A stretch of DNA of 64,000 nucleotides from Chara braunii (Eukaryota > Plantae > Charophyceae). Shown one piece after another: positions 1 through 64,000 of the stretch (positions within the stretch are counted from its first letter, which is position 1; every line of letters starts with the position of its first letter). Position numbers and translations under genes: made by a program. The notes below the pieces were generated by a model. The model saw only the letters and a program-made list of their open reading frames with translations, was not told the origin of the DNA and searched no databases. The stretch covers positions 1,767,086 through 1,831,085 of the forward strand of contig BFEA01000027.1 of assembly GCA_003427395.1 (NCBI GenBank), in the 5' to 3' direction.

Positions 1-33
1 GACGCCGGGCCTGGTTCCCGGCTTTTATAAAGA

Positions 34-75
<42 letters not shown>

Positions 76-1983
76 ACCCAAGAGCCTATCTCAGTGGGTA
101 AACCATTCAACTGTTGAAAAAAAAGAATTCCTCACGGAACTGAGGATTAAAAAAAAAAATAAAAAAAAATCACACTAAGGCACCCCCCTTTAAAACCCTT
201 TAGCCCCTTTAAAATTCATTTATACTCCCCTTCCCCCCCCTTGACAGCCAACTCTCAAAAAAAGAAAAAGCCCCGATTTGGGCTCCTCTCGGAGAGCGCG
301 GAAAAACTCCACCGCCAATATTTTTATTTTTATTTTTTTTCCATGCCCGGGTATCCCGGGTGTCAGACCCCACCGGGCGTCACGCCCGGGTGACCGGCCT
401 GTCCAGCCGGTCATGAAAATCTTCCTAGTTTTTTTTGAAAAATTCTCCCTTTCAAAAAACAAAGGCTCCACCAACAAGCCTAACTCAGCTGAAATACAGA
501 CCTGCGTCGGAATCCAGACACAATTAAAAAAAAAAAGAAAAAAAAAAAAAAAGGCTCCATTTTATTAGCAACACGTGCTGTCAAGTGAGTTTAGATGAGA
601 AGAGAAGAGACAACAATGATGATAAAACAAACAAAAAAGAAAAAGAAAAGACAAGAGGTCTGATGAGAAGCAATCAAAGGATCTCATGCAGTGCATAAGC
701 GCGGCCAGTGGCAGGGGTGGGCAGTTAGGGTTTTGTAGTTGGTGCTTGGGCAGCCAGTGCAGGGCTGCGCCATCAAGGATGTGGTCAGGAAGAGCTTGTT
801 GTTGGCATGGCTGGAGCAAAAACGTCGAGTGTATGTCATAAGATCTCTTCGATATCAACGTCTTCAGATAAGGACAGGAGCGCAGAGGTTAGGCAGCGAA
901 GTAGTATCATTGAGTTAACTCAGTTAATAGATACGGGCGCCTTCGGCCNATCTATATAGAGACTCAAACGACGCCTTCGGCGCCTTCGGTCGGGGACCCG
1001 GCTCTTGCGAGCCCTTTGGCACGCGTCCCCGGGTTTTGGGGTAGTAAGTGTTAATTACCCCCCCACCAATAAATAGATACAAATAGAAATAACCAAACCA
1101 CATCAACAAAATGCCAATACCAAGCGGCAGCTTCAAACCCGAAATGGTGTCTTCGAGTAAAATGACCCATGTACTGACGAACACAACAGATAATAAGAAA
1201 AATGGTTCCTACGATGACATGAAAGCCATGGAATCCAGTAGCTAAAAAGAATGTAGAGCGAGGAGAATTGCTTATCTCCTGGTCATACCGTGTCCCGGTT
1301 GACTTTTCTCAGCAATCAATCTACACTCACGGTTGACTTTTCTCAGAAATCAATCTACACTCAGGGTGGACGGCGGCATGTGGACTGCAGGATTGTGAAG
1401 GCATCAGTTCGCTCAGAATGTGGAATCTCATCACAGTGGGAGCGAGCCTCCTTGCCCTAGAAACAGAGTACGATCAAATGTTTGTTATCTAGAGAAGTTC
1501 TTTACAAGAGAGATTGGGTTGAGCTGTTGTGGAGTTCTGCTCGGTGTGGCTGTAGTGTTAACTCTCTATGAATGGATAGAGGGTCTCGCCACACTACTCA
1601 CCAAATGCACAAAAGACAAAAATGATGGCTGTGCAATGTGCATAGCGGAAGATTTGTTATCATTTTTGTCTATTTGGTGAGTAGTGCACCGAGGCCAAGA
1701 GGCACAGTCGTGGTGACTTGCGACATGTTGGTGGAAAGTTGATCTGTCTCTGGCGATTGTCTCTTTTTTTTGTTGTGGGGTTCGTTTTTTCTCCCAGGAA
1801 ACACATAGCTGCTTGTTTTCTCTTTTTGCTGATGGGTGCGAGTTTTCTGTTAATATACGACGTAAAATCAGGACAGTTGGCGCCAGGTCCAGGGTGAAGA
1901 GGTTCCTCCCCCTTTTCCAATATCCTGCTCAAAGAATCCCCTGGATCCCAGGGTAATCAATGCTGGCAGGAATGGCCCGCATC

Positions 1984-2714
1984 CATACATGCAAGCGCAC
2001 CTCGTGCGGGCAGTTCCCGACATGCGGCGCACGCGCCCAACCGATCCCGTGCGGGGAACGACCCGTCACCCCCCTCCAAAAAAAAAAACAAGGCCCGGGG
2101 TCGAAATGGTGCATTCGAGACCCCCCGCCAAAATTATAAGCGGGATGAATTTCTTTTTTTGCAGGAGTGCTGCCTCACCTTGCTCCTCCTCCCCTTCCTC
2201 CTCATCCATGTCTCCTCCTCCCTTCTCCTTTTCGTTTCCTCATTTTCGTTTCCTCATTTTCGTCCTCCTCCTGCCCTCCATGTCTCCTCCTCCTGTCCGT
2301 CCTCCTCCTGCCTTTCCTCATCCTCCTTGTCTCCTCCTCCTCCTAGTACTTCGCCATCTTCCATGCCTCCTCGATTCCTTACCTTCCTCATGTCCTCCCC
2401 TTCCTCTCTGTTCATGTGTCCTCCTCCTCCCACTCGTCCTCCTGCCCTTCCTCTTTCCCTCCGTCCATCTCTTCTCCTCCCCCATCTCTGCTCCTCCTCG
2501 TCGTCGTCCTCGCTGTTCTCGTCGTCCTCCTCGGCCACATCCTCCTCCTCCTCTCTATGTCCCCCTCTACTCGCCATATCCCCAGCTTCCTGTCATACCC
2601 CCCCCCCCCATCCCCCCCCCAAAAAAAAAAAAAAAAAAAAACTGCGCGATTCCACACAGGCACCCCCCGCACGGAACTCCGCACGAATGTGCGGCTCGTG
2701 CGGTTGCAAGTATG
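1984..2714. mobile_element. hAT-type MITE with a (TCC)n-rich core
   Basis: TIR CATACWTGCAASCGCAC, perfect 8-bp TSD CCCGCATC. Confidence 0.85.
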
Positions 2715-2753
2715 CCCGCATCTGTTTCTCTGGTTTGGCTTCTGTCTGAATAT

Positions 2754-2898
2754 GGGATGCTGGACCCGTTTACCAGCAGGTGATGCTCCCCACCAATAGA
2801 TGGAGCCTCTCCCCAGGTGCTAACGGTGTCTGCTCTTATCAGCACCACTAGCACTGGTGGAGACGTGTTAAAAAAATAAAAAAATAAAAATAAAAAAT
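2754..2898 (+). mobile_element. Retroposon 3' tail (pseudoknot 1, pseudoknot 2, hairpin, A-rich tail)
   Basis: GGGATGCTGGACCCGTTTACCAGCAGGTG..GCTCCCCACCAATAGATGGAGC followed by an A-rich tail. Confidence 0.75.
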
Positions 2899-3564
2899 CA
2901 AGACGGTTGGAAAAATACACTCCAAACATATGCCATACTTCTCGTTCCCACCAACCAGCTGCCAGAAGTATTTTGACTACTGAATAGATGGGAGTTACTT
3001 CACCTACTCCAACATGTGTATGTACACAAAGACGCGAGTTATACTGAATACTCATTAGGTTGTACACCACTATTTCTTTTTGTTGTAAGATGGGAGGACA
3101 AGTGGTTAACGGGGACCCCCACTTTTCGGCCCTAGGTAACGATGAATGATCCTGAAATTAGGGTTTCGGGGTCAAATTTTGTGTTTGCTTGGGATGGCCT
3201 TATGGTTTTCTTATAACTTGAGGTGAAAAATGGGGGGTCGGTTAACCTTTTCTCGATGGGAGACATGGAGGTGACAGGCAGTAATAGCGGCTTGTTTTCG
3301 CCTCTGTGGGTGTGAGAGGTGTTAGACTAGACACCGGGATAGTTGTGGCTCGGTTTTTGAGTGATCTTGTTCCTGATTGCTCCTGTTAGAAAGTAGTGAT
3401 TGGCTTATAGGCGATAGACGATGACGAGGTTGGTAGGATGGGGGGGGGGGTATCCTTCATACTAGCTCATAGCCACTGGTTAATATATTTTTCAGTTGAG
3501 GTGGGGTGAGCCCCTTGGTTGTCTGAGTTTCAGGGTTGGCTTTCATAATCGGTGAGCTATGATT

Positions 3565-6500
3565 CTTTTTTTTTTTTTTTTTTCACAAAACAAACAGCTC
3601 CATCTATTGGTGGGGAGCAACACCTGCTGGAAACCAGGTCCAGCGTCCCATAGATACAACCATATCCTCTTCATTTGGCACAAACTGGGAACCGGGCCCA
3701 GTGTCCCATCATCAGAAAATTTCATGAATGTAGACAAGGAACTACTAGAAAAATCCAAACAGCAATTAGTGGAAGTCCTTCGAATGCTCAGAACCCCTGG
3801 AAGCTACCCACAAAAAACACTCTAAAATTCTCTAATACTGTCCTCCTCCCTGCCGAGCTCTCCCAAGCCTCATGCCCCCACCCTGCTAGGTTACAGGGCA
3901 ACATGACTCACCCCAGCTCCAGCCAGCGTCGTCCCGACAGCACCCCTTGGTTTTCCCTTGGAATGCCCGGCCCAAAGCATCCCCAGATCTCTCTACCAGG
4001 CCTCACGCTCCTGCTATTAACAGGTTACAGGGCAATCCCCCAGCACCGGCCAACGTCGTTCTGGCATCGAAAAGCAAACAGATCCACGAGTAAACAGCAT
4101 CAAGGAAACTGAGACTGCTTTTGCAAGAAGTACCCAGAGTCCTAAACAATTCTCAAGACTACCAAAAATATCCAGAAACATCTCGAAACTGGCAAAGAAA
4201 CTAGGGCCCGATTGAAAAAAAAAATTGAGGTGACTATGACAAAATTCAGAAATCGACTCAGAGAAAAACCCCATCAACCCTCTACACCTCCCTCCGGCAA
4301 GACTAACTGCAACAGAGTCACCATCTCTGCTGCTGCTGTGCCATACTCCCATCCTACCAGCTAGCCCCCTTACTGATAGGACGCGTGATATCCCCCCATT
4401 TTCTTCTCCCACCCACCCTATTTTCTTCTTAAGGTACGTCAGAACACATTAAAGTAAAAAAGAGCATGGGAATAGGCCGCAGGGGTCCTGCAAATGATCC
4501 AAAAAACGTTGAAGTCCCTCACACACCCTTCCGAAGTCTTCCAAAACTGTCTTACTCCCTGCCGAGCTCTTCCAGGTCTCCCACCCCCACATCTAGCTGG
4601 GTTATAGGGCAACACGACTCACCCCAGCTCCGACCAGCGTCATCCCGGCAGTAACCCTTGGATGTCCCGTGGAATGCCCACCCCAAAGCATCCCCAGATC
4701 TCTCTACCAGGCCTCATGCTCCCGCGTTGCAGGTTACAGGGCAACTCCCCAGCACCGGCCAGCGTCGTTCTGGCATCGGACAACCGCAAATCACTGAGTA
4801 AAACAACCTCAAAGCCACCTCAGGATGAATTAGCAGGAATCTCAAAATCCTAAAGACCATCCAGGACTACCAAACAACCTAATCTTATTAAGATTTTCGC
4901 TCTAAACTTTATGAGAATGGGGGGGCCGAAACTAAAACGCCTACTATCCTAAAATCCCCCCTCATTAGACCAAGTGTCAGTCCAGGCTTTCAGTCTTCGT
5001 ATCAGGACTCACTTGATCTCATACCCCCTCTCTGCTAGGGTAACAGGGTACCACAACCCTCCCCAGTACCGACCAAACTTGTTCTGACAGTCAGGAAGTG
5101 CCTTCCTCCCTCGGCAGTTCCTGTAGCGGCAAGCCCCTAACCGGTTACAGGGTCAATACCCCAGCGCCAGCCTCGTTGGACGGTCTGGTTATGCGCTCAG
5201 CATAACTTTGCAGGCCTCAAGCTCCCCCCGGGTTACAGAGCACAAGCTCCAGCACCGGCCTGCGTCGTCCCAGCGCCGTCCTTCTAACCTACTTACCCTG
5301 ACCAACAACCCTCCTCTGTTGAGGCCCCCTTCTGCCTTCCATCCCCAATCCCAGCTTCACACCCCTAAGAAATTCCTTCAGAAGCCTAAATCTGGAAAAG
5401 GTTAAAAACGAATTTCAGGAATTCTATCTGAACCATCTTTTAGGATTTTAGAAAGAGAAAGAACGACAAATCTGGAATTTAGAATCAGAATTATTCCACA
5501 TGGAGAATGACTTCGAATGGAATTTGAAACCAAATGAGTGAGTGGATCATTTGTGATGTCCAAAATGACTTTCGATTCAGATTCCTAGAACCCCGAGGTC
5601 CCAAGAATCGTTCTGATGGTAAGTCAAAGAATACCAATTAGCAGAAACAAATCAGCGATCAAATATATGTGAAAAGAACAACGAATCTAAAATCCAGCAC
5701 CAATCGACGAAAAATTGCGAACTACCAATCGATTTTTTTTCAGAAATTTCATTTCAAAGACAGAATTACGAATTTACTGGATCAGAATTATCAGTTATAC
5801 GTGCGTGACCTATTGAAGATTCTATGTAAAAAATCCAATTAGGCAAAACACTATCAGAGAGTCTCCACCCTGGAACACGATGATAACAAGGCATAAAGAA
5901 AACCATCAAGAAGACCATCTGGCAACAAAAAATACGAAATCGTACCAGATGATCATCATATCGACTCAAGATCCAGAATCCTCGAATGAAACCCCAAATC
6001 CCTGGAAAATCACTCAGAATTGATTATGAAAACGTTAGTAGAGTTCGAAAGAGGATGCATCCAGACCACGCGTGAGTTGTATAAAAGCCAGAACTCCTAA
6101 CCCTTCTTCCTCAGCCACAAATTACCACCCCTTCCCTCTCCCCCTTCAGACCCTACCCCTGCGCTTTTGGGGGAAGCAAGATTCCCTTCCCTCCCACTGC
6201 TAACATCTTGGCTCCTTGGCTCAAAGTAAAACGCTAGCTCCAAAAGCATAATCGGCCATCTTCGACTCCACAGCATCGAAAACAGTGTGGCATCCCCTCG
6301 CCAAGGCCGTTGGTGAGTCGCCACAGGAGGTCCAACACCACCCTGCTTATACACTTACCATATTCATACCCGTGGTTGAGGAAGAGGGAAAGATTTTCAA
6401 GACGCGTTGTCTCGTCGGTAACATCATTCACAACAGAAAAAAGTCCAGCCGACATCGATTAGGATGCCGCTCCCCACCACCATGCACTTCGTCGACCTAC

Positions 6501-7152
6501 TCAGCTCCCGCCACTCCCGCTATCTAACGCGCCGTTCACGTACAAGGATTTGCATGATCACACTTCAGCAACGCTCCTCCTGCCCTAACACCCCGCCCTG
6601 CCTCCATAGAAGGCTCCATCCCCACCGTCGCCACTTCCCTCCCATCCGCTTGCTATCACACCGCGAGTTCTCCACCACTGGCTTGCTTCAGAGATTCACG
6701 CTTAAGCGCGCAGCAGCGTCTCTATTTTGGACCTGTGCCTGCCAAACAGAGCAGGATGCCCCTCCTGCCCTAGCGCCAGACACCGCCCTGCCTCCATAGG
6801 AAGCTCCATCCACAACCTCCCGTACCTCCTCCAGCGCGCCAATCCTCCGTGAGCTCGATAAAACTTCCAAGTTCGCATGATGGCTCCTCTAGCATAGGCA
6901 GGATATGGCGAGGTCAACACACACGACCGCCCTACCCATGTCAAACGCAGCTGATCGCACGCTGAGACAACCGACCTCCATCGCTACGTAGATTGACGCG
7001 CGGCAGCAACACGCCAGGTGAACGCGCCATGCGAAACCGCGCCGCAGAGACACGCCGTGTGAAGGCGCCAATCGGGCGCGTCGTGTGGCCGGGCGCAGCG
7101 CTCCCGGTAGCGCTGCGCCCTCCCTCCGCAGAACTTCATTCTCATTTTGCAC
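3565..7152 (-). mobile_element. Complete non-autonomous poly(A) retroposon: GC-rich leader, decayed short ORF, Alu-domain-like array, pseudoknot tail
   Basis: Perfect 15-bp TSD CGGTGAGCTATGATT (3550-3564, 7153-7167), poly(A) at the minus-strand 3' end, no RT motifs seen. Confidence 0.85.
3866..5263 (-). ncRNA. Array of seven SRP/7SL Alu-domain-like folds (3866-3924, 3999-4051, 4575-4635, 4710-4760, 5015-5074, 5128-5172, 5210-5263)
   Basis: Each folds as stem-helix3-UGUAA-helix4-stem, with compensatory changes between units and loop-loop complementarity in some. Confidence 0.7.
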
Positions 7153-9653
7153 CGGTGAGCTATGATTTTGTAATGGTGCTGATGTTGAATTTTGAGACCT
7201 CAGACCTGGTTCCTGGTGGGTGTTTTTTTTTTTTTTTTTTTTTTTCCCAAAAGGAAAAAAAGATGCAAGTTGCCTTCTCCTCATATGGGGGACAGCTGCA
7301 TTTTACTACTCTGTATTCTTCTCTCAATATTCTCTTTTTTTAATTCAAGCATTGGACAATGATTCCAAGACTTTGTTGCATTTCTTCAATGCGGACACAA
7401 TAACGATCATAACAATCTCCTCGTGTACCTATGCGTACATCAAATTCTACTTTGTCATAAACATTGTACGGTCCTGCTTTTCACTAATCCCAGGAAACCC
7501 CTGAACCTCTTAACATTACACCACTAAATCCCCAATCCATAGCCTGTTGTGCAGTAACAGTACCGATATCCACGAGTCGTCGTTTCCAAATACGATTATT
7601 TTTTAACATTTCTCAGACTACCTATTACACCACTAAATCTCCAATCTGTAGCCTGTTGTGCAGTAACAGTGCCAATATCTACAAGTCATCGTTTCCAAAG
7701 ACAATTATTTCTTAACATTTCTCACAATACCTACCCCAAGCTATATACTTGGGTCTTAGGGTCATGGACTACGGGAGGGAGGCAAATAATTTACTACCCC
7801 CTAAACTATCCTATAGTGGACAGAGGACGAGCCTTAAATTTACTGATCTGGACTAAAGCTATCCTAAGGTTATGGGTCTACGCCTATCTAACTCTGCTCT
7901 GTGTGGGAAGCAGCACCCACGCTCCTTACACCTGGCGCTGACAACACCCGGCAAAAAAAAACAGAATAAGTGAACCACCAGTACCTTTCGCAGGTGAAGG
8001 TTTCTGATGATTAATGTACAACCGTGATTTTCGGATGAGTAGTGCTGCCGGAGCTCAATGGCTGGCGGCGCCAGGCAAAGAAAAACAAAAGTGTGCCTGC
8101 GCCAGTCTGTTCTTTCTTGGCGCGCATAGGAAATCCCGCCGGGGAAAAGAGGCTCAGAGGTACTGGTGGTTCAAGAAAAATCTTGGAGAAAGAAGTGGTG
8201 TGCAAGAATAGAAGAACAGCAATCGAACCAAGACTTCCAACCACATGCATGAACCCTGATCCTGCCTCAATTTTCCAAAGTCTACCCTCAGGTATGCTGG
8301 AGGATAGCGCACACTCCCAAGCCCCATCCACCATACTGTTCAAGTAAGCGGAGCCCCTCCACTCTGACCGCTCTCCTCACACAAAAGAGTGCATGCTCAG
8401 CAGGACTTAACATTATTTTGAAACTGTCATCCCTGGAAGCAATGTCGTTCCACGATTGTGTCCCACCCTACACTGGAAAAAGTCAGAGGACCTATGCTCG
8501 ACAAGAGTTCGATCGCAAAACTTGACAGAGGATCAAAATAGTTTTTGTAGAGGACATTGGTTCGATGTCTGTGGGACATGCAATTGCCAGAATGGTGAAG
8601 GTGCTCTTTGATATGGTCTTCGACCACCCAGTCCCGCAACAAACTTCATCATCATCCGCAACGACAGAGCTACCCTCTACCAGGACAAAGGCACACAGCC
8701 AGGTGACCTCGTTTCAACCCAGATTGTCAGCCTCCTCTCCGACCAATCTGAGGTGGGGACAGATGAATTGGAGTGGGAAGTCCCGGGCTGTTAGGAGGAG
8801 TCAGATGACTCTGATGAGTAGGCACACAGCAGTTTCGCTATTGCTGTGTAATGGCGGTAATCAAGCGCCAGAGGCGACAGCAGCAGAGACCTCGCCGCTG
8901 AGGATACAACAGGTTAGTTCCACGACAAATGCAATGGTGTCCCTTCAGGCCAAGCTCATAGACAGAGTCCACCCTTGCTCGGACATGGCACCTGCTGCAC
9001 CTACAGACCATCAGCCCTGATCCAGGATTTGGCACAATCCCATAGCATGGTCGGCACATAAACCAGTACCTTGAGGTAAGCCGACGAATCCAATCAGGCC
9101 CTCCTCTGAGATGGACGTCCGATACCCTCCGGTTCAAGGGATTCTGGTCTTCCCAATGAAGAGGCACCCACAGTCCCAACAATGGCTGCTGGGATTGAGA
9201 CCGAATGGTTGTTTGTTTGTGGACAATGGAGTTTACAACCGCAAGGGACAATCCAATTACATGGGCCTGACTGCTGAAGGGTGGAAAGGGGACTGCTCCA
9301 GAGCAGAAACATCCAACAAGTCGAGCGCTAATGAAGTTCGACGAACAGCAGGGGATCACCAAGGTGGCCTCCCACAAGCACCCCTCTTCCCTGTCAGTAT
9401 CACCCTGGTGATTCCACTGACTGACTCAGCTTGGAATACCAACGGAAAGGAGGAGGGCCTGCTGCGGCTCTCCGGTACCTCAGGTGCACGCTTTCAGGCA
9501 AGCCCCTTGTTGGAGAACTCACTTTCGGACACCCAGAATGCCAGGGATGATCTTCCTCTGCTTATTCAACTTAGTATTCTTTTTGTCAAAATTTGTGAAC
9601 TTAGTCTGACTTTTTATCACTTTTATTTGTTTGTTTTTTACTTCATTTGTTAT

Positions 9654-10013
9654 TTTCATTGGTTAATCTTCAGTTAAACAAGACCGCTCACCAGGTTATC
9701 ACAGCAGTCAGCCTGAATATACCCAGAAATGGGTGTCACCAGCACGGGGCTCTTCATTTCCTTCTATGCCGCCCCCCTCCCCCTTGATTCCCCCCACATC
9801 CCCTGTCTGCTCTCTACTAGGACTACCCCCCCTTTTCATTGGTTAATCTTAAGTTAAACAAGACTGCTCACCAGGTTATCACAGCAGTCAGCCTGAATAT
9901 ACCCAGCAATGGGTGTCACCAGCACGAGCCTCTTCATTTCCTTCTATGCCGCCCCCTCCCCCTTGATTCCCCCCACATCCCCTGTCTGCTCTCTACTAGA
10001 AGTACTACCCCCC
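9654..10013. repeat. About 180-bp tandem duplication
   Basis: TTTCATTGGTTAATCTT... repeated at 9654 and 9834. Confidence 0.9.
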
Positions 10014-10823
10014 TCCCATCCGGCTTCGCTTCCCTACCCCACGGTGGTTCCAACCCACTTCACTGCACCCTCTCCTGGGCCAAAAAGCTGGGACAGACAT
10101 GCTAAACCACCAGTAGTTCCGAGCTTCCTTTTCTCAATACTGATCTCTGCCATGTGCCGAGTTTCATCGGACAAACGTGAGTGCGGAATCAATTTTGTTT
10201 GCTCGCACTGCCAGGCTTTTCATAGCGGTACGCTGAGAGCCCCGAAAGACGTGGCGCCCTAACGGCCACAATGAAACAAGATAAATGGGAAAAGTACTTT
10301 GTGGTTTAACGGATTAATGTGGCTAATGATAATAAGGAAAATGCTATTTGGTACCAGCTCAGATGTAGAGAATTGGGGACGTGGCCAGAAGCGATATGCA
10401 TCCGAGACAACCACCTCTCCCATTCCGCCCCCCCTCACACACAGCAAAGGGTAAATGGATTTGGACACGTGAAGCTCTCGACACTCAGGGGTGGCTATAT
10501 GGCTCCCCCATCATCCGGGCTTAATCCCCTGCATTCAGACTATGATTGGGGGTAGAGACGAACAACTCACAGCCAGCCCCCCGACCAGGACAACCACCAC
10601 TACGCGCCCAAGGCAATAAGAGCAGATGCCCGTACTGGTTCGTTTCTTTTGGCGTGCAGTGCCTGGTACGCTCGTAAAAAGCAGCCTCGGACATAGTAGT
10701 GGTTTAATAACCTTCAAAGTTCAACCTGCACAGGATCAGCCGCAGAGATGCGTGGACCAGCAGGCCCCAGTCCGAAGCATCCAAGCTAGGATCTAAAGGA
10801 CAGGACTGGTGTAACGATGACTA

Positions 10824-10928
10824 CAGTCTTCCCCCGAATACAACGTACGGTCATTATAGCTGAATTTAGACCGAAAGACGCACCAAATTCGGCAATAATG
10901 ACCGTACGTTGTATTCCGGGGAAGACTG
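10824..10928. mobile_element. Palindromic Tc1/pogo-type MITE
   Basis: About 44-bp near-perfect inverted repeat CAGTCTTCCCC..., TA on both sides. Confidence 0.85.
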
Positions 10929-10939
10929 TAGAACGTTTT

Positions 10940-12290
10940 CCAATAAAGCTACAAGTAAAGCTTGGATGACCCAAGCAGGATTCAAAAAGACCGCACTGAA
11001 GGAACGATGGCCAGGCCGAACATGATACCTTTCTTTCAACATCCCTCCGACATACACATCCTTGAAAGAAATAATGCCTACACAACTGTGGACTAAACGA
11101 CCCAGTATTACAAAAACACTCTTCACCTCAGGAACATCTTGATGGGGAGAAGAAGCTGACCGGATTGAAGGGGAAGCAACGTCGCAGAACCTCAATGCCT
11201 CGTTGACTAAGCAGCAGGAGGCCCTAGAGGGGCCCCTCACTGAGCATGAACTCCTGGCTGCTCTGTGAGACACCAGGTTTGGACTCCCTGCCCAAATAGT
11301 TCTGGCTGAAGGCGGGCCAGCGGCCTAGCTCAGTTGGTTTCGCACACAAGTGGCATTCAGGAGGTCGTGGGTTCAGTTCCTCACGGGCGCCTGCGGTGTG
11401 CTTGGTATTCATCAGCCGAGATAGTTGACTTGCCCCCCCCTGGTCGGCCTTGGCAGGGTCCGGGTCCCTGCCATTCCTCGCTGGGGGTTAGTTGCTAGGT
11501 TTGGTAGATTTCGGATGGGCCTTCCTGCGATGCTTAGACATGGATTCCTCTTCTTAGCGGCTGTCACAATACCTGGTAGATTTCAGTTGGCTCTTCTCAT
11601 GGTGCTTAGACATGGGCTGCTGTGCTTAGACTGGTAGGTAGGTAGTGTGAGGTATAATTGAGAGAAGAAAATAGCTTAGTAGTTGTAAAAAAAAAAAAAA
11701 AAGAGTTCTGGCCAAAGGTTTGGGATGCCTTCAGCATGGACCTCATGCACTATCTCAATGCAGTCCGGAGAGACACATCTTTTGGGGTTCTGATTGGCCG
11801 AGGGGTGACTACAAAGCTTGAAATACAGAACTACGGACTGATAACATTACGTCTCCTCGGAGTCCACCCCTATAAAACAGTAGCTAATGTGTTCTGGGTA
11901 ACCGATTGTTGCCACACATGAATCTACATACACACCCTGATCAGTTCGGCCTTATGCCCCAAAGGAATATCCAGGGTGATATGCTACTAGTAAATGAGAT
12001 GATTTGCTATCCAAGGGAAAGAGACATTCAGGTGTTAGTTCTCTTCATTGATTTAGAAAAGGTGTACAATCATGTGGACTGGGATTTTCTGGATCTATGT
12101 TTCCAAAGGGGGATGAACTTTGCGCCTCAGTTCAGGAACTGGGTAAGAATACTACACAGATGACCATCTCCTAGCGTAATACTAAATGGTTACCTTTCAA
12201 CCTCCTTGTCCCAACAAAGGTCTGTCCGGCAACAGCAACCCTATTGCACCTCTGCTGTTTGTCCTTGCAATGGCGGGCAAACGAGAAGAG
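10940..12290 (+). pseudogene. Decayed L1/Tx1-type LINE ORF2 (RT) fragment
   Basis: PGLDSLP, NYGLITL, HPDQFGLMPQRNIQ, FIDLEKVYNHVDWDFL, FRNWV, RSVRQ. Confidence 0.85.
11313..11702 (+). mobile_element. tRNA-derived SINE inserted in the LINE remnant
   Basis: A box TAGCTCAGTTGG, B-box-like GGTTCAGTTCC, poly(A), TSD AGTTCTGGCTGAAGG/AGTTCTGGCCAAAGG. Confidence 0.85.
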
Positions 12291-12679
12291 GCCATTGAGG
12301 AATTATTGAGGGTCGACCTTGTTTGGTAGAACGTAAAACCGGAGCTGGATCATTAGAGAATTTGGAGGCGGTGTGGGGAAGGGAGGTGGCCTTCACCGAC
12401 CATCTGTTCCTCTGTAGCAATCCAACGATCAAGGCAGTATATGTGCTGGCCACATGAGGCATCAGCATACTGGCCGCAAGGGCATCAGCAACAGTGCACA
12501 GAACTTTGACAGTGCCAACTTTTGATGATTTTTATCATTTTTTGTAATTAATTGTTGGCTGACAATTCTGAAAAACTCAGGGTGATGGATTGAATGCTCA
12601 CTGCTCATCTTCTCCCAAAAATACCAAAGAAAGGTTAACAAAAAATCCCGGTTCTGAAAAAACAAAAAAAATTCTAGCA

Positions 12680-12770
12680 GTCCTTTGGGACATCCGTTAA
12701 AATTGGAACGATACAGAGAAGGAAGATTAGCATGGCCCCTGCGCGAAGATGACACACATAAATTGAGAAA
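12680..12770 (+). pseudogene. U6: U6 snRNA retrocopy
   Basis: GTCC..GACATCCGTTAAAATTGGAACGATACAGAGAA..GATTAGCATGGCCCCTGCGC; flanking AATTCTAG duplication. Confidence 0.9.
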
Positions 12771-13718
12771 ACAATTCTAGTCCCAGAAACAAAAGCATGC
12801 AAATTTTTGCTCTTCGCTGCTACCACCAGTAGGCCCAAAACTTTTTGGATCGGGTCTCCGAATGCGCCGCCGGATATCGCTTGTCGGGGACTGGTGGTTT
12901 AAAAGGAGCTTTGAGCCTTTTTTGAGGTTCAAAACTGTAACACTTCAAAGTTCGAACACTCACAACTATTTGCACTTTTAAACCGAACAAACTACGATTC
13001 GAGCTTTGAAGTGTTACGGTCGAAAACTATAAGCACAACTATTTCCCTCATCTCAGAACTTATCCCAAACGAACTACTGGTTGAAAACTATCTCCAATTG
13101 GATTGGATCCTTTTTTAAAAGGAAAAATAATTAACCAGTAAGTTCAGTAACCTTATTTCTTCCATCTGATTTTCACCAGGATTCGAGCTCATGATTTGTT
13201 TATCAACAGTTACATGTGTAATATTACTAAGATACCATTCAGCCACACGGGCTGGGTATCTCCAATTGGATCCTGAACAAGGATGTTTTACGCTTTCCAG
13301 GAAGAGGCTCCGATCTATGATGACGTTGAGAGGTGAGCTACCTGATTGTGTTCTCTCCAAGGGGAGAGGAAAGAAAAAAACATGCTCGCTTTCCTCTGGG
13401 CGGCATTAGCCTACTTCAGACAGTCTGGATAGCCATCCCGATCTTCAAAACACGGTATCATATACTGCCATCATACCTCTGGGAATAAATGTGAGCTTCT
13501 AATGGGTCGAGCTGCAATGGAGCATGACCTCTGCCTGGCAATGTGCAGGAACAAGGATTGAGCACAAGATTCACCCTTTTTTAAATGAATTAATTATATC
13601 ATCAGTCGCTTGTCAACGGCGCAAAAATATTTCCAAACTCACACAATGCCATGCAGAAAAACCATGAGGAAAATTCAGTCCAGCTTTGCTTTTGAAACGG
13701 ATGACTCGTTAAGCTTAC

Positions 13719-13932
13719 CTTCCCCAGTGCACACACGCCAATGCTGCGACAGCAAAGACAAGAAGGGGAACCCCTACTTTCAAAGGCTTCCTCATACCCT
13801 GTGCAGCCTTCTTCAACAACACCTGGATATGCTCTGGGCTCAAGTGAACAGGAGCAAGCATAAACACTGAAAATGCTCCGAAGTACAATATCTGCACCAA
13901 ATGGAGTGATACTTGATGTGCCTCCTTTGCCC
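13719..13932 (-). CDS. ALG10: ALG10 exon GAKEAHQVSLHLVQILYF...CVHWG
   Basis: GAKEAHxVSxHxxQxLYF plant ALG10 motif; tgcag| and |gtaagc; splices in frame to WNGGIVVG. Confidence 0.92.
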
Positions 13933-15904
13933 CTGCATCCACACACACAGACACAATCAGTTTCATGTATGCTTGTGCTTTCTCCTTTCGTATGCATTCT
14001 TCTAATTTGTACAAGTGCTTCTTGTGTGCCCAGCTAAGCACCTCTAAGTAGTGCCAACCAGTCGGTCAGTCCTCGTTTGAAGTGCCTGCAGCACTCTGCG
14101 TGGTTCGCCCGTGATGTGAGTAGGTGATGTGCCACTTTGCTCCGTGTTGGATGTGTAGACTGCCTTGCCTTGTCTGCGCTCCGCCGCTGCCTTGCTGCCC
14201 GTCCCGCTTGCTCCGTGTGTCGTTCGTTGTGGGCTGCCATGTTCCCTGTGTGGTGTGGCTGTGGTGCTGGTGTTGCTCTGTGCTTCGCTGCACTACTGCC
14301 TTTCTGCCCATTCCCGTGCCCCGCCTTTGCGTTTGCTGCTTGTCTGCCATGTAGTGTAGCTGCTGTGTTGATGTCGCCTTGTGCTCCGCTGCGCTGTTGC
14401 TGTGCTGCTCGTCCGCTTGCCCTGTCGTTCCTAGCAGGCATTGTGCAGTTGGGTGCTCCTGGACTGTTGCCTGTTGCTTCGTTGAGTTGCTGCCTGCTGC
14501 TATGTTTGCTTGTGGACAGTCTGCCTTCAACAACGGTCAAAGGGTTCATGACCCAAACCATCAATACGGGGATTCCACAGATTGTCGAGGGTGCAGCCTC
14601 CTGACGAGTCGGTGTAACTCTGACAAAACAGTATTTCATCCTCAGTTTTTTTTTTTTTTTTTTCCCTTCGGTTTTTCTGAAACGGTTTTCACCTTTTAGC
14701 AGTAGCGGATGCAGTACCCAGGGTTCGATCCCTAGACCTCACCCTACCCATGTACAGTATCTGTGTAGACCCCGGGAATTGAACCTGTGACCTGTGTATT
14801 CGTAGGCACTTGGTAGGCCTGTCGTAGGTCCATAGGCAGCAGGGGTTCGATCTGTAGGTCTATAGCGTAGGAGTCTTAGTGAGTTCCGGAAGCTTAGCTG
14901 TAGAACTTCTAGAAGGTAGGCAAGTGGGCAAGTGGGCAAGTGGTGAGGCAAGTGGTGGACTAAACCGCAGTGCAACAGCAGTACAACGTCGGTAGGATAG
15001 CGGTGAGTCCACAGTCAGTCAGCNGAAGGTCCAGTCAGTCCCAGTCCGGTCCAGCAAGTACCACAGGGGGACTGTGAGCACCAAGGGCCGATGGCAAAGG
15101 GCAGACCAACGAGTTTCTGAAGTATAAATCAAGAGGCAGCGCCCAGCCATTCATTCATTCCTGCGTGAGCCATGCGGAAGCGCTGCCACAGCGACTTGTG
15201 CAAGGAGGTCTGCAGATGAGCCAGGAGGACACAGTGTGCAAGAGAGGAGGAGTTAGCATAGCGATAGGTTAGAGGCAGCCATAGCTGCCATAGCTGTAGT
15301 TAGTAGTGAGTGTGTGTGTGTGCTCGAGTGTTAGAGTGATGCGTGTGGGATATCCAGGGTGATCCAGTGTATGTGAACAGTGAGATGTTTGGGCGCTGAA
15401 GTCGCCATAGCCAATTGAGAGTGAACTCGTATCTGAAAGCCATATCTCTGAGTTTTGAGTGGGCGCATGTCGCAAGTATACTGCGTTGCTGTTTACATGC
15501 ATGAAAAGTGTGTTTGAGAACGCGTCCGATTGCATTTCTGACTTTTTCACCATTTTTGTCATTTGTTGGGACTTGTATTTTTTTCCCCCCCTTTCTTGTT
15601 GGCTGTGGTTTGCCCGGTTGCCGTTTGGCTCGGTGTCTTTTCCTTTTTTGTTTTGTGTTGTTTGTCTTCTCCGTGCCTTGTGCACTAGTGTGATGTCTGG
15701 TGCTATGCGTGATGACCTTTCACGTCCAATCTCAGGACTACTTCAGTTTTACCTTTGAAGTGGTTTCGCTAGTGGTGTTCGTGATTATGATACATCGGAG
15801 ATATCTTATACATGTGTACACACACATCTCTACACACACACACACATGAGTGTCATTTTGTGAGATTACCTGGATCTTACATCATCGCTTTCCAACTCAA
15901 GTGT

Positions 15905-16200
15905 CCTTTTCCTGTAGGCTTGCTCAACCGTCTGTTCCTCAGTGTATCTGATGTTTTCCGTCAACTTTCTAAGGTTTTTCCCATACATTAGTGCAAACTC
16001 GCGTGTTCCAGCTGGCCAGGTGGCAATATCTGAATCTGATTCGGATTGAGAAAATATATAGGTGTACGTGCTTTCCAACGATTACGCAATTTGCTTGGGG
16101 CTTTGCCAATTGTTAGAGGCATTGAGTTATTATAAGCACTAGCTACCTTGGGTAGTACTTCGTCCCAGTCCAGCTGATCTGATGTACACCTCAATGTCTG
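15905..16200 (-). pseudogene. Ty3/gypsy integrase C-terminal fragment
   Basis: WDEVLPKVASAYNNS..TIGKAP and ..EQAYRKR resemble the IN core end of the intact element. Confidence 0.7.
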
Positions 16201-16261
<61 letters not shown>

Positions 16262-17083
16262 TGAATGTTCTCTGCCCTCTCGCACTCTCTCCTTCCAGCT
16301 ACCGTGCCCGGCGTCATTGACTACTACTACCCTCACGGTCTTCCTTCTCTTTTGTTTTTCTTCACATAGAAGCTGCAGCCATTCACCCACGGTCCTAGAC
16401 ACCTATCAAGGGGTGGGGGTGGGGGGAGGTTGATATGGGCGGGGTGAGGCTCCACTCCACTTCCTTCTCACTCGTGGACAAGTCGGACAATAATGCTGCA
16501 GCATTTCCGCAGCATCATGAATGGCCAAAAGCGGTGACTCTGCCTGCAACTTGAGCTTTGTACTTGCTGCAGCTCTAAAATTGGGCTTGTGACATTGGCC
16601 TTGGCAGCCCTGGCCGCAGTCGGCAATGATTTGGGTTATCATACGACTTTCCTTGGACTGATCTGCGACTGACCCGTGGATTGACGCCTGTAAAGTACCT
16701 AACTGACTGATTCTACTAACCCCTACAGACATCTACAGGCCCTATGTCGCATACCAAGATGGTACAGACCAGAACCAAGAACCGACCTCTCACAGATAGA
16801 GCAAGATAGCACAGCGGAAGACTAGAATACAAATGATCAGACCCAATCAATGTCGAAATGTAGACTGGACATACATCATCATCATCACACGGTGTGAATG
16901 GCCTGTCGCCGCACACCAAGACGAAGGTGCCAGGCCTAACTCATACACAGATGAGGAGGAGGGGGAAGAGACGAAGAAGGAGGAAGAGATGAGAATGTCG
17001 TCAATCCAAATGTCGCTGATATCAATCCCAAGTAGTCCCCCCAATGTCTCTGTCCAATGTCGAGTCTAAATCCCAAGTGTCAT

Positions 17084-17165
<82 letters not shown>

Positions 17166-18466
17166 ACCAGGTACTGACCTGCGAAAGGTGGTGCCTTGAT
17201 GCAGGTGCGGACGTGCTGAAGACGAAGCTGGAGCAATGGCCACGCAGGTAAGTCTCAGGTAAGCCCTCTGGCCGCCATCACCATATCTCCCTCCCTGTGC
17301 TACTCTACTCCATCAGCGCCCAGCGCTGGAAGACTAGTCTTATCGTCGACTACTACTGCACTGCCGTCGTCCAAAGTATGCCTCACCTCGATCCTCTACT
17401 GAATGCCGTGACTGAGGCCGGACCCAGCTATATATAGTGCTGGGTCGGCCTCAGCTGCTGAATCCTGGCGCTCAAACTGAGGCTGGGCCTCAAAAGTTTG
17501 GCGCCCAAACTGAGGCTGGGCCTCCAGCGCCTACTGAAACCGCGCGGTCTCAAAATCAGGGTTTGGCGCCAAAACGTGCGCCAGGGCCTGTAGCCGAAAC
17601 GAGGCCTACTGGGCCTCTAACTGGTACCGGTCCTACTCTGGCCTAAAACCCGGCCCACCAACCCTGCGGACCCTACTGAGGGTCGGAACGACACAGACCC
17701 TACACTCTACGGACCCCTAGAATACCTGGTCGGGCCCAGCTGGGCCCGTGTGGAACTGAGTATGCCACACCCTACCTACCGGTTTCTGGGCGATACCAAC
17801 CACAATGTTCTTTCACAACCTATGGAACAGGCCTACGGTACAGGGAGAAATTAGGACATGGTACTGGGACTGGGTTCCAAGACCCATGAGTCGTTTCACT
17901 TTAATGTTTGCTCAACTTTCTGCACGCTTAGCTACTGTCTTCAACCGGATATAACGCCCGGTCATTATAGCGGTATTTGGCACAACTTTCGGGGGGCTTT
18001 CTATTCGGGTGAAGATGGTAGTGGACACTGTCCTCATCTTTCCCCATGTGTTGAATAGTCTGTTACCCCTCACAGCTGATATGGGCAAAAGGAAGGACGG
18101 CAACACATAGAATTAGGCAAATTGTACAGAGTGTATCATATCTGACAACAGCCAATGAATAGGGACAATGATACACAGGATTACATAAACGCTTAGAGTA
18201 TATCATATGATTGAATGCACGTCTGAATGGGCAAAGAACAGTCCCAGCCACACATTGATAGCATTTTCATGACGGGACAAAGAAACAAGCGACATTTGAA
18301 AACAATTTCCAAAATTGAAGCGACATTTGAAAACAATTTCCAAACTTGAGGCGACATTTGAAAACAATTTCCAAAATTGAAGCAACATTTGAAGATGCAT
18401 TTGAATAGCAGCAGGCGTTGACTGAGGACATGCTTCAATACCACTTAGGACGTTCAAAATGCTCAC

Positions 18467-18604
18467 CGACAACAATGCCACCATTCCAAATGAAGAACGC
18501 AGCACAACCCATCAGCACCACCAGAAGAGGGGCAATACTCCATAGCACCTCACCCAACCGATTCCACGTGTCCGCAACAAGCATTGCAAGCGCCTTAATG
18601 ATGT
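18467..18604 (-). CDS. ALG10: ALG10 exon DIIKAL...FFIWNGGIVVG
   Basis: WNGGIVxG motif; tgcag| acceptor and |gtgagc donor; phase 1-1. Confidence 0.9.
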
Positions 18605-19423
18605 CTGCATGGACATACCAAACCAGCAAATGCCGCATCGAATCAACTGCAGTGATTTTTGAAGTATTCTTTTCCCCAGGAAGATTAGCACTCAATATAC
18701 ATCCCCGACTTTTGCAGAACTTTTTGTCAAAACTTCTGAGCTCAAAATCGTGTCAAAGCTGCCGCCCTTCAGCCGGTAGGCCGACCCATCCAGTGGCTGG
18801 CACCATGCCTTACATGACTTTAGGACTGCATCGACAGCAGTGGTGCTTTAAACCACCAGTGCATTTCGTGTTCCGCATTTCTCTGACGCCACACGCCATG
18901 TGCCACATGCCGCGTCCTTCAGGATGTACTGACCTGCCAATCAGCGCATTATTCATTCAGGAAAAAACAGGGCCGTGCATGCAACAGTTTTGCCTGGATG
19001 TATTTTCCAACACACGGGGGGAGTCCCGTACATCCCGAAGAACGTGGCACGTGCACGGCTACGTCTCAAAATTTGCCCATGAAAACTCTGGTGGTCTGAG
19101 GACTGCATCAGCATGCCTTGTGCAGTGGATACCGACATCAAATGACACTCCAAAAGTTCCAAAACTATATGTTTACTCTCTTGTGCCTGCAAAGAACATG
19201 AGCGGAGAACTTCAATAACCCTCCTCAGCACCACGTGTGACTCAGAAAATAAACAGCGCAGAGACAGAGCAGGCGCAGGATTGCATCTTATATTGCAAAT
19301 GAAAGGCAATGCCAGTTGGCAAAAAAAAGGAATACTATTTTCCGGTTGAGGCTCATGCGTTGGTCGAGACACAACGATGTCGTCTCCGTTACCACTAGAG
19401 GCAGATGCCTTTCTTCCTTTTTA

Positions 19424-19460
<37 letters not shown>

Positions 19461-20728
19461 TAAGTTTTATCTAAGGCTTACCAAGCGCAGCAAGTTACCA
19501 GCAAAGACCACAGATCAGATATTAAACTGATTGGAACCGATACTACACTTGATCTATTTTTAGCCAAAAGGTCGAGAAAGGTATTTCTGCCGACAAACTC
19601 ACTTTCTGGCAACCTTTGAAATCCCGACAAACTCACTTTCTTTGAGTTCCGTGTCCAGCAATTAGTAGGCACCTATCTTACAAGGCTGTCCCTGCTGGAC
19701 TGTCCACCCAGACTGTCAAGCCCAGACAGCTCTGCATGCACTTGACCGGAAAGCTGGGACTAGTGGGAACAGGCTGAGGGAGACATCTTTTCAGTCTAAA
19801 TGGCGCCTAAATCTGAGTGTGCGGGGTTCAATGGGGGCCAAAGGGGTATAAAGGGACGTTAAAAGAGGTTAACGACTTTACAGGAGTGCATTAGACGTTA
19901 AAAGAGGTTAACGACTTTACAGGAGTGCATTACCATGCATGAATTTTTTTTCTTTCACAGAAAAAAAAAAGAAGTGGATGTTCATAAGGAGTTTTGAGGT
20001 GACACTCACCCAAACTTTTTTCTTTTTTTTATCTATTTTTTCATCAAATTGACCCAGTAAGGGACAACAATTTCTAATTAGGACCGTGCATAGGCGGTGT
20101 GGACCATCTGTTCCTAACTTCCCAGCATTCCCGCCCATCACACTCTTTGTGCATATGGCTTTTTAGAAAGATACGCTTGTCAGTTGCTCTCAGATTCAAA
20201 TCAGATAAGACGCCCTTTCGTTTTCTGATTGCAGTCAGCAGGAGGGGACGGACGCTGGGCCCGCTTCGCAGCCTTATAGCACGCTTCCATTTTCAGTCAC
20301 CTTTTAGATGTTTCCCTGCAATCGATGGGATGCTGGACCCGGTTTCCAGCTTCATAGCATCATTTTCCCCTCTTTGATCACCATGCACTACCGTCTTCCC
20401 CCGAACACAACGCACCCTCATTTTGGCTGTACCATGACCGGAAAGACAGCTCATGTACATTCGTTACCAGGGTGCGTTGTGTTTGGGGGAAGATGGTAGG
20501 TTAAAGCGATTGTAAAGTACGCCTGCATGTGTGAGTCTCTCATTGTTAGAATCATTAGAGTTGGCTGTTTTCTCTGCTGCTCTTCCTGTCATCTCTACAC
20601 CCCGGCGACCCCCCTTCTGAACCTGGCCGAGGATGCCTCGTTCACTACGTGGACCACACAACATTTGTGAGGGACGCCAAAACATTTCCTGGCTTGTATG
20701 ATAAAAAAGAGGAAAGCGATTCCCATGC

Positions 20729-20782
<54 letters not shown>

Positions 20783-21119
20783 CTTGTTATCGTTGCAATT
20801 CCACAAAAAGTGTTTCAAGTTTCAAGTTTTTTTGACATTTTAAAATGATGTCCCCCTTTTTTTTGCTTCCTGAAAAGAACTGAAAATTTGAATTTATGCG
20901 CACCCCGACATCTGGGTTGTCGGACAGAGTGTCCAGTCTAGATGTGTGAATGGATTTGGATCCAGACAAGTCACAGCCTGCTCGGCGTCTGACCTCGTAA
21001 CAAGGGTGGGTATCTGATTGGCATCATCCCCCTCTAAGACTTGAACGACATTAAATTCTTAAACCTTACACCTAATCGAGCAAAACCGTCAGGCTTAGGA
21101 CATAAAGAAGGACACTAAC

Positions 21120-21432
21120 CTGGCTCCTCTCGGCGCTGTTTCCACTTCATCTCGCTGTCTGGTCGCTCTTCTTGTGGTGACCTTATGTCTTTTGCATCTT
21201 CACCGACCCGCTTGCGAAGATTTCCTTTGTCATCAGCAGACAGCACTTCCGTCGACCGCACATCATCTGCAATCTTCTTACCCTCTGTCAAGGGTTCTTT
21301 TGCTCCTCTCTCCTCCTGCCCTCTCAACCATTGATTTGGCGGCTGACTGAGCAAGGAGATCACTGCTACACAGACAGTGAACACTACCCAGACAGCGTTC
21401 GTTTGACGGATGAGAATCGCCTCCACAGCAAA
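21120..21432 (-). CDS. ALG10: ALG10 exon FAVEAILIRQTNAVWVVF...EEP
   Basis: RQTNxxW ALG10 motif; tttgcag| acceptor and |gttagt donor; its phase-1 end joins the next exon in frame. Confidence 0.9.
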
Positions 21433-21728
21433 CTGCAAATGCATATCCCATTCAGTCAAAGGCCAGAAGAACCAAGCTTACCACCAATTCCAGCAACATG
21501 TATGGGTAATATGTACTAATACCCAATACCGGCGATACGTGACTCCACTATCCGAAAAGAGAAACTTTAACCAACCTGAAAAACTGCGAGCTTTGAGTTT
21601 CAAGACAACTCGTTTCCATTTTTTTTTTCCTGTTAAGAAACGATGGCATGCACAAACCGAGAAACGGTCCAAATTAAACCGAGAGATGAGGGGCGTTGTT
21701 CCGCTGAACAGGGATAGGTTCGGAGTGC

Positions 21729-21818
<90 letters not shown>

Positions 21819-22653
21819 NNNNNNNNNNNNNNNNNNNNNNNNNNNNNNNNNNNNNNNNNNNNNNNNNNNNNNNNNNNNNNNNNNNNNNNNNNNNNNNNNN
21901 NNNNNNNNNNNNNNNNNNNNNNNNNNNNNNNNNNNNNNNNNNNNNNNNNNNNNNNNNNNNNNNNNNNNNNNNNNNNNNNNNNNNNNNNNNNNNNNNNNNN
22001 NNNNNNNNNNNNNNNNNNNNNNNNNNNNNNNNNNNNNNNNNNNNNNNNNNNNNNNNNNNNNNNNNNNNNNNNNNNNNNNNNNNNNNNNNNNNNNNNNNNN
22101 NNNNNNNNNNNNNNNNNNNNNNNNNNNNNNNNNNNNNNNNNNNNNNNNNNNNNNNNNNNNNNNNNNNNNNNNNNNNNNNNNNNNNNNNNNNNNNNNNNNN
22201 NNNNNNNNNNNNNNNNNNNNNNNNNNNNNNNNNNNNNNNNNNNNNNNNNNNNNNNNNNNNNNNNNNNNNNNNNNNNNNNNNNNNNNNNNNNNNNNNNNNN
22301 NNNNNNNNNNNNNNNNNNNNNNNNNNNNNNNNNNNNNNNNNNNNNNNNNNNNNNNNNNNNNNNNNNNNNNNNNNNNNNNNNNNNNNNNNNNNNNNNNNNN
22401 NNNNNNNNNNNNNNNNNNNNNNNNNNNNNNNNNNNNNNNNNNNNNNNNNNNNNNNNNNNNNNNNNNNNNNNNNNNNNNNNNNNNNNNNNNNNNNNNNNNN
22501 NNNNNNNNNNNNNNNNNNNNNNNNNNNNNNNNNNNNNNNNNNNNNNNNNNNNNNNNNNNNNNNNNNNNNNNNNNNNNNNNNNNNNNNNNNNNNNNNNNNN
22601 NNNNNNNNNNNNNNNNNNNNNNNNNNNNNNNNNNNNNNNNNNNNNNNNNNNNN

Positions 22654-22738
<85 letters not shown>

Positions 22739-23139
22739 CACTCTCCCAGTGATCCACCCTTACCTCCCTTTCACCCTCTTTCTCACTCTCTCGCCCTATT
22801 GCCTCTCTTTCCCACTCACTCACTCACTCTCACTGTCTCACACTTCCATGTCCAACCTTGCACTCGAGGAGTTAGGACTGCAAGCTTTTGGATTTCTGGT
22901 AGCTTCACCGAACAAGAAGCATTCTCATACCATATTATGTAGAACGCGCTGACAGACTCGCCAGATACCATACCATGTTTTCCCAGGCAAGGGGTATTAT
23001 ACGTGGGGCTGGAAATGGGAGATTTTGAAGCACTCAGGTGACAAAAGCAGCTTTTCTGGAGACAATTCTGATGAGAGCAGTGACTGTTGCATCGCGCTCA
23101 ACGTCAATAGAAGGAGCTACTTGTATCAGCAAGAGGCGC

Positions 23140-23750
23140 TGACCTTGAGGTAGTGGTGCCAACCTTGAGTTAGTGGTACCGATCTTAAAGCACCAGTACA
23201 TGCCAGCTATCGGTCGCCGCAGGCCCCTTTTGGAGGCCGGACACTGCTAATTCATTTTATCTACGGCGGTCGGCCTCCTAAATTTCGGGGAGGCTCAAAA
23301 CGGGTTCGGAGAGGCCATGTACTGGTGGTTTAAGGTCACAGCCATCAACTGATACACATGCTATAAGTTAGTGGTACTAACCTTGAGTCAGCGACGTCAA
23401 ACTTTAGTTAGCAGCCACTGACTAATACAAGCCCTATTAGGTAGTGGCACCGACCTGGACTTTGCAGCCACTGACTGATAAATATGCCATCATTCATTTG
23501 TGCCAATCCCGAGTCAATTCCAGTGTTATTCCGCAGACCTTGAGGTAGTGGTACTAACCCTGAGTTAGCAGTCGCTGACTGATACAAGTCCTATTACTGA
23601 GTGGTACTGACTTTAAGTCAGTGACAACAACCTTGAGTTAGTCGTACCGACCTTGAGTAAGTCTTACCGACCTGTAGCTAGTGGTACCAACCTTCAATTA
23701 AAGCCACCACTAACTGATACAAGGGCTAGCACAACTTAGCAGTACTGACG
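23140..23750. repeat. Degenerate ~21-bp tandem repeat (ACCTTGAGTTAGTGGTAC)
   Basis: More than 10 diverged units. Confidence 0.7.
23185..23333. mobile_element. TTAA-flanked MITE (ACCACCAGTAC TIR family)
   Basis: TTAAAGCACCAGTAC...GTACTGGTGGTTTAA. Confidence 0.75.
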
Positions 23751-23873
23751 TCAAGCACATTGGGATTCTCAGCGAAAGACATGGACAGCATGCACATGAT
23801 TTGGATGCTGGTTACATCAAGCAGTCACTCTTGGTTTGATGGAGCTCGGAATACAAGTCAGCCAAGGGTGGTG

Positions 23874-23960
23874 GTCCTTCGCGACATCTGCCAAAATCGG
23901 AACAAAGAATGCAGAGAAGATTAGCATGATGGCCCCTGTGCACGGGTGATACAATTGAAA
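23874..23960 (+). pseudogene. U6: Degenerate U6 snRNA copy
   Basis: CAGAGAAGATTAGCATG..GGCCCCTG core followed by a poly(A) run. Confidence 0.8.
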
Positions 23961-24124
23961 GCAGAAAAAAAAAAAAAAAAAAAAAGTCTGCCAAGAATGT
24001 TACTGAACAGCGAACAGTGAATAGTGACCACTCTTTTGCTCTAGAGATCCTCCAACGCGGAAACATGAAAAGAAGTTCAAAAAAGCTGTTTCACTTTTCT
24101 TTCTCAATAAATAATTTGGGATTA

Positions 24125-24224
24125 TTTGGACCATTTCTCGATTCATGTGTGTCATCCTTGTGCAGGGGCCATGCTAATCCTCTCTCTCTGTGTCATTCCA
24201 ATATTAACGGATGTCCCGAAGGAC
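24125..24224 (-). pseudogene. U6: Near full-length U6 snRNA copy
   Basis: Reverse complement reads GTCCTTCGGGACATCCG...GATTAGCATGGCCCCTGCACAAGGATGACAC...GAGAAATGGTCCAAA. Confidence 0.9.
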
Positions 24225-24231
24225 TGCTTTA

Positions 24232-25603
24232 TGTTACGATCCTGGCCACTTTTGAAGTCCACAATCATCAGAAAGTACAATGTTGTCCAATTGCGAAAAG
24301 AAATGAATGAACTTGAGCCCAATGNCGTCCAATTGCAAAAGAAATGAAAGAACTTGAGAGGAGAGAGAGGGAAANAAGAAGAAGAAGAATTAAGAAAGAA
24401 GAAAGAGATGATGTACTCCAGCATAGACCAAAGACAAAGCTCTTCTTCTTCGCTCAACAACCTCCTCCTCTTTATCTCCTCCTCTCTTATTCAACAATAA
24501 ATAAACAATAATAATGTTGAACAGCTGAACCAGAATCAATGTCCGAATCCCACTTCTACTGCAGGCACAAGATGAGGTCCACCATAGCCATGGCAGCCCT
24601 TCTTCTTCCTCCACATACAGGCCGAGGCTATGGCGGACAACTGAGGCCTCAGCCTCCGGTACNAAAGACAACCCCAAGCAGCTACACCGCTGCCCTTCTT
24701 CAAGCTCATCACCCAGCAGCTATACCGCTGCCCACTCAACCGCCATGCCTGACTCTGTCCGAGCTTCCTTGATGCGGCACTACCCCCACTGGGGCCTTCC
24801 TGATGCAGCGCCTAGCAAGGAGATAAAGATGGTGTCTACCATAGCCAGTAAGTACCTCGCCACTCTCCTCCTTGGTCCCCTTCTCCCTCCTCCTCCTACC
24901 GGTAGAGCTCCACCATAGCCAAGGTGGAAGCTCCCGGCTTCTTCCTCCCAGCAGCGCTGTAGTGCCCAGCGCTACACCACCTAGCGCTCCAGCAGCGTGA
25001 CGCCCAACTCGCACACTGAAGAATGAGGCGGAGCTCTAGCCTCCGCCTCTAGATATAGCGGCCTGCTTGCCTCTTGGGCGGTGACTTCCAGGCCGCTCGG
25101 CCTCTCCAAGCAACCGGTACTTCCTCCGTTTCGGAGGGAAACATCATTGCAGACCCTGATATTACCCGTACAGGCTCTAGACTCAGACTGGTTGGACTGG
25201 TACCGGCCTAGACCTACCCTACCGCTACTGGACTCTAAAAATGCCAACTGCAGTGGGGTGCAGTATCGGCCTACCGGCCTACTTGAGTGTTTTTCCCCTA
25301 CCCCAAGGGCCTCAGGGCCGCTAGCTCCGCCACTTCAGTGTTTTTCCCTGCTACAACCCTCAATGCCACGGCCACAGGTAAGTACCGCCCCTACGGGCCT
25401 ACCAAACAAGCAATTACCCTTGCGGGTCACACACGCACTCATACCGACAAGCACTCAGACAGGCATGCAGGTCACAAGCACACACCCAGAGACAGACTTA
25501 GAAAACACAGCAGAATGCGGGAATCTCATCAAGGCATCCATTCCATCGGCAGAACTTCAGAAATCAGCAGTGTTCTCAGTCTGTGTTTTGACGGGTCATT
25601 ACA
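24232..25603 (-). repeat. 3' LTR of the chromovirus
   Basis: TGTTACGATCC...GGTCATTACA; near-identical to 32100-33580 outside the gap. Confidence 0.95.
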
Positions 25604-25617
25604 CTACCCCCCCCTCA
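25604..25617 (-). promoter_or_regulatory. Polypurine tract
   Basis: G-rich purine tract (GAG8TAG on minus) immediately before the 3' LTR. Confidence 0.9.
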
Positions 25618-25644
25618 AGAGCGAGGTCCCTTCGAGCGAGTAAC

Positions 25645-28600
25645 TCAATCAGAGTCCTTGCATAGTGCATCATAGGCGTAGATAGCAAAGAGAGATCGCG
25701 CGTGTTCCGTAGGAGTCAGGGTAGCAGTGAATTTTGGTTGCTGTTCAGCACTTATCAACCGTTCATAGGCATTCACGACACGCGGTGCACTCTGCAGCAA
25801 GTCTTTCCTAGCAATCCAATAGAAATCGTCCAACGGATGGTACAGAAAATGGACTTTGTACTGTCTGTTTCTTCCCTTCCCACTGTGTTCGACAATCCTA
25901 TCAACCTCATGTCCACCATTGATTGCACGGGGAATCATTGACTCTCGGTATTTGAAAGTCTCAGGTGATTCATACGGAAACAACTTTGACGCATGAAAGA
26001 CTGGGTATGTGCGCAAATGTGCAGGCACATCAATCGTGTAAGAAGGACCGAAGGAATCACTTCCTACCTGGTTCAAGACCTGCCACGGACCGTAGTACTG
26101 AGGAAGAAGTTTTCGTGATACACCTTCTTCTTCAGAAAACTCAGACATTTTGACCCAAACATAACTTCCCATTGTGAAAGGCGCAGGCTGGCGCTTCTTG
26201 TTTGCATGTTTGATCATGGCACTGCGTCGCCTTTCCATAGCTGCGACAGCAACCTTGAGCAACCGATCGTACTTAGCGCTGTAGCCTGGCTGGCCAGGTG
26301 TCAGACCAGGAGGCTGTTCCGGGAACAGGTAGGATAGAGGATTGCGAATTTTCCATCCAAGATGCAGTCGGTTAGGCGTCATCCCGGTGGAAGAGTGGAT
26401 GGAGTTGTTATACAACCCCTGCACGATTGGCAATTCCTCATCTCAAGAGTTCTGATCAGGCACAATTAAGGCTCGGAGAAGTTGTATCACCGTCTGGTTG
26501 ATCTCCTCGGCCAGTCCATTGGCTTCGGGATGTCGACCAGTTGTCATCTTGAGTTTCATGTCATAGACCTGGGAGGTGAAGTCCTTCCATTCTGCGCTTA
26601 TGAACCTAGTGTCCCGGTCACTCACAAGAGTTTCCGGGGGCCCACACTGCAGAATGTATCTTTTGTGAAACTCTTTGATAACAAGGTCAGTTGGGGCATG
26701 AGGTGGTAGTGGAACACATTCAAAAACTTCGAAAAACGATCGACAATCACCATAACTTGGGAATAACCGTTTCTGCTCTTCTTCCCCATGTCCGTGAAGT
26801 CAATAGAAACAGACTCCCCCGGACCGTCAGGAATAGGAAGAGGGTGCAGCAGCCCATAAGGCTTCTGCCGAGACGGTTTAATGCGTTGACAAACTTCACA
26901 CTCAGCCACAAACCTTCGCGCCATCCTTTTCATACCAGGCCACACAAACTTTTCCAACAGATTCCCGTATGTCTTCTCAACACCGAAATGTCCACTCCGG
27001 CCATGAGCCAAATCCAAGAAGTGAGTGATGATTGGCTCATGGTTGGGTACACACAACCGGTCATGCTTACCGTAGCGTCGGAAGAGAAGGCCCTTACAGT
27101 CATGGAAATCAGGCTGACTACTAGGGTCAGCCCGAATCTGCTCAAGGATGGGACTGAGTTCCGGATCCGTGGCAGTGTGCTCAATGAGTTCCTTCTGTAA
27201 GTCCTTGCGAAGATCGTAGGAAACCACTAGGCAAGTCATGTACTCAGGGTGGCGAGACAAAGCATCCGCAACACGATTATAGCAGCCTTTCTTGTGTTTT
27301 AGTTCAAAATCGTACACATCAATCTCATGCAGCCAGCGGGTCAGCGTAGTTGATGGGTTTATCTGTGTCTAAATCCACTTCAAAGTCTCATGATTCGAGA
27401 ACACTTTGAAATGGCGACCCAAGAGGTAGTGTTTCCAATGGTCTAGTGCCTCTCTCAAGGCATAGAGCTCTCTCATGTAAGTGGAGGCAGCTACCTTGTG
27501 GCTGGGCATGNGTTTGCTGTAGTATTCCAGCGGACGTAAACCATCACCATCATCTTGCTGCAGCACTGCACCAATCCCATACAAACTTGCATCCGTAGTT
27601 ACTACGAATGTAAGCTTGGGATCTGCAATGCGGAGCACCGGATGACTCACCAAAGCCTCCTTTAGTGCTTCGAAGGTTGTCATGCACTCCTCATCCCATG
27701 TATAGGACACATTCTTGCTGGTTAGTCTAGACAATGGACGGGCAATGATTTAGGCACAAACTTACGGTAGTACGACGCAAGACCAAGAAAAGAATGCAAC
27801 TCGCGGACATTCGCAGGTTGGGCCCAGTTTTGAATGACCTCAACCTTGGTTGCCTCGGGCTCTAGGCCTGCAGCAGACAACCGATGTCCAAGGTAGATGA
27901 CGCTGTCCCTCCCAAACTCAGATTTCTCCAAGTTGAGATGGAGTTGCGCGTCCTTGAGGATCTGCATCACTTCCTCAAGGTGTCTCATGTGCTCCTCCAT
28001 TGATTTGTTGAAGATAAGAATGTCATGCAGATATACAACAACAAATCGGTTGATCTGATTGCGAAACACTTTGTCCATGAGACTTTGAAAGGTGGCTGGT
28101 GCATTCGTGAGACCGAAGGGCATAACTGTAAACTCATACAGCCCATCGCGAGTTTTGAATGCAGTTTTGTGTTGTTCTGCAGGTTCGACCTCAATCTGGT
28201 GGTAGCCATACTTGAGATCAATCTTGCTGAAGACTTTGCAACCACCTGCAGCATCAAGCAGATCATCGATACGTGGCAAAGGGTATGCATTCTTTCTTGT
28301 GATTCTATTCAATCTGCGGTAGTCAGTACACATCCGCAGTTTGCCTCCCTTCTTAGGAACAAACAACACTGGTGCACCAAATTCAGACTCACTGGGTTTG
28401 ATCCATCCCTTCCCAATCATCTCATCAATCTGTCGTCGCAACTCCTCCAATTCGCCTGAGCCCATTCGATAGACACAGCCTTTTGGAGGGGTGCTACCTT
28501 CAATCAACTCGATTTTGTGTCGGACCGGTCGCACGGGAACTCCATGCGGTTCGGCCAAGACCTCAGGGAACCGGTTGAGAAGGTTGCGGATTTCNGGTGG

Positions 28601-29009
28601 GATTTNNGGAGGGGGATCATCACTCTCAGGAGCCAGCATACCAGATTGCATAGGTGCAGCCAAGACAACAGATTTTGCAGCAGAATCACTTGGACTAGAG
28701 ATGGATTTAGTAGAGGTAGAAGTAGCTTCCGAGGTGGAAACAAACCAGCTTCGTTCTCCCTTGCGCGCGTTCTTGCTTCATATGAGCCCAGCGCGTCAAC
28801 AGAGCATGGAAGTCAATCTCTTCCGAATCTACCCAAGGCTCTTTATATAGGATGTGGATTTTCTCAGCCTTGGAATCAGCATCAGATGGGGTCTTAGGAG
28901 AAGTTTGCTGAGTGGGATCAGAATCCAGAGAAGGAGTGATACTTACATGTTCAGCCTCTCCATCTGTAGAGTGTGCCGATGATGCCTCTACCCCCGTTGT
29001 TGGTTTCCC
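25645..29009 (-). pseudogene. pol: Disrupted pol: RT, RNase H, integrase, chromodomain
   Basis: LRMCTDYRRLN, MPFGLTNAPATFQ, YLHD (YLDD mutated), TDAS, H..H/CEVC zinc finger, SIDF, SDRD, GPW and chromodomain, split by frameshifts and stops. Confidence 0.93.
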
Positions 29010-30655
29010 TGCTGCAATCTAAAGCATTGTTGGACTGAATGTCCCAGTTTGGTGCAATGCAGGCAAACCCCTTTCTTCACCCTGTGTTTCCACTCGCTTT
29101 CACTGATCCGAAGATCTACCCATGGTTTTGTGGCAGGATTTTCCGGTTTGGGTGGAATTTTTGCCCCCTTAGGAAGAAGAATAGTGTTAGTGTTGTTCTT
29201 CATTGTGGTCCTTGGTCCCTTACTCTTAAAGGCAGTCTTCTTAAAGGCATTCATGGATTCTTCATCATTCACATACTCAGACTCATGGGCTGACAAAGAG
29301 CAAGATGCCCCGCAGTCTTGCGCTTGATCGTCATCAAGAGAAGATTCATCTACGAGGGTCTCCTCTTCAGCCTCAAGCAGATCATGTGTTGCAAAACGGT
29401 TGCTGCCTGAAAACCGTTTGCGGCTGGTGGCCTTTTTGCCACTTGATCCACCCGGGAGGTCTTGTGCCTCCAGCTTGACTAAGTCAAGCATGCGGGTAAG
29501 CCAATCTGTATATCCGCTGAGCCCGAGCCCTAGGCGATCTTTTAGAGTAGAGGGGACTGTTCCTTTTATCACATCCAAACAGGACTGCGCAGTCATCTCC
29601 AGATCCGGAGTAGCAAAGAGTTTACTCACATACTGCTGCAGAATGTGCATGGTGCCGGTCCACTTGATGTGCTTGAGTTTATCAAGCTTGAGTCTTGCTT
29701 TAGCTGCAGCATGTGGATCAGCGTATTGTTTAATCAAGAGATCCTCAAATGCGGCAGTAGGCGTAACCTTCAACCATTTGTTCAGGTCTATTCTCTTATA
29801 GCCTGATTGGACAGCTTGGGTTTCCAAGAAACCTCTCACGACGGGCTCCACATTGGTCCCTAGGATAGACGACTGAGTGGACGGGGGTGTCCCCAACACG
29901 TCAAAGTAGGATCGCATGGAGCTGATCCAAGACTCGACGTCGTCCTTTCCGTCATACTTGGACGGAATCTGCGCCGCCTTCCTGTCGATGTAAGCAAAGC
30001 TGCCGCCTGGCCCAGCCATTGCTGGGTCCGGGCCCGGGGCTGCAACAGTTCCAAAAGTCCCTGCACCACCACTTGCCGCTGCGGCAGCAGCAGCAGCAGC
30101 AGCAGCGGGGTCTGGACCTGCTGCAGATCCACTTTGGCTGTTAACCACACTCAAAGAAGAAGAAGAAGTAGAAGGAGAAGAAGTAGACGTAGTCAGAGGA
30201 GCAAAACTGGACTGACACGCAGCATTGGAGGCAGGGTAGGTGAGTGAAGAGACGATTTGAGCCTGCTGCGAACTAGCAAACTGTTGCAGCTGATCGCGGT
30301 GCTGCTGCGCCATCTTGGCCATGTCTTCGCGCAACTCCTTGAGCTGCTTAAACACCTGTGCGAGTTGGCCAGTATGGTCCTCAGCAACCCTAACCCCTGC
30401 TAAGTCTCTGAGGAGGGGAACCGTTTTCTCTTCTACCTCCTCATCAGTCAGAGCGGACACGGTGCTAAGGACGGCCTCGTGAGCCTGCACCTTATCCTTT
30501 CTCTCTCTCTCTTTCTCTTCCTCCTCCCTCTTCAAGGCTTTCTCGTAGAAGAACTGATACTGCGGTTTTTCTGCCTCAGGGGCAGTGTCCATTTGCAGTT
30601 TCCAATCTGCTGCAGATGCCATGATGGAGGATGAGGGTGTCAGTAAGACTCTCAA
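28988..30655 (-). CDS. gag: Gag (capsid domain plus CCHC zinc knuckle)
   Basis: Open 555-aa ORF containing IPSKYDGKDDVESWI and CLHCTKLGHSVQQC. Confidence 0.9.
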   Translation of the reverse strand: MRVLLTPSSSIMASAADWKLQMDTAPEAEKPQYQFFYEKALKREEEEKERERKDKVQAHEAVLSTVSALTDEEVEEKTVPLLRDLAGVRVAEDHTGQLAQVFKQLKELREDMAKMAQQHRDQLQQFASSQQAQIVSSLTYPASNAACQSSFAPLTTSTSSPSTSSSSLSVVNSQSGSAAGPDPAAAAAAAAAAASGGAGTFGTVAAPGPDPAMAGPGGSFAYIDRKAAQIPSKYDGKDDVESWISSMRSYFDVLGTPPSTQSSILGTNVEPVVRGFLETQAVQSGYKRIDLNKWLKVTPTAAFEDLLIKQYADPHAAAKARLKLDKLKHIKWTGTMHILQQYVSKLFATPDLEMTAQSCLDVIKGTVPSTLKDRLGLGLSGYTDWLTRMLDLVKLEAQDLPGGSSGKKATSRKRFSGSNRFATHDLLEAEEETLVDESSLDDDQAQDCGASCSLSAHESEYVNDEESMNAFKKTAFKSKGPRTTMKNNTNTILLPKGAKIPPKPENPATKPWVDLRISESEWKHRVKKGVCLHCTKLGHSVQQCFRLQQGNQQRG

Positions 30656-32086
30656 GAGGGGTCCGTACTTCCTCTCAGCTTTGCGACGACACTCCTCTTC
30701 CCTCTCCTCACTCCCTCAAGAGCAACACTCAATAACTTCTCTCTTCTCTCTCTCTCTCTCGTTTGCGACCGTGTAGACGCAGACATTAATGAACCCAATG
30801 AAAGAAACAGCTTGAAATCATTCAGAAGATAAGGTAGAACTCCTAGCCGGAGCGACAATTCATTTGGACTGGAGACCAGTCAAAACAGCAAAAAAAAAAG
30901 GATCAAAGAGATCTGATCCAGCCACACAATCTGGACTGCCTACGTATGGGGTTCTCCCAAGCCTAGCCAACCTCAGCTCCGTGAAAACACAGCAAATCAG
31001 ATTCAAGATGTACAGCGAAATGCAAGAGAGAATTGAGTGGTGTATAAGGTGCGAGTCAGGCGGCGGATTGCGAGGTAAAGTCTGATAAAACGTCCCAGCG
31101 GAGATCCCCTCCGCAGCGAGTGTCCTGGTCCGAAAGCATAGAGTCCGTATCCCTATCAGATAGAGCAAGGTAACTGACGTCAACAGATTTGGCCTGAGGG
31201 GCCCTTCTTGTTTGGGCCCGGTCCCACTGAGTCCCAAATGGTCCCAGTGGAGTCAAAACCGGGTCCCAACCAACAAGAGTTCCACGGAGGCCTACTCTGT
31301 CCCTACTTGAATTGAAAAACGAAATTTTGCCCCAGAAAGAACCTGTAGACTACCGCCGTTCAGAATGAAATAAACAAAGCACTGTAGAAAGATATCACAT
31401 AGCAAACAAGATACTCCATTCATTCACTCATCAGGTGAGTAGGCAGTTCACACACCTCACACACAATCAAGACTATGGAGGATGGAAGAAGAACCCAGAG
31501 AACCCCAACAGGGAGTCAACTCCATGCACACACACATGGGCACCCTGGTGGCACGACACTTACCTGAGTGGCCGGGCTCTTGAGATGAAAAGCTCACCCC
31601 CCTCTCACATAGTCCTCCTAACCCAATTAGCATCCTCTAAAAGGTGTCCTATCATCTAGGAGGGTCAACATCTACCCCAAAGTACAAAGCCGGATCCCCC
31701 GTCGATGTTGAAGATCAAAGCAGCAACTTGCAGTCCGTAGGTGCAGATATGGCTGCCACCCTCAAGCTCGCCTACTTGAGGGGAGCCCTAAAGTCACTCC
31801 TCGACTTCCCTGAAGTTCAGATTCAAGTTGTAGGTGCCCTTCACTGTCGCCTCTCTCAAATTGCATTACGAAGTCCCACCTTGTGTCTCGCCACCATAAA
31901 CATGCATTCAAACAACCTGGCCGGGTCTAGTGTCGACCCTACACGGCCCTGCCAGGTGGGAGCAGCTTCCCTTTACCACGCTGCCCCACTTAACCCTAAC
32001 TTCCAGCTCTAACCCTAAGTGGTAGCCCTTACCACTAGGGTTAGGGTTATGGCAGCCAAGTCAACTCTCGCCAACAAGTAGAATCC

Positions 32087-32098
32087 GCTCTGATACCA
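32087..32098 (-). promoter_or_regulatory. Primer-binding site, tRNA-iMet (TGGTATCAGAGC)
   Basis: Exact canonical plant iMet PBS, 1 nt inside the 5' LTR. Confidence 0.95.
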
Positions 32099-32099
32099 A

Positions 32100-32864
32100 T
32101 GTTACGATCCTGGCCACTTTTGAAGTCCACAATCATCAAAAAGTACAATGTTGTCCAATTGCGAAAAGAAATGAATGAACTTGAGCCCAATGCCGTCCAA
32201 TTGCAAAAGAAATGAAAGAACTTGAGAGGAGAGANNNNNNNNNNNNNNNNNNNNNNNNNNNNNNNNNNNNNNNNNNNNNNNNNNNNNNNNNNNNNNNNNN
32301 NNNNNNNNNNNNNNNNNNNNNNNNNNNNNNNNNNNNNNNNNNNNNNNNNNNNNNNNNNNNNNNNNNNNNNNNNNNNNNNNNNNNNNNNNNNNNNNNNNNN
32401 NNNNNNNNNNNNNNNNNNNNNNNNNNNNNNNNNNNNNNNNNNNNNNNNNNNNNNNNNNNNNNNNNNNNNNNNNNNNNNNNNNNNNNNNNNNNNNNNNNNN
32501 NNNNNNNNNNNNNNNNNNNNNNNNNNNNNNNNNNNNNNNNNNNNNNNNNNNNNNNNNNNNNNNNNNNNNNNNNNNNNNNNNNNNNNNNNNNNNNNNNNNN
32601 NNNNNNNNNNNNNNNNNNNNNNNNNNNNNNNNNNNNNNNNNNNNNNNNNNNNNNNNNNNNNNNNNNNNNNNNNNNNNNNNNNNNNNNNNNNNNNNNNNNN
32701 NNNNNNNNNNNNNNNNNNNNNNNNNNNNNNNNNNNNNNNNNNNNNNNNNNNNNNNNNNNNNNNNNNNNNNNNNNNNNNNNNNNNNNNNNNNNNNNNNNNN
32801 NNNNNNNNNNNNNNNNNNNNNNNNNNNNNNNNNNNNNNNNNNNNNNNNNNNNNNNNNNNNNNNN

Positions 32865-32935
<71 letters not shown>

Positions 32936-33580
32936 CGTGCCTTGCCGCATGGCAGTTGGATCGATAGAGTCCAACCTTCGCCTCTAGATATAGCAGCCTA
33001 CTTGCCTCTTGGGCGGTGACTTCCAGGCCGCTCGGCCTCTCCAAGCAACCGGTACTTCCTTGGTTTCGGAGGGAAACATCATTGCAGACCCTGATATTAC
33101 CCGTACAGGCTCTAGACTCAGACTGGTTGGACTGGTACCGGCCTAGACCTACCCTACCGCTACTGGACTCTAAAAATGCCAACTTTGTCTTTTTCTGCTC
33201 GGCCTCCAGTACCCCTCACGCCAACTGCAGTGGGGTGCAGTATCGGCCTACCGGCCTGCTTGAGTGTTTTTCCCCTACCCCAAGGGCCTCAGGGCCGCTA
33301 GCTTCGCCACTTCAGTGTTTTTCCCTGCTACAACCCTCAATGCCATGGCCACAGGTAAGTACCGCCCCTACGGGCCTACCAAACAAGCAAGTACCCTTGC
33401 GGGTCACACACGCACTCATACCGACAAGCACTCAGACAGGCATGCAGGTCACAAGCACACACCCAGAGACAGACTTAGAAAACACAGCAGAATGAGGGAA
33501 TCTCATCAAGGCATCCATTCCATCGGCAGAACTTCAGAAATCAGCAGTGTTCTCAGTCTGTGTTTTGACGGGTCATTACA
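32100..33580 (-). repeat. 5' LTR of the chromovirus (contains an N-gap and a (GA)n tract)
   Basis: Same termini as the 3' LTR; adjacent to the PBS. Confidence 0.95.
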
Positions 33581-33654
33581 TTTATTTATTTTCTAAGATT
33601 GGACAAGTACTCTTTCGCTGAATCATTTGCAGACTGACAAGTAGATCATCCCAC

Positions 33655-33673
33655 AACGGATGTCCCGAAGGAC
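33655..33673 (-). pseudogene. U6: U6 5' stem-loop fragment
   Basis: GTCCTTCGGGACATCCGTT. Confidence 0.65.
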
Positions 33674-33850
33674 TGTTTTTACTAAGATGAGTGCAATTCC
33701 CACGCAAGTGGTGCTCCCCACCAATAGACTGAAGCCATCCCCTGGCCTGCTAGTGGTGTGTGTTTGTACCACCTCCACTAGCACGGGCCGGTAGATGTTT
33801 TTGTTTTTCCTTTTTTTTTAAGCACAAGTCCCACACATAAATATGAAAAG

Positions 33851-33941
33851 GTCCTTCGGTACATCCGTTAAAATTGGAACAATACAGAGAAGATTAGCTT
33901 GGCCCCTGCACAAGGATGACATTGATAAACCAAGAAATGGT
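33851..33941 (+). pseudogene. U6: U6 snRNA copy
   Basis: High similarity to plant U6, including the ACAGAGA box; catalytic-region substitution and no T-terminator. Confidence 0.88.
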
Positions 33942-34093
33942 AGGAAGGGGGGGGGGGGGGGGGGAGGGGAACGTAAATATGGAAAGAACTTTAAAGAAGT
34001 TAAAAAAAAACAAGTAGATCCTCCCACACACAAACATGACAAGTTTTTCCCAAAAAAAAAAAAAAAAGGAAAAACATGAGAAGTTGAAAAGAG

Positions 34094-34608
34094 CTAAGCT
34101 GGGCCGTCGCCCGGTCAGGCATGTCCGGGCCAGCTGTGCCGGGGGGGATCGCCCAGCAAAACCAGGCGGGTCAAAAAAGAGGGAAGGATCTCCAAAAAAA
34201 AGAAACTGACTTCAGGCCGGGACTGGGCTCGGCCTGAACAGTCAGAATCCGGCCTTACCTTCCATTTCGGTGGTGGGTCACCCAGGAGTGTTTGAGGGGT
34301 ATAAGTTACTGTAAACAGTGACTAGAGGGGTTTAAAAGGGTGTATCTTACCTCATTTCTCCTCATTTATTTTTTATCCTAAAATTAATGTTGAATTTCGA
34401 GGAGACCCTCAGCCAAAAGTTGCTTGTACTGCAATTTTATACAACATTTTTTTTCCCAGATTTTTTTGAATGTTCTGAATTTTTTTTTTTTTTTAATATT
34501 ATGCACTGGGGCTTCCCGGGACCCTGCCCGGCCACTGCCCGGCCCGGGCCGCCTGGGAGGGTACCCAGGCGACCTTCCCCCAGCCGGGCCGCCTGAGGAC
34601 CAGCCTAG
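34094..34608. mobile_element. hAT-type MITE
   Basis: TIR CTARGCTGG, perfect 8-bp TSD GAAAAGAG. Confidence 0.88.
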
Positions 34609-34968
34609 GAAAAGAGCTGTTTTTTTACTTCATTATTTTCTAAGGTGAGGACATGTACTCTTTCACTGAATCTTTGGCTCACTGACAAGTGCACGACGAC
34701 AGGGATACTGTCATCTGAACTTGTCTCCCTCCCACTCTTTCTCATTTGCCACGAGACACGCATGCCGACACAATGTGTCCGAGACAGCGTCCAAGTTTGC
34801 GAAGACTGACATGAGGAAAAGCCTGTCAAGAGAGCAGTAGTGAGGAGACAAAGGAGTAAATTTGCAGCACACTCCCAAGATAAGAAGAGCGAAAAACATT
34901 AGGTAGGTGGTCATGCAAGCCACGCAGGAATGGATACGGGCAATAGCATGGGATCGATGAATACACAC

Positions 34969-35057
34969 AGGCCAGGAAGAGTCGTTATCTTCGGATTCCA
35001 TGATGCGAAGTTCGCTTTGCAATATTGCTGTACCTGTGGAACATGAAAGATTTCATC
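34969..35057 (-). CDS. ALG10: ALG10 (Dol-P-Glc alpha-1,2-glucosyltransferase) internal exon, DEIFHVPQVQQYCKANFASWNPKITTLPGL
   Basis: Matches the DIE2/ALG10 N-terminal motif DEIFHxPQxQxYC...WxPxITTxPGL; flanked by ttgcag| and |gtgtgt splice sites. Confidence 0.92.
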
Positions 35058-36406
35058 CTGCAAGTTGCAACCACAATACAATTCAGGTTCAAAACCAGTG
35101 ATTACTGCCATATATACATGCATGTGCGTCGTCTTGACTTTGTCCCAGACACAGCATCGGAAAACAGCATCAGAACACAGCATCGCAGCACTCTTTCGAA
35201 TTTCTAGCAACCAGAATAACCGAGTGCTGACTCGACAGTGCCCAGCCTATGTTCTCGTGCAGTTGTGAATGAGGAAAGCTGTCAAGACCAGGCTGCCATA
35301 ACAGAGTGCTGGTATAACACTGATGAAATGAACAGTTTCAAACACGCAAGCCTACGGCAAAGGATACAATGATGCATCATTGAGCTCATCACCGGTGACG
35401 GAGAATGCTACCAGCTGTAAACCACAGCTTAACCACCCCCACAACCGTGCTGCCAGTGTCCCGCACAATCTAACAAAGTGGCATAGCGGGTGATGACGCA
35501 TTGCAAATGTATAGAGGGTCTCAGGGTAAGAGAAAACAAAGTTGTGAAGGCAATGCAGGGGAGCCACCAAGCAGAAAGGCATCAACTTAAGCAAATGGCA
35601 ATGGCTAATTAGTAAGTACTACTTTTGTAATTAGTAGGTACTAGTTATGTCATTTGCTATCATCCTCGACGTACATTTGTTTTGAGCCATTGCGGCCACT
35701 GCTCTTAATAGGATGGAAGCAATGCTGCAAAAGAGAAGATTGGTGGATGAAAAGATGGAGTCCTTTTTCACGTTATGCCAGTTGCTATCATCTCCTTCTC
35801 ATAACCACCTGCCTCCACTATCATCTATTGCCATTCACGGCCTATACACACTCGTTTGCACCACCCATCAGTCTATTTTTTCGTTCTGTGACAGCACTCA
35901 TGTTCAGCAGCCCGCAATGACTCCATGCCCTGCACCAGGCCAAAACCCACACCTGACCTGTGCACAGAGGCCTTGTGCTGTACGCCTGACCTGGCCTGCA
36001 GGAGTGCTGCATGCTGTTTTGCAGGATTGCAATGGCGGATCATACCACTCCATAGAGATCTTAACATCGCCAACCAGCTGATGACATTTTAATTTCGCAT
36101 GTTGATTAATGGAGGAGGGATGGCAATGCATTAACTATTAACTAAGAAGGGCAGACAATGCATTAACTCTGCCCTGCCATGTGTCAATTTATGACGTAAT
36201 AATACGGTAATATACATGTCATCTTGCAGAAATCCAGTATACAACGCTAGCTGTCCCAGCCTAGCTGTACCTACCCAAGCAATAGCTAAGCAGCACCTGA
36301 TCTACTGTCGTGCATACCAAGGGCTCAGCCCCACATGGGTCTAATCATGCAAACGTGCATGAGAAAGAGCTTGTGTGCCAGACGGGGAAGGGGTGGAGCG
36401 ACACAC

Positions 36407-36490
<84 letters not shown>

Positions 36491-37171
36491 ACCACGCGAG
36501 TGTCCCATACCTGTATAGAGTCTGTGTTTTCACGTGGTTTCATGTGTTTTCAATTTGCCCGTGCTATTTTGGAAAAATGAGTTGTTTGTCCCTTTTTACT
36601 GTCCCCAAAAAGGTTTTGACCAAAAGCGAGTAGGCCTTAAAAAAAGAGACAACGCAGGGTATCAGAACCTTCCGGTCACTCTGCACCGTACCTGGAAAGT
36701 GCCAGAGTATGGTTGCACTGCCCCACGGAAAGTTCTATCTGGGCCAGTTCCCGCAAAGAGGTCAGGCCCAGAGGCTGACCGACTGCCTGGCCAACAATAT
36801 ATAAGGCCAGCCAGTCCAGTCAAAGACACAGTAGTTGATGCCTCCAGGCTGTCTCAACTCTGACTGAAGAAAGTCTCGCTTGCACTCCCCGACCGCTGAA
36901 GAAGACTCGTGAACTTGCACTGGCCTGCAGCTACAGGCACCAGGCTATGGCAGTCTCTGGTTGTTGACCTCTCGGTGGAGGTGAGACCATGTTCACTGCT
37001 GGATAATGATGATACTTGTAAAAGGCGTAAAAGAGGTTGGAGGGAGAAAGTAGAGTCGGACTGATCTATGTCTGCATTCGGCAGTGACTTGAGTGTGTGG
37101 TGATTTGAGTTGTTCTGGGCAGTTGTGGGTATAAGTGTGATATGACAGGATGGCACAAGGTACATCAGATC

Positions 37172-37266
<95 letters not shown>

Positions 37267-37267
37267 N

Positions 37268-37351
<84 letters not shown>

Positions 37352-37369
37352 TGAGATGTTGGCCTGCCC

Positions 37370-37518
37370 TTAAACCGCCAGTACACGGCCCCAGCCTTGC
37401 TGAAAAGAAAACTCGTCGCCTACGAAATCTTTGGAGGGCCAGCGCCGTAGATAAATTGAATCGGCGGTGGGCTCCGAAAAGGGCCCGCTGCCGATAGCTG
37501 GATGTACTCGTGGTTTAA
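37370..37518. mobile_element. TTAA-flanked MITE
   Basis: TTAAACCGCCAGTAC...GTACTCGTGGTTTAA. Confidence 0.72.
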
Positions 37519-40204
37519 GGCAAACTTGAGAATCGAAATCCAGGCAATCTGAAAATTTTTGGGGATCCGGGCTACCAGAACAGAATGGTTGGCGGAGCCA
37601 GCCCAAAAGAACAAAAAGTGCACCACTGGTCGTTTTGAAAAGCTCCTCATGCAGCGCGGATCCGCTACGGCACAAAGACGCCCAGATGTACTGGTTATTT
37701 GACAGGAGGGAGAAAAAGAAGGGTCCTTTTGCCGCCAGAATGTTTTTTGCCATGCAGAGCTTTTTGTTTTGTTTTCCTTTTTTCATTTTTTTTGGAGCAA
37801 TCCGCAACCATTGCCAATCAATCTCTGTCCCTGATTTTTTTCATATTTTTTTGTTAGACATTCTCAGCAGGCAAAATTGCCATGGTCAGCGCACTCAACA
37901 TTTTGCGAAAAGTTGTTGACTCCATGCACCCAAGCTTACTGAGCCACCCCCTAGCCAGCCATGGGTGCTGGCTTGCAAAGTTGCAAATTATGTGTGTTAG
38001 ATTTTCCCCACAACAGCCCCTGTTCCACCCAGATTAGTACAAGCATCCAAAATCAAAGCAACTTTATCTCTATTGCAGACAGTGAAGCACATTTGAGATG
38101 AGCCAATCCAACAATGAAAAAACAGTTTTACCTCTATAGCAAGCAACACGGCGCGCACTAGATGAATTATTTCCCTTTCTTAAGTATCTTTACTTCAGTT
38201 TTCTTTGGGGTACTCCTTTTATTTGTTATTGCAGATCCCTTTTTACTATGCCTCTCCCATACAAGGAAGGCCACGTTGATTGTGGCTGAGCGCCAGCTGC
38301 CCACATCCCCGTCTGCCTTGACAGCAAACTTGCACGTTATAATAGGAGGCAGATCAAAGGGGGCTTAGGGAGGTACATTCCTATACATTTTTCTTCAGAT
38401 CCTCAGCTTATTTTTTGTCTGTTCTCTTAATGATGCTCGTCCGTATGCTTTTATTAGTAGCACATACATAAGGGGAGGGAGGAAGTACAGGGTAGGAGGT
38501 GGAATTCTATATGGAGCGAGAGGCGGGAGAGAGAGGGTTGAAGGGGGGGAGTGGAGTGGCAAAGACCAGAACAGGGGGATGCCAAACTTCAGAGAGTTCT
38601 CAATACTCACCGCTGGAGCAGACTACTCTAGAATGACACGAGAGGTCAGTCGGTGTTTGGGTTGCAGGAGATTTTGAGTTGAGGAGCAGCCGTCGCCTAT
38701 GGTAAGTGGCCAACCCTACAGACCGGACAGGACTGGTTCGGGTCTGGACTGTGGAAGCACCACATCCAATTCTCGCAGTTGCAGTTGCTGCATCAAATGA
38801 CACGGAGTAGACAGATGTCAAAGACTATGTGGCTCCTACATGCTAGGAACACAGGCACACCGACCGCAATTGTATAGGCACTGCTGTTCCAACCCCTGTC
38901 TACAAATTGGACGTGACATGTCAGGGTGCCGCACATTGTGTGTGTGTGTGTGTTTTGAATTTCCACAACAACAGCCCCTATTCCACCCAGACAAGCAGAT
39001 TCGAGTTGAGCCAGCCCAACAACTAAAGAATCTCATCTCTTTAGCAAGCAACATGAATCATAATAGAACCGTTTAGAACTGTGTTCACCTTGGGTTTCTT
39101 CGGGGCAACAGCTCCTCTTTTACTATTCCTTGCATGTGACGGGGCTGAGGCAGAGCAGCGAGGTCGGGGAAGAGGGAGGGAGGGAGTGAGAGCACACACA
39201 CACACACTCACTCAACTCGACACGGACTCGACACGACTCGACGGACACGAACACAAAGTGGCAAAGTCACAAGCTTGGTTCCGTACACAATGTCGCAGCA
39301 AGTCACACTGAAGCACAAGCACTGAGGCTGAAAACTGAGTCCCCGAACTCATCTTGAGTCCGGTCTTAAGTACTGGACTCAAGTTGAGTCCGAGGGCAAA
39401 AGTGCAATTGCCTCGGGGCTGAACTGAAAATCGAAGGTCTGAGCCTGGGCGTCAGAATGCCAGATGGCGCCAAGTACGAAATCCGAAAGTGGCAGAGGCG
39501 GGATTTGAGAGCGGGCGCCAACTGCAGAGGGCACCAACAGTCAGGAACTGGAGATCAGAGACTCCCAAAAAAAAAATAGAATAGCAGCCTGGCGGGTGGT
39601 AACCAGCGGACCAGGGATCGAACCCTGGCTGGGTCCGTAACATTGCACGTACAAGGCTGCCCACGTTGATGGCGGCTTAGTGGCAGCTTCCCACATCCCC
39701 TTGTGCCTTAACAGCCTACTTGCACGTTATAACAGGAGGCAGAGTAAAGGGGAAGGTATGCTCCTGTGCATTTCACTTCAGATCTTCATACTCCTGTTTC
39801 ATTTCGCTTCAGATCTTCAGCTTATACTTAGTCTTTGTGTCTGTCGTTCGACTTCATACTCCTGTTCAATTCATTTCAGATCCTCAGCTTATACTTTGTC
39901 TGTTCTCTTAACGATGCTCGTTCGTATGTATTTGCTAGTAGCACATAAGGGGAAAGTGGAGGGAAAGGGACAGAAGGCGGAGTTCCATAGGAGTGTGGGG
40001 TAGGGGGAAGTGGAGTGCAAAGGGCAGGAGAGAGATATGTGAAGGGTAGGACAGAGTATGACATGCAAAGGGCAGGGGAAAGGTATATGACGAACTTCAC
40101 AGAATCCTAAATACTCACCGCTAGAACAGACTACTCTAGAATGGCACATGAGGTCAGTTAGTGTTTGGGTGGCACAAGATTTTCAGTTGAGGAGCAGCTA
40201 TTGC

Positions 40205-40430
40205 CTATGATAAGTGGCCACCCCTACAGACCGGACAGGACCGGTTCGGGTGTTGACTGTGGAAGCACTGCATCCAATTTTCGCAGTCGCAGTTGCTGCA
40301 TCGAATGGCGCGGCGCAGACAGATATCACGGACTACGTGGCTCCTACATGCTAGGAACACGGAGGCACGTCGACCGCAATTATAGAGGCATTGTCGTTCC
40401 AGCCCCTGTCTACAAATTGGACATGACATG
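40205..40430 (-). pseudogene. Decayed RING-finger-like coding fragment (duplicated at about 38696-38920)
   Basis: CPICR...ACRSHVV.DICL...W...CPVCR within a direct repeat of about 0.7 kb. Confidence 0.4.
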
Positions 40431-41043
40431 TCAGGGTGCATGAGCACAGTACTGACTGTCGTTGTGTGTATGAAAGCAGAAATGTGTGTGTGCGCACTTG
40501 TTTTGTTTCAAAAGGGCACAGCATCTTCGAACTGACCCGCCTCAGAAGAATTCAGCATCATTTTTAGAAATTTCTTACCCATCTGATTCCATTGGGATTT
40601 GAATTTCAAACTCAGGTCTGTGTTTCAACTTTCAACAGTTCATTAGCGTACCGACTGAACAGGCCAGCTGGTAAGTTGCACATTGTTGAGGCATGCGCAG
40701 CAGTGGCAGTTTTTTATGCACCCTCCATCCCCCACCGCGGAGAGAAGACAATGGTGGAAAAAAAAAAAAAAAAAAAAGAAGAAGAAGATTTTCAGTTTTT
40801 CACTATAAGGTCCTCATCCACTCATAACTTTCAAATCCATCATCCTAAGCCATGGGATGCATCAAACATATTAATTACTAGACTACTAGTCAGATACCAA
40901 GAACTGCAAAAGTCGAGATAACAACAGGAGAGAGGACCCTCTTGTTGATCTTCTTCTCTTCTTGGTGGCTGTCAATTACACAAGTACACAAGAAGCAGCC
41001 CACTACTTTTTTTCCGTCAAACTTCTTGTTTTTTTTTTTAAAT

Positions 41044-41142
41044 AAAAAAGGACCATTCCTCAATTTATGCATGTCATCCTTGCGCAGGCGCCATGCTAAT
41101 GTCCTCTACAGCGTTCACATGTTGACGGATGTCATAAAGGAC
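41044..41142 (-). pseudogene. U6: Degenerate full-length U6 copy
   Basis: ATTAGCATGGCGCCTGCGCAAGGATGAC...AATGGTCC followed by a T-run; ACAGAGA box destroyed. Confidence 0.85.
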
Positions 41143-42768
41143 ACTGTGAAGTTCTTTCTATCCATTTAAATGATGGGGGAAATGCAAATATGGAAGTCTA
41201 TGTATCTGATCAATAGGAAGGCCGTGGACGTCAGTTTTCGCAGTGTACAGAGTTATCATCGGGAATATCAGGAATGCATGTTCCTGCATTCCCAGCCAGA
41301 TTCAGTCACACATATGGTCTCGTTGTGAGAGTTGCACCTAGCTCAGATCCTTTCGTTACAAGAAAATGGCACTTTCCTAAAAGCTAAAACTTAGTAGAGC
41401 AACGAACTGAGGGTAAGCTCAGAAATTCAGATCCAGTTCTCACCATTTGATTTGTCTGTTACTTTCCGTTTTTACCTTTGGTATGATCCTTGCCATCTTT
41501 GAAAAAAAACAATTACAAACAAAAAGTTGATAACTTGATATCCATAAGGACGATAACTTTCCTTTTTTCCGTTTTAAATTTCGCATGATGACTAGCAGAG
41601 TACCATCTTCGACTTTCCGTCCCTTTGAATACTGGCGTTACTTCATGTCTGGTGAAGCTATTTCCACAACAGTATCTTGTGCATGCATCTCCACCATTAG
41701 AGTCTGTGAATCCGTGGCCACCACGATGATCTTTTATTAAGCTACTATTGTGCATCGCACCCATCCGACAAGCATTATCTAAGAGACGGGAAAAAAGGAG
41801 GGGGGGGAAATAAAAAGGCAGAATCGGAAGGAATTAATAAACCTACGGTAGATATTCTTTCGGGCTAGCGCTTCCACCTCCTTGGTTTGATCATCATAAG
41901 GCGCACGCCCGCTGTACCCCTCCTGACAATCCAAATGAATCACAGGGGGGGTCAATCCCCTTTCTGCAGTAACCGGTTGATCCGTGTTCATTGCACAGAC
42001 CATCCTCATTGTACTCTAGATTGGTCTGTTGTGGCTCCTTCGATTACTCTGTGCTTCTCACGAACAACCCTTCCCCCCAGGGTTCCATTCCCTTTGGTAA
42101 ATAGGACTTCTTTTTTGGGATTTTCTGAGTTCTGCTTTATGAGGTATTCTTTTATAGGTATTTCTTTCATGGATTTCTCAAATTTCCTCCCTTTTTGAGC
42201 TCTTTTGGTTCCTGGTTTCTAGTTTAAAATAGAAACAAGGTAGGATGGCTGGTTATATAGCATTTTTCTGGCTTATTGGGTAGGCCTGGGTACTTTAGAT
42301 AGTCTCACACTGCCCACTGATAACCTTAAAAGCTTATGGCCCTCGGTTCATCTTAAACCACCAGTACTCGGCCTCAGCCTTGCAGCAAACAACTCGTCGC
42401 CACAAGAAGCAAAAGGCTGGCTCGGGGCAGGGTCGGAGCGTCAGAAGGTTTTCAAAATTTTGGGCCCATGTCAAATCCGTACGTCCCAAAAAACAAAACA
42501 AGCTTTGCCCGTGATTGCAGTTGGATACACTTTTTGGAGTACTGCCCTCAGTGAGGGCACTTCGGCAGAACGAGGAACACGGGGAGCACGACTGTCAGAA
42601 TGACAAAAAAAGAACAAACAAAAAAAAAAAGCCCCAAAAAACAAAACAAGCTTTGGCCGTGATTGCAGTTGGATACACTTTTTGGAGTACTGCCCTCAGT
42701 GAGGGCACTTCGGCAGAACGAGGAACACGGGGAGCACGACTGTCAGAATCACAAAAAAAGAACAAAAA

Positions 42769-44125
42769 TGTTATGATCCTGGCCAATTTCGAAGTATACA
42801 TTCATCAAAAAGTACAATGTCGTCCAATTGCAAAAAGAAATGAATGAACTTGAGAGGAGAGAGAGGGAAAGAAGAAAGAGTAAGAAAGAAGAAGAAGATG
42901 ATGTACTCCAGCATAGACCAATGACAAGGCTCTTCTTCTTCGCCAACCAATCTCCTCCTCCTTATCTCCACCCCTCTTATTCAAACAAGAAATAACAATA
43001 ATAATGTTGAATGTCTGAACCAGAATCAATGTCCGAATCCCACTTCTACTGCAAGCACAACATGAGGTCCACCATAGCCATGGCCACCCTTCTCCTTCCT
43101 CTCACATATAGGCTGAGGCTATGGCGGACTACTGAGGGCTCAACCCTCCTGTCCAAATGACAACCCAAAGCAGCTATGCCGCTGCCACCCTCTGCAAAGG
43201 GCAACGCAAAGCAGCTATGCTGCTGCTCACTAGGCCGCCATGCCTGCCACTGCCCCGAACTTCCTTGGTGCGGCACTACCCCAACAGGGGCCTTCCAGAT
43301 GCAGCGCCTAACAAGGTGATGAAGATGGTGTCCACCATAGCCAGGTAGGTACCTCGCCACTCTCCTCCTTAGTCCCCGTCTCCCTCCTCCTCCTACCGGT
43401 AGAGCTCCACCATAGCCAAGGTGGAGGCTCCCGGCTTCTTCCTCCCAGCAGCGCTGCTCCAGCCAGCGCTCCAGCAGCGCGTCGCCAAACTTGCACACTG
43501 AAGAATGAGGTCGGGCTCTTCCTTCGGCCTCTTGATATAGCGGCCTACTTGCCTCCTGGGCGGTGACTTCCAGGGCGCTCGGCCTCCCAAGCAACCGGTA
43601 CCTCCTCCCTTTCGGAGGGAAACATCATTGCAGACTCTGATATTGCCCGTACAGGCTCTAGACTCAGACTGGATGGACTGGTACCGGCCTAGACCTAGCC
43701 TACCGCTACTGGGCCTCAAAAAATGCCAACTTTGTCTTCTTCTGCTCGGCCTCGAGTACCCGGCACATCTACTGCTACTGGGTGCGGTACCGACCTACCT
43801 GCTACTTGAGTGTTTTTCCGCTGCTCTAAGCACCGCGGCCCCCTGGCTCCGCTACTTGAGTGTTTTCCCTGCTGTAACCCTCAATGCCACGGCCACAGGT
43901 AAGTACCGGCCCTACGGGCCTGCCAAACAAGCAAGTACCCTTGCGGGTCACACACACACCCGTACCGACAAGCACTCAGACAGGCACGCAGGTCAACAAA
44001 CACGCACACACACACAGACTTAGAAAACTCAGCAGAATGCGGGAATCTCAGCAAGGCATCCATTCCATCGGCAGAGCTCCAGAAATCGGCAGTGTTCTCA
44101 GTCTGTGTTATGGCGGGGCATTAAA
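42769..44125 (-). mobile_element. Solo LTR of the same chromovirus family
   Basis: Colinear diverged homolog of 24232-25603, with no PBS or PPT beside it; A-run flanks. Confidence 0.9.
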
Positions 44126-44153
44126 AAAAAAAAAAAAAAAAAAAAAAAACAAA

Positions 44154-44581
44154 GGGGCTCGTTCGACACTCCACGGGCGCCTAAAGTCCCTGAGGAATTT
44201 TTCGTTCCACCTATCCTCGGGGATGCAGTCGGAAAAAAAAGTGAAAACACTCCGAAGGAAATTCCTTGGACTCCGAGGATTCCCCAGCCTTTTCTTCCTT
44301 TGGGCAAAAGGAATCCGCGTTTCACGGAGAGGAACGGGCACATGGGTAGAGAGACGTTACAACCGAGAATCTGGATCGCGGCGGCACCCTATTGGCTGAA
44401 GGCCTCAAACACATTTGATTTTTTTTTTCTTTTCTTTTTTCTTGTCTGACATAGTTCGAAGGAAATGTCCTCGGGCGACGTCCCCGAGGACAGGTGGAAT
44501 GATGGTGGGAATTTCCTTGAAAACCCCCAAGGAAACTTCCTTCGGCCCCCAGGACGCCCCAAGGAGTGTTGAACGTGCCCC
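44154..44581. mobile_element. PIF/Harbinger-like MITE
   Basis: TIR GGGGCWCGTTCRACACTCC, 3-bp AAA flanks. Confidence 0.65.
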
Positions 44582-47500
44582 AAAGCTTTGGCCGTTGAAG
44601 TGGTTGGATGCATTTCAATGGCGCCAGTGTGAGTATGCCCTCAGCGAGGGCGTTTTGAGCAAGAGGAATATGTGCTGCCTTGCTGGCAGGGAAAGGAAGG
44701 AAAAAACAAAAGGAGAAAAAAAGAAAAAACAGCAATGTTTTCCTCCCCCGTAATAGTGGTCAGATGCATTCTGGAAAGTGATCGTTTGAGTATGGCCTTC
44801 GTGATCTCTGGCATGTTTTTTCCTTTCCTTTTTTTTTCCCCCTTCAGGTAGAGCACCGGTGCCACTTCCGAAATTCCCACTGCAGGTACCCACACGCAGA
44901 AGGCTCGGAAAATAGCCGCGCGCAGTGGGCAGTTAGCTTCGGGATTTTAGGTGCGGGTGTACTGGTGGTTTAATCCTTGTTTTTTCCATGCTTGCCGGTG
45001 ATTAGTAACCGGACTGGTTCCCCCCAGAATATAAAGGGGTTGGATTAAAAAATAAAAATAAAGAAAAAGGACTACAGATCCAAGTTTGAATCCAGATATA
45101 ATCAGATGACCAGAAGAAAATCATTCTGAATTACCTGGGGCCAGTCAGTTCAATGATGATATCTCAAGGCCGTCGCCCTTTTAAACCACCAGTACTTGGC
45201 CCAGCTATAAGCTGCGGGAAAAAATAGACTAGAAACGTTTCTAGTTGGATGAATTTGGACGCTCCTGTGGTGGCCCGTACATTTCCTAAAATTGTGGCTT
45301 GTTAACGGGCGCAACTTTAGGAAGTACCAGTAAGTTTAAACAAACAAACGGAAAAAAAAAAAGGAATCAATAAATTAATTGCATCCCTACCTTCCTTATG
45401 CTACACCAACCCTGAAATTTTGTTTTTCACTTCCCTAAGGAAAATAGTTCAGAATACTGTAAGGGCCCAAGGGGTGCTGGGAAGAGGCAAGTTGGGCTCC
45501 ATAACAGTGGATACCAGCAGGCTGAATTGGACTAGCAGAGCCCCACATGGCGCAGGACCTGAGGTTGCACAGGAGGAGGTTCAATCGCAGGCTGGGTCTG
45601 AACACTTGGCCTCCAGCTGAACAACTGCATATATGGGCAGGCGGCGAGGGGCACACAGTGGTCCCACAGTGTGTACCAACCCGGACGGATCGGCCTAGTA
45701 GGAGCCGGAGTCGACTGGCACCTCGGGTTTTCCCAAGGTGCCCTATCGTCGAAAGGACCAGGAAGCATGTAGGAATCTTGGGGCCGGGTCAGCCGAGGTC
45801 TGGGGTTGCCATGACAGCAGGGGGACAGTTGAGGTGGTGGTGCCGATAAGAGTAGGGAATGTGCAGATATCGCCAGGAAAATGAGGTTACCAGAGGGTCA
45901 ATTGCAGACGGTGAGTGGTCGCAGACAGTGAGTGGGGGATTCCTTGTGAGGGGTGAAGAGTGGCTCAAAGGTGGATGTCCAATTTTTTTTTTTTAAGGCA
46001 GGGGTGAGGGGTGGTATATGCTTCCAACTGAAGTAATCAATGCCGCCTGCTCGGGTCCCTCGACCATAATAGGGGGAAGTGTGAGTGCGTACGCATTGTA
46101 TTCTTTGCATTGACTTACCAGTGGAATAGGAACCGGACTGACGCTTCCCGGACTGGATAAGGAGCCAGAACCAAAAGGTTCCGTCTTCCAAAACAAAACA
46201 AAAAAAAAAAAAACACAATACTGTGAGGAGTCTGATGAGCTTAGGAGTGCCAAAGACGGCACAAATCGCTGCACAACAGAACACACAACCTCACATGCAG
46301 CAGATTCGCTCCTGTGATCCACACATTCGGAAACCTCTTTTTTTTTTTTTGGAAAACCATCTATATATAAGGGAACTCATGGTGAGATATCTCCAGGATT
46401 GAAAAAGAGGGATCTCTTGTTTCAAGCTATTTCCAGAAGAAACAGTGGCTGTGGAAACCTACCTACCTACCTACCTACCTACCTACCTACCTACCTATAT
46501 GCAGGGAATTCTCCTTAGAATATTCAGAGAATACTAAGAGGTTATAAAAGAAGGCTCACTTTTTCAAGCTCCCCTCGCCCCCCCCCCCCACAAGAAATAA
46601 AAGTGACAATGGAAACGCCACCACACTATACCTCTTTCTTGGTAGGCTGAACGATAAACACCTTTCAGAAAAAAAGGTGCCGATGGAACCGAGAAGCCAG
46701 ACTATGCTTGGACTTGTGGAAAACTGCCCATATGCAGGGAATTCTCCTCACCATATTTCGAAAATCCTTTTAAAGAACACTTTTTTTCACTTCTCCCCCC
46801 TACCTTCCTTCCCCCTCATCAAGAGAAAATGACAGTGGCGAGAGAGTGGAGAGACATCACCAGACTGTATCTCGTCCGTGGCAGGCTGCATGGTAAACAC
46901 CTGTACACACTTTTTTTTTTTTTACTCTGTCGATCCATGAATAAGCTGTCAGGTCATTTCTCCCTCTGTGTGTGTGTGTCTGTCTGTGCACGTCACAGGC
47001 AGTTTTTGTTTTAGTATTTGCATTTTGTGAGAACTGAGCCCTCACGGGGCCCCAACAGACATGCAAATGTTCTTGGCTGTGGGCCCCAGCAAGCATTGTG
47101 CCCGCCCTAATTTAAGGTGGGCCTGAATATCATCAAAAGGCCTACTTTCGACATTTTCCATATGTGGGTACTCAGACAGTTGCAGCACGCCAGTTGGTTA
47201 CAGAGAAAAGTGAACCTGCGCTGTACAGTTGAGCCCAGGACTGGGTGGTTGCGCCCTGGGCACACGCAGTGTGAGGCCGACCTATCACGCAGCGGCCACA
47301 GACGAATGAGAAAGCAGCATTGTCATCACACAACCTCCGCGAGCCAATGAGAATGCGGCCAACACTTGGAGCCTGGAAGGCTACCCGTACGTGCCCAACC
47401 GGAAAGGGACCAGGCCCCTTCACTGTAGAAATGGGCCTGGGCGCAAACACTGGGGCCCAACTGGAAGCTATCGGAAACTTCCCCAGCCAGGCCCACACAG

Positions 47501-48757
47501 GCACACACAGGGGCTGCAATTTCCATAAAGGAAAGAGGCCAGCCCAGGCAAAGGCATTCTGGCCTAGGCAGGCAATGCGGACACGCTGCTGCGTTGCTGC
47601 GCAAGTGTCTGCATGGGCGCTGCTGGTCGGACCCGCGCACGGGCGCACTGGTGAGAGGGGTGCTGCTGAGGCAGCGGGCGCACAGCAGCCATAGAGGGCA
47701 GCTGGGGCGCAGGGCAGGTGATGGCCAAGGTGGTCTTTGGGTAGAAGGCGCATGAGGTGGGGAGACGAGGGGTGATGAGGGGAGGAGAGAGAACGTACTG
47801 GCACATGAGGTGGGGAGACGAGTTGCCGGCATTGGTGTTGACGCCACGTACATTGGTCTTAGACTTCAGAGTGATCCAGTTGCAAGAATGTAGATAGGCT
47901 AGATAGGCTAGATAGGCTGGGTAAGATAGGCTGGGTGCTGGGCGCCAGACATTCAGTGCGACATTGGGTACAGTGTCGGTGTGACCAGAGAGTGGCGACA
48001 TTGACACCTGAGTTCGTTGTATTGCTCATATTTGGACGGTATCTTGGTGCATTCTACTCTCTGCTTTGTTCATGACTATCTGAGTTTCTTCGTGATTTTG
48101 CAACTTGGTTTTCTGTCCATCGCTCTAGCTCATATTCCTTGCAGTTTTTTAATGACTGACAATTTCATCAGACTGTAAAGGTCATACATGCATGTGCATG
48201 TATGCACGCGTTTTAAATTCCCCCCACAACAGCCCCAATTCCACCCAGATGAGTAGCTTCAGTATGTACATGTGCGTGCATGTGTGTGCATGTGTGTGTT
48301 GCATGTGTGTGCATGTATGTGCATGTATGTGCATGTATGTGCATGTGTACGCGTGTGTTCCACCAACAATATTTACTCGTCGGGCAACAACAACTGTTCT
48401 TTTTCTTTTTTAAGCTTGGTTCATTCATTTTCCCTTGCCTATTTGTTTGTCGAGAAATGATTGCGGAAATGCTAGTGACAGCAATGAAGTTTTAAATCTT
48501 AAATTTCTATGAAGTTTGTTCACTTTTTAGATTCTTTCAGCAGGTGTGCGTTGGGTGGTCCCCACGAACACATTTGAGCCGTCGGGTATTTCACCTAAGA
48601 CCTCCTCCTGGGAGGGGTGGTTTACTCAACAGATCATGAGTTCAAATCCTGAGATGACCAGATAAACAGAATAACATTAGGGACTATCACCTTTGAAAAA
48701 GGGGAAAAAGAGGAAAAAGTGGCAAAAAACACAAGTCGAGGAAATCTCCAGTCTCGA

Positions 48758-48914
48758 TTAAACCACCAGTACTTGGCCCAGCTATCAGCCGTGGAAAAAA
48801 ATAGAGTACAAACATTTCTAGTCGGATGAATTTGGGCGCTCCTGTAGTGGCCGTACGTTTCCTAAAATTGTGGCTTGTTAACGGGCACGCCTTTAGCAAG
48901 TACTGGTGGCTTAA
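48758..48914. mobile_element. TTAA-flanked MITE; a paralog lies at 45181-45338
   Basis: TTAAACCACCAGTAC...GTACTGGTGGCTTAA. Confidence 0.8.
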
Positions 48915-50000
48915 AGAGAGAACCACTCATTGGGAGATGACATGCTGGGAGACCTTCGATGGCTTCGCAGTTCCCGGCTCTCCTTTAGACCACCAGTTCA
49001 CACAAGCCTAAAGAGGACAAAGCTACCTTCCAACTGTGCCTCAACGTGGCCTGCCGCTCTCTCTACCGGCCCAGGCCCAAATTGAAATGCCCTTACCGCG
49101 TAAACCGGTAAGAGCCACACTCTGCTTCGTGTGACCTGGCAGTTTAACAAAACTTTTGGCTGCTCCATAGGGGCTCACCACACCACTGTCGAAACAAGAA
49201 AAGAACGAATGCGCCTTCCACAGAACGTGGTAAGATGCATCCAGTGCTATTCATAGTAATGAAGCATCTTCCCCTTCTCTGCGGGAAGATGCACTCGTAC
49301 TTTTTTCATTTCGAGAGTAGTGTCGTGAGGCCCAGCCAGTCGGTGTCCTTACAGTTGGGTCACAAACAGAGCAAACCATTCAGCCATTTCACGAGGGCTA
49401 CTTCTTCTGCAGATTCGCTGCTGGGTTCAATGGATTGGTACTGGGATGAACCACTAACGCCAGACACCATCCGGGGATTGGTAGACCATGGTCTGAAATA
49501 TGCATATTCATTTCTTTTTTATGGGATATTCGGGTCTCGTTAAAGTATCCTTGAAACTTTCACAATTAGTTTTCCCTAATCCGATTGCTCGTTCCAGGGT
49601 TTCCTTGAAAATTGGTCTCAAGGGCAAGTCCTTGAGAAAGTTGCCATTTACTTGCATTCAAATCACCACTACCTCCGAGCCTCCTTTTGCCGAGCTGGAG
49701 TAGAACCGTGCGCCAAGCTTTGACAAAGCGCCAGCACCACCTTTTTTCTGTCAGTTTTGCTGACGGTGCCAGCCATTTTGGTTCGGTGACGCCCGGCCTC
49801 CGGATGATGCGGTATACATTATATTCACGACTTGGCCTTCGCCTCGGAGAGGTAGTGGTGGTTTAAGAAAACCAAAAAATGAAAGTTGTGTTTTAGGCTT
49901 TCAACCAATCAGATTCCTTGGATGCAGTATGTATGCCCTTGCCATTCTCAAGGACTGGTCATAGATCCTATTGAAAAAGGATCCTATTTTCCTTTTTCAA

Positions 50001-50124
50001 TAACATCTACCTGGGGATACTAGCGCGGGTGGTAAAAGCATCCTCCTGTAGTATGACCCCATGGTAGATGGCTCCAGTCTATTGGCGGGGAGCAGCACCT
50101 GCTGGAAAACGGGTCCAGCGTCCC
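50001..50124 (-). mobile_element. Retroposon 3' tail, same family
   Basis: Same two-pseudoknot motif plus a long CATCTACC...GGTAGATG hairpin. Confidence 0.75.
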
Positions 50125-51486
50125 ATCCAAGGGGGATTCCTCGAAACTCTGGGGGGACTCCTCTGAATGTTTTCACATCCGTCTGCAAAAACTTTGTAGG
50201 GTGTGTGATTAGGAAACCATGAATCGACAACATTCCTCCAAAATAAGCCTTTTCTAGGATAGTGGAGTGAAACCCTTAGTATTGACTGGGACCTTGTTCA
50301 CAGATCGAGAAAATCAGGACATCTGAAACTGACTGCAATTGGACTAGATGTGGCCAATTTCCCTCCCTATTGTGAACTGCCACTGAGTCTTCCGGTTGCC
50401 AAACATGTGGGCATATTGTGGACGAGTACACAATGAGGTGTCCCTACTTCGAGCATGTTGTATCATCACCGCCAGAAATGGACATCTTACTGTGATAGGT
50501 GCTCTATGGGCTTTATGCGGGCATATTGTGGCTAAGAACGCAACGAGTTGTCCCTTTTTAGTAGGAAGATCGCATCACCCCCATAATGCAGAAGGACAGA
50601 ATCTAAGTCGGTTCCTCAGACCAGCGCTCAACCAAGGACCAACATTCCCCGGTGAGGGGCAGCTGAGCGCCTCAATAACATCCAACAGTGGGCAGTTAAA
50701 CCACCAGTTCACCCGGACCTATTTTGATGAACCAAAATGTGCATTTGCTGAGCCTAACAGTGACCAGTACCGGCTCTCAGAAAAATAAAGGTGGTACCTG
50801 TACCAGCCTTTGTATGAATGAAAAGTCTGGACTGCTGGCCACCAGATCGGACGAGAAACAAGCCTGCCATCATGTTCCACATCAATGCCCACGCCTCCTC
50901 CTCCTCCTACTACTACTACTACTCCTACTACTGTTATTAGTACTACGACTTCCACTACCACTGATACGACTACTACTAAGCCAAACAGAAGGTGATAGCT
51001 TCTTGTTGGCAGCAATCCAGAGTCTGTCATTATAGCTACATATGGACTGAAACTTGCTCCAGATACACCTATAATGACCAGTCGTTCTATACGGCCGAAG
51101 GCAGCGCCTTGTTTTTCTTTTGTACATATGTCATAAATGTCTTGTCATATTCGCTATACACTCAAAAAAAGCCTGACTGAGCCAGACTGTTACGTCGGAC
51201 TTTCACCGACTCATCAGGAGTTTGAACCCTGATTGTCTGCCGAGGATCCATTTGACTGATGGATAAGGACTCACCACATCGCCCAGAGTAAGCGATACCC
51301 CTGAGAAAAGTGGTAGACTTTACTCACACCAACCTTGCAATCCTATCAGACTGCCGGTCCAAACCCCTGACAAGAACAGTAGTAAGTCTGAGAAGCTAAT
51401 CCGACACAGTCATAAAACCCACTCTACACACCCACTCAGCCATGGACCACCCAATGGCATGATGTCATAAGTGTGTGTGTGTGTGT

Positions 51487-51521
<35 letters not shown>

Positions 51522-53070
51522 TGGGAGCATGTGAGTGTGTGTGCATGTGTGGTGCACGTGCATGTGGAGAGGTGTGTGTGTGTGTCAGAGTACAACTCCA
51601 CAAAAAAACATGTGGAGAGGGTGCGTGTGTAGTATTCGCTGTACACGACTCCACAAAGAAAACCATGATTGTGCTGTACTGTTTCGTCTATGTGTGTGTT
51701 GTTATGTCGCTAGACACAACTCCAAAAACAATTGTGGAGAGGTGCAGAAAATTGTGACCCTGCACCTCTACACAAACACATCCAGAGAGGATTTCACACG
51801 GCATGTCGGGCCCACCAGGCCTCCCCCACCGCTGCACTACAGGCCCTTTCCCAAATGAGACAGGGTTGGTAGTACTTGGTACTTGTTAACCTGCCAGTAC
51901 ACGGCCCCAGCCTTGTGGATATTTACACATTGCCTGGCCCGAAAGTTCCGTGCCTCGCGCCTCCAGGCCGGGGTTTACTGGTGGTTTAGGGGTGCCTCTC
52001 CTATTACCCCTAACACAGGGGCTAGAACCTATCACGATTTCGCTAGACCCTGGCACTCTCTCCCTCCAACAATCACCCGACAGCCTCCGACTCTGGAGAC
52101 AAAGCAACGGCTCAGGTTACGCCCCTCCCCTTTACAACCACAGACCAAGCTTCAACTAACCACTTCCTTCAATCTCCAACAGCTGATTGCCCTGGGTCCA
52201 AGTTCTGCCAACCACTTGAGACCCTCTACCCTGTTTTCTGCCTGCAACACTGGTCCGCCTCCGGTCTCCCAGGATGGAGAGCTGAGTGTGGGTCTTATTT
52301 GTTTGCCTCAAAAGCTAGACCATACAAAAACTTTCCCTCTTTGACCCCACATCGGAGATTTTTTGCTCTCATGTCTATAAAAAAGAGGAAAGAATTCCGG
52401 GACATATTTCAGCTATCTGCCTTTATAAGGGAGAAAACTAATAGAAAATTCGTTTTTGAAAAAAAGGCCTGGGAAAACAGTGGGAAAACAATCATGAATA
52501 TGGCACATGGCTGCCACCACCATGCCCAACCCCCACAACGGTTCAGTAGATAAGAGGTGAGCAATGCTGGTGGTTCACACCGCCAGTGGGCGTTCAAGCC
52601 ATTGAAACAATGCCCACGGGATAACATGAGGCCACAGAAAGGCTCAAGAGTGCCCGCCATGGAAAGGGTGGCGACACCAGAAAATCAAACACTGCAACTG
52701 TCCGGATGCCTTTGGGCCAGGCAAAAACGAGGTTGGGAGCCGCTGGCGCTTTCCACCACCAGTCCATTTCCCAGCTATTCTGTTCCAACACAACAGTTAA
52801 TCAATTGCATAGTTGTGGGCTCGGGCCTGATGGATTGAAAAGGCGGGCAGCACCAGACATAAGGACGCAATTTTGCACCCGTGCAGAGTCTTTTTTTTCT
52901 TGACGCTTTTTGACACACCGCAGAAATCTGGGTCGGAAATGGAGGCTAGGAAGGACTAGTGGTTTAAGCAGTTTCCAACAGGTATATGTACCTCCACCAT
53001 TTCATAGCAGAATGTTTTGCAGGAATCATGGGCAGTCCAAACCGGCAAACACAAAAGAGGGCAGCTCATA

Positions 53071-53452
53071 TCAAACCACCAGTACGTTTCCCTTGCCGAG
53101 CCTGAAAACGCACTGCATGCCAAAAAACAACGAACTGGCGCGGGCCTTTCTTTTGGCTGGCGCCGCCAGACTTTTTGCTCCGGCAGGCCGACCCCTGAAA
53201 CTTGTGGCTGCATGCACATCGCAGCAGAAAAAAATGGATGGGAAACGTACTGGTGGTTCAAACCACCAGTACTTCCGGGCCACTTTTTCCCCGGCCTCGA
53301 AACACCCTGCGCACCAAAAAAAAAAGGACTCCGCAAGGGCCTCTTTTTGGCTGGCGCCACAAGCCATTTGCTCCGGCAGCTGGCCACCAGACGTTGAGCT
53401 GTGCATGCAGCTGCTTTAGAGAAAATGGCTGTGAAACGTACTGGTGGTCTAA
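53071..53452. mobile_element. Two adjacent TTAA-family MITEs sharing a junction
   Basis: ACCACCAGTAC TIR pairs at 53071-53260 and 53258-53452. Confidence 0.75.
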
Positions 53453-54590
53453 GATTCCCAAGGCTTTGTTAAGGTCTTCTGAACACTGTGGGAATCATGC
53501 CCTCGGTGTTGGCTGGTCTGTGTGGCCCCCACTACCGAAGTTCTCCAGCGCCTTGACAATATGTTAAAAACAATTTGGCCTTGGCCAAGGACAGACTTCT
53601 GGACACTATATGAGCTGGATGTTGCTTCAAGTAAATTTTCTCATGGCTCTCATGCAGAGATACAGATGACCATCAGACATCTGGATCGCCATCCAGGCAC
53701 CTGGATGGCGTGTGGGTGGTCCGGATGACCTGGAACATGGTGTGTCCTATTGAGTCCAGTGCCCATGAGGAAAGCTTTCCCCGAATTCTTCGCTTTCCAC
53801 CCTAGACATTAAGATATCCTCGGTCAGGAACCCAGCACCTGGGTGAGTGGGGCCTCATCCTGAGTCTTCCAGTGCCCTAGCCATGGATTTTTCACATCAT
53901 ACTTTCGTCATGTCGCTCACTTCTAATGCTACTATGGCCAAAATTGAGTAACTATGGCCAAAATTGAGTTGCTTGACTGACAGTCTCTACTATTGGCAAG
54001 TTGGGGAGACCTGATTCCAATAAAGGTAGTGGAATATGATGTTGTGTTCTTCAGTAGCTCATAGGGCAGGTTTGTTCGGATTTTGGGCAACAGAAAGGGT
54101 GAAGGAAAACAACAAGTAGCCCACGTGAGTTTCGAAATCCCAAGCCCACCGCCTACCCCCAAACACAACACACCCTAATCATGAATGTATACAACCTATC
54201 TGTCATGGCCTGATGCAGTCATCGTGAGGGTGCACTGTTTTTGGGCGGCTGAATGGTAGCCCTGTAAGGATCTGTGGCACTGTGGCACAGATCCTGCACA
54301 TCGCCACTACGAGCAGTCTCATACTTTCCAACCCGAATAGTCTATTCTGCACTTTTCCTAAAAGAAAAGAGGAAAGCAGAAAGAAGAAAGCACAGCCTAC
54401 AAGCACCACTGTGGAGGTGAGAAGCTACACAATTTTCAGGCTCCATATATCCACAAAAAAAGGGGATTCATTCCTTTTCTTTTCGAGGGAATGCCGAGTA
54501 ACCTGACAAAAAAAAAAAAAAAGGTCACCTGACGAAGAGTTTAAGGACAGGCTCCACTGTCCAGCCGTTCAGGAAAATCAGAAAATTGCC

Positions 54591-54702
54591 TGGCCGAAGA
54601 GCCTGGCTCATCCCCTCAGGCCGGGGCTAATGATGTGAGGGACGCTGGGCCCGTTTCCCAGCATATAATGAAATCTTCCTTTTTCTAAAAAAAGGGAAAA
54701 AA
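54591..54702 (+). mobile_element. 5'-truncated copy of the pseudoknot-tail retroposon
   Basis: PK1 at 54639-54662, A-rich tail, 11-bp TSD AGAAAATTGCC. Confidence 0.75.
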
Positions 54703-55736
54703 AGAAAATTGCCCCTCTTTGGAAACAGACAGAGACAGTTTTTAGGGTAGATTAAAACAAAACTGGTACCCACATAGCCAGCAGTGGTCCGACGTGCACG
54801 ACTGATTAACTCTAGTCCCGACTACATCATAGTACAGTGCCACAGAGTTCGGCGCTGCTCCCACCAATTCCTGCTTGAAGCACATGTCACGCTGGAGCTG
54901 CTCTTGGCGTCCACCAGGTACGTCGCCAGCTTGTCCTCCACGGCCTTCAACTTCCTCCAAGGATCTCTTTTTCTCGTGCCACCCTCCTTCACCTCCCTAG
55001 AGCTATGGCACTTGTCTTCCTCCTCAGTCGAGCTATGGCTGGCGTTGGTTGCATACAAGGTGTTGTGCACTCCTGCAGTGCTGAGTTTGACCTAGCCCTC
55101 CTGCCGTGCTGTGTCGACCTAGTGCTCCTGCAGCCTGGCAGCATTCTGCATCTGGGTCTCTCCTTATATCGAAGAGCCAGATCGCTGTTCGCCTGGTAGG
55201 CAATGCCTTCTGAAGCCTTCTGACCATGGCCATGCCCCTACCCGGTCCTCGTCTGAGCCTGACTGGGCGTTCACGGCCCGATCTCAGGGCCTATTGTTCC
55301 TCTGTCCACAGCTGAGAGGCCCAGACGGCCTCACACTTTTTGGTTTTGTTTTATTTCATTTGATGTTTTGTTTTTCCATTTTATTCCATTTGATCTATTA
55401 TAGTATTACCTAGGCTGGGCTGTTGCCCGGCCAGGGACGCCCGGGCCAGCTGGGCAGGGAGGGATCACCAGGCAAAACCAGGCAGGTGAAAAAAGAGGGA
55501 AGGATTCCCCCCCCCAAAAAAAGGCCCGGACTGCAGTTGGCCTGAGCAGTCAGATTCCGGCCTTACCTTCCATTTCAGTGGTGGGTCACCCAGGGGTGTT
55601 TGAGTGGTATAAAATTACTCCAAACAGTGACTAAAGGGGTTTAAAAGGGTCTATCTTACCTCATATTTCCTCATTTATTTTTCTTAAAATTAACAAGGAA
55701 TTTCAAGGGGAACCTCAGCCAAAAGTTGCTTGTACT

Positions 55737-58050
55737 TTGGGGTGTATAATTAGTCTTTGTGGACTGGTAATTCATTGACTATGTTTGTCGACAATTAGGG
55801 TAGCGATCAGGGTTGTCAGGCGGGGGCCCCCAGGGGCAAAGCCGGGGTAGCGGTTTGACCCCCGGACCCCCACTGCAGGGGTGCCCCACCCCTGCCCCGC
55901 CCAAAACACCCCCGTCGGTGCCCCGCCCCTCGCACCCCCGCCNNNNNNNNNNNNNNNNNNNNNNNNNNNNNNNNNNNNNNNNNNNNNNNNNNNNNNNNNN
56001 NNNNNNNNNNNNNNNNNNNNNNNNNNNNNNNNNNNNNNNNNNNNNNNNNNNNNNNNNNNNNNNNNNNNNNNNNNNNNNNNNNNNNNNNNNNNNNNNNNNN
56101 NNNNNNNNNNNNNNNNNNNNNNNNNNNNNNNNNNNNNNNNNNNNNNNNNNNNNNNNNNNNNNNNNNNNNNNNNNNNNNNNNNNNNNNNNNNNNNNNNNNN
56201 NNNNNNNNNNNNNNNNNNNNNNNNNNNNNNNNNNNNNNNNNNNNNNNNNNNNNNNNNNNNNNNNNNNNNNNNNNNNNNNNNNNNNNNNNNNNNNNNNNNN
56301 NNNNNNNNNNNNNNNNNNNNNNNNNNNNNNNNNNNNNNNNNNNNNNNNNNNNNNNNNNNNNNNNNNNNNNNNNNNNNNNNNNNNNNNNNNNNNNNNNNNN
56401 NNNNNNNNNNNNNNNNNNNNNNNNNNNNNNNNNNNNNNNNNNNNNNNNNNNNNNNNNNNNNNNNNNNNNNNNNNNNNNNNNNNNNNNNNNNNNNNNNNNN
56501 NNNNNNNNNNNNNNNNNNNNNNNNNNNNNNNNNNNNNNNNNNNNNNNNNNNNNNNNNNNNNNNNNNNNNNNNNNNNNNNNNNNNNNNNNNNNNNNNNNNN
56601 NNNNNNNNNNNNNNNNNNNNNNNNNNNNNNNNNNNNNNNNNNNNNNNNNNNNNNNNNNNNNNNNNNNNNNNNNNNNNNNNNNNNNNNNNNNNNNNNNCCC
56701 AACCCCGGCCCCGCAGCACGATCGTGATGAGCACCCCCAGCCCCGCACCCCTTGCCCCGACCACGCACCCCCGCCCCAGCTGCCAGCCAACCCCGGCCCC
56801 GCACCCCGCTGGGCCCCGCCCCCGGCCTCGCGCCCACACTACCCCGGGCTCACGAGGGTGGGGTGTAGCCCCGGGGGGGGGGCCAAGGTCAGGCCAGAAC
56901 TGCAATATTGCAGTTTGGCCCAGGGGGTGCAGGCTGCAGCTGCGCACCCCCCTGTTTTTGTTTTTTTTTTAATTGTTTTTGATTTTTTTTATTTATTTAT
57001 TTTTTTTGCCAGGGCCAGGGGTGCCGACCCCTGGCCCCCGGGACCCCTGCCGGTGCTCGACAAACCACCGATACTTGCTACCATCTTCACCCGAAAATAA
57101 CACCCACGCGTTATATTCAACTTACCCTAAAGAGATTAGATTTTCGTTTTTACTCACTTTTTTTCAAATAAAACGCCCCTTCAAATAGAATGCCCGGGCG
57201 TTATATTTGAATGGGGTTTTGACTTCCAAAGGCTATAATTTGCCTTGAGTTTTCGTTTTTATTTTTTATTTCCGAGTTCATAAGGAATTCTGAAGTGACC
57301 CTCCGCCAAAAGTTGGTCGCATTCCAATCCTGGACAACATTTTTTTTTTGAGAAATTTTTGATTTATTTTTTTTCGAAAATTTGGGGCCTCACAGAAATC
57401 ACCACAAATTTACTGAATATAACGCCCCGGCGTTATATTTGTACACAACGCCCAGGCGTTATTTTCGGGTGAAGACGGAAGGTAGAATTGGTGCTCATCA
57501 CGTGATTTTCAGAGATTGGCGAGGATCTGCTACCTTGCTGCTGGTTGGCGGTGTTAATAGAGGTATACAGAGTGCAGAGTGTGATTTTGTGAATGGTTGT
57601 TGATTTTGCCCGTGGGTTGGTCCATCACGTGGGGTGCGGATTTGGATTTTAGTTGGGATTGCTGATTGGCGGTGAATAGGGTATAGAGTTGGAACTTGTG
57701 AATCATTTTGGGATTCTGTCCGTGGGTAATTAGGATTAGATCATTGACAATCTTGTTTTTGTGCGTTTGGTTGGTGATTTGTTACCTGGCTTGGATTTTG
57801 CTAGATTAGGGTTGCTTAATAATGGCAGTTTGGATTAGGATTTCGGTTTCTTAAATTAGGGAACACGATTTTTGTTTTGGGGTTGCGATTGGGATTGGCT
57901 GTCATGACCTTGTGGGGCTGCGGTAGGGATAGGTTTGGCCGAGAGTGCCTTGCTTAGCTGGTTTGGCCGCAGCAAATGATGTAAGGGACGCCAGGCCCGT
58001 TTCCTGGTTATATGCTATCTTCTTTGTTCAGTATAAAAAAGAAAAAAAGG
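55737..58050 (+). mobile_element. Pseudoknot-tail retroposon inserted in a hAT MITE, itself containing nested elements
   Basis: 15-bp TSD AAAGTTGCTTGTACT (55722-55736, 58051-58065), PK1 at 57985-58008, A-rich tail. Confidence 0.8.
57081..57478. mobile_element. pogo/Tigger-like MITE
   Basis: About 32-bp TIR CCRTCTTCACCCGAAAATAAC; a related end lies at about 17950-18019. Confidence 0.8.
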
Positions 58051-59019
58051 AAAGTTGCTTGTACTGCAATTTTACACAACATCTTTTTTTTCCAGATGTT
58101 TTTGAATTTATTTTTTTCTGTTTTTTTCAATATTATGCACTGGGACTGCCCCGGACCCTGCCCGGACCCTTCCCGTCCTGGGCTGTGCCCAGGAGGGTAC
58201 CCAGGCGACCTTCCCCCAGCCGGGCCGCCCAGGGACCAGCCTAGAGTATTACTTTTTTTCATTTTATTTTTTTAAGCACCTCTTAATTACCAAGGAACCC
58301 GTGTTTTCTTTTTTTCTTTTTTTTCTTTTTTTTAACCATCCGCCTCAGCCAAGTAAGAGAGGTGACAAGAGCATCCTCCAGTAGCCCGTGTTCAAGGCTG
58401 TGCATCTATTCTCCCCGAAGCTCCAAGAGGGGCCAAGGGACTCCAGCCTGTAACCCCAGGCAGAGAGCCCCGCCCTTGTAGTCAGCGCTGCTGAGCAAGC
58501 TAAAACCACTGGCTCTAGAACTCGCTGCAGGTACATAACTCCAGTCAGCCTACCCATGTTGGTCATACATGGGCACATCGCCCAGTCTAGCCTATATCAT
58601 TTTATTTTCCATTCTTTTATATATTCTTTTTTTTCATTTTTACTATTTTGTTTAGTTATTTATTTGACCTTTTCTTTTCTTTTTTTTGCCATTTTTCCTT
58701 TTCTCCCACAAACACGCAAGCGTTCATTTCCCTAGTCTAGGTCCCACTTCTTTACGCCTGACGGTTCTTCCTAATCTAGATTCAGACACAAGGAAAAAGG
58801 CCCCTTTTTATTATTGTTTTTTTTTTTTGAAGTCCAGGGTCTTGTAGAGGCCAGTTACTAGTCTCACATTGATTGCCGGAAGATATTTTTCTTTGAGCCA
58901 GAATCAGTAGGTTTTCATGCCTGAGCTGCACAGCGTAGGTGCTAGGTTCTATTCCCGTTGCCGTCACTTTCAGTGGCCTGAGAAGGATTGGTGGCCACGA
59001 CCAGTGAACACTGGTAATT

Positions 59020-59074
59020 CGCTGGGGCGAGTTGTGCCACCCTGTAACCCGTTACAATGCGGGAGCATCGGGCC
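59020..59074 (+). ncRNA. Isolated SRP Alu-domain-like fold
   Basis: GCT-GGGGC-GAGTTGT-GCCACCC-TGTAA-CCCGT-TACAAT-GCGGG-AGC; the loops GTTGT and ACAAT are complementary. Confidence 0.65.
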
Positions 59075-59432
59075 AAGTGGAAGTGGCTGCTCAGGTCCTG
59101 CTGCGGCCGGTCAGGACACACCCAATAAAAAGAGCTCTCAGGTTGAGTTCTCAGTCAGAATCATCAAAGCTGACATTCATAATTACAATGCTTATCAGAG
59201 TTGAGACCCGCAATATCACGATATTTCCAGAGGCTTAAAAACCTGTCACAACATAAGCTCTTTTAAGATCAATAAGGAAGCTCAATAAGTCATGATCATG
59301 GCATATAATCTACAATAATAACTTCCATAATAATCTTGAATTACCCGGGGCCAGTCACCTGTGGCTATATCTCAAGAAAAAAAGAAAAAGATGTACACTA
59401 AACAGAAACGCCCTCATTTCCACCATGGACAT

Positions 59433-59793
59433 AGTCTACCTCAGTGGTTAGCTCATCTATCTACCTCTGTGGTTAACTCATCTATCTACCTCTGTGGTTA
59501 ACTCATCTATCTACCTCAGTGGTTAACTCATGTATCTACCTAATGAGACGTACACTAAAAAGAAACGGCCCTCATTTCCACGATGGACATAGTCTACCTC
59601 CTGTCTCTTATACACATCTAGATGTGTATAAGAGACAGGTCTACCTCAGTGGTTAACTCATCTATCTATCTCTGTGGTTGACTCATCTATCTACCTCTGT
59701 GGTTAACTCATCTATCTACCTCAGCGGTTAACTCATCTATCTACCTCAGAGGTTAACTCAGATGTCTACCTCAGAGGTTAACTCATCTGTCTC
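59433..59793. repeat. 25-bp minisatellite CTACCTCWGTGGTTAACTCATCTAT
   Basis: About 10 tandem units in two blocks. Confidence 0.85.
59601..59638. other. Nextera mate-pair junction adapter (assembly artefact)
   Basis: CTGTCTCTTATACACATCT+AGATGTGTATAAGAGACAG, with GTCTACCTC on both sides. Confidence 0.98.
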
Positions 59794-60279
59794 CTCCACA
59801 ATTAAAAAAAAAAAAGAAAAAAAAAAGGGTGCGGCTGAATGGCCTTCGGAGAAAAGGAGCGGATTAACAGCCAGCCCAGTGAGGGGACAATCCCTTCAGC
59901 AAAATGCTGTCCCCATATACTCAATCTGAGGCACGAGCTCACCCCTCATACCACGACAAACCGGCAATAGAAAGTGGGTGTGGTGGAAAGGGGTCCCGAA
60001 ATGAGGAGACATCCATCAAGAGATACATGGCCGGCTTCCAGGTGTCCAAAAACACCAACTCAAGGTGCTGGAGCAATCAATCTCTGCGAGCCCATAATCT
60101 CGGGGGCCCTTCTATATAACCCCTGAGATAGTGGATTACCGCATGGTGCCAAATAACACACACACAAACATACCCATAGTCACATATCCTTTTGTCTTCT
60201 GGCCATACAATCTCCAATACGAAAAGCTTAGAACCACTGCCGGTTGTTCAACAGTGAGCATCGCTAGCGCCCTGGTACC

Positions 60280-62406
60280 CTGCGGGGGACCGGCCGGCAA
60301 GGCCCGGCCTGCTCTCCACACAACACGTCAAGGAAGGTGACCTGTCGTCGACGTGACCTTCACGTTGGACCGTCTGCATGCCAGGTGGCGTGCAACGTGG
60401 TGCCCGTTTGAGAGGGGTGTGTCCGGTGGAAAGGGGTGTTACTAGTATGAGTTGAGGTGTGTGACGTGGCGTTGGTTTATTGCGGCTACGTGGTGTGGGA
60501 GGGAGATGGAATACAAAATTCTGCTTGGGGAGGAGCAGCAGGGTATCCCTCCTTCCCTGTTGCTCAAGGAGGAGCGCGATATATCTCGAGCGATGAGGAT
60601 GCTGGATCTCTATAAAAATCAAGTGGCGGAGATGCTAGAGCTTTTGACCAGTGAACATGGAAGCCTCCCACTAGAGCTCCTGCTGGAGAGTGAAGGGTTT
60701 CTTGATGAATGGGAAGCGGATATGATAACTAATTGCTCTTTGCATCCTCCACAACAACAAGACTGCTACGAAGTGACGCGGATGCAGCAGATATGCAAGC
60801 GTGCCTCTCGCTGTTTGAGAAGCTGCGGGCGAAGATTTCAATATGTCGGGCAACTTTTGATACCGACACAACTAACCTACCTCGGCTTTGTGATGGCGAG
60901 ATGGTTCGTGGGGTTGATTTCCATTCGGAAGATGCCCCCAACACGCAGCAAGCGAGGGTTGAGGTGACAGCAGGTCACAACTATCCTAATCTGGACTACG
61001 GAGACCGCACTGTGTGTGCCGACCTGCTGCTACTTGGAAGTAATCAACATAATGAAGGAGGAGGTGGTTTGAGCCGGTGCAATTTGGAAATAACGAACAT
61101 GACGGGGAAGGGGGCAGTCAACATGCCGCGGGGGGAGGAGGGTGCACTATGTGCACTGAGGGAGTGTTATTCGGAAACGACGAGCACGATGAGGAAGGGG
61201 GTATCCAGTATGACGTGATAGTGGAAGATGGTGAGCAAATGCATGCTGGTGTGATGCCTCGAGGCCACCACCACCCCTATGATCGACAACAAAATCAACC
61301 TTAGAACAACATCTTACAAAATCCAAACCTGATCAAAGTTCTTGGGAAAACTTTGGCATGATACCCTGTTTTCCCGCTGGAGGGGTTCCCTGCACCCCAT
61401 TCTGGTTTGGTGATGTGGAGGTCGCTGGTGACTTTGGAGGAGGTAAGTGCTCGGTGCTGTTAGGTATCTGTTTCTTCTGGGGATGGCTAGGGTTTCGTTT
61501 TGAAGACGGGAGGATGGAACAAACACTAAGGGAGGGGACAACTGTGATACAACAGACTTGGAATGAGGGAATGGTGAGATCAGGTGTTGGTTAGGCGGGT
61601 ACGGGCGGGGGAGAATTCGTCGATGTTGTACTCTACCACTGATGCTAGCATTACAATATGATCACAAAATAACGGGTGGAGCATTGGAGAGCTGGGAAGA
61701 GTGTCAGTTTGTTGATTTGCTCTCTATGAGGGTACGGGCGTGAAGCACATGAAAAGCTCCCTTGCATGATCACAACAGTATGGTAGTGGTAGTTTAGCCA
61801 TAAGGGGCTCTTGGCTTTTCACTCCGGGCACACTGATTACATGAAATACACATACTACTGATCTCTCAAGAAGAATTCGAGCCACTGATGTAGTCATAAT
61901 GTGTTCGCATATAACTCGCTCTCATGATTTGGGGGTGTGGACTGGGAAACAGTTGCTTGTAGGGTTACTTCCGGTAGGGACAGGGCGGTAGTTTCCTTGG
62001 GTAGGAGGGTTTCAGGGAAGCTTCACTCTGCAGAAGACCGGGGTGTAACAGCTGGGATTCTGCCACGTAACAGGGACAGGGTGGAATTTTAGTATGTTGG
62101 TGCAATAGATGTAGATGATTCATTTGATAGCAATTGAAGATTGGTATTAGTCCACCTCTGAGATAGATGGGCAGTCAATCCCCTTGCGAAGAGGGCAATC
62201 AATGCTGCTCATCGTATATAACTTGGCATAATGGCATGCATAACACATCATCTGGCTCCTTGTTATGATGTGAAGGGACGCTGGACCCGTTTTCCAGCAG
62301 GTGCAGCTCCCCACCAATGGAACGGAGTCATCTAACGAGCGGGGATAGCAGAGGGGGTGTCTGCTCTTATCAGCACGTCCCATACACCCGGTCGATGTTC
62401 AAAAAA
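60280..62406 (+). mobile_element. Probable second long member of the family: GC-rich leader, frameshifted orphan ORF (about 60506-61304), UTR, pseudoknot tail
   Basis: Tail at 62275-62406; overlapping ORF pieces; no TSD found and the 5' limit is approximate. Confidence 0.5.
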
Positions 62407-63240
62407 GGGCCCGAATTCTTACACTGTAAGGGCACCCTAACTGAGCCAGGGTGATTAATTTACCCTAACTCTTTTCTTCGTTCCACAGCCCGTAAGGATT
62501 ACAAGGGCTTTATTTAAAAAAAAAAAAAAACAGGAAGACCATACACTTACCCGCCATTACATCTCAGGTGAGGAGGGCCGGGTGTCAGGACCTCGGCCTG
62601 TCGGGCAATCAGTAGGGTCCCACCCTTACATTTCTAGTCACCTCCGGGGGCTCCCTAGAGATTTTTGTCGTTTTGCCTGGACCGCCCTCATTTTGTAAGG
62701 GCGGACCCTAACAGCCGAGAATGTGAAAACAAGCTTAGGGTTCGATTTTGTTGTCATTAGGGAGTGGTGGAACAATGATTTTGTAAGGATCCTTACATTT
62801 GTAGTGGTGTCGAGCAAGCCCCCTACTCAGATCTTATCAAGATGCTAGGTTGGCAGCAGGGTGTGAAATTCTGAGTGCGCTTCAACAATTTCCTGATGAG
62901 AAAGTCTTTAAAAATCAGAGAAGTAGATTAACTGCTGGTCTTCAACTACAGCCTGGCCTTCAATGACTGGAGCAACATTGTTCCTACTGTACCTTTAAGA
63001 CCTCTGCCGGATTTCCCTGATCCCTCCCCTCTCTCAAACCTTTACTTAGTTCCCAGGTCGTGGTATGCGTACGAATGATCTGGAAAATCCCTTGCATTGT
63101 CGGTGAATGTTAGGGTCAGCCTTTCTCAAGAACAAGTGTGATTGAGTGCTAGGAAGATACGTATATCTGGCGCCCTCTCAGGGTGAGGAGGCACAAGACT
63201 CAACACTCAGTTGCAGATTTCCCACTGGCACTGATCAGAA

Positions 63241-63410
63241 GGGACGCTGGGCCAAGTTCCCAGTTTGTGCTGTACCTCGGTCCTTCATTGTTTCTCATGG
63301 GACGCTGGACCCAGTTTCCAGCAGGTGCAGCTCCCCACCAATAGAATGGAGCCCCGATACGTCAGGTAGGAGTGCATGCTCGTATCATCACTCCTACCTG
63401 ACGCCACGGG
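63241..63410 (+). mobile_element. Retroposon 3' tail with duplicated PK1 and a perfect 15-bp hairpin
   Basis: PK1 at 63241 and 63299, PK2, CGTCAGGTAGGAGTG/CACTCCTACCTGACG. Confidence 0.75.
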
Positions 63411-64000
63411 TCTTTCAAGGGAAAATATTTATTGAAATCTAAATGGGAAAAAATAATAAAATATAATAAAATTCTTGGTAGCAAAAAAAATGCATATTAT
63501 TTCCCATGTCGTGAACCTGTATGCACAAAACTTTTAGGTCCAGTGCTCCGGAGACAAGAATACGAATAGGTTTGTTAAACCACCAGTACCTACCGGTTGT
63601 CAAGACCCGACCCTAGAGCTACCGGTAGGCCTAACCTACAGCTACGGGGACGAGCCTCGAAGTACCGGTTGTCTCCTTTCTTTAGGAATTGTAGCATGAA
63701 TTACATATATAATTATAAACAATATGCATATAAATCTAATATGTCTATAATAGGAATTTAAGTGATATATTTAGAGTAATTTCATATTTTTTAGTTGTAT
63801 AAAAGTGCCTGTTTTTAGGATTGCGTCTTGGTTGCACGCAATCCTAAATCCAATTTTGAGATTGAAAATTTGAAAACAGCATTACGACGAGTCCTGAAGG
63901 ATTTAGGATTCCCCAGGCAAAATCGTCCTAAATTTTCCAGTAGCCCCCGACCTACTCAAAAATTTAGGATTCCCACGTTTCACGGACTCGTTGCGTCGTG

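Follow-up and report, generated by a model that had tools for sequence, protein, structure and literature searches.

Is the fold that recurs inside a Chara braunii retroposon the Alu domain of SRP (7SL) RNA, and what could such a domain do for the element that carries it? The question arises from a 64-kb stretch of C. braunii DNA (here called the window), for which an original prediction had described seven tandem SRP Alu-domain-like folds with covariation, lying in the 3' UTR of a retroposon.

A retroposon with seven dispersed units

We found that the carrier is a genuine non-autonomous retroposon with the marks of a LINE-type insertion, namely, a poly(A) tail (A18) and 15-nt target-site duplications (Table 1). 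It had thus been named correctly as a retroposon. The "3' UTR" label does not apply, as no credible ORF is present in the element. No long ORF was found in it (minus-strand ORFs lying wholly inside reach at most 131 aa), nor was an ORF for RT or EN; Pfam scans, run on larger ORFs in other parts of the window, detected reverse transcriptase and integrase only in a gypsy element at 25 to 31 kb. That Ty3/gypsy reverse transcriptase is 80 to 90% identical to Chara braunii proteins, in agreement with the plant-lineage host that had been proposed. A spurious 145-aa ORF over u6 and u7 retrieved nothing when used as the query for other copies. T-runs are numerous on the sense strand of the retroposon. 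A tRNA origin was rejected, as ARAGORN finds no tRNA and there is no tRNA match in Rfam. The window also contains five U6 copies and one U2 pseudogene-like copy.

Table 1. Positions of the retroposon, its parts, and the Alu-like units in the window
Feature	Positions	Strand	Remarks
Retroposon, 3,587 nt (3.59 kb)	3566..7152	minus	5' end 7152, 3' end 3566; flanked by 15-nt direct repeats, ends in A18
5' target-site duplication AATCATAGCTCACCG	7153..7167	minus	read directly; same letters as 3' copy
5'-terminal segment, also repeated in the genome	7028..7152	minus	DNA depth 6,539; 30-nt palindrome at 7091-7120
u1, short type	5210..5268	minus	UGUAA 5237-5233; MFE fold is the three-way junction
u2, degenerate short type	5121..5178	minus	UGUAA 5149-5145; alignable with other units
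u3, long type	5012..5082	minus	UGUUA 5045-5041; MFE fold is the three-way junction
Dimer core A, conserved (u4, spacer hairpin 4671-4695, u5)	4555..4785	minus	
u4, short type, left monomer of dimer A	4707..4768	minus	UGUAA 4738-4734; MFE fold is the junction
u5, long type, right monomer of dimer A	4572..4643	minus	UAUAA 4606-4602
Dimer core B, conserved (u6, spacer hairpin 3960-3984, u7)	3846..4076	minus	
u6, short type, left monomer of dimer B	3996..4059	minus	UGUAA 4029-4025; MFE fold is the junction
u7, long type, right monomer of dimer B	3863..3932	minus	UGUAA 3895-3891
3' cassette, ~55 nt, common to other poly(A) retroposons	3597..3652	minus	candidate RT-recognition element
Poly(A) tail, A18	3566..3583	minus	
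3' target-site duplication AATCATAGCTCACCG	3550..3564	minus	read directly
Lone divergent Alu-like unit outside the element	59021..59074	plus	R1 23.8 bits, R2 14.2 bits

The seven units (u1 to u7) are 58 to 72 nt long each and lie on the minus strand within 3863 to 5268, in the 3' half of the retroposon. They sit 1.9 to 3.3 kb from its 5' end and do not constitute a 5'-end 7SL head with a Pol III promoter. The predicted number of units was right, but they are dispersed, at spacings of ~90 to 650 nt, and not tandem. The unit at 4710 to 4760 reads exactly as had been quoted. The quoted outer stems were located in u4 and u6 (GGCC/GGCC), u5 (GGTC/GACC), and u1 (GCAGGCC/GGCCTGC), the inner stems in u4 (TGCT/AGCA) and u3 (TACT/GGTA), helix 3 GAGC/GCTC in u1, and the loop letters in u4 (GTTG:CAAC) and u6 (ATTG:TAAT). 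Dimers A and B are ~230 nt each and lie 710 nt apart. Core A is 85% identical to core B and ~80% identical to positions 107 to 467 of contig L014, and the flanks are far less conserved. The two dimers arose by internal duplication, and the three remaining units are older singles.

The same units are present in C. braunii contig BFEA01000182.1 and in contig L014. A metagenome scan with a 20-nt unit pattern gave 41 loci, among which only L014 is a true relative; the other matches were dismissed as chance occurrences in G+C-rich bacterial contigs. In the lone unit outside the element, the loops UUGU and ACAA are complementary, and no Rfam match was found for it. DNA depth was 1e4 to 1.4e5 over the units versus ~50 in the 5' half of the element (40 to 62 at 6398 to 7027, which adjoins the repeated 5'-terminal segment). 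These depths suggest that the units are far more repeated in the genome than is the 5' half. In poly(A)+ RNA, sense-strand module reads dominate in two of three libraries, and the unique 5' half of the window copy had no RNA reads.

Over the whole window, DNA depth peaks at the 3' cassette. This sequence is found in at least six other elements, with 88 to 92% identity to 2751-2806(+), 50078-50126(-), 62275-62318(+), and 63297-63345(+) of the window, to L014:622-672, and to L167:15716-15762. Neither the window nor the Chara loci examined contained an RT-encoding LINE with the cassette, and the ORFs beside each of the cassette copies, in L167 as in the window, had either no Pfam match or gypsy parts. 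We also considered whether the units are variants of the cassette and rejected this, as local alignment scores were not above those of shuffles (p of ~0.08 to 0.85).

A fold conserved on the sense strand

Each unit is laid out as a closing stem, a 3-bp helix 2, helix 3, UGUAA, and helix 4. We observed that RNAalifold recovers this three-way junction from MAFFT alignments that are blind to structure. Across 12 units from three sources, 97.6% of the pair cells are paired, versus 31 to 59% when the partners are slid, and two-sided changes occur at five pairs (12 cells); because the 12 units are related, these covariation counts are inflated by shared ancestry. None of 500 shuffles matched the observed pairing, the two-sided cells, or the covariation score. 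The sense strand pairs in 93.6% of cells and the antisense strand in only 73%, an asymmetry that comes about through 32 G.U cells, and the fold recurs among units that are just 60 to 75% identical. The fold has been conserved through compensatory change and belongs specifically to the sense strand. It had been proposed that pairing is kept while sequence changes; the two-sided changes, the alignment folding, the slid controls, and the shuffles bear this out and place it beyond chance.

These data also speak to the possibility that there is no functional RNA structure and that a G+C-rich repeat with self-complementary runs merely looks folded. Such a repeat would fit the folding energies of single units, which are no better than those of shuffles (z of -1.2 to +0.7), and the recurrent GCUGG and GGCC motifs, which permit many pairings. 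However, pairing drops when partners are slid, the two-sided changes fall mainly within the predicted stems, and the strand asymmetry and the recurrence of the fold in divergent units point the same way. We therefore regard the absence of a functional structure as very improbable.

No part of the units is as well conserved as the U-turn block. Its UGUNR motif reads UGUAA in five of the seven window units and in all five further units; u3 has UGUUA and u5 has UAUAA. Nearly all reads carry G at 4605, however, which restores UGUAA in u5. The closing stem of u7 is GGCU/GGCU in the window copy, whereas the reads mostly give GGCC/GGCC, with the change at 3866 in nearly all reads and that at 3921 in a variable share. 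Helix 3 of u1 (GAGC/GCUC) is a two-sided change, and in u2 erosion has affected both the closing stem and helix 4.

The apical loops and the closing stem behave less uniformly. The loop pair GUU:AAC of u4 becomes AUU:AAU in u6 and in L14A, a change from G-C to A-U. Short-type units have 3 to 6 nt of loop-loop complementarity (shuffle p of 0.02 to 0.22 each, in few units), and long-type units have just 2 to 3 nt. The closing stem, formed with the upstream strand, has 4 to 7 bp, is 96 to 100% paired, and shows one two-sided change; it is mutually exclusive with an upstream hairpin that is itself 97.5% paired. In the dimer context, RNAalifold favors other long-range pairings. An alternative long-range helix in the right monomer is just 72% paired across units, and we set it aside as a possible dimer conformer only.

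Likeness to the SRP Alu domain

In the SRP Alu domain, a UGUNR U-turn motif stands between helices 3 and 4 (PMC2905702, PMC11581171). The Chara units have the corresponding features: helix 2 is 3 bp long, helix 3 is closed by an invariant G.U, helix 4 starts with CC, a GUAA linker completes the UGUNR motif, and the junction linkers are 0, 4, and 0 nt. The same layout is found in the Rfam Metazoa_SRP and Archaea_SRP consensus structures and in bacterial SRP RNAs. There is also a short likeness to a plant sequence. The hop 7SL primer TGTAACCCAAGTGGGGG (17 nt, PMC3709999) and the long-type unit L14B (L014:312-381) have UGUAACCCA...GUGGGGG in common, and u5, which reads UAUAACCCA...GUGGGGG, fits the primer given the read-majority G at 4605.

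We then compared the units with Rfam SRP covariance models. With Metazoa_SRP, u7 scored 19.4 bits (E of 0.022; gathering score, 70) and u5 scored 15.3 bits (E of 0.34), the latter over model positions 1 to ~50 with the S domain skipped; with Archaea_SRP, u4 scored 14 bits (E of 0.11; gathering score, 96.5). The best Rfam matches of these three units all belong to the SRP clan and all begin at model position 1. At E up to 10, neither L014 unit had an Rfam SRP match, nor did u1 to u3 or the lone unit at 59021. Full-length Rfam models penalize the absent S domain, and in a whole-window scan at E up to 10 even u7 was lost through the filters. The covariance-model comparison thus came out as predicted in that the best matches are SRP-clan families, and it fell short in that the thresholds were not reached (19.4 versus 70 bits). 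For the S domain (helices 6 and 8, with the SRP54 and SRP19 sites), the window has no above-threshold match to any SRP family, and the weak Rfam SRP matches skip model positions ~65 to 280; both observations agree with the earlier statement that no S domain is present.

A model limited to the Alu domain (R2) was built from seven Rfam-certified Bacteria_large_SRP RNAs. Over 86.7 kb, its top seven places are all units, from 24.9 bits (E of 0.0014) down to 14.2 bits; the E-values are rough, coming from a shortened calibration, and one match only is below 0.01. The top match is u4, followed among the window units by u3 (17.8 bits; E of 0.054) and u6 (14.9 bits); R2 was weak on u5 (8.1 bits), and u1, u2, and u7 are not among the matches listed. 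In 90.6 kb of other Chara DNA, used as a control, the maximum was 11.1 bits. The reverse test used a covariance model of the units (R1). Its two best matches in 79 kb of bacterial DNA are nucleotides 11 to 56 of two certified SRP RNAs.

Could the junction instead be an unrelated structured module, one that binds some other factor (LINE ORF1p or RT, or an RNA-stability or localization factor) and resembles SRP RNA by convergence or coincidence? The sub-threshold and unstable Rfam scores would allow this, as would the shortness of the common signature (GGGG, CCCUGUAACC, and a CC..GG helix), the existence of alternative helices, and the lack of a helix 5 equivalent. However, a model made from SRP RNAs alone puts seven units first with a clean negative control, and the reverse search arrives at SRP Alu domains. 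SRP RNAs of three domains of life have the same junction linker lengths and the same G.U closure, the helix 4 flanks are the same as in a plant 7SL sequence, and the units have no significant similarity to the 3' cassette. We consider a chance or convergent resemblance to be quite unlikely. On the evidence of sequence comparison, then, the units do resemble the SRP Alu domain, though only to a modest degree. The identification with that domain stands as far as architecture and R2 matches go and is not carried by the Rfam gathering scores. The predicted module reproduces the 5' domain (helices 2 to 4) of the SRP (7SL) Alu domain, without helix 5 or the 3' domain.

A possible role and comparison with known systems

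The SRP9/14 heterodimer binds the first ~50 nt of 7SL RNA at the U-turn, and a G-to-C mutation in the U-turn lowers Alu retrotransposition by 88% (PMC11581171). The Alu fold is kept in independent SINE1 lineages, which has been read as functional (PMC7245038). We think it probable that the units are internal Alu-domain modules of a non-autonomous Chara retroposon, derived from host 7SL RNA and binding SRP9/14 for LINE capture. The module would have originated as a captured piece of the cytosolic 7SL RNA of the host, and internal duplication would then have turned one unit into a dimer and, in the end, into seven units. By analogy with primate Alu and rodent B1, it would bind the SRP9/14 heterodimer, and this binding may stabilize or export the RNA and bring it to translating ribosomes. 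There, the 3' cassette and the poly(A) tail could allow the nascent reverse transcriptase of a partner LINE to take up the RNA.

A 7SL-derived fragment could also be a passenger: acquired once (for example, by RT template switching, which would also have scattered the U6 and U2 copies) and duplicated without aiding mobility, its pairing reflecting recent common ancestry or a general selection for stable RNA. Small-RNA capture is common here, as judged from the five U6 copies and the one U2 pseudogene-like copy in 64 kb. The inter-unit spacer is conserved as well as the units are, which fits simple coinheritance, and the window copy has decayed (UAUAA in u5, erosion of u2, and G.U pairs in u7). 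However, the older, diverged singles u1 and u3 and units of other subfamilies (L168 and 59021) retain the fold, with two-sided changes in the closing stem and in helices 3 and 4. The U-turn block is conserved above all else, the loop pairs appear to covary, and where the window copy has decayed the read-majority letter restores the canonical motif. We judge a mere passenger to be unlikely, and we continue with the SRP9/14-binding module as the preferred reading.

Retroposons derived from 7SL RNA have been reported only in supraprimate mammals and hagfish, and the repeated conservation of the Alu fold has been taken as a sign that SRP9/14 binding promotes retroposition (PMC7245038, PMC10886601, PMC13023118). 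We tentatively put forward a broader proposal, which is possible but less secure than the preferred reading itself. It holds that Alu-domain hitchhiking arose independently in Chara, for the first time outside vertebrates, in the form of a self-multiplying internal SRP9/14-binding module. Up to seven copies in each presumably Pol II-made RNA would dock it at ribosomes for the LINE RT and drive one of the most abundant repeat families of Chara. If the units do act in this way, a charophyte Alu-domain family would provide a natural replicate of the SRP9/14 strategy at a much greater distance, with a different layout: internal multimerized modules, a specific 3' cassette, and probably Pol II transcripts. 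The generality of SRP9/14 ribosome docking as a route to LINE parasitism would become testable, as would the minimum Alu-domain parts needed for docking and any titration of SRP9/14 or effect on translation by such RNAs in plant-lineage cells. The unit family is also an aid to annotating a major repeat family of the large Chara genome.

A nonmammalian counterpart is SINE1-1_EBu of hagfish, likewise an Alu-domain retroposon whose fold is kept by compensatory changes. It originated independently, and a partner that is not L1 relaxed mobilizes it through a shared 3' part (PMC7245038). SINE1-1_EBu is short and typical of SINEs, and its single 7SL head contains a 3' 7SL segment and has clear 7SL identity (PMC7245038), whereas the Chara modules are multimerized and their descent from 7SL is inferred.

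SRP (7SL) RNA itself has the same junction of helices 2, 3, and 4, the UGUNR U-turn, and a helix 3 likewise closed by G.U; the complementarity of its apical loops has a probable counterpart in the Chara units. The Chara element differs in lacking helix 5, the 3' domain, and the S domain and in having a helix 3 of only 4 bp in the short type; it is not an SRP RNA gene. Plant tRNA-derived SINEs (SINE2) are likewise nonautonomous, LINE-dependent elements of the plant lineage, but the Chara element has no tRNA-like part. The SVA elements of hominids are kilobase-sized, noncoding, LINE-dependent composites, presumably transcribed by Pol II, that combine Alu-like pieces with internally duplicated modules. 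The Alu-like pieces of SVA are antisense fragments that are not thought to fold as Alu domains; the composite build is the same in Chara, but the units there are sense oriented and structurally intact.

Like the Chara element, primate Alu and rodent B1 have Alu-domain folds without an S domain, including two nonidentical monomers joined as a dimer, and show LINE-type insertion (poly(A) and target-site duplications) and very high copy number. In contrast to these SINEs, the Chara folds are internal, beginning ~1.9 kb from the 5' end, and there is no 5' head with Pol III A and B boxes. The Chara units hold only the 5' domain (helices 2 to 4), with a short local stem replacing helix 5. The Chara element carries up to seven such units together with a specific 3' cassette, and its host is a streptophyte alga.

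Units and their carrier element

We found seven related units of 58-72 nt each on the minus strand within 3863-5268 (see table). The original prediction of seven tandem folds was right in number, and its spelling of the unit at 4710-4760 agreed exactly with the sequence. The units do not form a strict tandem array, however: a dimer occurs twice, as u4+u5 and as u6+u7 (~230 nt each, 85% identity, 710 nt of separation), and in each copy a short-type left monomer is followed by a conserved spacer hairpin and then by a long-type right monomer. Helix 3 has 4 bp in the left monomers and up to about 7 bp in the right ones. The spacer hairpins are as conserved as the units. The other three, u1, u2 and u3, are older singles, more diverged than the dimer units.

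The carrier element, whose 3' half holds the units, ends in A18 and has the identical 15 nt AATCATAGCTCACCG on both flanks. Together, the tail and the flanking repeats are the signature of LINE-mediated insertion. There is no credible open reading frame (ORF) in the element (longest, ≤131 amino acids), and thus the earlier label of 3' UTR for the unit region is a misnomer. The 3' cassette, which comprises the last ~55 nt before the tail, shares 88-92% identity with the termini of at least four other poly(A) elements from the window and with those of two elements on other contigs. Because no reverse transcriptase (RT)-encoding LINE bearing the cassette was found in the window or the other contigs examined, we infer, rather than observe, that it is a LINE tail. 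A 264-amino-acid ORF with no Pfam match runs straight into a further cassette copy at 2751-2806; this element represents a second type of retroposon that lacks RT, here with an orphan ORF.

The window also contains five U6 copies, which are of the plant type, and one U2 snRNA copy. They are diverged from one another, have unrelated flanks, and are not preceded by a plant USE box. The copies have the look of retro-pseudogenes, suggesting that LINE RT often captures small RNAs in the Chara genome. Many Chara braunii proteins share 80-90% identity with the RT of the Ty3/gypsy chromovirus, and this identifies the host. A back-to-back Tn5/Nextera mosaic-end pair, CTGTCTCTTATACACATCT then AGATGTGTATAAGAGACAG, is most likely a library-adapter chimera remaining in the assembly. 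Two type III hammerhead ribozyme matches (29.2 and 22.1 bits; gathering score, 48.5) may be retrozyme-like elements or chance. Low-GC bins and overlapping 250-510-amino-acid "ORFs" at the N runs were rejected as gap artefacts.

Features of the window and of two other contigs, with scores under the bacterial Alu-domain model R2 (E-values rough) and complementary loop bases
Feature	Position	Strand	Description	R2 bits	R2 E	Loops
u1	5210-5268	minus	single
u2	5121-5178	minus	single
u3	5012-5082	minus	single	17.8	0.054
u4	4707-4768	minus	left monomer, short type	24.9	0.0014	GUU:AAC
u5	4572-4643	minus	right monomer, long type
u6	3996-4059	minus	left monomer, short type	14.9	0.24	AUU:AAU
u7	3863-3932	minus	right monomer, long type
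Lone unit	59021-59074	plus		14.2	0.36	UUGU:ACAA
L168a	BFEA01000182.1		short type	20.5	0.013
L168b	BFEA01000182.1		short type	15.6	0.17
L14A	BFBZ01010938.1			16.9	0.084	AUUG:CGAU
Spacer hairpins	4671-4695; 3960-3984	minus	between monomers
Upstream hairpin	4757-4773	minus	example at u4
Carrier element	7152-3566	minus
3' cassette	3597-3652	minus	ahead of poly(A)
Repeated segment	4256-4381		within carrier
Second retroposon	1989-2898	plus	A-rich tail 2869-2898
U6 copies	12680-12784; 23874-23981; 33851-33951	plus
U6 copies	24120-24224; 41042-41142	minus	A-run after the second
U2 copy	19358-19584	minus
Hammerhead-like	14579-14634	plus	29.2 bits, sub-threshold
Hammerhead-like	51184-51238	minus	22.1 bits, sub-threshold
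Chromovirus	25081-30655	minus	gag-like ORF, RT, integrase, SH3_Tf2-1, chromodomain; frame breaks
Mosaic-end pair	59601-59638		in ~24-nt tandem repeat 59430-59790
N runs	21819-22653; 32235-32864; 55943-56697		assembly gaps
L168 element	BFEA01000182.1:12500-14070		two ~520-nt blocks

Pairing and covariation

The predicted stem variants were all present (three outer-stem versions, two inner-stem versions, and helix 3 as GGG/CCC or GAGC/GCUC), as were the loop sequences GUUG:CAAC and AUUG:UAAU. The unconstrained minimum-free-energy fold is the three-way junction in u1, u3, u4 and u6, and RNAalifold gave the same topology both for 9 and for 12 units aligned by structure-blind MAFFT. The set of 12 comprised the seven of the carrier, the lone unit, two from L014 (metagenome contig BFBZ01010938.1) and two from L168 (C. 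braunii contig BFEA01000182.1). In this set, standard pairs filled 97.6% of pair cells, compared with 31-59% when the 3' partners were slid 1-3 columns, two-sided changes affected 5 of 14 pairs (12 cells), and 0 of 500 shuffles equalled the units in pairing, in two-sided cells or in covariation score; the units are paralogues whose shared ancestry inflates these counts, which are supportive and no formal test. Covariation was clearest in helix 4, where one pair occurs as C-G, U-A or U-G and its neighbor as G-C, A-U or U-A. Because 32 cells are G.U, the fold is strand specific (93.6% pairing in sense versus 73% in antisense). Single-unit folding energy is ordinary (z, -1.2 to +0.7), as it might be if there were no real structure; next to the slid-partner controls, we regard that reading as very improbable.

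Just upstream of each unit, an equally well-paired 5-bp hairpin (GYCRG / 7-nt loop / YUGGY; 97.5% paired among the units) competes with the closing stem, whose 5' strand it overlaps. This hairpin shows one-sided variation only, and represents either a structural switch or an alternative way to read the same bases. In the whole-dimer context, RNAalifold favors other long-range partners for helix 2. The helix 3/UGUAA/helix 4 core is untouched by both alternatives. The apical loops of short-type units are complementary over 3-6 nt, with a G-C to A-U exchange between u4 and u6 or L14A (composition-preserving shuffles, p 0.02-0.22 per unit). Long-type loops allow just 2-3 pairs, the range in human 7SL. 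The case for a loop-loop contact in the units is suggestive.

Likeness to the SRP Alu domain

The unit layout matches the consensus lines of Rfam Metazoa_SRP and Archaea_SRP and bacterial SRP RNAs. Units and SRP Alu domains share a 3-bp helix 2 directly abutting helix 3, an invariant G.U pair closing helix 3, a 4-nt GUAA linker completing UGUNR, and a helix 4 that begins CC and directly abuts the returning helix 2 strand. According to reviews, the hallmarks of the Alu domain are the UGUNR U-turn and a contact between the loops of helices 3 and 4, and SRP9/14 has its site in the first ~50 nt of 7SL (PMC2905702, PMC11581171).

The proposed check against Rfam SRP models gave weak SRP matches, all far under gathering scores: Metazoa_SRP to u7 (19.4 bits, E 0.022) and u5 (15.3 bits, E 0.34), and Archaea_SRP to u4 (14 bits, E 0.11). 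All three matches run from model position 1 and leave out the S domain. No Rfam SRP match was found for u1-u3, the lone unit or L014. In a reverse search, R1, a covariance model of the units, was run on 79 kb of bacterial DNA collected via an S-domain motif. Its best two matches were nt 11-56 of two Rfam-certified Bacteria_large_SRP RNAs; their E-values (0.3 and 0.8) are nonsignificant alone, and the location carries the weight. R2, for which the sole input was the helix 2-4 segment of seven certified bacterial SRP RNAs, was run with filters off on both strands of the window, L014 and L168 (86.7 kb). Ranks 1-7 were units throughout, full length and on the correct strand, and the maximum in 90.6 kb of other Chara DNA was 11.1 bits; the shortened calibration makes the E-values rough, and the ranking and control are independent of it. 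The low Rfam scores would suit an unrelated structured module that binds something else, which we consider improbable beside the R2 ranking.

A published hop 7SL primer, TGTAACCCAAGTGGGGG (PMC3709999), and the long-type unit of L014 (L14B) agree in the U-turn and the flanks of helix 4, UGUAACCCA...GUGGGGG. In u5 these flanks match as well if position 4605 is taken as G, the letter in most reads. Following helix 2, the segment UGAGGCC-UGG also resembles human 7SL (UGAGGCUGG), which we offer as a lead and not as a test.

Family, reads and proposed origin

Members of the unit family also occur on L168, where two single short-type units belong to a poly(A) retroposon from a different subfamily. 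They lie one per block among (ATC)n microsatellites, both have G.U/U.G in helix 2 in place of G-C/C-G, and the element finishes with another 3' tail variant plus a long A-rich tail. Summed DNA-contig depth was 1e4 to 1.4e5 across the carrier's units versus 40-62 in its 5' half; depth is no copy number, and the ratio, >1000-fold inside one stretch, indicates that the units are a very abundant repeat. At non-canonical sites in this copy, nearly all reads have the canonical letter: that G at 4605 gives UGUAA in u5, and in u7, GGCC/GGCC results from C at 3866 and, in part of the reads, at 3921. DNA joints in reads, such as 5116 to 4690, point to module shuffling between family members, and the L168 element bears this arrangement out. 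A further highly repeated segment, at 4256-4381 (depth, 3.7e4), has a match at L014:1119-1168. The ends of L014 repeat each other over 94 nt (1-94 and 1553-1646), suggesting that a repeat was assembled as a circle; an inverted repeat (572-598/716-745) flanks the 3' cassette and poly(A) of L014, whose module order is untrustworthy.

In two of three libraries, first mates of poly(A)+ RNA reads at the units mapped chiefly to the plus strand, which under usual stranded protocols means minus-strand, sense RNA. No RNA reads fell on the carrier's unique 5' half. This copy looks silent, with the unit RNA reads coming from relatives. The non-canonical sites of this copy would fit a passenger, a 7SL-derived fragment without a role; with the canonical letters kept in the reads, we think this unlikely. 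We favor, with moderate confidence, a mimic of the 7SL Alu 5' domain that was most probably captured from host 7SL RNA, retained by selection and multiplied within a LINE-dependent retroposon family. By analogy with Alu, B1 and hagfish SINE1, the module is predicted to bind SRP9/14, and the bound state would serve RNP stability, export or ribosome docking beside the nascent LINE protein.

Papers from 2020 to 2026 know 7SL-derived SINEs only from supraprimates and hagfish (PMC7245038, PMC10886601, PMC13023118), and we found no plant or Chara equivalents in the literature searched. SINE1 elements begin with a 7SL head that supplies a Pol III promoter and also carry a 3' 7SL segment; the Chara element has neither. 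Because these two SINE1-defining features are missing, we place the element outside SINE1 and regard it as putatively Alu-like in its working.

Follow-up and report, generated by a model that had tools for sequence, protein, structure and literature searches.

A structured sequence that recurs within a 64-kb stretch of the Chara braunii genome (the window) is, with a probability that we put at roughly 60%, the 3'-end region that L1-clade non-LTR retrotransposons share with their non-coding riders, acting as a template-recognition tail of the stringent type. This reading is based on the conservation of the sequence, its position at 3' ends, the TSDs and 5' truncation of elements that bear it, covariation in its hairpins and one link to an L1-type ORF2. 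We regard the core of the tail, some 53-54 nt, as a folded RNA signal located directly before the A-rich end of many otherwise unrelated retroposons. The kind of signal is already known; the form that it takes in Chara appears to be undescribed.

In the mechanism envisaged, the ORF2 protein of the element, with its endonuclease and reverse transcriptase, would recognize the folded tail on the RNA and nick T-rich DNA, the T-rich 3' end would anneal to the poly(A), and target-primed reverse transcription would begin just downstream of the module. "Stringent" template choice would in this way be combined with poly(A) priming. Any RNA bearing the module would become copyable, and unrelated bodies with only this piece in common would be the expected outcome. 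Both the binding of a protein to the tail and a requirement for the tail in mobility are predictions from the sequence.

Modules and copies of the tail

Three modules were distinguished. Module 1 consists of GGGAC and a 6-bp hairpin (hairpin 1) with a 7-nt loop starting CC(C). Module 2, a block of 29 nt with hardly any variation between copies, allows an H-type pseudoknot to be drawn (the proposed PK2). Module 3 is a long hairpin in which the stem varies while the base (CATC...GATGTT) and a 7-nt apical loop (CUCKUAY) are kept. Module 1 is sometimes duplicated and is sometimes the sole module before the A tail.

All three modules are present in copy A, on the + strand. Its module 1 (62275..62298) has GGGAC at 62275-62279, stem strands at 62280-62285 and 62293-62298, and the 7-nt loop CCCGTTT. 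Module 2 (62300..62328) reads GGTG-CA-GCTCC-C-CACC-AATGGAAC-GGAGT, and module 3 (62329..62399) is a long imperfect hairpin with the apical loop CUCUUAU and the end GATGTT, after which comes an A6 run at 62401-62406. The A tail of this copy contains a separate insert, about 125 nt long and itself A-tailed. Copy B, also on the + strand, has a full 54-nt module of hairpin 1 and proposed PK2 (63299..63352) and a long hairpin (63353..63416) with a perfect 15-bp core, the apical loop CUCGUAU and a z score of -8.2, next to an A-rich stretch; an extra hairpin-1 module (63241..63264, +; GGGAC and GCTGGG/CCCAGT) lies 58 nt before it. Two further copies combine the full module with the long hairpin. One is at 2754..2869 on the + strand (module 2754-2806, hairpin 2807-2869, then an A-rich tail) and the other at 50002..50124 on the - strand (module 50124-50071, hairpin 50070-50002). 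The full module at 3597..3649 (-) is without the long hairpin and is followed by 13 nt, A18 and a TSD; the element that bears it has an extra upstream hairpin-1 module at 3684..3707 (-; ACTGGG/CCCAGT).

The remaining copies are partial. A PK2-type module with a long hairpin and without hairpin 1 was found at 33707..33799 on the + strand (PK2 33707-33735, hairpin 33736-33799); on its 3' side there is T-rich sequence and then a U6 gene. A hairpin-1 module cut by the window edge (1..22, +; GCCGGG/CCCGGC) precedes 14 nt and A36. Another, at 20327..20350 (+), is followed by a 31-bp perfect inverted repeat and has neither PK2 nor an A tail; beside it is a weaker hairpin-1 copy at 20249-20272 (+, E 0.013).

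These copies were sought with two covariance models, one of the full module (R1, run with filters off) and one of hairpin 1 only (R2). R1 identified full modules at five sites in the 64-kb window, with scores of 81-87 bits (62265-62330, 63289-63354 and 2744-2809 on the + strand; 50069-50134 and 3594-3659 on the - strand), and gave partial matches with E values of 2e-7 to 0.011 at 20317, 3662 (-), 33679, 63231, 54629, 57975 and 4-22. R2 recovered 12 hairpin-1 sites, among them the one at 20244 (E 0.013). Together with the PK2-only site at 33707 these make 13 sites in 64 kb, five of them full (hairpin 1 and proposed PK2), seven limited to hairpin 1 and one limited to the second half. Extra upstream copies account for three of the seven hairpin-1-only sites (3684-3707 on the - strand, 63241-63264 and 20249-20272), and the long hairpin is present in four of the five full-module copies. 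The first-pass annotation had listed 14 motif sites: 13 were recovered by the two models, but the site at 7194, which is followed by a T run and not an A run, was missed by both (E>10 and E>1). Its description of a tandem pseudoknot occurring about 14 times does not stand, as both halves are present in only five window copies; its five stem variants were all found in the window. Simple pattern counts also exceeded those in shuffled sequence, at 9 against 0.58 expected for one pattern and 15 against 4.1 for a second.

Conservation and folding

Homology between copies begins at GGGAC, where the blast alignments have their boundary. Identity between copies is 0.88 in the module and 0.56 in the 100 nt upstream, compared with 0.50-0.52 for random segments, and the same 3'-terminal sequence is found on elements with otherwise unrelated bodies. 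In the long hairpin, identity between copies is near background. Since genomic copies are dead on arrival, conservation among them mirrors the active masters only indirectly.

Stem covariation in hairpin 1, as originally claimed, was borne out: four of the six pairs have changed on both sides, 98.7% of cells are paired and none of 500 shuffles was as good. The terminal hairpin is, as had also been suggested, varied in sequence yet paired, with five of nine copies beating all 200 shuffles and compensation at 10 of 14 consensus pairs beneath the conserved 7-nt apical loop. A nested MFE fold, pairing GGGA with UCCC and GCUG with CAGC, was rejected: hairpin 1 covaries, the two-base linker CA that this fold needs is variable, and tails with hairpin 1 only retain GGGAC even though they offer no UCCC to pair with it. 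A hammerhead was rejected as well: some copies have CTGATGA immediately before them, but neither a GAAA core nor a stem III comes after it.

For the two H-type pseudoknots drawn in the first-pass annotation, the complementarity was confirmed, but neither GGG:CCC (13 copies) nor the PK2 stems (10 copies) covary. Two of the three pairs of GGG:CCC (PK1) are invariant; the third varies on one side only, being G-C in ten copies, G-U in one and unpaired in two, and the 3-bp match, given the hairpin, persists in 53% of flank and loop shuffles. The PK2 consensus has interleaved helices of 4 and 5 bp with loops of 2, 1 and 7-8 nt and is sterically possible; such a knot was allowed in only 53 of 20000 shuffles of the PK2 30-mer. 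Its stems (GGTG:CACC and GCTCC:GGAGC) have no double-sided changes in the 10 copies, a small sample of decayed copies, and of nine one-sided changes six break a pair and three keep a wobble. The least conserved piece is the 3' strand GGAGC; L3 has one change in 60 cells and the S2 5' strand none.

The near invariance of the 29-nt block, which includes the predicted loops, would suit a sequence-specific protein site of any kind, and the rarity of the interleaved complementarity in shuffles recalls those compact viral knots that stall exonucleases or bind translation factors. The module might accordingly be a post-transcriptional element for host factors, one that would stabilize the RNA or protect it from exonucleases, or would serve in 3'-end formation, in nuclear export or in translating LINE RNA with a poly(A) tail, instead of a mark for template choice by the reverse transcriptase. 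We consider this unlikely, though worth weighing. By itself it does not explain why the same piece is present at the TSD-flanked 3' ends of unrelated non-coding bodies, a role in translation would be senseless for riders without ORFs, and no Rfam family matches the motif.

A less likely proposal is that the module has no function of its own and owes its apparent conservation to youth, either because template switching or 3'-end recombination spread it among families or because the families have a recent 3' end in common. L1-type reverse transcriptases switch templates; the tail is modular, with modules duplicated or missing, and contig L001 has two tails joined tail to tail. However, the long hairpin has kept both its pairing and its apical loop at an identity of 0.59, as against 0.88 for the module, and the changes in hairpin 1 are compensatory, which argues for constraint and not youth.

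It is quite improbable that modules 1 and 2 fold into two stacked H-type pseudoknots and together act as a portable handle, independent of family, for a host factor and not for the ORF2 protein, much as a translation factor reads the tobamovirus pseudoknot domain. On that view hairpin 1 would be the minimal handle, and Chara retroposons would have converged on a 3' end of viral type.

Insertions and coding content of the elements

That the motif is the 3' end of retroposed RNAs, as first suggested, is upheld by TSDs, an empty-site paralog, a 5'-truncated copy and the A runs that follow the module. The TSDs reported for three copies were verified and are 11-15 bp long. A 3.6-kb retroposed element at 3565..7152 on the - strand has a 15-bp TSD (AATCATAGCTCACCG), and its ORFs gave no protein-domain match. 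A 2.3-kb insertion at 55737..58050 on the + strand has a 15-bp TSD (AAAGTTGCTTGTACT) and a tail made of hairpin 1 only (57985-58008, GCCAGG/CCTGGT), 26 nt and an A-rich run; its empty-site paralog is intact at 34369-34470. A 112-bp insertion at 54591..54702 (+), a 5'-truncated relative of the 2.3-kb element, has an 11-bp TSD (AGAAAATTGCC) and likewise ends in hairpin 1 only (54639-54662), 24 nt and an A-rich run. These hairpin-1-only insertions with TSDs indicate that some elements can do without modules 2 and 3, and the picture of one recognition signal may thus be oversimplified. In the three TSD-verified insertions, the bottom strand is inferred to have been nicked at sites that end in runs of T. 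Seven of the 10 terminal modules have an A6 run in the next 40 nt, compared with 4.9% of random positions (P ~7e-8); there is no A tail at the terminal modules at 33707 and 20327 or at the copy at a separate Chara locus, L006.

The start of homology exactly at GGGAC, and the fact that an A-tailed insert of about 125 nt does occur in the A tail of the copy at 62275, might suggest that the module is a short SINE-like retroposon in its own right, with its start at GGGAC and a tendency to land in or near the tails of other elements. This is very improbable. Each of the three insertions with a verified TSD has its 5' TSD upstream of GGGAC, by 48 nt, 2.2 kb or 3.5 kb, and the module is thus part of a longer RNA; moreover, no TSD was found around the module alone, and ARAGORN detected no tRNA-like head.

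The connection of the tail with an L1-type element is provided by a single decayed fragment on BFBZ01009793, a small contig in a sister deposit. Here a full tail is located about 680 nt downstream of the last recognizable ORF2 piece of a decayed L1-type copy. The ORF2 piece about 230 nt further upstream contains zf-RVT (PF13966, E 1.6e-6) and aligns with the C-terminus of an Exo_endo_phos plus RVT_1 protein. When this zf-RVT piece was used as a query, a protein word search gave no match and an exhaustive protein search gave only eight weak representatives. An intact autonomous LINE bearing the tail was not seen in the window or in the further contigs examined.

Within the window, neither a Pfam scan nor tblastn found a reverse transcriptase or endonuclease upstream of any tail copy. 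Among 33 distinct ORFs compared with Pfam, which were taken from upstream of the tails, inside the TSD-bounded elements and elsewhere, only a Gypsy reverse transcriptase was detected (27722-28663, -); it is unrelated to the tails and 90% identical to Chara braunii CBR_g45514. A tblastn search of the window with a 1226-aa L1 ORF2 gave no match. Element bodies without a recognizable protein domain are what would be expected of non-autonomous riders. The window insertions do show L1-type traits, namely poly(A), TSDs of 11-15 bp and T-rich nick sites. A Penelope-like element, which was considered for the inverted tail pair on contig L001, was rejected on the grounds of the poly(A), the TSDs and zf-RVT.

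Comparison with known 3' ends

At the gathering threshold, an Rfam search found only U6 (four matches) and U2 and no match to the motif, and at E values up to 10 it gave nothing relevant on 62200-63480. The first-pass annotation had limited the resemblance to the tobamovirus upstream pseudoknot domain to one of topology, and the Rfam result, with no family matching even at the relaxed threshold, agrees with this. The likeness to that domain and to viral tRNA-like structures lies in consecutive short stems near the RNA 3' end, from which a stack of H-type pseudoknots can be drawn. The Chara tail, however, has no sequence or covariance-model similarity to them and no sign of aminoacylation-type features, and its context is a retroposon and not a virus. 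Capture by retroposons of a virus-derived tRNA-like or upstream-pseudoknot-domain element, for which only this topology speaks, is extremely improbable given the Rfam result at either threshold and a sole exact IMG/VR pattern match that falls within coding sequence of a giant virus, where the other parts of the motif are missing, and is thus attributable to chance.

The closest counterparts are found in green plants, where L1-clade LINEs and SINEs of maize, sorghum and Chlamydomonas have conserved 3' hairpins in common (Ohshima 2012, PMC3472496). Examples are LINE1-1_ZM with ZmSINE2/3 and sorghum SINEs, and L1-1_CR with SINEX-3_CR in Chlamydomonas (PMC3472496). These tails belong to the L1 clade and are common to LINEs and non-autonomous elements, as is proposed for the Chara tail; they are conserved over the last 45-80 nt before the poly(A), and their hairpin, as in Chara, has a compensating stem and kept loop nucleotides (UCU in maize, CUCKUAY in Chara). 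The Chara tail differs in its host, a streptophyte alga, and apparently in sequence. In place of a single hairpin it has three modules, including the 29-nt near-invariant block with pseudoknot potential, and its module 1 can be duplicated or stand alone.

In UnaL2/UnaSINE1 and zebrafish ZfL2, a conserved 3' stem-loop of LINE and SINE is needed for template recognition by ORF2p (PMC1636434, PMC4176376), the mechanism proposed here for Chara. Those elements are of the L2 clade, end in short repeats and not in poly(A), and have a single hairpin whose role is experimentally proven, whereas the role of the Chara tail is a prediction. The 3' 67 nt of zebra-finch R2Tg (PMC12222951) are, like the proposed Chara signal, a small folded 3'-end RNA; they are bound by the protein of the element to start target-primed reverse transcription, and include a pseudoknot. 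R2 elements, in contrast, form their own clade, have a restriction-like endonuclease, are specific to rDNA and have no poly(A), and the R2Tg pseudoknot comes from a solved structure while that of Chara is a drawing consistent with the consensus.

In the model of Ohshima (2012, PMC3472496), poly(A) and a specific 3' sequence were both requirements of the ancestral green-plant L1, and this dependence was later relaxed in the L1s of land plants. In Chara, a streptophyte alga near the land plants, a structured tail precedes the poly(A) of many non-coding riders and, probably, of L1-type elements. If the template-recognition reading is correct, the tail would represent the intermediate state predicted by this model and offer a concrete RNA for testing it. 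The modular layout would amount to a natural experiment on the needs of the enzyme, with hairpin 1 alone in TSD-verified insertions and the knot-like block and loop-conserved hairpin optional. The Chara genome is very repeat-rich, and the tail may also be useful in its annotation as a simple marker of where retroposons have their 3' ends. Four further Chara loci, 93.7 kb in total, contained no copy, which indicates that its abundance is uneven. Six non-Chara contigs with zf-RVT or L1 ORF2 also had no tail, a sample too small to establish specificity to Chara. When ORFs that read through the tail were used as a profile, one Chara protein was matched, and it led to locus L006, which bears a copy of the tail.

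Copies and form of the tail motif

The motif was confirmed in the sequence at the places listed by the first-pass annotation, and 13 of its 14 sites proved to be real copies. The core 16-mer, allowing up to 3 mismatches, occurs 9 times against 0.58 expected, and the 14-mer GGGACGCTGGACCC occurs 15 times against 4.1 expected. A covariance model built from five full copies and run over the window with filters off recovered those five at 81-87 bits, with 7 partial matches (E 2e-7 to 0.011) and a weak match at 20254. A second model, limited to GGGAC and the hairpin that follows it (hairpin 1; together, module 1), found 12 sites, including 20244 at E 0.013. The remaining copy, at 33707, consists of the second half only and has no hairpin 1. 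Site 7194, missed by both models and followed by a T run, is regarded as a similar-looking sequence or a heavily decayed copy.

The motif had been described as tandem. This holds for the five copies that have both halves, four of which also bear the long hairpin, but as a minority they do not define the general form; hairpin 1 stands alone at seven sites. Three of these seven, at 3684-3707 (-), 63241-63264 (+) and 20249-20272 (+), are extra hairpins, each 58-78 nt 5' to another hairpin 1. The hairpin 1 copy at 20327 is directly followed by a perfect 31-bp inverted repeat (20387-20499, +; loop of about 50 nt, -75 kcal/mol, z = -10) with no A tail. Some tails are also preceded by a second conserved block, AATC-CCCTGG..CCAGGG-YAATCAATGCTG, which forms a small hairpin and could be an additional module belonging to a single family group. 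It lies about 60 nt before hairpin 1 at 62168-62216 (+), about 790 nt before it at 1926-1974 (+), and about 45 nt before it at 168-217 (-) of the small contig BFBZ01009793.

Base pairing and sequence constraint

In self-comparison, similarity between copies starts at GGGAC and stops after about 55-100 nt, and the sequences upstream of GGGAC do not match between copies. The module averages 0.88 pairwise identity between copies. The average falls to 0.56 over the 100 nt upstream and to 0.59 over the long hairpin, and window segments picked at random and run through the same aligner give 0.50-0.52.

Both hairpins are under constraint, in their helices and in their loop sequences. Hairpin 1 has 6 bp and a 7-nt loop; all five stem variants reported earlier are present. 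Across 13 aligned copies 98.7% of cells are paired and four of the six pairs show double-sided changes (7 cells), although the copies are few and related and covariation counts, here and below, are not counts of independent events. None of 500 column shuffles did as well, and slid registers gave at most one such change. The helix is thus well supported by comparison of the copies.

The double pseudoknot proposed for the module fared less well than this helix: its knot pairings are complementary, with no double-sided change. For GGG:CCC, two pairs are invariant and the third is G-C in 10 copies, G-U in one and unpaired in two, with GGG itself unchanged; given the hairpin, a 3-bp match still arises in 53% of flank and loop shuffles. 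Tails with hairpin 1 alone keep GGGAC while lacking the downstream UCCC that is its partner in the minimum-free-energy fold, so the cause of its conservation must lie within module 1. This is one observation in favor of the GGG:CCC pairing.

The second block, the proposed second pseudoknot, has the consensus GGTG-NN-GCTCC-C-CACC-AATAGA(N)-GGAGC and is compatible with an H-type knot of 4+5 bp whose loops measure 2, 1 and 7-8 nt. Only 53 of 20000 shuffles of the 30-mer allow interleaved pairing of this kind. Among ten copies, one-sided stem changes keep a wobble pair in 3 cases and break the pair in 6; conservation is lowest in the 3' strand GGAGC (7 of 50 cells changed), and its partner GCTCC is invariant. 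The most variable position is the two-base linker (6 of 20), which would fit a groove-crossing loop and equally any spacer. The second-block knot is therefore plausible and unproven.

As had been claimed, the long hairpin varies in sequence and stays paired. Folding gives a single imperfect hairpin in all nine copies aligned, five of which outscore every one of 200 dinucleotide shuffles (z -3.7 to -8.2), and 10 of its 14 RNAalifold consensus pairs have compensated changes. The apical loop CUCKUAY, closed by YUG/CAR, is conserved, and several copies have the base CATC...GATGTT in common. LINE tails of the stringent type, those recognized by the element's own ORF2 protein, classically combine a variable stem and a conserved loop in this way.

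Position at the ends of retroposed sequences

An A run of at least 6 lies within 40 nt after 7 of 10 terminal modules, compared with 4.9% of random positions (P ~7e-8). Three insertions that end in the tail are bounded by target-site duplications (TSDs): a 2.3-kb element at 55737-58050 (+; 15-bp TSD), whose uninterrupted paralogous target is at 34369-34470; a 3.6-kb element running from 7152 down to 3565 (-; 15-bp TSD); and a 112-bp insertion at 54591-54702 (+; 11-bp TSD). The last matches the 2.3-kb element at its 3' end with 74% identity and is thus a 5'-truncated relative of it. The copy at 3597-3649 (-) is without the long hairpin, yet A18 and a TSD follow it. For poly(A)-primed reverse transcription the nick site must end in a T run, and on the bottom strand the nick sites of all three insertions end in this way. 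The TSDs and nick sites, together with the A runs, thus bear out the earlier view that the module is part of the 3' end of retroposed RNAs. The tails of 54591-54702 and 55737-58050 consist of hairpin 1 alone. Either module 1 is therefore enough for one enzyme or more, or partners differ between the families.

The 2.3-kb insertion landed in a dispersed short repeat (34369-34492, and 55675-55736 plus 58051-58127), a further copy of which is inside the insertion at 57262-57385. Assembly gaps (N runs of 630-835) occur at 21819-22653 and 32235-32864, both bordered by long (TC)n/(AG)n microsatellites, and at 55943-56697; the body of the 2.3-kb element is incompletely known because this third gap lies inside it. 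Immediately 3' to its A6, copy 62275 is followed by some 125 nt that end in A15 (62407-62532, +). This sequence resembles a short retroposon with an A tail of its own that inserted into the tail of the copy, and it has GTAAGGGC..CCCTAAC-like pieces in common with 62690-62712.

Carriers and the putative role of the tail

No LINE domain was found in 33 distinct ORFs taken from upstream of tails, within TSD-bounded elements and elsewhere in the window, and tblastn with a distant L1 ORF2 gave no match there. Thus the tails of the window, shared by unrelated bodies, sit on non-coding or unrecognizably decayed sequence. The sole reverse transcriptase is Ty3/Gypsy (27722-28663, -), 90% identical to Chara braunii CBR_g45514, with next best matches mostly from Chara too, which assigns the window to Chara braunii or a close relative. 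It belongs to a Gypsy interior at 25645-30655 (-), where a 555-aa ORF on the upstream side of the reverse transcriptase ORF gave no Pfam match.

An exact 23-base pattern retrieved two small metagenome contigs, BFBZ01011674 and BFBZ01009793, both of GCA_003427375.1, an accession 20 numbers ahead of the Chara assembly GCA_003427395.1. The second has a full tail, which includes the long hairpin and an A run and starts about 680 nt downstream of the last recognizable piece of a frameshifted ORF2. Another piece of this ORF2, lying upstream by a further 230 nt or so, matches zf-RVT (PF13966; 29.1 bits, cut-off 27.5), and its alignment covers residues 1052-1117 of a 1226-aa protein with Exo_endo_phos and RVT_1. 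This match provides the only direct link, a thin one, between the tail and a putative autonomous L1-type element; neither word-based nor exhaustive protein searches found an intact carrier. BFBZ01011674 has two complete tails, tail to tail (271-420, + and 428-546, -), the minus-strand one having no A run of its own and abutting the A22 of the other.

One more copy was found in Chara contig BFEA01000004. None occurs in 93.7 kb at four Chara Gypsy loci (BFEA01 contigs), where about 19 would be expected at the window's density of 13 per 64 kb; copies are therefore strongly clumped and the window is unusually rich. No tail occurs in six contigs from outside Chara that contain zf-RVT or L1 ORF2, a sample far too small to limit host range.

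The best-supported reading is that the module is a template-recognition tail of Chara L1-type elements. We infer that their ORF2 protein binds the folded 3' region, that the tail is necessary, that the protein would prime on the neighboring poly(A) where the DNA is nicked at a T-rich site, and that any RNA bearing the tail could be copied. An element read by the host for stability, export or translation is unlikely, the main argument being that the module is also present at the retroposed ends of riders that have no ORF. A functionless passenger module is less likely again, since the adjacent long hairpin has diverged yet kept its structure. An independent short retroposon is very improbable, because the TSDs enclose long upstream bodies, and a viral relic is the least credible origin.

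The closest known case is that of Ohshima 2012 (PMC3472496). In one monocot L1 lineage the last 45 nt are conserved, with a compensating hairpin and conserved loop bases, and are shared with ZmSINE2/3 and sorghum SINEs; Chlamydomonas L1-1_CR and SINEX-3_CR have about 80 nt in common. Both tails end in poly(A), and an ancestral green-plant L1 requiring tail and poly(A) was proposed (PMC3472496). Eel and zebrafish L2-clade tails are the experimental model (PMC1636434, PMC4176376), and the avian R2 3'UTR is a precedent for a pseudoknotted initiation element (PMC12222951). In the literature searched, which did not include the Chara genome paper, no description of a Chara LINE tail was found; provisionally, the tail is undescribed, though its kind is known.

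The window also holds four U6 snRNA genes or copies (58-75 bits) at 12680-12784 (+), 24120-24224 (-), 33851-33951 (+) and 41042-41142 (-), and one U2 at 19358-19584 (-). Three of the U6 copies adjoin a repeated 1.4-kb segment (24231-25601, 32099-33578 and 42768-44123; 97-99% and 68-93% identity). A GTCCCACA...TATA-like stretch immediately precedes the U6 at 33851, which so looks like a gene rather than a retrocopy.
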